NCBI GenBank assembly: GCA_001782805.1 | Contig: MFPT01000004.1 | Coordinates: 1 to 39,089 of the forward strand | DNA: 39,089 nt | Source of the DNA: Candidatus Magasanikbacteria bacterium RIFCSPHIGHO2_01_FULL_41_23 | GTDB lineage: Bacteria; Patescibacteriota; Patescibacteriia; Magasanikbacterales; UBA922 | Direction: 5' to 3' | Part shown: one piece after another, positions 1-39,089 of the stretch | Position numbering within the stretch: position 1 is the first letter of the stretch | How the letters are laid out: each line of letters opens with the position of its first letter | The notes under the pieces: model-generated | Database searches by the model: none | What the model saw: only the letters and a program-made list of their open reading frames with translations | Told to the model about the DNA's origin: nothing | Made by a program: the position numbers and the translations under genes

Positions 1-57
1 CTTTGACATATATTGTGTCCATGGGTTAATTGAATAAGAGTTATTCTATTATTCCAT

Positions 58-363
58 TTACACAAAGTATTTTACAGACTCCTCGAACATGATGTCCGAG
101 TTGACCCAGTCGTAGTGGCCCGCTTCAATCATCTCCGCGAGCGTGCGATCCGAAACCGTCACGGAGTAACTGGCCGTTTCGACTGCGCCCGGCCGGGCGG
201 CAATGAGCAACTTAGCGATGTCTGTCGCCAGTTGCTTGTTTTTGAGAATCGCACGGACATCTTCGTCCGTGCCGCCCTGGGTGAGAACCGCATTCGCGAT
301 TGCTTTCGCAATCTCGTGCCAACTCCCCTCCCAACTGAGAAGATCACTCTTTGGACGAGCCAT
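58..363 (-). pseudogene. GC-rich orphan ORF, probably C-terminally truncated (ends shortly after a YDWVNSDI motif)
   Basis: ATG at 363 with an AAAGGAG SD and a TTGACA-18-TATAAA promoter at 487-458. GC-rich coding switches abruptly to AT-rich sequence near position 80, followed by a stop. Confidence 0.5.
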
Positions 364-521
364 TGAGTTTTCTCCTTTCACACTAGTAGCTTACCGCTTG
401 TTCAGACACCATGCCCAAACCTACGGCTTACCAGTTAAAGGAACACATTGGCCGATCTTTATACCATGAAATAACCTTAAATGTCAAATAGGCTTGACAA
501 CCCGCTCCTTAAAATTTGCCT

Positions 522-550
522 TTGACAACTGACTTTTTTCTCGATATTCT
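522..550 (+). promoter_or_regulatory. sigma70-type promoter upstream of the NYN gene
   Basis: TTGACA (522-527), 17-nt spacer, TATTCT (545-550). Confidence 0.6.
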
Positions 551-596
551 TATACATAAGGAAGGGCACAATTGAGAAAATTATATTTTATTTTCA

Positions 597-622
597 GTCC
601 CCTGAGCTAAGTCGAAGGGGAT
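597..622. repeat. Palindromic element family 1 (core TGAGC-n-GTCGAA), also terminator-like
   Basis: GTCCCC-TGAGCTAAGTCGAA-GGGGAT followed by a T-run. Confidence 0.75.
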
Positions 623-649
623 TTTTATTTTTTAATATTTTGTTACGCT

Positions 650-1147
650 ATGATACAAGGAGGAAATAATTTTGCGTTTATTGACAGTCAAAATTTAAAT
701 AAGACCATAGAAAATCAAGGTTGGATCTTGGACTATGAACGGTTTTTTGTATATTTGAAAGAAAAATATCAAGTAAAGAAAGCTTTTCTCTTTTTTGGAT
801 ATATTCCAAAATATGAAAGTTTGTATAATTATCTCAGACAATGTGGGTATATTTTAATTTTTAAACCAGTTTTACCGTACTCCCACACACCCATTAAAGG
901 AAACATTGATGCGGAATTAGTGTTGCACACAATGATTGTTTATGACAAATTTGATCAGGCTGTTATTGTAACTGGAGATGGTGACTTTTATTGTTTGGTA
1001 GATTATTTGCAACACAAAAATAAATTATTACGCTTGTTGATCCCAGACGCACATCGTTATTCTGGATTATTAAAAATATTCTCTGAAAAAATTGATTTTA
1101 TGAATAGAATGAGACAAGCACTCGAATACAAAAAAGCCCACAAATAG
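650..1147 (+). CDS. NYN (LabA/DUF88, PIN-like) domain ribonuclease
   Basis: Acidic motifs FIDSQNL, KGNIDAEL and VTGDGDF. Confidence 0.9.
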   Translation: MIQGGNNFAFIDSQNLNKTIENQGWILDYERFFVYLKEKYQVKKAFLFFGYIPKYESLYNYLRQCGYILIFKPVLPYSHTPIKGNIDAELVLHTMIVYDKFDQAVIVTGDGDFYCLVDYLQHKNKLLRLLIPDAHRYSGLLKIFSEKIDFMNRMRQALEYKKAHK

Positions 1148-1161
1148 TGGGCTTTTTTGTA
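1127..1161. terminator. Bidirectional intrinsic terminator
   Basis: Perfect 15-bp inverted repeat TACAAAAAAGCCCAC-AAATA-GTGGGCTTTTTTGTA overlapping the NYN stop codon. Confidence 0.85.
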
Positions 1162-1218
1162 AGAGTCAATTACATATAGACGGAACCATATGAACCTACT
1201 CTCGTAGTAAATGTAACT
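1130..1218 (-). ncRNA. Candidate structured small RNA convergent with the NYN gene
   Basis: Own promoter (1225-1253), long imperfect hairpin at 1162-1202, then the terminator. No substantial ORF. Confidence 0.55.
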
Positions 1219-1224
1219 AAGTTC

Positions 1225-1253
1225 AGTTTATCACAGCCAAAAACAGCTGTCAA
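1225..1253 (-). promoter_or_regulatory. sigma70-type promoter with extended -10
   Basis: TTGACA (1253-1248), 17-nt spacer ending TGA, TAAACT (1230-1225). Confidence 0.7.
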
Positions 1254-1275
1254 TAAAAAATGTGAAATTAAAAAT

Positions 1276-2646
1276 TTAACTGGCTAATATCTTAACAATA
1301 GTCTGGCGAATTTTATTTTGATCAACAATTTCCTGAATACCTGATTCCATATTGCGCACCAACACTGTCCCATCCTGGACTTCCTTTTGACCAAGAATTA
1401 ACGTGTGAGTCGCATTATATTTATTGGCCAATTCCAATTGCGCTTTGAGCGATGACTTGGCCAAATTATGGCGAACGACAATGCCATTTTGCCGTAATTC
1501 TTCAATTGTTTTCAATACTCGTCGTCGCGCCTGTTCACCCAAATGAGCAAAAAATATTATTGGCTTGCTGGATATTTTTTGCGGTTCAAGGTTAGGCAAA
1601 GCCTGCACTGCGTGCATCACTCGCTCCATACCAATCGCAAAACCGGAGGCTGGTGTTGGTTGTCCGCCCAATTGTTCAATCAATAAATCATATCGTCCAC
1701 CACCACCAAGCGCGCTCTGGGCGGTTTCATTGTGTTTATCTTCAAATAATTCAAATACCGTATGCGTATAATAATCCAATCCGCGCACCAAAGTTGGCGT
1801 CAGAACATAGGGAATGGCCAGCTCATCCAAATATTCCAGCACACTCATAAAAAATGTTTTGGAAGTTTCCGATAACCAATCAACGATTTGCGGTGCTTCG
1901 GCCACAACTGCCGAGCATCCATCCACTTTACAATCCAAAACGCGCAACGGATTTTTTAATAAACGTTTTTTGCAATCATCGCACAAATAACCGCGTTTGC
2001 CACGCAAAAATCCGGTTAACTCAACCAAATAATTGGCACGATCGGTTGGAGTTCCCAGAGAATTGATACGCACCGTAACAGTCAAACCCAAATCACGCAA
2101 ATAATTATAGGCGACCGCGATTAATTCAGCGTCAATAACCGGAGCGGATTCACCAATGGTTTCACAATCAAACTGATGAAATTCGCGATAACGACCGGCT
2201 TGCGGACGATCGTAGCGAAACAGTGGTCCAATATTCCACAACTTAACCGGCTGAGACAAAGTTTGCATGCCTTGCATAATATAACTGCGCGCCACACTCG
2301 CAGTCATTTCCGGACGAAGACAAATTTTACCGCCATCACGATCTTCAAAAGCGTACATTTCTTTGTCAATCACATCAGTTCCTCGTCCAAGCGAACGAAC
2401 AAATAATGAAGTTGCTTCAACGACAGGTGTTTCAAAATAATGAAAATCATACGCCGTGGCAATATCAATCGCAGTTTGCGTCATGCGCAACCACAAATCA
2501 CCTTGTGGCGGTATAATATCCTTCATACCTCGCACCAAATTCAACGCCACAGCCGGCTTGACCGGCAAAACAGGTTTGCTCACTGATTTGGTTTTAGCCA
2601 GCGTAACTTTGACCGATTTCTTTTTTGCTTCTTTTTTGATTAACAT
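1276..2646 (-). CDS. hisS: Histidine--tRNA ligase
   Basis: Motifs RGMKD, LRPEMTASVAR, FRYDRPQAGRYREFHQ, LVRGLDYY and GGGRYD. The first ATG (2646) is taken as the start. Confidence 0.97.
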   Translation of the reverse strand: MLIKKEAKKKSVKVTLAKTKSVSKPVLPVKPAVALNLVRGMKDIIPPQGDLWLRMTQTAIDIATAYDFHYFETPVVEATSLFVRSLGRGTDVIDKEMYAFEDRDGGKICLRPEMTASVARSYIMQGMQTLSQPVKLWNIGPLFRYDRPQAGRYREFHQFDCETIGESAPVIDAELIAVAYNYLRDLGLTVTVRINSLGTPTDRANYLVELTGFLRGKRGYLCDDCKKRLLKNPLRVLDCKVDGCSAVVAEAPQIVDWLSETSKTFFMSVLEYLDELAIPYVLTPTLVRGLDYYTHTVFELFEDKHNETAQSALGGGGRYDLLIEQLGGQPTPASGFAIGMERVMHAVQALPNLEPQKISSKPIIFFAHLGEQARRRVLKTIEELRQNGIVVRHNLAKSSLKAQLELANKYNATHTLILGQKEVQDGTVLVRNMESGIQEIVDQNKIRQTIVKILAS

Positions 2647-2662
2647 AGTGAACAACAATTAA

Positions 2663-3277
2663 TTACAAATTATAACTGGGTCGAGAAAAAGTACTGACAC
2701 GAGAAAATGGCCAGCCACGCACCCATACTCGGCCAACAACATCATCACGATCAATTGCCCCAAATCGCCGTGAATCAAAACTGGCATCACGATTATCTCC
2801 CATCACAAAAAATTGATCATTGCCCAATGTGATAGTCACTGATCCGGGCGTGGCTTCGGTCAAATATCCTTCGGGCAAAACCATTCCTTGCGGATGAGCT
2901 TCATTATATATCACAACTTTATTTCCATCGACCTTAATTCGTTCGCCGGGCAAACCAATTATGCGTTTTAAATAATAATCATCGGATGGGCGATAATGAA
3001 GCACAATCACATCCCCACGACTAGGCTCGTGAAAACGATACGAAAGTTCATCAATAATCAAATAATCACGTTCTTCAAAAGTCGGTTCCATTGACTGTCC
3101 TTTGACATAGAACGGCTTAAACAAAAAATAACGAACAAAACCAATCGTAATGCCGGCCAAAACCGCGATTTTTATAAATTCCAAAAGCAAAATTCCCAAT
3201 TTTCCAATAAATCCGGGTTCATGGATTTGAGGCGGCTCTTCATTGATCGTATCCAAAATTGGTGATTGGTCTATCAT
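2663..3277 (-). CDS. lepB: Signal peptidase I
   Basis: N-terminal TM segment; GQSMEPT (Ser), YLKRIIGLPGE (Lys) and GDNRDASFDSR. Confidence 0.96.
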   Translation of the reverse strand: MIDQSPILDTINEEPPQIHEPGFIGKLGILLLEFIKIAVLAGITIGFVRYFLFKPFYVKGQSMEPTFEERDYLIIDELSYRFHEPSRGDVIVLHYRPSDDYYLKRIIGLPGERIKVDGNKVVIYNEAHPQGMVLPEGYLTEATPGSVTITLGNDQFFVMGDNRDASFDSRRFGAIDRDDVVGRVWVRGWPFSRVSTFSRPSYNL

Positions 3278-3363
3278 AAAATAAGAAAAAATAGTACCAG
3301 CTCACTATACTGGTCTTTGCAGGAAAAAGCAAGAGCTGTGATACAATACAATCATTATAATTT

Positions 3364-4482
3364 ATGGATATCACCAAGCTATACCAAACTCAGGTTTCCC
3401 TCACTGAATGGCTGGAAAAAATTGGCCATCCCGATACCGCCGCGATGAGAATTGAAGACAATAACAAGCGCGAACGACTCAAAATAATTAAACAGATAAT
3501 TGATCTGCCATTTGATGAGCCCACGCAATTTTCCGCGCGCGAAGTGGCGGATCAGAGTCCCGGATTTCAAGAATTTTTAAAAATGCGCGGACATGAACTC
3601 TGTGCTCTGCGCTTGATTCCGCTTAAATCTGATTTGCCGAAATTGCGCATGCGCGGCCAATCTGTTCGTGATGTTTTGGTTTGGTTTGCCGAGCAAAAAA
3701 TTGATCCGAATAATTACAAAGCGGATTTTGTGCCGCATACGGATGAAAATAAATGGTCAACAATTTTTGTGGTTAATGAGAATGGTATTTTTGGGGAAAT
3801 TATTCGAGGCGGACATCATCAGCTGACTCAAGGATTTTATACTGACCATCAACCAGTCGCGTTTTCATTTGATTGGAATGAATGGCACTGTGATACTGAT
3901 GACTCTGATAACAGGGAAGCACTTGAACATCTGCGCGCGATTACTGATTATTTAAAAGTGACTGAAAAAGCCAAGCAAAAATTATTGGACGAAAAATTAA
4001 ACGCTGAATTTGCCCATGATTATTTGCTCGGTTATTTTGAAACGGTTACGACTGATGAATTCGGCATTTGGTTTATTGATTACAATCGTATTTTGGGAAA
4101 AATGTATGATGATTTTTCTGTGGCGCAGTCTACACAAACCACAACCAAGATCATATCCCAGCAAACCATTTCCGGCCAAATTGGTAATCCCGGAATAGTG
4201 CGAGGAAAAGTACGAATTGTGGAATTGGAAAACATTGCGACTACTGATTTTAAGGAAAATGAAATTTTGGTTTGCGACATGACTACGCCGGAATACATTT
4301 CTTTAATGCAAAAATCCGCCGGAGTAATCACTAACCGTGGCGGAATTTTGTCGCACGCGGCGATTGTTTGCCGCGAACTGAAAAAACCATGTTTGGTCGG
4401 GACGAAAAATGCTACTGCAATTTTGAAAACCGGGGATGAAATTGAATTGGATGCGAATAAAAATATAATCAAAAACTCATAA
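3364..4482 (+). CDS. PEP-utilising enzyme mobile (phospho-His) domain protein with an unknown N-terminal region
   Basis: C-terminal GGILSHAAIVCRELKKPCLVG and ILVCDMTTPEY. Confidence 0.85.
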   Translation: MDITKLYQTQVSLTEWLEKIGHPDTAAMRIEDNNKRERLKIIKQIIDLPFDEPTQFSAREVADQSPGFQEFLKMRGHELCALRLIPLKSDLPKLRMRGQSVRDVLVWFAEQKIDPNNYKADFVPHTDENKWSTIFVVNENGIFGEIIRGGHHQLTQGFYTDHQPVAFSFDWNEWHCDTDDSDNREALEHLRAITDYLKVTEKAKQKLLDEKLNAEFAHDYLLGYFETVTTDEFGIWFIDYNRILGKMYDDFSVAQSTQTTTKIISQQTISGQIGNPGIVRGKVRIVELENIATTDFKENEILVCDMTTPEYISLMQKSAGVITNRGGILSHAAIVCRELKKPCLVGTKNATAILKTGDEIELDANKNIIKNS

Positions 4483-4504
4483 AACCAACTGTACTGCCCT
4501 GATT

Positions 4505-4762
4505 CTATCCTACATGATCTCGGAATTCTTCTTCAGTACAGATGTTTGAAACAACCAATTTATCCATAAATGCTTTCACAATATATTTATTGACAGTATT
4601 GTGTTTGAAAGGAATTGGAAACGGTCGATCCCAAAAATTATACTTAACTATAATCTGGTGCTTACCACCGGCTTTGATCGTCATATGAGGTTTCTGACTC
4701 AACCAATTAAGTAACTTCAGCAACTTTCTTCGTTTCACATCAGTAAATTCTCCCATACACAA
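4505..4762 (-). CDS. HicA-like toxin
   Basis: 85 aa, basic, with a GGKH motif and a PFPIP strand; lies directly downstream of a HicB-like gene. Confidence 0.6.
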   Translation of the reverse strand: MCMGEFTDVKRRKLLKLLNWLSQKPHMTIKAGGKHQIIVKYNFWDRPFPIPFKHNTVNKYIVKAFMDKLVVSNICTEEEFRDHVG

Positions 4763-5146
4763 TTATGCAGTTGCCAACTCATTCTGCCAACTCATTTGAG
4801 ATTTTTTATACACCACGTTACCAAGTTGTTCAAATTGTTTTTGGGTAGGTTTAAACTTCCTTGATTCAAGAAGACTAAAATAAGATATAGGGATATTATA
4901 GACTGAAAATAACGCATCGTTCACCATATCAACAAACTCTTCGGCAGATTCTCCTTGAGTCATGAATTCATTACCATCGGCCATTATTTTTCCAACAATG
5001 AATTTGCCGTCTCGTGTCCATTCAACTTGAATCTCTTTCGGTAATTTATTAAAATAAGCAATAAAAGCTTCTTGGGAAAGGTGGCAATGTTTTTGTGCCT
5101 GAAAAAAATTGATAATTTTTTCCTTAGCAAGTTTTAATTGAAGCAT
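4763..5146 (-). CDS. HicB-like antitoxin
   Basis: FMTQGESAEEFVDMVNDAL matches the HicB TQG-x-(S/T)-xEE helix motif. Confidence 0.65.
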   Translation of the reverse strand: MLQLKLAKEKIINFFQAQKHCHLSQEAFIAYFNKLPKEIQVEWTRDGKFIVGKIMADGNEFMTQGESAEEFVDMVNDALFSVYNIPISYFSLLESRKFKPTQKQFEQLGNVVYKKSQMSWQNELATA

Positions 5147-5267
5147 AGATATAAATAACTACATAATTATATAAATGAAGTATACTAGAAATTCTAAATT
5201 TCTGCAAGAACTAAAAAAATCCTCCGACAATGGGAATTTTTTATTTTCCTTAATCTTTCCATCTGGG

Positions 5268-5341
5268 TGGGCGTGGATGGAGTCGAACCATCGACCTTTA
5301 CATTATCAGTGTAACGCTCTAACCAACTGAGCTACACGCCC
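5268..5341 (-). tRNA. tRNA-Ile(GAT)
   Basis: Cloverleaf GGGCGTG..CACGCCC-A; anticodon arm TTACA-CTGATAA-TGTAA; T-loop TTCGACT. Confidence 0.97.
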
Positions 5342-5355
5342 ATTAAAATATCCAC

Positions 5356-5432
5356 TGGTGGGTCTGGGCCGATTTGAACGGCCGGCCTTCGCGATGTCGA
5401 CGCGACGCTCTAACCAACTGAGCTACAAACCC
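5356..5432 (-). tRNA. tRNA-Val(GAC), CCA encoded
   Basis: Anticodon arm TCGCG-TCGACAT-CGCGA; T-loop TTCAAAT; 3' ACCA. Confidence 0.95.
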
Positions 5433-5490
5433 CTAACCCGCCCTGATTTTTTTTCAGAGCGGGTCTTAAACTAAAATTCAGTGATAATAT

Positions 5491-5868
5491 TTATAAAACC
5501 AAATCATCAATCCCATCAATCGCACTCGTGTCAACATCGCCTGATGGAACTGATGAAGCAGGACTGGCAACCGAAGCATTATTTTCTGGACGCATAGAGC
5601 GCGGACCGCGACTGCCAATGGGCTCATTAATTTTCAAATTAACACTGGCGTTATTTTTGGCGCCAACAACGCGGAGTAACATGCGGATGGAACGAACGGT
5701 TTGACCTTGACGACCGATGACATAACCAATATCAGTCGGGGCAACATCAAGCGTAATAAGTACGCCGCGTTCGTCCACAGTTCTGGTTGATTTGACCGCG
5801 TCCGGATTGTTAACAATCGCTTTGACGACGAACTCTAAAAACTGTTGATCCTGGTGCATATCTGACAT
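5491..5868 (-). CDS. khpA: KH-domain RNA-binding protein KhpA
   Basis: DIGYVIGRQGQTVRSIR (GxxG loop); conserved position downstream of rpsP. Confidence 0.92.
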   Translation of the reverse strand: MSDMHQDQQFLEFVVKAIVNNPDAVKSTRTVDERGVLITLDVAPTDIGYVIGRQGQTVRSIRMLLRVVGAKNNASVNLKINEPIGSRGPRSMRPENNASVASPASSVPSGDVDTSAIDGIDDLVL

Positions 5869-5996
5869 ATCGTTCTACTTAACTAAATGAGTAAAATGAA
5901 GCAAACGCATTCCAAAAGAATTGCTTTTGTTCACGGATTAGAATACCAAAAAAAAATCCTCTCGTCAAGAAAGGATTTTTTACATATACGACTCAA

Positions 5997-6425
5997 TTAA
6001 GCTTGGACAATTTCTTTAACTTCAGAAATAACTTCGGCCACTGATTCAACTTCAACCGGTTCTGCTGATTTTGGTTCGGCTGTTTTTGTGGCAGTTGCTT
6101 CGGCTTTGGCTTTTTTATCGGCTTTGGCTTTGTTTAATTTTGCCGTCCGTTTTTTGGAAAAGAAAACTGAACGCTTTTTATCGCCCTTGACAATTCCCGC
6201 ATTAATCAACAAATTGTTTACGGTTGGTGACATTTGCGCGCCGACTGACAACCAATATTCAATGCGTTCTTTTTTTAAATTAATGACTTTGGTTTTTTGA
6301 ATCGGATCATACTGACCCAAAATTTCAATCTGGCCGGACTGGGTATCTTTATGTTTGGGAGAGACAATCAAACGATATGACGGTCGTTTGGTTTTTCCCA
6401 TTCTTTGCAAGCGTAGAACCAACAT
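5997..6425 (-). CDS. rpsP: 30S ribosomal protein S16 with a Lys/Ala/Glu-rich tail
   Basis: MLVLRLQRMGKTKRPSYRLIV...YWLSVGAQMSPTV. Confidence 0.97.
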   Translation of the reverse strand: MLVLRLQRMGKTKRPSYRLIVSPKHKDTQSGQIEILGQYDPIQKTKVINLKKERIEYWLSVGAQMSPTVNNLLINAGIVKGDKKRSVFFSKKRTAKLNKAKADKKAKAEATATKTAEPKSAEPVEVESVAEVISEVKEIVQA

Positions 6426-6485
6426 AGCACAAATGACTAAAATTCAATTAAAAGTTAACGAGAGTTTGTGACGGATAACGGGGGC

Positions 6486-6514
6486 AGTGTACCGAAGTAA
6501 TCTAGATATGTCAA
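6486..6514 (-). promoter_or_regulatory. rpsP promoter (its -35 overlaps the smc stop codon)
   Basis: TTGACA (6514-6509), 17-nt spacer, TACACT (6491-6486). Confidence 0.7.
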
Positions 6515-9500
6515 GAGGTAGCCTGTAGTTTAACACTCAACAACTTGCTCACTCCATCCGCACCCATAGTAACGCCATATAGCACATCTGCCGCGTGCAT
6601 AGTGGCGCGATTGTGAGTAATGAGGATAAATTGGGATTGGGTGGCCAGTTCATGCAAAATAGTATTGAAACGAATCGTGTTCGCTTCGTCGAGCGCGGCT
6701 TCCACTTCATCCAAAAATACAAAGGGCGGCGGATTGGTGTGCAAAATTGCGGACACGAGCGCGATTGAAGTGAGTGTCCGCTCTCCTCCCGACAACGCGG
6801 CAATGTTTTTTATTTTTTTGCCAGGAGGAATTGCCACCACATCAATGCCCATGAGAATTTTAGTTTTTTTCTTAAACGGATTTTCTGATTCTATTTCTTC
6901 ATTTTTTGCGCCATCTGCATTTTCCATTTCCGAATTTTCCGCTTCTTCACCATATACTTCCACCAAATCCGCTTTGCCGCCATCAAATAAAAGCGCAAAA
7001 TACCGCGCGAATTCTTGGCGAATTTTACTGAACGCGGCGGAATGCTTCTTCTTCATCACTGAATCCAATTCCGTAATTAAAGTTTCAATGTCAGTCGTCG
7101 CTTTATTTAAATCAGACAATTGGCCGGATAAATTATCATAGCGTGTTTGGGTTTCTTCATATTCTTTTAACACTTCTTCATCAATGCCGCCAATCAAACT
7201 TAAACGATATTTTAATTTGGCAATTTCATTTTTTATTATTTCCCATTGTTCCGCTTCGTATATTTGACTCTGATTGGTTTGCCACAAAGCCGGCGACTGT
7301 TTTAATTCCGAGTAACCATCGCTCGCCAGATCTTCGCGCCGTGTTTCCAATTTAACCAATTCCATTTGTTCGGCATTTTTCTGAGCAGTCGTGTCATTCA
7401 AGCGCGATTGCGATTTTTGCATAATATCTTGCAACGCGAAGATGCGTTGCCGTTTTTCTTCTTCCACGCGATTGAGAGCACCCATTTGTTCCCGCACAGT
7501 CGTAATTTTTTTCTCCAAAGAAATTATTTTTTGCACAATCTGTTCACGTTCTTCGGTTAATTCAGCAGTAAAAACCGTATATTCTTTTTCATTCATAGTT
7601 GAAAGTGAACGTTCTGATTCCAAATTTGCCAATTCAACGGACAAAGCAGTTTGCGTGTCTTGCGCGAAGCGAAATTTTTCCACTAAAGTTCGCTCTAATA
7701 CTTGCGCTTCGCTCACACTTTTGTGCGTTTCGCGTTCATTCCTTTCCAACTCAGTTAATCTAGCTCGCGTTTCGGTTAACTCATGTTCAATATTATCCAT
7801 TGAAGCCGCGACGGTTGGCCGACCCAGAGTAAAGTGCAAACCGGAATTGGTCAAACGACGATATCCGCCTTTCATGGAACCATTCATTTCCAAAACATCG
7901 CCGGACAAAGTTACCATGCGTAAACGACCAATGCCCAAGTCGCGCGCCACGACAATGGAATCCACAATCAGAGTGGCCCCAAAAACAAAAGAAAAAATAT
8001 CCGCTAATTCCGATCCAAAATGAACCAAATTGACTGCCAAGCCATGAACTCCTTTGCGTTGCAGGTAATCGGACAAATCATGGGGAATCGGACGCGATCT
8101 AATTTTATTTAATGGTAAAAATGTGGCCACGCCCAGTTGGCGTTCTTTTAAAAAATTAATACAAGCTTCGGCCACGCCATCGTGCTCTACAACAATGGAG
8201 GATAATTGACTGCCGGCCGCCACTTCCAAAGCTAAACGAAATTTTTCTTCCACACTCGCCAGCTGAGCGACCAAGCCATGGACAACACCATTGAATTGAT
8301 GGCGCGCGCGCAAAATTTCTTCGGCCGAACGCAAACCGGAAAAAGAAACTTCATGATCAGCTTGACGCGCGTCAAACCAATGTTTTTCCAAACGACTGAC
8401 TTGAGCCAAAACTTCCGCTCGATCATGCATTATTTTTTCCACCAATAATTCCGTTCGTTGACGATCATCTCGCGCCACGACCAATGTATGCTCCAACCGA
8501 TTTGATTCGAGCGACAACTCGCTCGCTCGCGTTGTGAGCGTGGCAATTTTTTCTTCCAGCCAAGCCACGTTTTGTTTGCCGACTTTGGAATATTCCGTAT
8601 GTAAACGTCCGGTAATAATTGATTCTTGCCGCTCGATTTCAATTTTTTCTTTGGTTAAATTTTGGTATTCACGTTCCAACTCATTAAATTGTTCTTGGCG
8701 CGACGCGCTTTTGGCCAATATTGCCAATTCCGTTTGAATTCCCAGCAAATTTTTTTCCTGCGTCTGATATTCATTGTCCAAGGCGGTCATGGCCACCCGT
8801 CGCGTTTCAATATCCGCACTCAAATGTTCATACACGCTAGCATAATAATCAGTTAGCAGACGGACTAATTCAGCCTCAACTTCTTGCCGTTCGGTTAATT
8901 TTTTAGCCTGCCGCTTCAACGTTTTTAAATGCGGTTCAATTTCCGCGAGCAGTAGTTCCGCTTGCGTAATATTTTCTTTGGTGCGACACAATTTTAAATA
9001 ACTTTGATGTCGCTTAATTTGAAATTCTTTAATCCCAACTGCTTCGTCAAAAAAACTTTTTCGTTCGCTCGCGCTCTGCAATAAAAGTCGATCAATCATG
9101 CCCTGACCGATAACACCGTATGAACCATGTCCAAATTGCGCTTGCGCCAACAACAATTGCAGATCCAGCAAGCGCACTTGATTGCCATTAATGAGATATT
9201 CACTTTCACCACTCCGATATACGCGGCGAGTAATTATTAATTCTTCATATTCAATCGCGGCACGCTGATCATGATTATCCAGCACCATGGAAACACTGGC
9301 CACGCTCAAATGGCCACGATGTTCAGACCCGCTAAAAATAATATCTTCGCTGGTTTTGCCGCGCAATTGTTTTATGCTTTGTTCGCCCAAAACCCAGCGG
9401 ACGGCATCAGCGACATTGCTTTTGCCACTCCCATTTGGCCCCACAATCGCGGTAATGCTAAAATGACCGCTGGCAGGCGGATTAAATTCCAAAACCGTGG

Positions 9501-9549
9501 AATTCGCGAATGATTTAAAACCGGAGATTTCCAGCTTTTTCAAATACAT
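6511..9549 (-). CDS. smc: Chromosome segregation protein SMC (1012 aa, shortened arms)
   Basis: MYLKKLEISGFKSF, Walker A GPNGSGKSN, hinge GVATFLPLNKI, signature LSGGE, Walker B FLDEVEAALD. Start set at ATG 9549. Confidence 0.96.
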   Translation of the reverse strand: MYLKKLEISGFKSFANSTVLEFNPPASGHFSITAIVGPNGSGKSNVADAVRWVLGEQSIKQLRGKTSEDIIFSGSEHRGHLSVASVSMVLDNHDQRAAIEYEELIITRRVYRSGESEYLINGNQVRLLDLQLLLAQAQFGHGSYGVIGQGMIDRLLLQSASERKSFFDEAVGIKEFQIKRHQSYLKLCRTKENITQAELLLAEIEPHLKTLKRQAKKLTERQEVEAELVRLLTDYYASVYEHLSADIETRRVAMTALDNEYQTQEKNLLGIQTELAILAKSASRQEQFNELEREYQNLTKEKIEIERQESIITGRLHTEYSKVGKQNVAWLEEKIATLTTRASELSLESNRLEHTLVVARDDRQRTELLVEKIMHDRAEVLAQVSRLEKHWFDARQADHEVSFSGLRSAEEILRARHQFNGVVHGLVAQLASVEEKFRLALEVAAGSQLSSIVVEHDGVAEACINFLKERQLGVATFLPLNKIRSRPIPHDLSDYLQRKGVHGLAVNLVHFGSELADIFSFVFGATLIVDSIVVARDLGIGRLRMVTLSGDVLEMNGSMKGGYRRLTNSGLHFTLGRPTVAASMDNIEHELTETRARLTELERNERETHKSVSEAQVLERTLVEKFRFAQDTQTALSVELANLESERSLSTMNEKEYTVFTAELTEEREQIVQKIISLEKKITTVREQMGALNRVEEEKRQRIFALQDIMQKSQSRLNDTTAQKNAEQMELVKLETRREDLASDGYSELKQSPALWQTNQSQIYEAEQWEIIKNEIAKLKYRLSLIGGIDEEVLKEYEETQTRYDNLSGQLSDLNKATTDIETLITELDSVMKKKHSAAFSKIRQEFARYFALLFDGGKADLVEVYGEEAENSEMENADGAKNEEIESENPFKKKTKILMGIDVVAIPPGKKIKNIAALSGGERTLTSIALVSAILHTNPPPFVFLDEVEAALDEANTIRFNTILHELATQSQFILITHNRATMHAADVLYGVTMGADGVSKLLSVKLQATS

Positions 9550-9572
9550 ATTTTGAAAAAAGTATAACACTG

Positions 9573-9601
9573 TTGACAAAGGCGAGCAATGGCGATATGA
9601 T
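9573..9601 (+). promoter_or_regulatory. Promoter for the DHH gene
   Basis: TTGACA-17-TATGAT. Confidence 0.7.
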
Positions 9602-9634
9602 GTGGAGCTTTGTCCTCCAAGTTCTAAACGCTAT

Positions 9635-10630
9635 ATGAAAGAACGAATTGCTCACGAAATTTATCGCCGACTTTTGGCCAGCACGAACGTGCTTATTTTG
9701 CCGCATCAGCGTCCGGACGGCGATGCCATGGGAGCGGCCACGGCGCTCGCGACTTTTTTGGATAATCATAAAATTGGCTGGCAAATTTGGTGCAAAACTC
9801 CGCCTCCATCTGGACTGTTATTTTTGCCGCACGCGAAAAAAGTGCAAACCGATCCGGAATTATGGCAACACGAAAAATTTGACACGATTGTGGCGGTTGA
9901 TTCCGGCGACTTGGTTTATAATGGTTCAGCCGAATATCTTGCCCGACTTCCTTACCATCCCACAATTATTAATATTGATCATCATCCGACCAATAAAAAT
10001 TATGGTGACATGAATTTGGTGATCCCGACCGCTTCTTCCACCAATGAAATTTTGTATACTTTTTTCTTGGTCAATCGCGAACCGATTACCATGCCCATGG
10101 CCACATCACTGATGACTGGTCTTTTAACCGATACGGGAATATTTACTAATTCTGCGACCAGTAAACGCGCGTTATCGGTTGGCAGTGAATTGATTGGTCG
10201 CGGCGCGGACTTTCGCCTCATTAAACAAGAAGTGATCACGGATAAATCAGTCGCGGGTTTGCGTTTGTGGGGATTGGTGATGAGCCGATTGGCTTTGCAT
10301 GAACCCACTGGCATTGTTCATACCTATGTTACGCATCAAGATTTGAAAAATTTTGCGGCGACCGAAGAAGATGCGGATGGCATTGCCAATTTTTTGAATT
10401 TTTTAGAAGAAGGACAAGCCTCCATGGTACTAAAAGCACACGCTGATGGCACAATCAAAGGCAGTTTTCGCACCACTAAAAATAACGTGGATGTTTCGGC
10501 GTGGGCGCAATTATTCGGCGGCGGCGGACACATCAAAGCCGCGGGATTTTCCGTGGAGGGACCGATTGAACGCGCGATTGAACATATTTTGGAGACGATT
10601 GCAAAACATAAAAATTCGACTACCATATAA
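9635..10630 (+). CDS. nrnA: DHH/DHHA1 phosphoesterase (NrnA-like oligoribonuclease/pAp phosphatase)
   Basis: Motifs HQRPDGDA, NIDHH, TDTG and GGGGHIKAAG. Confidence 0.9.
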   Translation: MKERIAHEIYRRLLASTNVLILPHQRPDGDAMGAATALATFLDNHKIGWQIWCKTPPPSGLLFLPHAKKVQTDPELWQHEKFDTIVAVDSGDLVYNGSAEYLARLPYHPTIINIDHHPTNKNYGDMNLVIPTASSTNEILYTFFLVNREPITMPMATSLMTGLLTDTGIFTNSATSKRALSVGSELIGRGADFRLIKQEVITDKSVAGLRLWGLVMSRLALHEPTGIVHTYVTHQDLKNFAATEEDADGIANFLNFLEEGQASMVLKAHADGTIKGSFRTTKNNVDVSAWAQLFGGGGHIKAAGFSVEGPIERAIEHILETIAKHKNSTTI

Positions 10631-10720
10631 TAAATAATTCGTGCTCATCCCATTCTATTTCCGGTTGTCAATTCTTCCTAAAAATGGTACGCTAAAAATG
10701 ATTTGGACTAATGGAAAAAT

Positions 10721-12211
10721 ATGGAAATTACCAAAAATCCCACGATTAAAGGACTGTTGGAAAAAATAAAAAAATACGCGCCCAACGCTGACTTGGACGT
10801 AATTCGTTTGGCCTATGATTTCGCGGCCGAGGCGCACCAAGGTCAAACGCGTAAATCCGGCGAGCCATATATTATTCATCCGTTATCTGCGGCGCACTAT
10901 TTGGCTGATTCCAAAATTGATCCCACCATTATCGCGGCTACGCTTCTGCATGATGTACCCGAAGACACCACAGTAACATTGGAAGATATTCAAAAAAATT
11001 TTGGCAGTGAAATCGCCGGTCTGGTGCGCGGCATTACCAAACTGGGAAAATTAAAATATCGCGGCGTGGAACGCTACATTGAAAATTTGCGCAAAATGTT
11101 CATTGCCATGGCCGAGGATGTGCGCGTCATGATTATGAAATTCGCGGATAGAATTCATAATCTAAATACACTGGAACATCTGCCTCCGCAAAAACGCTAT
11201 CGCATCGCGCTGGAAAGTTTGGAAATTTACGCGCCGATCGCCAATCGTTTGGGAATGGATGATATGAAAGGCGAGCTGGAAGATTTGTCATTTCAATATG
11301 TCTATCCCAAAGAATATCAGCGCGTCAAAGCCATCCGCGATGAAAAATTAGCCGGGAAAGAAAGTTACTTTGAAAAAATCATTGGGAAAACTAAAAATCA
11401 ATTACAGCAAGCCGGAGTCAAAACAGTCAATGTCTACGGACGCAGTAAACGCTTGTACAGTTTGTATCAAAAATTAATCCGCAAAGACAATGAAATCACT
11501 AATGTGTATGACACGTTCGCGATTCGCATTATCGTGCCAACTGTGGCTGACTGCTACGCTTCTTTGGGGATTTTGCACACACTTTGGAAGCCATTAAAGG
11601 GACGAATCAAAGACTATATTTCGCAACCAAAACCAAATGGCTATCAATCTTTGCACACCACTGTTTTCAGTGAAGGCGGAGAAATCGTGGAATTTCAAAT
11701 CCGCACGCAAAAAATGCACGACGAAGCGGAATATGGCGTGGCCGCGCATTGGCATTACGATGAATTTGGCTCGCGCTTGCCCAAACGAGAAATCAAATGG
11801 GCCAAAGAATTGGCGGAAATTCAAAAAGATATATTAAACAAATTGTCTGATTTGGAAGAAATGAAAGTGGATTTTTTGCAAACCAGAATTTTTGTTTTTA
11901 CGCCCAAAGGCGATGTGATTGATTTGCCCGAAGGCGCCACTGCCGTTGATTTTGCCTATCACATTCACAGTGATGTGGGCGACAAATGCACGGGAGTTAT
12001 GATTAATGACAAAATGGGAAAACTGGACAGTGAATTAAAAAATGGTGATGTGGTGGAAGTTATTACGGATAAAAATCGCAAAGGGCCGAGTCAAGATTGG
12101 CTACAATTTGTCAAAACTCACACGGCGAAAACGCAAATAAAAAGTAATATAAAGGAACAAAATAATTCCACGATCAGCAAACTTTTGAAAGCCATGTTGC
12201 CCAGAAAATAA
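10721..12211 (+). CDS. rel: RelA/SpoT family (p)ppGpp synthetase/hydrolase (HD, SYNTH and TGS domains; no ACT)
   Basis: Motifs RKSGEPYIIHP, LHDVPED, KPNGYQSLHT, EFQIRT and FTPKGDVIDLP. Confidence 0.95.
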   Translation: MEITKNPTIKGLLEKIKKYAPNADLDVIRLAYDFAAEAHQGQTRKSGEPYIIHPLSAAHYLADSKIDPTIIAATLLHDVPEDTTVTLEDIQKNFGSEIAGLVRGITKLGKLKYRGVERYIENLRKMFIAMAEDVRVMIMKFADRIHNLNTLEHLPPQKRYRIALESLEIYAPIANRLGMDDMKGELEDLSFQYVYPKEYQRVKAIRDEKLAGKESYFEKIIGKTKNQLQQAGVKTVNVYGRSKRLYSLYQKLIRKDNEITNVYDTFAIRIIVPTVADCYASLGILHTLWKPLKGRIKDYISQPKPNGYQSLHTTVFSEGGEIVEFQIRTQKMHDEAEYGVAAHWHYDEFGSRLPKREIKWAKELAEIQKDILNKLSDLEEMKVDFLQTRIFVFTPKGDVIDLPEGATAVDFAYHIHSDVGDKCTGVMINDKMGKLDSELKNGDVVEVITDKNRKGPSQDWLQFVKTHTAKTQIKSNIKEQNNSTISKLLKAMLPRK

Positions 12212-12234
12212 TGAGCTTTATTTATCGCTTATTA

Positions 12235-13086
12235 TTATGTTCCCATCTCATCAACCAATCGGCGCAATTCTTCGCGACTGGTAAATTGAATTTCAATCGT
12301 GCCATGATCGCCGCGCGGACGAATAATCACTTTGGCTCCGAGACGTTTGCTAATCATATCTTCAAACATATTAACATTGGGATCGCGACGCACCGAACCT
12401 TTGCGCGAAGCCGGACCATGCGCTGCGACCGCATGTTCCACGTCACGAACCGTTGTGCCTTGAGTCAAAAGACTATGAAAAACATTCAGTTGTTCTTTGG
12501 TACTTTTTAAACTTAATAATGCACGCGCTTTGCCCGTGGATAATTGGCCATCCATAAGCGCGCGTTGAATTTCTTCGGGCAATTCCAGTAAACGAATCGT
12601 ATTCGCGATTACTGGCCGACTTTTGCCCACTTGGTCAGCCACTTCTTGTTGCGTCAAATTAAATTCATCAATCAAACGCTTAAACGCAAAAGCTTCTTCA
12701 ATCGGATTCAAATCTTGCCGTTGAATATTTTCAATTAAAGCCAGCTCCAATTTTTCCTGATCAGTGGCAGTCCGCACAATCGCGGGCACTGTTGCCAAGC
12801 CGGCAATTTGCGAAGCGCGAAACCGACGTTCGCCGGCAATCAGTTCATATCCGCCATCAGCGCGTTCGGTCACAGTAATCGGCTGCAAAACTCCATGCTT
12901 TTTAATTGATCCCACCAAATCTTCCAAATCCGCATGCGAAAAAATTCGCCGCGGCTGTTCGGGATTCGGAACAATTTCCGTGAGTGGAATTTGCCAGATA
13001 CGATCCGTATTATTATGCGCGGAAGAATCGCGCATAGTTTGCCGCGCGTTTGGGATGAGTGAATCAAGACCTTTTCCTAGTGCCAT
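12235..13086 (-). CDS. parB: ParB/Spo0J partition protein
   Basis: LGKGLDSLI, PNPEQPRR, IAGERRFRA, ENIQRQDLNPIEEA and an HTH. Confidence 0.96.
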   Translation of the reverse strand: MALGKGLDSLIPNARQTMRDSSAHNNTDRIWQIPLTEIVPNPEQPRRIFSHADLEDLVGSIKKHGVLQPITVTERADGGYELIAGERRFRASQIAGLATVPAIVRTATDQEKLELALIENIQRQDLNPIEEAFAFKRLIDEFNLTQQEVADQVGKSRPVIANTIRLLELPEEIQRALMDGQLSTGKARALLSLKSTKEQLNVFHSLLTQGTTVRDVEHAVAAHGPASRKGSVRRDPNVNMFEDMISKRLGAKVIIRPRGDHGTIEIQFTSREELRRLVDEMGT

Positions 13087-13114
13087 ATTTCGCATTCAGT
13101 ATAAATAAAAAAAA

Positions 13115-13885
13115 TTAGTCAATCCCATGTTTATCCGCGATTTCTCTGACCAAACGTTCATAGGCATGAGCGCCTTTGCCACTTGGTTCATAATGAAAAA
13201 TTGATTTTCCAAAACTGGGCGCTTCGGCCAAACGCACTGTCCGCGGAATCACCGAACGAAAAATCGTATTGGGAAAATATTTATACAATTCGCGCATAAC
13301 TTCTTCGGACAAGCGCGTGCGTTTATCAAACATCGTAATGACCGCGCCCAAAATTTCCAATTCAGGTTTAATGTGATTTTGCACCAAACCAATCGTTTCC
13401 AACAATTGCCCCAAACCTTCAAGCGCATAATATTCGGCCTGAACCGGAATCAACAATTCATTGGCCGCGGCCAAACTATTAATGGTCAAAAGTCCCAATG
13501 ATGGCGGACAATCGATGATAATATAATCATAAGCATGATGAACTTCGGACAACAAATCACTCAGTCGATGTTCACGCCGCTCAACGGTTACCAATTCAAC
13601 ATTTGCTCCGGCCAAATGCGGTGTGGCCGGCGCCACGCGCAAACCAGGATGTGAGGTGTGGAGTACAATATCGTGTAGTCGTTTTTGTTGGGAAAGCGCT
13701 TCGTAAATTCCATATTGAACACGATCTTTGGTCAAACCAAGTCCACTCGAAGCATTAGCTTGCGGATCCATATCCACCAACAAAACATTTTTTCCCATGT
13801 CTGCCAAGCCAGCCGCAACATTAATAGCCGTAGTGGTTTTGCCCACTCCGCCTTTTTGATTTACCACAGAAATAATTTTTGTCAT
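13115..13885 (-). CDS. parA: ParA/Soj ATPase
   Basis: NQKGGVGKTT, DMDPQAN and IDCPPSLG. The likely start is ATG 13885 because the longer ORF runs into tRNA-Leu. Confidence 0.96.
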   Translation of the reverse strand: MTKIISVVNQKGGVGKTTTAINVAAGLADMGKNVLLVDMDPQANASSGLGLTKDRVQYGIYEALSQQKRLHDIVLHTSHPGLRVAPATPHLAGANVELVTVERREHRLSDLLSEVHHAYDYIIIDCPPSLGLLTINSLAAANELLIPVQAEYYALEGLGQLLETIGLVQNHIKPELEILGAVITMFDKRTRLSEEVMRELYKYFPNTIFRSVIPRTVRLAEAPSFGKSIFHYEPSGKGAHAYERLVREIADKHGID

Positions 13886-13927
13886 AGTTCGGCAATTCGA
13901 CAAGCTCATTGTAAACAAGCTCACTAT
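13884..13927. repeat. Nested pair of family-1 palindromic elements
   Basis: ATAG-TTCG[GCAA-TTCGACAAGCTCA-TTGTAA]ACAAGCTCA-CTAT. Confidence 0.75.
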
Positions 13928-13979
13928 AAATATCTCGATAAAAACTCGGTATAAATACTGAAAATAGTATAACAAATAA

Positions 13980-14008
13980 TTGACAGGAGCACCACGGTTT
14001 GCTACAGT
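13980..14008 (+). promoter_or_regulatory. tRNA-Leu promoter
   Basis: TTGACA-17-TACAGT. Confidence 0.7.
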
Positions 14009-14025
14009 ACGGAAGTTAAAAATAT

Positions 14026-14109
14026 GCCGCGATGGCGGAATTGGTAGACGCAACGGACTCAAAATCCGTCGATCGCAAGGTCATGAGAGTTCGATTCTCT
14101 CTCGCGGCA
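14026..14109 (+). tRNA. tRNA-Leu(CAA)
   Basis: GCCGCGA..TCGCGGC-A; anticodon arm ACGGA-CTCAAAA-TCCGT; long variable arm. Confidence 0.96.
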
Positions 14110-14126
14110 CACATAAAACTAAAAAC

Positions 14127-15173
14127 CTACTTTTGTTTTTGTAACATCCTTAAAGCGTCTTCTTTGTATTTAAGAATATTTTCCAGATAATGAGGATTAT
14201 TATTCCTCCATCTTCTTCCATTATAAAAAGAAGCAGTGTCTTCATTAAAATCAAGCAATTGAGTCAGCTCATTAACAAGCTGACTGGTCATTTTGTTAGT
14301 CATTTCTGACAAATCAAAATTTGAATAACGCGACATTTCACCAAGTTTTTCAATCATAAACGCCAAACATAATTCCGCGCCATTTTGCGGATGATACAAC
14401 TGACCTTCTGTTCTTTTCAAACCACGACGCGCGCGCAAACCTGGCCCAACCATAAGAACATGGAAAAGTGAAAATGAAAAAGCAGAATGTCCTGGTTCAT
14501 ACCGATGCATTTCAAATTGACCAATCGGCGCGCCGCCTGATTCTTGTTTGGCAAAAGCAATCATGGCCGCCACAATATCTATATCAGTCTGTCCCGCACG
14601 AAGTTGTTGAATGAATTTTCCATATTTAGGATGTTCGGAAAGATGGCGCAAAGCACGCAGTGCGTGCTCGGCAAACACTTCATCGGAAATTTCTCTATCT
14701 TTATTTTCCATTGGGATAGGGATATACATGTTTGTTCTAAGTGATCTTTCCGGAATATTGAAAGATTTAATTTTTGCAGTTTGGTTTTCCAAATATTCAA
14801 ATCCTCTAATTGCCAAAAGTTTTAAACGTATATAATCAATTGTATCCCCTTGTTGAACTATATAAAATTTCAGCCCAATGTCGTCAAATATTCTGACTCC
14901 GGGCGCAATCGTCTTTGTTCGTTCCGCTTTATCAGTCGTTTCAAAATTACCATCAGGAAAATCAATAAAATATTCAGGCGAACTTGTATCTATCAGCTCC
15001 ATACCACCTTCTTCTTCTGAAGAACCAAATCTTTCTACCAAAAATTTTCCTAAAGTAGCTGCGCCGAGCACAGCGCCACCTATACCAAAAATTTCACGTC
15101 GAGTAAATTTTGGTCTTTGACCCGGAGGAGTTTCACTAAATGATGGATCGTTTCCTGGATTTTCCGAATTCAT
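14127..15173 (-). CDS. Membrane-anchored protein with LysM-like and lysozyme/transglycosylase-like segments
   Basis: TRREIFG followed by a hydrophobic stretch; YIVQQGDTI (LysM-like start); AKQESGG and FYNG...Y (SLT-like motifs). Confidence 0.5.
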   Translation of the reverse strand: MNSENPGNDPSFSETPPGQRPKFTRREIFGIGGAVLGAATLGKFLVERFGSSEEEGGMELIDTSSPEYFIDFPDGNFETTDKAERTKTIAPGVRIFDDIGLKFYIVQQGDTIDYIRLKLLAIRGFEYLENQTAKIKSFNIPERSLRTNMYIPIPMENKDREISDEVFAEHALRALRHLSEHPKYGKFIQQLRAGQTDIDIVAAMIAFAKQESGGAPIGQFEMHRYEPGHSAFSFSLFHVLMVGPGLRARRGLKRTEGQLYHPQNGAELCLAFMIEKLGEMSRYSNFDLSEMTNKMTSQLVNELTQLLDFNEDTASFYNGRRWRNNNPHYLENILKYKEDALRMLQKQK

Positions 15174-15217
15174 AAAATTTTTGGATGCTTAAGGTTAATG
15201 TTTATAATTATACCATA

Positions 15218-16246
15218 TTATTTCCACTCATAACTCCGATAAACCCACTTGGCCAATTCTCGCGCTTCCACAAAACGTGCATCATTAGTGACCGCGCCCA
15301 GGACAACAATATCAACAACATGGCTAGTTGATGAAGTCACTTGGAAAGCAAAATTATAATCAGATTCGGGAATGGAGCCGGTTTTGCCGCCACGAATATT
15401 CAAACCATGTTTGGGAATAATGCCACTGACCAACCAATCTGTGGTTTTTAATGTTTTAGCGAATCTATTATCAACGGTTGAGATTCTATATTCCGGTAAA
15501 ATAACAAAATCGCGAATCATTGGTTTTTTAAACGCTTCGAAAATTAAAAGCGCAATGTCTGCGGCCGTGCTGGTATTTTTGGGATCAAGTCCGGTTGGTT
15601 CTGCAATATGAGTGTTAGTCAGCCCCAATTGAGTGGCTTTTTGATTAAGCCGCTCCACAAATTCAGTGCGCGAAAATCCTGATGCGTCAACCAATGACAA
15701 AATTGCGCGATTCGATGAAGCGACGAGTGATGCTCCCCACAAATCTTTAATTAAGTATGTTTGATTGGCAACAATGTCATTATCATAAACAGCATCAATT
15801 GCCGCCGTGGTAGTGGCGGAAAAATCAAGTGGTGTTTCCAAAAGTACCAATGCCGACAATAATTTGGTAATGCTCGCGATTGGCCATGGCTCATACGCGG
15901 CTTTGCCAAACAGCATTTCTCCCGTGGTATTATCGCGTACCACAATATGGCGGCCGGTAAACGCGGTCGGATCAAGTGGCTGCGCGTCAACTCGACGAAT
16001 TGGCCGAAGTGGTGTTGGTAAAAGAACAACAGGCAATGATGGTCTGATTCGCCACCAATTATTAACAGAAATCTTACCGGCTAATCGTTCGGCAAAATTC
16101 AACCACTGACTAGTAATATATTGTTCCACGCTTACACTGAAACCGAATATAATTATCAGAAAAAAAATCACTAATAAAAAAAATCCCCTGACACGAGTGC
16201 GTTCGGAATTATTTCTATGTTCAAAATTTTGCAAAAAATTAATCAT
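15218..16246 (-). CDS. D-alanyl-D-alanine carboxypeptidase/endopeptidase, peptidase S11
   Basis: SxxK (ASITKL), SxN (SSN), EPTGLD and KTG motifs; N-terminal TM segment. Confidence 0.9.
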   Translation of the reverse strand: MINFLQNFEHRNNSERTRVRGFFLLVIFFLIIIFGFSVSVEQYITSQWLNFAERLAGKISVNNWWRIRPSLPVVLLPTPLRPIRRVDAQPLDPTAFTGRHIVVRDNTTGEMLFGKAAYEPWPIASITKLLSALVLLETPLDFSATTTAAIDAVYDNDIVANQTYLIKDLWGASLVASSNRAILSLVDASGFSRTEFVERLNQKATQLGLTNTHIAEPTGLDPKNTSTAADIALLIFEAFKKPMIRDFVILPEYRISTVDNRFAKTLKTTDWLVSGIIPKHGLNIRGGKTGSIPESDYNFAFQVTSSTSHVVDIVVLGAVTNDARFVEARELAKWVYRSYEWK

Positions 16247-16793
16247 GAATTGTGACAGAAGAATTATTCGGTTCAACGCTGGCGACAATGTGCGCATGAT
16301 TATGCAGTTCAGAATAATTGGACAAATCTTCCGGAGAATGTAAACCCAACTGACGCAAAGCCGTGGCTGAAACGCGATAAACAGCCATTAACGCGTCAAT
16401 TGATTCCTCTTCTTCCACCAAACCGCGTAGAGAAAGATTGCGTAAAATAATCGCGCAATTGACACCACGAATCGCTTCAATTTCCGGACGCGTGATTGGA
16501 CCTTGATACGCCACTACGGTCAAAGTTTCCAATTGAGCGCGCGTTAACTCTCCCATCAATTCCTGCGTGGTGAATTTGGCCACGATCTCGACATTTTCCG
16601 GATTAGTTACCATTTGAATATCAGCGCCAGTATCAATAATGTGAATGCCGGAATTCGGAGAATTGAACCGTTCTTTTAAATCAATGATCGCAGTTTCCAA
16701 AGTTTCATTGTCCACTCCGAGCGCTTTTTTTAATTCCAAACGTGATAATGGTTTGGAAGCGATGTATAAAATTGATTCGAGTTGTGATGTCAT
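16239..16793 (-). CDS. scpB: Segregation and condensation protein B
   Basis: LESILY and LETLTVVAYQGPITRPEIEAIRGVN. Confidence 0.95.
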   Translation of the reverse strand: MTSQLESILYIASKPLSRLELKKALGVDNETLETAIIDLKERFNSPNSGIHIIDTGADIQMVTNPENVEIVAKFTTQELMGELTRAQLETLTVVAYQGPITRPEIEAIRGVNCAIILRNLSLRGLVEEEESIDALMAVYRVSATALRQLGLHSPEDLSNYSELHNHAHIVASVEPNNSSVTIHD

Positions 16794-16796
16794 AAA

Positions 16797-17495
16797 TTAT
16801 CCGTTACTCACTAAAATATCTCCAAATTGTTCTTGCTGGTCAATTTTCACAACCCGAATTTTTACTAACTCGAGGAGCGCCAAAAAACTAACGATCAATT
16901 CCGTGCGATTCTCGCGCGACGACAAACTATCCAATAAAGAAAACGCGCCACGACTCAACAATTGTCGCAAATGCTGAATTTTTTCCTTAATCGAAACAGC
17001 TCGGTCAATCGTCGCAAAAGGCAAAGGTTTGGGCGGACGCAATTTTTTTAGCAAACGCTCAAAACTTTCTTTTAAAGCATCAATTGTAACATTGCTCGGC
17101 AAACCTTCGGGAATAATAACACGAACCGATTGAACCCGAAAGGCGCTGAAATTATGTGCCAACCAACGTCGATTCATCTCGCGACTGGCAATCACAAATC
17201 GCTGATATAAACGCAACTGATCCGCCAAACTCTGACCCGAATCTTTTTCGTCTTCAAGTGGCAAAAACGCGGGCAAAATCGCGCGTGATTTTAAATATAA
17301 CAAACGCGCAGCCACAACGAGAAAATCCGCCAATTCTTGCCCATCATGATTGTCCATCGTTTCTAAATACTGCAAAAAACCATCAGTCACTTCCGCAATC
17401 GCGATTTCGGAAATATCGGTTTTTTTTTCTTCTATTAATGACAACAACAGGTCAAGCGGTCCGGTAAAATTAGCAAGTTGAAAAGTCACGGGCAT
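16797..17495 (-). CDS. scpA: Segregation and condensation protein A (kleisin)
   Basis: FTGPLDLLLSLI, LYLKSRAILP and FLALLEL. Confidence 0.95.
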   Translation of the reverse strand: MPVTFQLANFTGPLDLLLSLIEEKKTDISEIAIAEVTDGFLQYLETMDNHDGQELADFLVVAARLLYLKSRAILPAFLPLEDEKDSGQSLADQLRLYQRFVIASREMNRRWLAHNFSAFRVQSVRVIIPEGLPSNVTIDALKESFERLLKKLRPPKPLPFATIDRAVSIKEKIQHLRQLLSRGAFSLLDSLSSRENRTELIVSFLALLELVKIRVVKIDQQEQFGDILVSNG

Positions 17496-17500
17496 AAACG

Positions 17501-19279
17501 TTAATCAGTAGAGCGAATATGCAAATCCCGCAGTTGACGATCATCAACCGTACTTGGACTGCCCATCATCGGCTCTTCGGCATGTTGATTTTTGGGAAAT
17601 GGAATCACCGCGCGGATATTTGGTTCACCCAAAAATAACATCAACAAACGATCAATTCCCGGAGCAAAACCACAATGCGGCGGCGCGCCATATTCAAACG
17701 CGTCAATCATGTGGCCGAATTTTTTGTTCACTGCGTCGCGCGTGTAGCCGGCTATTTCAAACGCGCGATACATAATTTCCGGATCTTTGTTGCGCACTGC
17801 GCCGGATGACAATTCCAAACCATTGGCAATAATATCATATTGATCAGCCAAAATAGTCAGCGGATCCTTGGAGTTAAGCGTATCAAGTCCGCCTTGAGGC
17901 AGAGAAAATGGATTATGCCCGAAATCAATAGCGCCGGCCTCACCGGAGATCCCTACTTTGTCGGGACTCCATTCATACATCGGAAAATCCACAATCCATG
18001 CCCACGCAATTACATTCGGATCAGCCAAATGTAATTTTTCCGCTGCCAATGTTCGCACCGCGCCCAAAACTTTGGAAGCAAGAAGCGGTTCATCGGCCAC
18101 AAAAAATAAAATATCATTGGTTTTTATTTTTAATTTATCACGCAATTCATTTAACTCTTCCGGTTTAAAAAATTTCACGATTGTTCCTTCAAAATCAGTC
18201 GTATATTTTAACCAAGCCAAACCTTTGGCTTTATTCCTTTTGGCAAGTTCAGTAAATTCTTCATCAATTTCTTTGCGCGTAAACTGCGCGCCGCTTGGCA
18301 CCACAATCACTCGCACAGCTTTCGCTTCTACAAAAACTTTAAAATCTGTATTTTTTGCCCAATCAGTCACGTCAACTATTTTCAAATCATAGCGTAAATC
18401 CGGACGATCGGTTCCATACGTATCCAGCACATACTGATACGGCAAACGCGGAAAGGGATTTTGTTGCACAATTTTGCCTGCCACTTTTTCCGTCAGTTCG
18501 ATAAACAGCGGTTCCATTAAATCAAAAAATTCATCGCGTTCCAGAAAACTGGTTTCCACATCAAGCTGGTAAAATTCTCCCGGACTGCGATCCGCACGCG
18601 GATCTTCGTCGCGCATGCACGGCGCGATTTGGTAATAGCGATCCATTCCCGCGACCATGAGTAATTGTTTGTATTGTTGCGGCGCTTGCGGCAGCGCGTA
18701 AAATTTCCCTGGATGAATCCGACTCGGCACCAAAAAATCGCGCGCGCCTTCGGGCGATGACACGGTTAAAATCGGCGTGGAAATTTCCAAAAAATCCCGC
18801 GCATCCATATACGCGCGGATATATTGAATCATTTTCGCGCGAAAAATTATATTATTTTTCAAGTGTTCGCGACGCAATTCCAAATAACGGTATTTCAAAC
18901 GCAATTCTTCATCTTCCTCTTCTTTGTGCGCGTCAAAAATTTCAAACGGCAAAGTTTTGGCTTGACTTAAAATTTCCAATTTCTGCGCTTTTAATTCAAT
19001 GGCTCCGGTCAGCAAATCTTTATTGACGGCTTCGGGAACGCGTGCCACGATTGTGCCTGTAACTTTAATAACATATTCGTATTTCAAAGTATCGGCCAAC
19101 GCAAAATTAGCCGTGATATCCGGATTAAACACAATTTGCGTAATTCCATATCGATCACGCAAATCTACAAAAATTAAGCCGCCGAGATTGCGGCGCTTAT
19201 GTACCCAGCCGGCAAGCGTGACTATTTTATCTACCTGTTCTGAACGAAGTTCGCCGCAAGTATTTGTACGATATGACAT
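17501..19279 (-). CDS. aspS: Aspartate--tRNA ligase
   Basis: YRTNTCGELR, FVDLRDRYG, PEGARDFLVPSR, ALPQAPQQYKQLLM and GAPPHCGFAPGIDR. Confidence 0.97.
   Translation of the reverse strand: MSYRTNTCGELRSEQVDKIVTLAGWVHKRRNLGGLIFVDLRDRYGITQIVFNPDITANFALADTLKYEYVIKVTGTIVARVPEAVNKDLLTGAIELKAQKLEILSQAKTLPFEIFDAHKEEEDEELRLKYRYLELRREHLKNNIIFRAKMIQYIRAYMDARDFLEISTPILTVSSPEGARDFLVPSRIHPGKFYALPQAPQQYKQLLMVAGMDRYYQIAPCMRDEDPRADRSPGEFYQLDVETSFLERDEFFDLMEPLFIELTEKVAGKIVQQNPFPRLPYQYVLDTYGTDRPDLRYDLKIVDVTDWAKNTDFKVFVEAKAVRVIVVPSGAQFTRKEIDEEFTELAKRNKAKGLAWLKYTTDFEGTIVKFFKPEELNELRDKLKIKTNDILFFVADEPLLASKVLGAVRTLAAEKLHLADPNVIAWAWIVDFPMYEWSPDKVGISGEAGAIDFGHNPFSLPQGGLDTLNSKDPLTILADQYDIIANGLELSSGAVRNKDPEIMYRAFEIAGYTRDAVNKKFGHMIDAFEYGAPPHCGFAPGIDRLLMLFLGEPNIRAVIPFPKNQHAEEPMMGSPSTVDDRQLRDLHIRSTD
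17943..17970. repeat. Family-2 palindromic element inside aspS
   Basis: CCGGAG-ATCCCTAC-TTT-GTCGGGA-CTCC, similar to the element at 27677-27702. Confidence 0.55.
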
Positions 19280-19459
19280 ATAAAAAAAGAGAGCTGATAA
19301 AAGCCTCTTCATTTTAGCGGTTTATGACAAATTTGGCAAATTCACGATTATTAAAAAACCTCTAAAATAAAAACCACCCATTTATAGGTGAAGTATATGT
19401 TTTGTCCGCGCCGTGTTTCGTCAACGCTGGAGCGAACAAAACACGGACACGGCACAGGA

Positions 19460-19750
19460 CTAGACCGGATCTGGAATCTGCACGAAACTTGGAAGAAGCT
19501 TCGACCAATCCGACCTGTTGAACGGCAACTTCTTGTAGATGGCCGGCTCAACTCGCACGTAAACTACGAAAAACTTGAGCTTCCCGATCACGTGCTGAAC
19601 CTTGGTGACGAGACCGATGTGAACAGGGTCGTCATCTTCGGTCCAAAACGTGATATTTTCCCCTTCACGGGGCTGGTGTTCAAGACCACCGATATCACGG
19701 CAGAAGAACTGCCGACTATCGATGTACACCACAAGAGTAAGCGTCGTCAT
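19460..19750 (-). CDS. Hypothetical protein (GC-rich orphan)
   Basis: GGAGGA SD upstream of ATG 19750, GC3-biased codons and a 3' hairpin. Confidence 0.6.
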   Translation of the reverse strand: MTTLTLVVYIDSRQFFCRDIGGLEHQPREGENITFWTEDDDPVHIGLVTKVQHVIGKLKFFVVYVRVEPAIYKKLPFNRSDWSKLLPSFVQIPDPV

Positions 19751-19939
19751 ACATCCTCCAGGTTTTGTGGCTATCACCACAAACGAAAAACATAGCGGTC
19801 AATTGTAAGCTAACAAGAGATTATCTAAATTGTCAAGCGGAGATATATTAAAACTCAAATAAATATTTACAATCAGCCACGATTCTGGTATAGATACATA
19901 TGCTCGTACAAATACGAGCAATCACAAGGAGAATGGTTC

Positions 19940-20284
19940 ATGACCACTTTGCACAAGGAAATGAGAATCGAGTTGCCACTTCCGGGTCGCAACTACGCCG
20001 CTTTCGGCTTCCTGGACGAGGGCGAGGAATCGGTCGATGCGAGCACCATGTTCGCCCGCACCGGAGGCAAGAACCGCGTGATCGCGGGTGACAAGGATTG
20101 GGAGTTGATCAAGGCTCATCTGCGATGGATCAACCCTACTCTCAAAGATTTCCACCTCGTCACGAAGCGAGATGCGGACGGCAGCCCTCGTTCCAACTGG
20201 GGTGGCGGTCACTCGTGGGACGAGTGGTATGGCATCGGCGATAAGTGGAACGCCGATGGTCTCGTTATCTGCTGTGTCGAATGA
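19940..20284 (+). CDS. Hypothetical protein with a Trp/Gly/Asp-rich C-terminus
   Basis: AAGGAG SD, GC3-biased codons and a long downstream hairpin. Confidence 0.7.
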   Translation: MTTLHKEMRIELPLPGRNYAAFGFLDEGEESVDASTMFARTGGKNRVIAGDKDWELIKAHLRWINPTLKDFHLVTKRDADGSPRSNWGGGHSWDEWYGIGDKWNADGLVICCVE

Positions 20285-20515
20285 GCTATCGGCACTTGGA
20301 GCCGAGAGGTCTTGGGTCTTTTGGGCTCTTGATCTCTCGGTTCCTCAATCAAAAAATTTTAAAATTCCTGCTAAGATATAAATCTAACGGGAATTTTTTT
20401 ATTTAATCCATCTTAAAATCATAAAAATTTATGAACTTAAGATGGATCTGTAAATTGCGGTTTACAGACCCCCCTTGTCCGAAACTCCGTCCGCAAACGG
20501 AATGCTTGACCCAAG

Positions 20516-21829
20516 CTAAAGCACTTTGTGTTCAGGCTTGAATTCTCGACCAATGGCGTAGGCCGAGATGTCCAACTGAACACCGTCGAGATCCATGGTG
20601 TTGCCACCGACTTCCAGCTTGTGCCGGACAATGCGAGCCGTAAACGGCGAGTGCATTGCTCCGTGGCCGGAAAAGCCGACAGCGTGAACCAAGTTCTTGA
20701 CGTGCTTGTCGTTGTCGATGAACGGGTTGTGGTCCGGAGCGTTGTCGTAAACCCCGCTCGTATGTTGAACCATTCCCAAATCACCGAGTACCGGAAGCCA
20801 CCCGGCGAGCTCGCGCCACATCTCGACAGCATAGCCGTCCAGATCATGTGCGCTAAAGCCCACGGGGACCTCGTCTTGGCACCTGTCCGGTGCCTCTGCT
20901 CGGTACGGATCTGTCCTCCTGATCCAGCCCAGGATCATCTTGTCACCACTCAGCTCAGGCCGACAGTAGGCTCCACAGTCAGTAGCCACGAATGGCCACT
21001 CTGAAAAGTCTACTGTAAGACCGTTTTTGCTGAGGTAGTAGACAAACACCTTTTTAGGCTCTATCTCCGGTTGGGGATAAAGACCTGGCGTGGACCAAAG
21101 TGCTTGGGTCTTCATTGTCCAAAGTCCTGTGGCATTGACTACGAAGTCGCAGGCCACATCAACTTTGTCGCCGTATCCCACGACATCTAGGTCGGTATTC
21201 CGAAGAACCTTCCTGGCATGCAGTCGTGTGATACGATCTCCACTCAAGTCCACTCCAAGGACTTCAGTGTTACGGTAGTGCACGACACCGAGTCTTTCCG
21301 CGACCTCGCATGCCGTGCTGTAGATGACTTCTGGTCTCATGAAGCCATCCGTCGGACACCAAGTGCCACCGAGAATATCGCGGCTCACATACGGAAATCG
21401 CGCGGCGACCTCCGTTTGAGTGAGAACCACGGCCTCGGTCAGACCACACTGGCGTTGTAGAGCATTTTCTGTCTGCGCAACCGTGAACTGTTCCGGATCA
21501 CGGTAGACAAACAGATAACCGCGGGGGAAATACGCTTGGTCGGTTTCGTAACGCGATGCGAAATCGCGTAGTTGCCGTACAGCGTACATCATTCCACGGA
21601 TAGTGCTCTCGGTGCTGAACTGTTGTCGACAAGCGGCAACAGAACGGCCAGAAGCACCATTGCCCGGAGACCCTTTCTCAATGAGAGTGACTTGGTAGCC
21701 CTGTTCGGCCAAATCCAAAGCCATGTACGAGCCGGTAATCCCTGCGCCCAGAACAGCGACATGGGGTTTACCGGCAATGTTAGGCATAACATTCACCTTC
21801 TTTGCCTTTTCTCGCACTGTTTTTGACAC
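20516..21829 (-). CDS. FAD-dependent oxidoreductase, DAO family (sarcosine oxidase beta / dye-linked proline dehydrogenase beta-like)
   Basis: GAGITG Rossmann motif, ASGRSVAACRQQFS, PTDGFMRP, YDNAPDHNPFI and GFSGHGAMHSP. Confidence 0.88.
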   Translation of the reverse strand: MSKTVREKAKKVNVMPNIAGKPHVAVLGAGITGSYMALDLAEQGYQVTLIEKGSPGNGASGRSVAACRQQFSTESTIRGMMYAVRQLRDFASRYETDQAYFPRGYLFVYRDPEQFTVAQTENALQRQCGLTEAVVLTQTEVAARFPYVSRDILGGTWCPTDGFMRPEVIYSTACEVAERLGVVHYRNTEVLGVDLSGDRITRLHARKVLRNTDLDVVGYGDKVDVACDFVVNATGLWTMKTQALWSTPGLYPQPEIEPKKVFVYYLSKNGLTVDFSEWPFVATDCGAYCRPELSGDKMILGWIRRTDPYRAEAPDRCQDEVPVGFSAHDLDGYAVEMWRELAGWLPVLGDLGMVQHTSGVYDNAPDHNPFIDNDKHVKNLVHAVGFSGHGAMHSPFTARIVRHKLEVGGNTMDLDGVQLDISAYAIGREFKPEHKVL

Positions 21830-21833
21830 TCGC

Positions 21834-23534
21834 TTAGCGCTGACTGAACTGAACGATGGCCTCCTCGAAGGTCATCTCTCGGCGTTCATCAGTGCGGCGA
21901 TTCTTGACTTCCACGATCCCTTCGTTAGCCCGACGGCCAACGATGATCTGGAAGGGGTAACCAATGAGATCAGCATCAGCGAACTTCGCGCCAATGCGGA
22001 TATCACGGTCGTCCAAGACCACCTCGCCAGTCCTGAGAAGCGACTGGTAAAGGGTCTCGGCGGCGGCGACCTGAGCAGAAGTAGCGGAAATGATCGCCAC
22101 TTTGTAGGGAGCCAGAGCCTCTGGCCAGATCATCCCTTTGTTGTCGTAGTTCTGTCGCTGTTCGATGGCCGCGGCCATGATGCGCGAAACACCAATGCCG
22201 TAGCATCCCATCCAGATGGTCTGGACAGTGCCGTTGACATCAGTGTACGTGGCGTTCATGGCTTCGGAGTACTTGCGGCCGAGCTGGAAGATGTGCCCGA
22301 CCTCAATCCCCTTTTGGATGCCGAGTTTTCCCTGTCCACACGCGGCACAGGTGTCTCCCACTTGTGCGTTACGCAAGTTGTAGAAACGCTCGGGCATGGC
22401 CAGATCACCACGACCAACGTTGACGTCAAGCCAGTGCTTATCCGTCTCGTTGCCACCGCAAAGGAAGTTATGGAGTCCCTTGACGGTTTCGTCGAAGTAG
22501 ATCGAACACTTGAGCCCGATGGGGCCGGCGAATCCGACTTGCGCACCAGTGGTTTCGATCACGATCTGGTCCGAGGCCAGCTCCAGCTCGGTTGCGCCGA
22601 GCAAGTTCTTGAGCTTGGTCTCGTTGATCACTTGATCACCACGAATGCAGACAGCGACGGCCTTGGTGTTGTCCACCCAATAGATGATCGTCTTGACCAT
22701 CTGCGCTCCGGAGATGCTGAACATCTGGGAGAGTTCCTCCACGGTTCTCGCGTTGGGAGTATCTTCCAGATGCGCGTCCTTCATGGTGACGGACTCGTCG
22801 TTCGCGGTGCAGAGTCCCACGGCCTTCTCTTGGTTGGCACCGTAGGAACACTGGTCGCACGAAACAACAAAATCCTCGCCTGTCTGAGCGAGTACCATGA
22901 ACTCTGCACTGCCAGTGCCGCCGATCGCGCCACTGTCAGCTTCCACCATGACGAAGTTGAAACCGCACCTCGTGAAGACACGGTTGTAGGCGTCGCGCAT
23001 GTCCGCGTAGGACTTGCGCATGCCCGCCTCGTCGAGATCGAAGCTGTAGGCATCCTTCATCAGGAACTCACGGCCGCGAATGATGCCCCCATGCGGGCGG
23101 ACTTCATCGCGGAACTTCGCGCCGATCTGGTAGAGGTTAACCGGGAGCTGACGCCACGAAGTCACGTTATCCCTTACGAGAGCCGTGACTGCCTCTTCGG
23201 CCGTCGGTGCCAGAGCCAGGTCTTGCCCCTTTCGATCCCGGGAAGTGAAGAAGGTACGAGACGCCGAGTAGACATCCCAACGCTTCGTCTCATCCCAGAT
23301 CTCGCGCGGTTGCAGGATGGGGAGACTGATCTCCACCGCTCCTGCCTGATCCATCTCTTCGCGCACGATGCGCGAAGCTTTTTGGATCACCCGCCAACCC
23401 AGATGGGCGTAAGTGTAGAGTCCTGCGGCCAATTGTCGGATGAACCCGGCGCGGACGAGGAGCTGATGGCTCGGAATCGTCGCGTCGCGTGGGTTCTCCC
23501 GCAATGTGCCGGGAACCAATTTTGAGACACGCAT
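21834..23534 (-). CDS. proS: Proline--tRNA ligase, bacterial type with INS editing domain
   Basis: SHQLLVRAGFIRQ, LAPTAEE, KFRDEVRP, REFLMKDAYSF, ADSGAIGG, GIEVGHIFQLG and MGCYGIGVSR; GAGGTG SD. Confidence 0.97.
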   Translation of the reverse strand: MRVSKLVPGTLRENPRDATIPSHQLLVRAGFIRQLAAGLYTYAHLGWRVIQKASRIVREEMDQAGAVEISLPILQPREIWDETKRWDVYSASRTFFTSRDRKGQDLALAPTAEEAVTALVRDNVTSWRQLPVNLYQIGAKFRDEVRPHGGIIRGREFLMKDAYSFDLDEAGMRKSYADMRDAYNRVFTRCGFNFVMVEADSGAIGGTGSAEFMVLAQTGEDFVVSCDQCSYGANQEKAVGLCTANDESVTMKDAHLEDTPNARTVEELSQMFSISGAQMVKTIIYWVDNTKAVAVCIRGDQVINETKLKNLLGATELELASDQIVIETTGAQVGFAGPIGLKCSIYFDETVKGLHNFLCGGNETDKHWLDVNVGRGDLAMPERFYNLRNAQVGDTCAACGQGKLGIQKGIEVGHIFQLGRKYSEAMNATYTDVNGTVQTIWMGCYGIGVSRIMAAAIEQRQNYDNKGMIWPEALAPYKVAIISATSAQVAAAETLYQSLLRTGEVVLDDRDIRIGAKFADADLIGYPFQIIVGRRANEGIVEVKNRRTDERREMTFEEAIVQFSQR

Positions 23535-23589
23535 ATTTCACCTCTGAAGTGAATGACAACACACCACCGTGGTGCTTGCCTTATTATTC

Positions 23590-23618
23590 AGACTAGCATG
23601 ACACGATTATCCAGTCAA
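23590..23618 (-). promoter_or_regulatory. Internal promoter for proS
   Basis: TTGACT (23618-23613), 17-nt spacer, TAGTCT (23595-23590). Confidence 0.55.
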
Positions 23619-23624
23619 TAAATC

Positions 23625-24434
23625 TTATTTAATCTGCTTTTTCAAAAAAATTGCTCTCTTATACGCCATCTTTGTCGCCTTTTTATATATTTTTGCTAAA
23701 TTACTGGGATCAATAATTTTAAAAGCGGCTTCAGTTGTTCCGCCTTTGGAAGTAACCTTATTTCTTAAAACACGAGCGTCTTCTTGGCTTCCTTTAAAAA
23801 GAAATCCGGCACCAATTATTGTTTGGACAACTAATTTTTTGGCCTGGATTTTATTGAAACCTAAAGCTCTGGCTGATTCAATCAAATGACTCGCAAAATC
23901 AAACACATATGCCGGCCCGCTCCCACTTATGGCCGTGGATGCATCAATACTTTTCTCAATCTTAACTTCCATTTCCTCACCTAATTGGGAAAATAATTGC
24001 TGTACGATTTTTTTTTGCTCCGGACTTATTATATCTGCTTTCCACACCGTCATCCCAAATCCAATTTGCGCCGGAGTATTGGGCATACATCGCACAATTT
24101 TTTTAGTGCCCAGTATTTTTTCAATCGTCTGAATGGAAACCCCGGCCATAATTGATACAAATACTTGATTCACAACAAAAGGTTTAATACTCTCCAACAT
24201 TTCTTTGGCTTGTTGCGGTTTAACTGATAACAAAACCACATCTTTATCAACCAATCCGTCTTTGTTATTTTCTGAAACACCAATTTTATATCTGTTTTTT
24301 AATTCTTCCAAACGCGGAATTATAGGAGAACAGGCCGTAATATCTTTGGGATCAACTTGTAAATTCTCAATAAATTGTTTAATGAAAACTTCTCCCATCA
24401 CTCCGGCGCCAACAATCCCGATTTTTTTAAACAT
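23625..24434 (-). CDS. proC: Pyrroline-5-carboxylate reductase
   Basis: GAGVMG, LSVKPQ, RCMPNTP, SGSGPAY and VTSKGGTT. Confidence 0.96.
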   Translation of the reverse strand: MFKKIGIVGAGVMGEVFIKQFIENLQVDPKDITACSPIIPRLEELKNRYKIGVSENNKDGLVDKDVVLLSVKPQQAKEMLESIKPFVVNQVFVSIMAGVSIQTIEKILGTKKIVRCMPNTPAQIGFGMTVWKADIISPEQKKIVQQLFSQLGEEMEVKIEKSIDASTAISGSGPAYVFDFASHLIESARALGFNKIQAKKLVVQTIIGAGFLFKGSQEDARVLRNKVTSKGGTTEAAFKIIDPSNLAKIYKKATKMAYKRAIFLKKQIK

Positions 24435-24436
24435 AT

Positions 24437-25501
24437 TTAAATAATAATTAAATCATCAACGTGAATAACTTCTTGATTATATATTTTTTCTTTTTTCAAT
24501 AACAATCCATGTAAATCATGGTAATTAATTTTTACCATACCAATTGCCAGTTGGTCTCCTTCCTCATCAAGGACATCAATTACTTCTCCTTTATTAAAGG
24601 TTCCGTAAATTTTGGTAACTCCCACGGCCAACAAACTTTTTCTTTTTTTAAGTGCCTCAGCCGCACCCGCATCTATTTTAATGGATCCCGTGGAAATTTT
24701 AGTTGACACCAGCCACCGATCACGATTTTTTAACAAAACTTTTTGATTGGGCAAGAAAATCGTGCCTTCGCATTCTCCATTAATTATTTTTTCAATGATT
24801 CTTTCTTTTTGACCATTGGCAATAACCATCGTAATACCAAAACACGAGGCTAAACGCAGCGCACGCAGTTTGGCAATCATGCCGCCGCTGCCATGTTGGG
24901 AAACATCAGTGTCACATTGACGCATCAGTTCTTTGGTCACATTTTCCACTTTGGAAATTAATTTTGCATCAGAATATCTACTGGGATCTTTATCAAATAA
25001 GCCATCAACATGAGACAAATTAATCACCATATCCGCCTCAATCGCGAGCGCAATGACTACGGCCAAACTATCATTATCTTTGTAACTGGCAACTGTGCCA
25101 TTCGTTACCGCATCGTTTTCATTTATCAAAGGCACAATGCGGTGCTTAAGCAAATCTTTTATCATACCACCCATATTGTGGTATGACTGCATATCAGCCA
25201 TGTCATTTTTCCCCAAAAGAATTTGGGCAATCAAAAGCGACTCTTTGGAAAATTCATCAGCATAAATAGAAGTTAGATACGTTTGCCCAATGGCCGCGTA
25301 TGCTCTTTTATTCAAATCAGTTTTATTTTTATGTAAAAATCTTCCGGCCGCCACTGCGCCGGAGGTAACAATAATTATTTCACAATTTTTGGTTTGTAAT
25401 AATTTTATTTCTTTAACGAATTTGGCAATGATCGCGCGATCAATATCACCGCTTTTTTTTATAAGTGTGTGCGTGCCAATTTTTACCACAATTCTTTTCA
25501 T
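24437..25501 (-). CDS. proB: Glutamate 5-kinase with PUA domain
   Basis: VVKIGT, VTSGAVAAG, PLINENDAV, DNDSLA, GSGGMIAKL and SLLAVGV. Confidence 0.96.
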   Translation of the reverse strand: MKRIVVKIGTHTLIKKSGDIDRAIIAKFVKEIKLLQTKNCEIIIVTSGAVAAGRFLHKNKTDLNKRAYAAIGQTYLTSIYADEFSKESLLIAQILLGKNDMADMQSYHNMGGMIKDLLKHRIVPLINENDAVTNGTVASYKDNDSLAVVIALAIEADMVINLSHVDGLFDKDPSRYSDAKLISKVENVTKELMRQCDTDVSQHGSGGMIAKLRALRLASCFGITMVIANGQKERIIEKIINGECEGTIFLPNQKVLLKNRDRWLVSTKISTGSIKIDAGAAEALKKRKSLLAVGVTKIYGTFNKGEVIDVLDEEGDQLAIGMVKINYHDLHGLLLKKEKIYNQEVIHVDDLIII

Positions 25502-25510
25502 AAAATCATT

Positions 25511-26794
25511 CTAACGAATTTGGCCTTGACCAAATACAATGTATTTTGTCACGGTCAATTCTTCCAATCCCATCGGTCCCATACCATGAATTTTGGAAGT
25601 GTTGATTCCTATTTCCGCGCCCAAACCAAATTCATTGCCATCAGTAAATCTGGTGGAAGCATTTACATACGTGGCCGCGCTATCTACGGAATTAATAAAT
25701 TTCCACGACTCATTATAATCTTCGGTAATTATACCATCAGCCAAATGAGTGCCAAAAGTATTGATATGATCAATCGCTTCTGACAAATCGTTTACAACTT
25801 TGATGGTTATTTTTAAATCCAGATATTCAGTCACCCAATCAGTGTCAGTCGCCGGTATTACATCGGGAATTATGGCCTGGGTTTTTTCACAGCCTCGGAC
25901 TTCAACTCCGACATCCCGCAGTTCTTTTATTAAATCAGGCAAAATAATATGTGCAATTGATTCATCAACCAAAACTTTTTCCAAGGAATTACAAGTTGAG
26001 GGATTGGAAACTTTGGCGTTACAGACAATTTTTTTGGCCATGGTCAAATCAGCGTTTTTGGATACATAAATATGCGTAATGCCTTGACGATGACTCAAAA
26101 CCGGCATGCGAGCATGCGCGCAAACCGCGTCAATTAATTTTTCTCCGCCGCGCGGTATCATTAAATCAATATATTTATCAAGTTTGGCCAATTCTGCCAC
26201 GGCCACATGATCAGTAACAGAAACCATTTGTAAAAAATCAGGGGAAATGCCAGCCGATTGTACGGCTTCTTTGATAAGATTAGAAAGAACAATATTGGTG
26301 TGCAAAGATTCTTTGCCACCGCGCAAAATACACGCATTTCCGGATTTTAAAGCCAAAGCCGCAATGTCCACTGTAACATTAGGGCGTGATTCATAAATAC
26401 AACAAATGACACCAATCGGAATGCGAATTTTCCCAATCCGCAAACCATTCGGCCGCACTGTCATTTTTACTACTTCTCCAATGGGATCGGGCAAATTAAT
26501 TATATCCATCACGCCTTTAGCTATGGCATTTATTTTTTCCGGTGTTAGCAACAATCGATTTTTTATTACATTACTCACCGTTGGATTATCAATCATGAGA
26601 GCATCCATGTCCAACCTATTCGCGTCAATAATTTTATTACTGTTTTTAAAAAGCGAATCAGCAATTTCTTTTAACGCGTGATTTTTCTGTGTTGTAGAAA
26701 TTGATCGTTGTTTGAATGATGCCAATTTTGCTTTTTTGGCTTGATCAAGAATTATCTGAGTAATATGTGTATTGTCCATAGATAAACGTATCAT
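25511..26794 (-). CDS. proA: Gamma-glutamyl phosphate reductase
   Basis: IYESRPNVT, LRGGKES, CNSLE (catalytic Cys), NASTRFTDGNEFGLGAEIGI and GPMGLEELT. Confidence 0.97.
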   Translation of the reverse strand: MIRLSMDNTHITQIILDQAKKAKLASFKQRSISTTQKNHALKEIADSLFKNSNKIIDANRLDMDALMIDNPTVSNVIKNRLLLTPEKINAIAKGVMDIINLPDPIGEVVKMTVRPNGLRIGKIRIPIGVICCIYESRPNVTVDIAALALKSGNACILRGGKESLHTNIVLSNLIKEAVQSAGISPDFLQMVSVTDHVAVAELAKLDKYIDLMIPRGGEKLIDAVCAHARMPVLSHRQGITHIYVSKNADLTMAKKIVCNAKVSNPSTCNSLEKVLVDESIAHIILPDLIKELRDVGVEVRGCEKTQAIIPDVIPATDTDWVTEYLDLKITIKVVNDLSEAIDHINTFGTHLADGIITEDYNESWKFINSVDSAATYVNASTRFTDGNEFGLGAEIGINTSKIHGMGPMGLEELTVTKYIVFGQGQIR

Positions 26795-26800
26795 TTTTAT

Positions 26801-26825
26801 AAAAACTCCAGAGTTTACTGGAGCT
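26801..26825 (-). terminator. Attenuator terminator hairpin in the pro operon leader
   Basis: AG-CTCCAG-TAAACT-CTGGAG-TTTTT, ending 6 nt before the proA ATG. Confidence 0.85.
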
Positions 26826-26850
26826 ATCTAATATATATGCAGAAACAACA

Positions 26851-26904
26851 CTATACTAGATAGCGCATTGGCGGAGGTACGATTTTATTTTTAAAAAATT
26901 TCAT
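26851..26904 (-). CDS. Putative pro operon leader peptide MKFFKNKIVPPPMRYLV*
   Basis: ATG AAA TTT TTT AAA AAT AAA ATC GTA CCT CCG CCA ATG CGC TAT CTA GTA TAG, between the promoter and the terminator. Confidence 0.85.
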   Translation of the reverse strand: MKFFKNKIVPPPMRYLV

Positions 26905-26917
26905 AAAGTTAATAAGA

Positions 26918-26946
26918 AATATACTATACAAGATTTTCTTTGTCAA
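26918..26946 (-). promoter_or_regulatory. pro operon promoter
   Basis: TTGACA (26946-26941), 17-nt spacer, TATATT (26923-26918). Confidence 0.8.
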
Positions 26947-27035
26947 TAAAGTTTAAACAAAAAATGCTTTTGTTGGAGGGGGGGTCAGAGCGTCGCAACA
27001 ATCGTGCTAAGCCCTGACCAGAGTCACCACAGTCA

Positions 27036-27503
27036 CTACTTTAGGAACACACGCTTGATTTCCCGGCGATTATCCTCAAACGCTGTCCGAGAATGAAGCA
27101 CACGCCAGTTGTCCCAGATCAGGAATGAGTTGCACTGGTAGAAGAACGCAACATGATGTTCATTGAACCAGTAGAAGCACTGCTTCATGATCGCAGTCAT
27201 AACGGGATCATGACTGTATTGCATGCAGTTGTAGCTGTAACGCAGGAGTTCCTCACCATCGAGGGTTTCCAAAAATGGATGAACAGCCACCATTCCCAGT
27301 CCACTCGACTGGATACCTGAACTCGAGACGAACTGGTAGGACTGGTTCCGACAATAGTCACGTTGCTCTTCGGTGAGTGTGGCCAAAGCAACGTGATCCA
27401 CTCCATCGTCGATCTTGGAGAGGAACAACCACCCTTGACGCGCGAGCTCGCGCTTCCACTCAACCAGTTGTTCTGTACACGGCAACCTGTGCAGTGTTCT
27501 CAT
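27036..27503 (-). CDS. Short TauD/TfdA-like 2OG-Fe(II) dioxygenase fragment, possibly a pseudogene
   Basis: C-terminal LIWDNWRVLHSRTAF...REIKRV motif. No HxD ligand motif in the expected N-terminal part. Confidence 0.65.
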   Translation of the reverse strand: MRTLHRLPCTEQLVEWKRELARQGWLFLSKIDDGVDHVALATLTEEQRDYCRNQSYQFVSSSGIQSSGLGMVAVHPFLETLDGEELLRYSYNCMQYSHDPVMTAIMKQCFYWFNEHHVAFFYQCNSFLIWDNWRVLHSRTAFEDNRREIKRVFLK

Positions 27504-27591
27504 GACTTTTTCTCCTTATAAAAACAGATATAAAAATTGTATCATTATAATTATCGATAATCAAATTTTTTCCCAATATTATTTAGCTTGA

Positions 27592-27753
27592 TAATAAGTC
27601 CGTCTCCCCAATTGATCATGACGCGTTTGGTTGGCATGTGGTTCATGGTGAGCGAAGTCGAACCATTATGATCGGCCCCGACATAAAGTCGGGGTAAACT
27701 CCGGCAAAGAAGTCGGCGACTGCGGTGAAACTGCCACGGCTTATGAGGGGATC
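27592..27753 (-). pseudogene. Remnant copy of the giant gene's 3' region (matches 30022-30136) carrying two palindromic insertions
   Basis: Direct alignment by eye, including a 37-nt exact block TAATAAGTCC...ACGCGTTT. Confidence 0.9.
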
Positions 27754-27757
27754 GATG

Positions 27758-27943
27758 TCAACTTTGATTATACCGTTCAATTAATTTTCGCTGATCTTCA
27801 TTGGCACCATTGATTGCGCCCATTATTAATTTTCGTTTTTCTGCTTCTGATGCGGTACGAAAAAATTCCCCGGCACTGGCTTGCGTTGAACTTGTTGAGA
27901 TATCCTTGACCGGTGAAAATATTTTTTTGAAAAACCGGATCAT
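27758..27943 (-). CDS. Small hypothetical protein
   Basis: 61-aa ORF directly downstream of the HEPN gene on the same strand. Confidence 0.55.
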   Translation of the reverse strand: MIRFFKKIFSPVKDISTSSTQASAGEFFRTASEAEKRKLIMGAINGANEDQRKLIERYNQS

Positions 27944-27961
27944 ACTACATCAAACCAAAGT

Positions 27962-28321
27962 TTATTTATTATCTGAATCAATTTTCTTTTGAATTTTTTT
28001 AATTAAGCGTTCCAGCTTAGGTATCTCAACTTGACAAACATTCCAAGATAAAGCCAGATCAACATGATAATACTCGTGAATTAATATATCACGCATTCCA
28101 CTAATACTCTTCCAAGGAATTTCCGGATGCTCTGTGCGTAACATGGTGGGTAGTGATTTGACTATTTCTCCGATGATTTCTATACGACGATTTACGCAAT
28201 CCTGTGCTTTTATTGATCCTAAAAAATCCTTATAATCTAATCCATTAATGTAGTCATAGATCAGTTCACAAGATACTAATATATCCTGTAACAGAACAGA
28301 TACCATTCGTACTTTTTTCAT
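27962..28321 (-). CDS. HEPN (DUF86/HepT-like) ribonuclease toxin
   Basis: IEIIGE, PEIPWKSISGMRDILIHEY (Rx4H). Confidence 0.92.
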   Translation of the reverse strand: MKKVRMVSVLLQDILVSCELIYDYINGLDYKDFLGSIKAQDCVNRRIEIIGEIVKSLPTMLRTEHPEIPWKSISGMRDILIHEYYHVDLALSWNVCQVEIPKLERLIKKIQKKIDSDNK

Positions 28322-28629
28322 AGTAAAGCAACAAAATCTTTTTCAATATTTTTTTTCAAGGCTGGGTGTATGCTTCCCGGCGTACCGACATCCACCTTAC
28401 GTCCCAATTTTTCTTGTAACGAATCGCGGAGCCCAACAAGATCAAATAAACTTTTTTGTCCTTTAAATTCTATAATAATATCAATATCACTTTTACTCGT
28501 TGCCTCACCACGCGCGTATGAACCGAACAAATGAGCTTTTTTGACGTCAAAGTTCACAAAAACCGGTCTGGCTTTTGCTTGAATGTCAGATAGAGTTAAA
28601 ATTGATTTTTGTTTGACAATTTTTTTCAT
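28318..28629 (-). CDS. Minimal nucleotidyltransferase (MNT/MntA-like) antitoxin
   Basis: LFGSYARGEATSKSDIDII and LGRKVD; 4-nt ATGA-type overlap region with the HEPN gene (28318-28321). Confidence 0.93.
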   Translation of the reverse strand: MKKIVKQKSILTLSDIQAKARPVFVNFDVKKAHLFGSYARGEATSKSDIDIIIEFKGQKSLFDLVGLRDSLQEKLGRKVDVGTPGSIHPALKKNIEKDFVALL

Positions 28630-28859
28630 ATATTTTTATTTTACTACACAAGTTCTAAATCGTCAAAATTCAGATATTCAAGGAAATGTTTATCCCCACA
28701 TTTCTTGACTTTCAGTATAAAACACTATCTAATACGTTTATGTTGTTCTTTCCTAATTTAGGTGAGGCCTAAGCAGACACAGAAAAATGGTGCGCCACTG
28801 TGTTGTGGAAAATGTCCCGATTTTTATCGGGATAATTTCCGCGACATAGGAGGTTTATC

Positions 28860-29336
28860 ATGACGCGGTTGTTCGTCGCCCTCCTGGTTTTGGGGGGTGG
28901 CAGTTTCGTCGGCTGTGATCAGTCGACTTCCAGCTCCACTGATGGAGCACTGGTTGCCGCCAACCATGACATCAACTCGAGTCCGGCGGCGGACTCCAAC
29001 CCCTCGACAAGCTCGGGGCAAGCGACCGCGGGTCAAGATGACCTGGCCACGTCCACTGACGTGGACAACACTGAAGACGGTGTGACTGACTCCCCTGCGG
29101 TTGAGGATTCTGCCTGCGATCCTCTCGCTACGATCTTCCGTGAGGGGATGATGCTGCTGTGTAAGCCATTCGAAGTGGCTTGCTTCCTACATCTGGATCT
29201 GGCATCCTGCCTGTGGTCCTGCGGGGAGTATCCGAATGGAGATCCCCCTCTCCAATCGAAAGACATCCCGCAGGATCCTCTCACCATCACCCCCGAGAAT
29301 CTCGCTAAGGATCAATGCGAAATTCTCAAGGAGTAG
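28860..29336 (+). CDS. Putative secreted protein/lipoprotein with a Ser/Thr/Asp linker and a Cys-containing C-terminus
   Basis: AGGAGG SD; signal peptide ending FVGC; GC-rich. Confidence 0.7.
   Translation: MTRLFVALLVLGGGSFVGCDQSTSSSTDGALVAANHDINSSPAADSNPSTSSGQATAGQDDLATSTDVDNTEDGVTDSPAVEDSACDPLATIFREGMMLLCKPFEVACFLHLDLASCLWSCGEYPNGDPPLQSKDIPQDPLTITPENLAKDQCEILKE
29000..29022. repeat. Family-1 element in frame (encodes PSTSSGQ)
   Basis: CCCC-TCGACAAGCTC-GGGG-CAAG. Confidence 0.6.
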
Positions 29337-29401
29337 CCGTGACTCTTTCAAAAACACGGCGCAATTCATTGAATTAAATTAATTTAGAATAGTGAATTAA
29401 T

Positions 29402-29429
29402 AAAAATCCCCAAGTACACGGGGATTTTT
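29402..29429. terminator. Bidirectional terminator between convergent genes
   Basis: AAAAATCCCC-AAGTACAC-GGGGATTTTT. Confidence 0.8.
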
Positions 29430-29458
29430 ATTTTAATAGTTAATGTGTAATATGAGGT

Positions 29459-32400
29459 TTATGGCACAACCACTATTGTACCTTTATACTTAATGAATGA
29501 ATCAGGGTTAGTTGAGTCACACAGGTCATTTACACCCCCCGTATTTTTTGGTACAGCCGTATAACACCCCGTATTCCCCGCCCCATTACAACTCCCCGTA
29601 CACCATCCCCAGTTATCCAGTATCTGAATTTTGGGTTTGAAGATACAGACAAAAGGATTGGCACTGGCCGTGTATCCTTGTTTTTTAAGGGCATCCCAGA
29701 TTTTTGATTCAATGTTAGTACCCTGACCATTATTCAATTCATTAAATTTATACACATAGTCGGCATCAATATCGGCGTCAGCTTGGGAACACGAATATCC
29801 ATGAACATATTCAAAGTAATTGGCTTCGCAGGCGCGAGTGGAATTACCAAAGTTGTGGCCATTGATGGTACAGGTTTCACTCGTGAGTGGACAATCTTCT
29901 TTAACTAGGCAGGTTACTTGTTTAGAAACGCTACATTCACCGACTTTTGGATTGGGATCAGTATCATCGGTGAGACAGAATGGTTTTTTATTTTTATATT
30001 CTCCGTATTGATTTTGATTGGTAATAAGTCCGTCTCCCCAATTGATCATGACGCGTTTGATGGGCATACGATTGTGGTCGGCAAAGGCAAAGAAGTCGGC
30101 GACTGCAGTTAAACTGCCACGGTTTATGAGGGGATCAGCTAGACCATCTTTATCTATGTCTTCGTTGATGGTGCCATTGTGACGATTGATAGTAAATGCG
30201 TTTGATTCGGCGGGAATACATTTTTGAGTATTGTCGCTGGAATAACAACGGTTTATATTTAATGAATAAATTTGTGGAGGCTGTGCCATTAAAACACTAA
30301 TGTTGTTCGTGCTTGAATCACCAATACCAAGAGCGTATGTTACATCAGACCAACTCACACTCCCAGATTTACTATTAAAATTAAATTCTTTAAAAATTTT
30401 GTTAAATAAATTACCTAGGTGAATTTTACCCTGATAATAGAAAGTCTCATTTTCTGGACCAATCTGACTATAAATTTTAGCATTGGGATTTTCTGGTTTG
30501 TTACACGAATAACTATCCCAAAAACTGTAATTTGATTTCACTACAAGTATTTGTTCAAAACTGACTGCGGTTCCTTTCAGTTTTTGATCTAATACATCAC
30601 CAGTACAACTAAAAAACGCTCCGTCAACAGCAGGATCATCAAAGATGTAATGCCTTAAAACATTCTCCCAACCAGAACTTGAAAGTGAAGTCAAAGAAAG
30701 ATTAAGTGAACCAAATGGAGGAAGATCAACATTGCGATTAATAGAAGGTATATTTGGATTATTACTACTGTAATCAGAATCAGAAAATACGTCTTTCCAT
30801 ACACGATTCGTCCAAGCCTTGTTTCTAGTTACAGCAGAATCAGTAGGATTTTCATCATAAACTTGAACAAATTCAGTACAGCGTGGTTTAAGTTCAACAA
30901 TCTCGGCAAAATACGGAGTCGCAAAAGATACGTCTGATTTCCAGCCAAAATATGTTTCCAGCCATTTATAATTATCAGCGTAGTCAATCTGATTACTACA
31001 ATATTTTTTCACACCATTTTTGTCAAAATTACAATAAATAAGCACAAATGAATGGGTGGGCACGAACGTCCACGAATTTTGATAATTCACTGTATTTTCA
31101 CCAGCCAATTCATCCATCCATCTCTTAAAAAAATCAAGGGGTTTCTTTGCTAAATCTAAATCCTCTTGTCCAAAATGCATTTTGTTTAATTGAGTGCCTT
31201 CATCAGACAAAGCAATTGCGCCGTATATAGTTTCATCTTTATGGTCACCATCCGAAATTTCCATAATCTTAAATACAAATAAACCACTTTGCTTGTTTTC
31301 AAAACCGTTAATGTAGTATGTATACTTATATTTAATATTTTTTAGTGTGGTTGGTCCGTATTCTCCACTAAAATTCGGATCAGTCGTATTTAGTTTATCG
31401 AAGTCGATAGTCATAACCTGAGCTGTATTGATATTTTTCATAATGTTTGGTGGAGCCAAAATCGGACCAAACTTTAGTTTGGCAATTTCATCTTTATACA
31501 TCGTAACATCGCTAGTTATATTGTAACTTTTTCCATATTGCGTAGTTGTCTTAAAAAAAGATATTTCCGATTCTGGAAAATCACTAGGTTTTTCATATTT
31601 TGAAATACTAAGCTTAGTGCATTGACCTTCGACTGTTGTCTGAGGACAAGAAGACCAAGATTGTTGATATTTATAAACAGTTGGACAATAATATTGCCCA
31701 GTTTCTGGATCTTGTTGTTCTGGTCCTTCGCAAAATTTTTGTCCCCCTTTTATATCAGGTTCACTTTTAACAGACACAGTCCTCTCTTTTAAAAAAGTAA
31801 AATACGTATTAAACGAAAGTCCTGATGTAAACAAAACAACAGCACTGGAATTGGTAACTGAAAAATTCTTGGTAGGAATTTTATTTTTTCCTTGTGTATC
31901 AAAATCCTGTGGAGACATAAAACCATTTTCACCAGGCTTAGGGAAACTTGTTTCGTTATACACGCCTGAAGTAAAGGAGCCATCCGTTCCAACAATTGTG
32001 TAAGCATTGTCCGTGATGTTTGGAAATGGTTTTAATTCTGCACCAGACCATGCCCACATTTGGGCTACAGCGTAAGAACGATTTTTAAAATCATCTGGAT
32101 TGGATATATTTTTATAAGCACCTGTATAGGAATTTAAATTGTTAAATGGATAATCATCCGCTGGATTAAAATTATTGGGAAAACTATTTGTATTCAACAC
32201 CCCCAATCCATTCCCACTCGCCTCAGTACAATACACTTTTCCAAATTCACCGATTTTTTCACCGGTAACACTCAATTTGACCGCATCTTCTGCGGGATAA
32301 TAGCCAGCTCCGGGAAATTTGTTATATTGATCAAAATTCGTCGCCGCCGTATCAGTGGGTAACCACGTAAGACAAGCATATTCATTGGTTGCGAGATTAA

Positions 32401-35400
32401 TCGGACGACTAAAATCGCGTTCCAAACAAAAACCGCGCAAACCAGTGTGCGTTTCCACATCACGCACTCGACTACAGACTCCGGGAATAGTAACTGCGCC
32501 AGCTGCGCCAGCACTACTGCATTCCGCGTCATTATTACAAGCTTGACCCGCTTTATCACCCACCAAATCCGAACAAATACCTTGGGGATACTCGGTGGTG
32601 TTCGCGGTGCGATAATCAGTTACGCCATTTTTGTAGGTTATTTTTTTGTACTCGCACGAACAATCACCATTTTGGCAATAATTGGCGCGCTCAAAACCGG
32701 AAAGATTTGCTTGAGACTCAAGACGAGTATACTTGGGATCTATTTGATTGATAGCAAAAGCCTGATATTTTTTCCCTTCATCCAAATTTTCTATAATACT
32801 ACTGGCAAACGGACTGGTTTTTTCGGGAAAGGCTTTGCATGATCCGATTTCCAAATATTTGGCGGCAGTGGTTGTGGAATTTACGGTATCGGGGAATGAG
32901 CCGTACAATGGATAAATACATTTTTTCTCATAACATCGTCCGCCAAAATCATTAAAACCACATTTTGCCCATTCATTTTTACTTTTACAACTATAGGTTT
33001 CAATATCGATCTGATTATTCCCCAAAACAGCCGGATTGAACAAAAATGCCAAATAAGCCACTGCGTCACCATCAAACACGACTGAAATGGTGTTACCAAT
33101 CCGATATTTATTAAATAATGAATAGCCGGAATAATCTTCACCATACCAAGAAACATCGCGGCCAACATAGGCCTCTTCGGTCAAACGATTAATGTCATCG
33201 GTGCTGAGTGGACTCCAATTAGTGCAACTGGAGCCAACTTCAGTGGCGCGACAGGCTTTATATTGAGCGCAAATGGTGCGTTGTTTTCCGGTTTGATCAG
33301 TCACGCGCACTTTGTCTTTGCATCCCAGCCATTCGCTACAGGATCGGTCACGATTAACTTTCAGTAAAACATTGGTGTCAGTCGCGCCGGTAGTAATAGG
33401 GTCAATCGGTCCATATTTATCAGTGCCTTGGGCATTGACGCCATCACTTATTTTATATGTTTCGGCCGCGTTGTATCTTAATGTGGGATTATTGGTCGCA
33501 TTAAAAAGCGCGCAACCTTGTTTGAGATTAACTTTGCCCTCACATTGTCCCGCGTCTTGGAGTAATTTTTGGTTAAAAATAACATAATACGATTTACCGG
33601 AGTCGAGGGGCTTGCCCTGAGCGTAGTCGAGGGGCTTGCCCTGAGCGTAGTCGAGGGGATCAATTAATTCCGTGCATTGATTATATTGTTCGGCGCAACG
33701 GCCAACCGCGCCATTATATTCGGCTGATTTATTTGACCAAATGCCATATTCGCCTCCAGCAATTAAATAATTACTGTAACAAGGCACAGCGCCAACGCCG
33801 GTACATGATTCACCGCTTTCACAATCACTGGTTTCTTTACATAAATTATTGCTACTGCTTTTGGCCGGATCAGTGGCGCTACATTTGCCCACTCCTTCTT
33901 GGAACCAGCCCGCATACTCAAATCCTTTGGTTTTTTCTTTGTATGAACAAATTGCCGATCCCGAAGCAGTGGGATCTTTAAAATAATCAATATTATTGTC
34001 TGATTTAAAAGCACTGCAACCAAGCTGTTCTTGCGCACACAAAATTTGCTCATAATTTTCCGGATTATTTTTTATATAACTTTCCGTAAATTTATACGCG
34101 CTTGTGGCTGTGCTGTTGGGAATTATATGATCTTCCAACGCGATTTTTTGACAGCCAACGTTACTCGTATCACAGGCATAACGTTGACGATAACTTAAAT
34201 AAATGGGTGAACTCGTGGGAGTATCGGCCGGTATAATTATGGTTGATTTAACAATGGTGCTTGGCACTTGAGTTAATAACGCCGTATAGACGGCTGATTC
34301 CAACGCGACTTTTGGGATAAAACAACCGGTTTCTCCGAACAGCACATCACAAGAACCAAGTTCATTGGAACCAACTTTTAAAGTACATTTGGTATTTTGC
34401 GTTCCTGTACACCACAAATTAAAAGCCGTGGTGTCGTGTTCATTAACAGTATTCTGCAAATCATAGAATGCGGTACAGCCCACAGCGTCTTCTCGGCACA
34501 GTCGATCAAAACCGGTAATGGCCAAGGGATTATTTAGACTGTCAGTATACGCGCGACAACCCAAAGCGCTCCCCGGCAAACCATCGGTGGGATTGGCATC
34601 ACAGGTTAACGGAACATCGGCCTGAACAGTTGTTCCATTATCCAAAGCAACCACTTGTTTCCAAGAATTTTTAATTAAATAGAGTTTTTCTTTTACTTTT
34701 GTCAGACGAAGATTATCCAAATAATACGCGCCGTTTACTCCGGACATTGCAGTACGAGTAATACGCAAAACTATTTTGCGAGTGCCATCGCCGGTAAATT
34801 GAACCGGACCAACCCGATATGATTGCCAAGTTTGACTAATCGGTACTTTGACGGTTTGAGCGGTTACGGGATCATAAGTAAAATTACCAACAATTTTATC
34901 CGTTGAGGGAGTAACTCCTTTTTCCACAAAAGAAATTTCCAAATTTTGTTGTACGCCGCGAGACCAAAATTCCAACTCATAAAATTTATCTGTTTCCAGC
35001 GTGCTCGTAACAAATGTATATTCAGCCTGATCAATATTTATTTCCAAAGAGTTTTGACCAACGGTCAATGATTCCGGTTTGACCAGTAAACCCGAACTCC
35101 ATCCGGCCAAAAGATCAGTCAACGCAGTCGGTGAATTATCTTCCGGCTCAAATTTTTGTTCCGATATGCTTTGAATGGTATTGGCGGCCGGACCAGTGTA
35201 CGCGCGACAATTGTTGGCTTCCGGCACGCAGGAATTATTTTTACCCGGCTGAGATGTTGTCCAATAAATACAAACGCCATTGTTATATATGCCGCCATTG
35301 TAACAGAGTTGGCATTTTTGTAGAGCAGGAGCTCCATCATCCCATTTGCCACCTTTGGCCTCACACATTAATTCATTCTGCTGACTTAAGGCCAAATCTA

Positions 35401-38326
35401 TGCGCAAAATACTTTCGGTCTTGCGCAATGGATGACAGGCCGGAGAAACAACAATGGTTTTACTAAGCAAACGATAGAACACTTTACCTGATTCATCATA
35501 AAGAGCGCGACAATCGGGTTTTGGCGCTCCTTGGACATAGGCATTTTTGAGCGCGGCTTCGTAACTGGTTTTATTACAATCAAGATAATTGGCAATAATA
35601 ACACTCTGACTATCGTCAACATAGGCGGGTGAGCCGGCACTAAATTCGGCTTTTATACCGGTATACGATGGAACAGTATCAATGCCGGTCAAATAAACCA
35701 AATAGTTGGTGTTGTAACGATCAGTCTTATCACTGCTTATCGGACGTAATTTATAATTTTGGATAACATAGCCGAGACTGGCTGAACCTTCCCATGAATA
35801 AAACGTTTTTTCATTGGTGCCGGTTGGCTTTTCGCAATATTCCAAATCAGAATAATACTCCAATTTTTCCCCACCGGCTCCGGCTTCATCTACATTGGTA
35901 AACTCAGCACATCCTTCATACTGTGACAGACAACTTTTTGCCTGACTGGGTATAAACTGCAAAGGGAAAACAGCCGGTTCAAACGCGCCTTTGTCCACGG
36001 GAATTTCTTGTTTAAACGTGTCATATCCAATACATTGAGCCGAACATTGATTGGCGCCCACAATACCGGTTATTGTGTCTGCATCATTGTCGGTAACCGG
36101 TTTATACGCTTCACATCCGGCTTCATCTTTGGTACAAGCCGGAGCAAATGGTTTACACAGACCAGTGTCTTTATTATTTATTGGACGCTTAAGCAGTTCG
36201 GCAATGTCACCATCATTATCCGGCCAAACTTTTTTATTGGAAATATGATTGGTTATTAAATAACAACTGTCAAATAAAGTGTTCGGAGCTTTTTTAAGAT
36301 AGGCTAGACGATCTTGGCCGCTAACTGGTACGGCTCGGGATAAAACACTGCAACCATCAGCCGAAGCCGGACACGTATAATTTTTTATTGAGTCATTAAA
36401 ATAAATCGCCGGATTCTTGCCTGTACTTATTTCATTGGTTTTATTCACTGACTGACCGGTATTGCGCCATGTTCCGTCGGATTTTGGTTCAGTGCTATAG
36501 ACTCTGCAACCAACTGATTGAGCATTGCATTGGCCAAACTCTACAGTCCGAGACAAATAAGACACGCGCGAATTATTTGCCGTGTTAGTATAAGTGGTGC
36601 AAGTGTTGTACTGTGCGGGACAGATTGATCCGCCAAAACGCCAAGTATTTTTTTCGCGCAAACAATAGCCGTAATCACCTAAACATTGGCCTTTTTCATC
36701 TTCTTTAAGACAAGTGGAAATTCCCACACATTCTTCCCGACGAGCCGGATTGCCACTGGCCAATAATTTGGGACCAAACACTTTGGCATCACAGCGCGGT
36801 TCGGGCAAACGAAGAATCCAGTCCGGATCAATCAAATGACAAAACGGATGCTCCAGACTTGGTTGACCGTTCGGATCACAATCATAAAATCCGGCCACTA
36901 CTTTGCCCAATGTCCAATTTTGCAATTGATCCGGATCAGCTTTGGCCGCGGCAATTTCAAAACCGAGCGGAACAATACGAGCACGCCGTAATTTTTGGAT
37001 ATTGGAATAACAATAATAATTATCATTGTAACATTTGCGCGGATTGGTATTATATTCATGACTCGGAGGAACTAAAGCCCAGTCAGGATGTAACAAAAAA
37101 TTATTTTTGGCATCCATGGCCTCGCGGATTGTCAAAGCCTTGCCGGTATTTGCCCGTTTAATCGCATCTCTAAACCCGGGATCAAGCACACAATTATTTA
37201 AACCGGGGTTATCCGGATTTAGACAATCACTCATTTCTTCCAGCAATGGATACGTGGTTAATTGTTGAGTGGGAATGGCAGTAAACAAAAAATTAAAGGC
37301 ATTCTGCGCCGCGGCTTTGTTATTATTAATCACGCCAGCATATTCACTAAAAGCCGAAGACACTGCGCTTTCTGTGGCCGCGCCACCACCGGACGAAGAA
37401 TCAGGCAATATACCTTCGGTCATAATGGTTTGCATGACTTGGGAAACTAGCGTATTCACAAATACTCCGGCGGCCGCGGGAATTACTTGCCACAGACCTG
37501 CTCCATAAATACCCGCGATTTGTTGTGAAGAAAGATCTGCTTGATTTTTACCGGTCAAAGCTTTGGTTTCTTCGCGAATCACATCGGCCGGAGTTTTGAT
37601 ATTGCCGGAAATCAAATCAGTGACTGCTTTGTATCCACCACCTTCTTCGCGCGAAGTTTTGGCTCCTGTTTTGGCATTTGCATTTATTCTGTCGACTTTG
37701 CTAATAAGGCCAAACGCCACACCAAAATCCGATTGATCTACTTTTAAAGATCGCACAAAAGCCTGTGACGCAAAATCACCGGCCTTTTCATCAAAATTTT
37801 CAAAACCTTTTTCCCAACTGGTTTTAAAATCGTTCCAACTGCATTTTGGAGTTGGACCGCCGCCCGCTCCCGGATCAGCATACAATTTTCTAATTCCTAC
37901 TTGCAAAAATATCTGAAACTTTAAATCCGGAGGTTTACACAAATCAAGACCAAGCGGTGAGCCAAATTGTTCAATGGCAGAAGCCGCGCTATCAAGCGCC
38001 ACTTCGGAAAAATAAGCCGCAGCGCCTTTATTAAAAGCGAGTGCTCCTTGACCTTTTCCTCCGGACGCAATATACGTGGCTGTATCATAAGCCAATTTGC
38101 GCATAAAATAAGAAAAGCCGTTTACCAATGCGCCGAGAGATGCCGACAAAAGACCTTCGGTAATTGAATCACTAATATCCTTTTGAACCAATTTGGCCAC
38201 AACATCAGGCGCCCCAACGGCCAAGACTGCTTGTGGAATAAACACACCCAAAACTTGAACTGACAAAAAAAATGATACTGCCAGACTGATGGTTATTTTT
38301 TTGGTTTGTTTCCCAAGTTTATACAT
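29459..38326 (-). CDS. Giant (2955 aa) Cys-rich secreted/surface protein
   Basis: N-terminal signal and hydrophobic helices; many Cys modules (CxxxxDCxxxExC); a CBM4/9-like segment (YELEFWSRG...WQSY...YYLDNLRL); a C-terminal PKD-like INWGDG motif. Confidence 0.9.
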   Translation of the reverse strand: MYKLGKQTKKITISLAVSFFLSVQVLGVFIPQAVLAVGAPDVVAKLVQKDISDSITEGLLSASLGALVNGFSYFMRKLAYDTATYIASGGKGQGALAFNKGAAAYFSEVALDSAASAIEQFGSPLGLDLCKPPDLKFQIFLQVGIRKLYADPGAGGGPTPKCSWNDFKTSWEKGFENFDEKAGDFASQAFVRSLKVDQSDFGVAFGLISKVDRINANAKTGAKTSREEGGGYKAVTDLISGNIKTPADVIREETKALTGKNQADLSSQQIAGIYGAGLWQVIPAAAGVFVNTLVSQVMQTIMTEGILPDSSSGGGAATESAVSSAFSEYAGVINNNKAAAQNAFNFLFTAIPTQQLTTYPLLEEMSDCLNPDNPGLNNCVLDPGFRDAIKRANTGKALTIREAMDAKNNFLLHPDWALVPPSHEYNTNPRKCYNDNYYCYSNIQKLRRARIVPLGFEIAAAKADPDQLQNWTLGKVVAGFYDCDPNGQPSLEHPFCHLIDPDWILRLPEPRCDAKVFGPKLLASGNPARREECVGISTCLKEDEKGQCLGDYGYCLREKNTWRFGGSICPAQYNTCTTYTNTANNSRVSYLSRTVEFGQCNAQSVGCRVYSTEPKSDGTWRNTGQSVNKTNEISTGKNPAIYFNDSIKNYTCPASADGCSVLSRAVPVSGQDRLAYLKKAPNTLFDSCYLITNHISNKKVWPDNDGDIAELLKRPINNKDTGLCKPFAPACTKDEAGCEAYKPVTDNDADTITGIVGANQCSAQCIGYDTFKQEIPVDKGAFEPAVFPLQFIPSQAKSCLSQYEGCAEFTNVDEAGAGGEKLEYYSDLEYCEKPTGTNEKTFYSWEGSASLGYVIQNYKLRPISSDKTDRYNTNYLVYLTGIDTVPSYTGIKAEFSAGSPAYVDDSQSVIIANYLDCNKTSYEAALKNAYVQGAPKPDCRALYDESGKVFYRLLSKTIVVSPACHPLRKTESILRIDLALSQQNELMCEAKGGKWDDGAPALQKCQLCYNGGIYNNGVCIYWTTSQPGKNNSCVPEANNCRAYTGPAANTIQSISEQKFEPEDNSPTALTDLLAGWSSGLLVKPESLTVGQNSLEINIDQAEYTFVTSTLETDKFYELEFWSRGVQQNLEISFVEKGVTPSTDKIVGNFTYDPVTAQTVKVPISQTWQSYRVGPVQFTGDGTRKIVLRITRTAMSGVNGAYYLDNLRLTKVKEKLYLIKNSWKQVVALDNGTTVQADVPLTCDANPTDGLPGSALGCRAYTDSLNNPLAITGFDRLCREDAVGCTAFYDLQNTVNEHDTTAFNLWCTGTQNTKCTLKVGSNELGSCDVLFGETGCFIPKVALESAVYTALLTQVPSTIVKSTIIIPADTPTSSPIYLSYRQRYACDTSNVGCQKIALEDHIIPNSTATSAYKFTESYIKNNPENYEQILCAQEQLGCSAFKSDNNIDYFKDPTASGSAICSYKEKTKGFEYAGWFQEGVGKCSATDPAKSSSNNLCKETSDCESGESCTGVGAVPCYSNYLIAGGEYGIWSNKSAEYNGAVGRCAEQYNQCTELIDPLDYAQGKPLDYAQGKPLDSGKSYYVIFNQKLLQDAGQCEGKVNLKQGCALFNATNNPTLRYNAAETYKISDGVNAQGTDKYGPIDPITTGATDTNVLLKVNRDRSCSEWLGCKDKVRVTDQTGKQRTICAQYKACRATEVGSSCTNWSPLSTDDINRLTEEAYVGRDVSWYGEDYSGYSLFNKYRIGNTISVVFDGDAVAYLAFLFNPAVLGNNQIDIETYSCKSKNEWAKCGFNDFGGRCYEKKCIYPLYGSFPDTVNSTTTAAKYLEIGSCKAFPEKTSPFASSIIENLDEGKKYQAFAINQIDPKYTRLESQANLSGFERANYCQNGDCSCEYKKITYKNGVTDYRTANTTEYPQGICSDLVGDKAGQACNNDAECSSAGAAGAVTIPGVCSRVRDVETHTGLRGFCLERDFSRPINLATNEYACLTWLPTDTAATNFDQYNKFPGAGYYPAEDAVKLSVTGEKIGEFGKVYCTEASGNGLGVLNTNSFPNNFNPADDYPFNNLNSYTGAYKNISNPDDFKNRSYAVAQMWAWSGAELKPFPNITDNAYTIVGTDGSFTSGVYNETSFPKPGENGFMSPQDFDTQGKNKIPTKNFSVTNSSAVVLFTSGLSFNTYFTFLKERTVSVKSEPDIKGGQKFCEGPEQQDPETGQYYCPTVYKYQQSWSSCPQTTVEGQCTKLSISKYEKPSDFPESEISFFKTTTQYGKSYNITSDVTMYKDEIAKLKFGPILAPPNIMKNINTAQVMTIDFDKLNTTDPNFSGEYGPTTLKNIKYKYTYYINGFENKQSGLFVFKIMEISDGDHKDETIYGAIALSDEGTQLNKMHFGQEDLDLAKKPLDFFKRWMDELAGENTVNYQNSWTFVPTHSFVLIYCNFDKNGVKKYCSNQIDYADNYKWLETYFGWKSDVSFATPYFAEIVELKPRCTEFVQVYDENPTDSAVTRNKAWTNRVWKDVFSDSDYSSNNPNIPSINRNVDLPPFGSLNLSLTSLSSSGWENVLRHYIFDDPAVDGAFFSCTGDVLDQKLKGTAVSFEQILVVKSNYSFWDSYSCNKPENPNAKIYSQIGPENETFYYQGKIHLGNLFNKIFKEFNFNSKSGSVSWSDVTYALGIGDSSTNNISVLMAQPPQIYSLNINRCYSSDNTQKCIPAESNAFTINRHNGTINEDIDKDGLADPLINRGSLTAVADFFAFADHNRMPIKRVMINWGDGLITNQNQYGEYKNKKPFCLTDDTDPNPKVGECSVSKQVTCLVKEDCPLTSETCTINGHNFGNSTRACEANYFEYVHGYSCSQADADIDADYVYKFNELNNGQGTNIESKIWDALKKQGYTASANPFVCIFKPKIQILDNWGWCTGSCNGAGNTGCYTAVPKNTGGVNDLCDSTNPDSFIKYKGTIVVVP
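33601..33658. repeat. 24-nt tandem repeat of family-1 elements, in frame (PLDYAQGK x2 + PLD)
   Basis: AGTCGAGGGG-[CTTGCCCTGAGCGTAGTCGAGGGG]x2. Confidence 0.92.
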
Positions 38327-38329
38327 AGT

Positions 38330-38971
38330 TTAAGGAGACACGACACTGCCGGGATTAAGAAAAAGTTTCTCTGCCATTTTTTGTAACGTGACGTCATCAA
38401 TCTTTCCCAATGTGGCCGCGTCAATTTTCCCCGTACTCAATAATACCGTGCGCAATTGCGCGGGATTGGAAATTAATTCTTCCAGTTCAACCTTGGACTG
38501 ACTCGTGTCTTGCACAGAAAGTTTTTCCGTTATGCCCAGAACATTACTTGGGGTCAACGATTCATTAATAAGTGGCGAAGCAATTGTTGATGACGGAGTG
38601 ATGGGCATGGCATCGGCTAAAGAACAAACGTCTCCTTCGGCACAGAGCGGATCAGTGCCTTTTTCAATTTCCATTTTGTCATTGATCTCATCGGAATCAG
38701 TATCCGGCAAATACGGACTGGTTTCATATTGATTCAATTCATCGTAATCGCTTAGACCATCATGATCCGTATCAATATTTTTTAAGCGAGTTTCTTCGTT
38801 GGTACTAACTCCGACCAATGAATTTTTGGTCGCTTTGATCACAAACGGTCCATAAATGGTATTGCGCAATTGTAGACCACCCAAACCTATGGTTAGTATA
38901 GCAAAAATGAGCATGAAGATAAATCCTACTTTTTGCTCACGCGTGAACGACGATGCGGGCGAATGTTCCAT
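38330..38971 (-). CDS. Membrane-anchored protein with bacterial thrombospondin type-3-like Ca-binding repeats
   Basis: TM helix; DTDHDGLSDYDE...TSPYLPDTDSD...EIEKGTDPL; its stop codon lies 3 nt upstream of the giant gene's start. Confidence 0.8.
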   Translation of the reverse strand: MEHSPASSFTREQKVGFIFMLIFAILTIGLGGLQLRNTIYGPFVIKATKNSLVGVSTNEETRLKNIDTDHDGLSDYDELNQYETSPYLPDTDSDEINDKMEIEKGTDPLCAEGDVCSLADAMPITPSSTIASPLINESLTPSNVLGITEKLSVQDTSQSKVELEELISNPAQLRTVLLSTGKIDAATLGKIDDVTLQKMAEKLFLNPGSVVSP

Positions 38972-39066
38972 GGTATTGTTAATTATACGTTTAAAGAATT
39001 CAAAATAAAAATTCCTCTTTGCTAACTCGTAAGCAAACTTCGTGAGACCGTTTTTCTCGACCCTCG

Positions 39067-39089
39067 ACCCTTCGACAAGCTCAGGGTAA
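39067..39089. repeat. Family-1 palindromic element at the window end
   Basis: ACCC-TTCGACAAGCTCA-GGGT-AA, preceded by CTCGACC stutters. Confidence 0.8.

What the first reader, a model, noticed from the sequence alone, without database searches (positions are those of the whole stretch)
26795..26946. Pro-Pro-Pro leader peptide attenuator in front of a proA-proB-proC operon
Seen on the minus strand, in order: a promoter TTGACA-17-TATATT; an unannotated 17-aa ORF MKFFKNKIVPPPMRYLV* (26904-26851) with three consecutive, different Pro codons (CCT CCG CCA); a 13-bp stem GCTATCTAGTATA (26864-26852, the last leader codons) pairing with TATATTAGATAGC (26835-26823, one G-U); and a terminator AG-CTCCAG/CTGGAG-UUUUU whose base (26823-26825) overlaps that stem's 3' arm. 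Established: this is the layout of the trp/his/thr/leu attenuators. Proline biosynthesis is known to be controlled by T-boxes (Bacillus) or ProB feedback, and the Pro-rich leaders I know (Salmonella mgtL/mgtP) control Mg2+-related genes. I know of no classical attenuator on pro biosynthesis genes. Inference: a ribosome stalled at PPP when Pro-tRNA is scarce leaves the antiterminator free, giving read-through, while a ribosome reaching the stop masks it, giving termination. PPP is also an EF-P-dependent stall motif, so the leader may sense EF-P activity too. The overlap between the two stems is short (1-3 nt), which is the weak point.
Basis: partly seen in the sequence, partly recalled or inferred. 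Interest (0 to 1): 0.92.

Follow-up and report, generated by a model that had tools for sequence, protein, structure and literature searches.

The report
Proline leader-peptide attenuator of pro operon
A tiny upstream reading frame with three proline codons, a promoter right in front of it and a terminator hairpin behind it sits before the proline-synthesis genes, and the same design recurs in seven related genomes, so it most likely switches these genes on when charged proline tRNA runs short.

Summary

**In the window (minus strand):**
- TTGACA-17-TATATT promoter.
- A 17-codon uORF, MKFFKNKIVPPPMRYLV.
- A 17-bp hairpin A that covers the uORF's last codons and stop.
- A short hairpin B followed by T5, directly before proA-proB-proC(-proS).

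**In relatives:** seven other genomes of the same family, in five further genera, carry the same module before complete pro operons.
- A strong promoter lies 6-13 nt from an ATG, with no Shine-Dalgarno.
- The uORF is 14-23 codons long and holds PP or PPP.
- The uORF's 3' codons can pair with the 5' arm of a terminator 26-31 nt downstream.
- The only invariant block in an alignment of all eight is CCnCC, and the third codon positions vary.

**How specific the module is:**
- In 160.7 kb of pro loci from 68 genomes, nine promoter+uORF+terminator modules exist, and eight are these.
- The window's 0.99-Mb genome has exactly one.

**Weak points:**
- In the window, antiterminator and terminator share only 3 nt.
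- Equilibrium folds keep the terminator in all states.
- There are no RNA data.

I found no published leader-peptide attenuator on proline biosynthesis. The closest known system is Salmonella mgtP. I rate this a new variant of a known kind.

The parts
26941..26946 (-). -35 hexamer TTGACA
   Evidence: All 8 leaders have TTGAC[AT].
26918..26923 (-). -10 hexamer TATATT, 17-nt spacer, 13 nt before the uORF ATG
   Evidence: In the 8 leaders, 6-13 nt lie between the -10 and the ATG, which implies a 5' UTR of about 0-7 nt (inference from usual start-site spacing).
26851..26904 (-). Leader uORF of 17 codons plus TAG, MKFFKNKIVPPPMRYLV. No Shine-Dalgarno.
   Evidence: Counterparts exist in 7 related genomes.
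26869..26877 (-). Regulatory Pro codons 10-12 (CCT CCG CCA)
   Evidence: CCnCC is the only invariant block in the alignment of 8 leaders, and the third positions vary.
26823..26864 (-). Hairpin A, the proposed antiterminator. The 5' strand (26864-26848) holds the last uORF codons and the stop. The 3' strand (26840-26823) ends inside the terminator's base.
   Evidence: It folds at -18.5 kcal/mol with a ribosome at Pro1 and 0.0 with a ribosome at the stop. 0 of 300 shuffles of the sensor strand fold as well.
26801..26825 (-). Hairpin B plus T5, the proposed intrinsic terminator: AG-CTCCAG, 6-nt loop, CTGGAG-TT, then TTT
   Evidence: Energy is -10.9 kcal/mol at 8 bp, -9.3 at 6 bp, and -6.6 at the 5 bp left when A is fully formed.
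26806..26809 (-). GGAG, the likely proA ribosome-binding site, inside the terminator's 3' arm and 11 nt before ATG 26794
   Evidence: sequence. The function is inferred. This placement is not conserved in the relatives.
25511..26794 (-). proA, glutamate-5-semialdehyde dehydrogenase. The start could also be ATG 26779.
   Evidence: NF001221, 540.8 bits against a cut-off of 289.
24437..25501 (-). proB, glutamate 5-kinase
   Evidence: TIGR01027, 291.8 bits against a cut-off of 186.
23625..24434 (-). proC, pyrroline-5-carboxylate reductase
   Evidence: TIGR00112, 223.3 bits against a cut-off of 196.75.
21834..23534 (-). proS, a long ProRS with an editing insert and a second ProRS copy in this genome. 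It lies 90 nt after proC. Co-transcription is uncertain.
   Evidence: NF006625, 712.1 bits against a cut-off of 558. The short 417-aa ProRS is on contig C19. The proC-proS gap holds TTGACT-17-TAGTCT.

Best explanation
This is a ribosome-mediated (leader-peptide) transcription attenuator that reads the supply of prolyl-tRNA(Pro) and controls a proline-synthesis operon, proA-proB-proC and possibly proS.

How it would work:
1. Transcription starts about 7 nt before the uORF ATG, so the uORF is translated from a leaderless or nearly leaderless 5' end.
2. When prolyl-tRNA is plentiful, the ribosome runs to the TAG and covers the 5' strand of hairpin A (26864-26848). A cannot form. Hairpin B forms in full (8 bp, -10.9 kcal/mol) in front of T5, and RNA polymerase stops at about 26801.
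3. When prolyl-tRNA is scarce, the ribosome waits with the first Pro codon in its A site. Its front edge then ends just before 26864. Hairpin A (-18.5 kcal/mol) forms as soon as it is transcribed and holds the three basal nucleotides of B. B is cut to 5 bp (-6.6 kcal/mol), and more polymerases read through into proA.

Shown: the sequence elements, their conservation, and the geometry.

Inferred: translation of the uORF, termination at B, and the response to proline.
For: **1. Anatomy in the window**.

**2. The same module stands before complete pro operons in 7 other genomes, in 5 further genera of the same family**:
- G193: MKNNYSQIVPPPIFA
- G214: MKKINTIFPPCSAA
- G213: MNNINTIFPPCSAA
- G169: MISSLIKLTPPSKSCLL
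- G216: MNRYIQTTVVPPTYTPPSGV
- G218: MNRRAYTTFVPPTYTSPPGV
- G194: MKISVYKQRSRVIPPYNRVRGMI. This one lies before proB in a proB-proC-proA operon.

**3. Coding signature.** In MAFFT alignment A1, the only invariant block is C73 C74. C76 C77, the two Pro codons. Their third positions vary.

**4. Fixed geometry in all 8**:
- TTGAC[AT], a spacer of 16-18 nt, then TAnnnT.
- 6-13 nt from the -10 to the ATG.
- 26-31 nt from the stop to the terminator's 5' arm.
- The strand that pairs with the terminator arm starts 12-22 nt after the first Pro codon and 5-11 nt before the stop.

**5. Folds of the nascent RNA, cut before the terminator's 3' arm**:
- With a ribosome at Pro1, the uORF's 3' codons pair with 3-8 nt of the terminator's 5' arm, at -12.2 to -18.5 kcal/mol.
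- With a ribosome at the stop, nothing is left (0 to -3.5 kcal/mol).
- Shuffling the sensor strand reaches the observed energy in 0-9 of 300 trials per leader.

**6. Specificity:**
- Across 68 pro loci (160.7 kb, both strands), 9 promoter+short-uORF+terminator modules exist. Eight are these PP leaders.
- The window's whole genome has exactly 1.
- There are none in 26 proS loci, 99 kb.

**7. Experimental precedent.** Two or three Pro codons suffice to sense proline. Salmonella mgtP is a 17-codon ORF with Pro at codons 10-12. Codons 10 and 11 are necessary, and the ORF's last codons lie in a stem (passages of PMC3641672).
Against: - In the window, A and B share only 3 of B's 8 pairs, the smallest overlap of the eight. 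A 5-bp B survives next to a full A.
- Equilibrium folds of the full leaders keep the terminator stem at P >= 0.85 in every ribosome state. The one exception is G218, at 0.37-0.39 when stalled. The model therefore needs co-transcriptional kinetics, which I could not simulate.
- The fraction of the terminator arm paired to the sensor strand beats shuffles only in G216 and G218 (1 and 0 of 300). It does not in the window, where 171 of 300 shuffles reach it.
- No Shine-Dalgarno precedes the uORF, and the window's inferred 5' UTR of about 7 nt is the longest of the eight.
- The four ProA sequences closest to the window's have no leader: G146 at 64%, G239 at 60%, G034 at 58% and G215 at 54%. Eighteen of the 26 proA-bearing genomes of the family lack it, as do all 7 in other families of the order and all 35 fetched from the class sample.
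- Hairpin B was not listed by the tool's terminator scan.
Confidence: 0.7

Rival explanations
1. The uORF does sense ribosome progress at PP or PPP, but the read-out or the signal differs from plain proline-controlled termination. Two versions are possible and do not exclude each other. In the first, the leader reports EF-P activity or general elongation capacity, because PP and PPP are EF-P-dependent stall motifs. In the second, it acts on translation of proA, because hairpin B holds the GGAG.
For: - EF-P is encoded in this genome.
- GGAG at 26809-26806 lies in B's 3' arm, 11 nt before the proA ATG.
- B persists in all equilibrium folds.
Against: - A ribosome held with Pro1 in the P site, the EF-P type of stall, reaches 3 nt further and weakens the antiterminator. 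The energy falls from -18.5 to -12.1 kcal/mol in the window and from -15.8 to -8.9 in G214. The geometry therefore fits an empty A site at the first Pro codon better.
- Sequestration of the ribosome-binding site is not conserved. G169, G216 and G218 show no GGAG-like site in the terminator.
- The genes controlled make proline.
Confidence: 0.15
2. The conserved promoter-uORF-hairpin module is a regulatory leader of another kind. It could be a site for an RNA-binding protein or a small-molecule-binding RNA. The PP uORF would then be incidental, or would encode a small functional peptide.
For: - The inner hairpins between the stop codon and the terminator are present in all eight leaders.
- Translation of the uORF is not shown.
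Against: - The hairpin sequences are not conserved between genera, while the two Pro codons are, with wobble variation.
- Rfam has no match in the window's leader or in the 7 related loci.
- The N-terminal halves of the peptides differ even within a genus, as in G216 against G218 and G213 against G214. That speaks against a functional peptide.
Confidence: 0.07
3. Chance: a random short ORF with PPP next to ordinary hairpins, with no regulatory role.
For: - AT-rich intergenic DNA holds many short ORFs.
- 10 of 68 sense regions, 4 of 68 antisense regions, and a mean of 2.9 regions per shuffle hold some PP uORF.
Against: - The full architecture occurs once in the genome.
- It occurs 8 times before pro operons, against 1 other module in 160.7 kb.
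- PPP occurs in 22 of 7064 small ORFs.
- The fold has z = -5.25.
Confidence: 0.05

Closest known systems
Classical leader-peptide transcription attenuators of amino-acid operons (trp, his, leu, thr, pheA, ilv of Proteobacteria; also reported in Actinobacteria and for hisS paralogues in Bacilli)
   Same: A short uORF with adjacent codons for the operon's own amino acid. An intrinsic terminator lies before the first gene. An alternative helix uses the terminator's 5' arm and is allowed or blocked by the ribosome's position. The taxonomic spread of such leaders is taken from passages of PMC2965389. The details of trp and his are recalled.
   Different: - The amino acid is proline, for which I found no such attenuator in print.
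- The uORF has no Shine-Dalgarno and starts 0-7 nt from the inferred transcript start.
- There are only 2-3 regulatory codons.
- In the window the design has three segments: sensor strand, shared strand, terminator 3' arm. I saw no 1:2 hairpin, so an untranslated leader would read through rather than super-attenuate. This last point is inference.
- No Rfam leader family matches.
Salmonella mgtP (mgtCBR leader) and mgtL (mgtA leader)
   Same: These are Pro-codon uORFs that raise downstream transcription when prolyl-tRNA(Pro) falls. mgtP is 17 codons long with Pro at codons 10-12, and its last codons lie in a stem. Pro10 and Pro11 are necessary, and some species have only two Pro codons (passages of PMC3641672). 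The window's uORF is also 17 codons long with Pro at codons 10-12.
   Different: - mgtP and mgtL control Mg2+ transport and virulence genes, not proline synthesis.
- mgtP has a Shine-Dalgarno 9 nt before its start.
- They sit in long, multi-signal leaders.
- mgtL works through Rho, according to a figure legend in PMC12856214.
- There is no sequence relationship. The likeness in length and Pro position is convergence or coincidence.
T-box leaders on proline genes of Firmicutes
   Same: They also read uncharged or charged tRNA(Pro) and control an intrinsic terminator before pro genes.
   Different: A T-box binds tRNA directly through a leader of about 200 nt or more and needs no translation. Here the leader is about 110 nt, it carries a uORF, and Rfam finds no T-box at E <= 10.
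pheM-pheST of E. coli (recalled) and the His leader peptides before hisS paralogues in Bacilli (PMC2965389)
   Same: A leader peptide rich in the cognate amino acid stands before an aminoacyl-tRNA synthetase gene. This is relevant if proS is co-transcribed.
   Different: Here the synthetase is the fourth gene, lies 90 nt after proC, and has its own promoter-like site. No PP leader stands directly before any of 26 proS loci.

Membership tests
Leader-peptide (ribosome-mediated) transcription attenuators | Short ORF in the 5' leader with adjacent codons for the amino acid that the operon makes | tested here: met
   A 17-codon uORF with CCT CCG CCA stands before proA-proB-proC. PP or PPP uORFs occur in 7 related leaders.
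Leader-peptide (ribosome-mediated) transcription attenuators | The uORF is translated | not testable with these tools
   There is no Shine-Dalgarno. The ATG lies 6-13 nt after the -10 in all 8 leaders, which suggests leaderless initiation. No RNA or ribosome data exist, and no RNA holder was listed. The wobble-only variation at the Pro codons is indirect support.
Leader-peptide (ribosome-mediated) transcription attenuators | Intrinsic terminator (G+C-rich hairpin plus U run) between the uORF and the first gene | tested here: met
   The window has CTCCAG-6-CTGGAG plus T5, at -10.9 kcal/mol with 8 bp. It was found by my scan but not by the tool's scan. All 7 relatives have stems of 7-10 bp plus a T run. 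Function was not tested.
Leader-peptide (ribosome-mediated) transcription attenuators | An antiterminator helix, mutually exclusive with the terminator, whose formation depends on where the ribosome stands | tested here: inconclusive
   - Window: 3 of 8 terminator pairs are shared, and the terminator is cut to 5 bp (-6.6 kcal/mol), not abolished.
- Relatives: 5-8 nt are shared, and 0-4 bp are left.
- Equilibrium folds keep the terminator in nearly all states.
- Nascent-RNA folds show the switch.
Leader-peptide (ribosome-mediated) transcription attenuators | Regulatory codons and structure kept in homologous operons | tested here: met
   The module occurs in 8 of 26 proA-bearing genomes of the family, in 6 genera. 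CCnCC is invariant. It is absent from the other 60 pro loci examined.
Leader-peptide (ribosome-mediated) transcription attenuators | Read-through rises on starvation for the cognate amino acid | not testable with these tools
   This needs a reporter assay or an in-vitro assay.
mgtP / mgtL type proline-sensing leaders | Pro-codon uORF before Mg2+ transport or virulence genes of enterobacteria, with a Shine-Dalgarno | tested here: not met
   The downstream genes are proA, proB and proC. There is no Shine-Dalgarno. I made no sequence comparison with mgtP; the enterobacterial setting and downstream genes of mgtP are from PMC3641672. It works like mgtP but is not a member.
T-box riboswitch | Match to the T-box covariance model (specifier loop, T-box sequence) | tested here: not met
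   Rfam finds no T-box at E <= 10 in 26000-28000. It finds none at E <= 0.1 in the 7 related loci.

The most novel reading that the evidence does not exclude
These eight leaders are the missing classical attenuator for proline. They form a family of leaderless-mRNA leader peptides (PP or PPP) in very small-genome groundwater bacteria. The family switches on an accessory proline-synthesis module when prolyl-tRNA runs short. In this genome the module carries a second, editing-type ProRS. The design matches Salmonella mgtP in its 17 codons with Pro at codons 10-12, although the two are unrelated. The leaders sit at four or more separate places in the ProA tree, so the family may have arisen or moved more than once.
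Probability: 0.6. Interest if true: 0.8.

Novelty: new variant of a known kind. Interest (0 to 1): 0.75.

Why it matters
Leader-peptide attenuation is the textbook way bacteria couple amino-acid supply to operon expression. Proline has been an exception. Its synthesis is described as controlled by ProB feedback or by T-boxes, and Pro-codon leaders are known only before Mg2+ transport genes.

- **For proline regulation.** A Pro-specific attenuator on pro genes would fill that gap.
- **For the mechanism.** It would show that two or three Pro codons are enough in nature. It would also give a case where the sensing uORF is read from a leaderless 5' end.
- **For the lineage.** It would be a cis-regulatory RNA mechanism in a lineage of roughly 1-Mb genomes from groundwater-type metagenomes, where almost nothing is known about gene control. 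Proline synthesis there is an accessory trait, found in 33 of 240 genomes of the order.
- **For testing.** The eight natural variants differ in overlap from 3 to 8 nt, so they offer a ready-made series for testing how much antiterminator-terminator overlap is needed.

Tried and rejected
**Close relatives of the window's ProA**
- Scans of genome contigs (12 loci, at most 48% identity) and metagenome contigs (9 loci, at most 47%) gave no close relative, so neither helped with the leader.
- The first three family relatives (G034, G016, G011) have no leader. At that point the finding looked unsupported.

**Sequencing runs**
- No RNA holder was listed among the 16 runs.
- Read laying on X8-X11: X8 and X9 contigs are identical to the window over the leader. 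One X10 contig (26684-26834) differs only inside proA. This gave no natural variation in the leader and says nothing about expression.

**Fold and shuffle tests that did not help**
- Equilibrium folds with ribosome masks do not show a switch. I moved to nascent-RNA folds.
- The shuffle test was faulty: my dinucleotide shuffler fell back to the unshuffled strand. I discard it. One search, with mononucleotide shuffles, replaces it. Its pairing-fraction measure is not significant for the window.
- One search used an imperfect operon-start finder, so some regions lay inside proB. The uniform scans over all fetched sequence replace it.

**Doubtful PP uORFs, not counted**
- G336: MSEDVFPPPFAHMSGRIRS, 440 nt upstream, with no promoter or terminator.
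- G287 and G211.
- G411: MSGNIPPIK..., which appears to lie antisense to a divergent gene.

**Other negatives**
- A MAFFT alignment of the eight leaders (A1) is not in structural register. I therefore did not run RNAalifold, the count of structure pairs or a covariance model on it.
- There is no PP leader before proS genes.
- Rfam has no match.

**Literature**
- Six full-text searches found no leader-peptide attenuator on proline-biosynthesis genes.
- PMC1262725 was seen only in a search listing, with 0 occurrences of 'proline'.
- PMC2965389, PMC4833913, PMC12856214 and PMC3641672 were read as passages only.
The candidate lists of PMC2965389 and Fig. S1 of PMC3641672 could bear on the novelty claim, and I did not see them.
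- Most subscription journals are not in the library. One example is the proteobacterial attenuator survey cited as ref. 22 in PMC2965389.

**Not settled**
- I did not determine the phylum. The genome size and the habitat labels of the runs are what one expects of Patescibacteria, but that is recall, not a result.
Full report
**1. The observation**

On the minus strand the region reads in this order:
- TTGACA (26946-26941), 17 nt, TATATT (26923-26918).
- 13 nt.
- ATG AAA TTT TTT AAA AAT AAA ATC GTA CCT CCG CCA ATG CGC TAT CTA GTA TAG (26904-26851).
- The rest of hairpin A, ending at 26823.
- CTCCAG-TAAACT-CTGGAG-TTTTT (26822-26801).
- ATAAAA, then ATG (26794).

The promoter is the best of 7 promoter-like sites in 26000-28000, at 11 of 12 matches.

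The four ORFs downstream pass the NCBIfam cut-offs for proA, proB, proC and proS.

The leader folds at -29.2 kcal/mol, with z = -5.25, and none of 200 shuffles folds as well.

Rfam has nothing in the leader at E <= 10.

The tool's terminator scan did not list hairpin B. My own scan did, as a 7-bp stem plus TTTTATA.

**2. The genome**

- The window lies on contig 4 of a 0.99-Mb genome in 24 contigs, rated 100% complete.
- Runs that hold the DNA are labelled groundwater, soil and freshwater metagenomes. None is RNA.
- proA is an accessory gene in this lineage. It was found in none of 6 other genomes of the genus, in 33 of 240 genomes of the order, and in 37 of 401 genomes sampled from the class.
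- The genome has two ProRS genes. One is a 417-aa short form on contig 19, the type usual in the family. The other is the 566-aa form with an editing insert, in the pro cluster.
- The long form matches nearly full length in only 9 of 107 family genomes, G000 included.
- EF-P is present.

**3. Chance in this genome**

- PPP occurs in 22 of 7064 ATG ORFs of 10-30 aa.
- Of 199 sites matching TTGAC[AT]-16..18-TAnnnT, 9 are followed within 5-14 nt by an ATG ORF of 6-35 codons.
- Exactly 1 of those 9 also has a terminator-like hairpin and T run 10-70 nt after its stop. It is the pro leader.

**4. Comparative evidence**

The first relatives looked discouraging. G034, G016 and G011 have short or unrelated upstream regions. 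The two collection scans found only distant ProA.

I then examined all proA loci of the order and fetched 35 of the 36 further class-sample loci. G326 was left out because its match starts at the contig end. I also fetched longer upstream stretches. This turned up seven more leaders:

| Genome | Leader peptide |
|---|---|
| G193 | MKNNYSQIVPPPIFA |
| G214 | MKKINTIFPPCSAA |
| G213 | MNNINTIFPPCSAA |
| G169 | MISSLIKLTPPSKSCLL |
| G216 | MNRYIQTTVVPPTYTPPSGV |
| G218 | MNRRAYTTFVPPTYTSPPGV |
| G194 | MKISVYKQRSRVIPPYNRVRGMI |

All seven stand before complete pathways:
- G193, G169, G213, G214, G216 and G218 have proA-proB-proC.
- G194 has proB-proC-proA, with the leader before proB.

All eight genomes belong to the window's family, which makes 8 of 26 proA-bearing genomes in 6 genera. 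None of the 7 proA-bearing genomes in other families of the order has the module. None of the 35 class-sample loci has it either.

**5. What is conserved**

- Each of the eight has TTGAC[AT], a spacer of 16-18 nt, a TAnnnT hexamer, and then only 6-13 nt to the ATG. With the usual start-site spacing (recalled), that leaves a 5' UTR of about 0-7 nt. None has a Shine-Dalgarno.
- The stop codon lies 26-31 nt before the terminator's 5' arm in all eight.
- In a MAFFT alignment of the eight (A1), the only invariant block is CCnCC, the first two positions of two adjacent Pro codons. The third positions are T/A/G and G/A/T. This is the signature of a coding constraint, not of an RNA motif.
- Within genera, the N-terminal codons change: NN to KK in G213/G214, YIQ to RAY in G216/G218. 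The Pro codons and the 3' part stay. In G216/G218 a second pair moves from PPS to SPP but remains a PP.
- The window and G193 share ATY GTA CCN CCN CCA AT at the nucleotide level, although their ProA proteins are only 47% identical.

**6. Specificity of the module**

I applied one criterion to everything fetched: 68 loci, 160.7 kb, both strands. The criterion was:
- an ATG ORF of 5-40 codons;
- a promoter matching at least 5 of 6 in the -35, with TAnnnT ending 4-15 nt before the ATG;
- a hairpin plus T run 5-80 nt after the stop.

It yields 9 modules. Eight are the PP leaders. The ninth is a Pro-poor ORF 1.5 kb from proA in G146.

Adding the PP requirement leaves exactly the eight, and nothing on the antisense strands.

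A cruder count of any PP uORF in 300 nt upstream gave 10 sense regions, 4 antisense regions, and a mean of 2.9 in shuffles with a maximum of 8.

None of 26 proS loci (99 kb) has such a module.

**7. Structure and geometry**

Equilibrium folds of whole leaders keep the terminator whatever part is masked. P(stem) is at least 0.85 everywhere except G218, where it is 0.37-0.39 when stalled (for the window). Thermodynamics alone therefore does not show a switch. To my recollection the same is true of the trp leader.

Folding the RNA as it exists before the terminator's 3' arm is made gives a consistent picture.

- **Ribosome at the first Pro codon (A site; mask to +12).** The uORF's 3' codons pair with the terminator's 5' arm, mostly around an inner hairpin:

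| Genome | Energy (kcal/mol) |
|---|---|
| Window | -18.5 |
| G169 | -17.9 |
| G194 | -16.4 |
| G213, G214 | -15.8 |
| G218 | -13.8 |
| G216 | -13.0 |
| G193 | -12.2 |

- **Ribosome at the stop.** Only 0 to -3.5 kcal/mol remains.
- **Position of the pairing strand.** It begins 12-13 nt after the first Pro codon in five leaders and 19-22 nt after it in three. It begins 5-11 nt before the stop. It is therefore just clear of a ribosome waiting at Pro1 and inside the footprint of a ribosome at the stop. The footprint of -12 to +15 around the P site is recalled.
- **Shuffle test.** Shuffling that strand reaches the observed energy in 0-9 of 300 trials.
- **A more specific measure is weaker.** The fraction of the terminator arm paired to that strand beats shuffles only in G216 and G218 (1 and 0 of 300). 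For the window, 171 of 300 shuffles reach it.

**8. The window's weak point**

Terminator stems are 7-10 bp. The antiterminator takes this many of those pairs:

| Genome | Pairs taken | Stem length (bp) | Pairs left |
|---|---|---|---|
| Window | 3 | 8 | 5 |
| G193 | 5 | 9 | 4 |
| G213, G214 | 6 | 10 | 4 |
| G169 | 7 | 10 | 3 |
| G194 | 6 | 7 | 1 |
| G218 | 7 | 8 | 1 |
| G216 | 8 | 8 | 0 |

The window is the weakest case, but it is next to G193 and G214 rather than alone.

Hairpin B is worth -10.9 kcal/mol at 8 bp, -9.3 at 6 bp and -6.6 at 5 bp. The three contested nucleotides pair more strongly in A (G-C, C-G, U-A) than in B (C-G, G-U, A-U).

From memory, the antiterminator and terminator of the B. 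subtilis trp leader share about 4 nt, so a small overlap is not without precedent. I did not check this.

In the window alone, B's 3' arm also holds GGAG, 11 nt before the proA ATG. B may therefore also damp translation of proA (inference).

**9. Distribution on the ProA tree**

The tree is FastTree, 33 rows, SH-like support. Leaders appear at four or more places:
- G216 with G218.
- The window, inside a 5-row clade (support 99) whose other members G146, G034, G239 and G215 have no leader.
- G169, G193 and G213+G214, in a 5-row group (support 95) with leaderless G016.
- G194, alone inside the 19-row proB-proC-proA clade.

The first three lie in one 14-row clade (support 100). An old leader lost several times is possible there. 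The G194 case suggests a separate gain or a transfer. I did not test these scenarios.

**10. Comparison with the known**

This works like the classical attenuators, and I file it as a variant of that kind.

- The defining features that sequence can test are met, except strict mutual exclusivity in the window, which is inconclusive.
- Translation and the response to proline cannot be tested here.
- It is not a T-box.
- It is not a member of the mgtP/mgtL group, because the genes differ and there is no Shine-Dalgarno.
- The functional likeness to mgtP is nonetheless close. mgtP has 17 codons with Pro at 10-12. Pro10 and Pro11 are necessary. Its last codons lie in a stem. It responds to proline limitation in a proB mutant (passages of PMC3641672).
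- A 2026 review of proline and translation names only SecM and MgtL as regulatory uses of Pro stalls (passages of PMC12856214).
- Six full-text searches found no leader peptide on proline-synthesis genes. The library lacks most subscription journals, and supplements were closed, so 'not in print' is not proven.

**11. Verdict**

- The mechanism is inferred, not shown. The window's own antiterminator-terminator overlap is marginal.
- Confidence that this is a proline-responsive leader-peptide attenuator: 0.7.
- Novelty: a new variant of a known kind.

Noticed in passing
window 21834-23534 (-); G000 contig 19, locus L132 745-1998 (+): The genome has two ProRS genes. The 566-aa form with an editing insert sits behind proC. 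A 417-aa short form, the type usual in the family, sits elsewhere. The long form lies near pro genes in G194 (same contig) and G215 (divergent neighbour) as well. Proline synthesis and a second ProRS may therefore travel together.
   Followed up: partly
window 23535-23624 (-): The 90-nt gap between proC and proS holds a promoter-like TTGACT-17-TAGTCT and a small GC hairpin (GCACCAC-G-GTGGTGT). proS may have its own start in addition to read-through from the pro operon.
   Followed up: partly
L031 (G214) and L035 (G213), the ~190 nt between the leader's terminator and proA: Both genomes carry an extra stretch with long inverted repeats (GGAATCCCTTTTCAA ... TTGAAAAGGGATTTC, plus a CCCGAC-AAG-GTCGGGG hairpin) between the attenuator and proA. 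Rfam has no match. It could be an inserted small repeat element or a second regulatory RNA.
   Followed up: partly
window 27962-28629 (-): Two small overlapping ORFs (103 and 119 aa) weakly resemble the MntA antitoxin and HepT toxin of type VII toxin-antitoxin systems. Both score below the NCBIfam cut-offs (49.8 and 30.6 bits against 60).
   Followed up: no
window 29459-38326 (-): A single ORF of 2955 aa lies upstream of the pro region. I did not examine it.
   Followed up: no
window 27036-27503 (-): A 155-aa ORF ends 90 nt before the pro promoter. It matches only the last ~35 residues of trimethyllysine / gamma-butyrobetaine dioxygenase models (E 8e-6, far below cut-off). It may be a fragment of a 2-oxoglutarate dioxygenase. 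The DNA here is much more G+C-rich than the leader.
   Followed up: no
G000 whole assembly: ARAGORN finds 41 tRNA genes but only one tRNA-Pro (anticodon GGG), on contig 3. CCA and CCG make up 64% of Pro codons in long ORFs, and the leader uses CCT, CCG and CCA. A tRNA-Pro(UGG) is probably unassembled or was missed.
   Followed up: no
L056 (G336:C105), 501-441 nt upstream of proA: A G+C-rich uORF, MSEDVFPPPFAHMSGRIRS, with PPP lies 440 nt before proA in a class-level relative. It has no promoter-like or terminator-like site. I did not count it as a leader.
   Followed up: partly
window 21723-23525 (+): A 600-aa ORF runs antisense across the whole of proS. It is most likely a shadow frame of the ProRS gene rather than a gene.
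   Followed up: no
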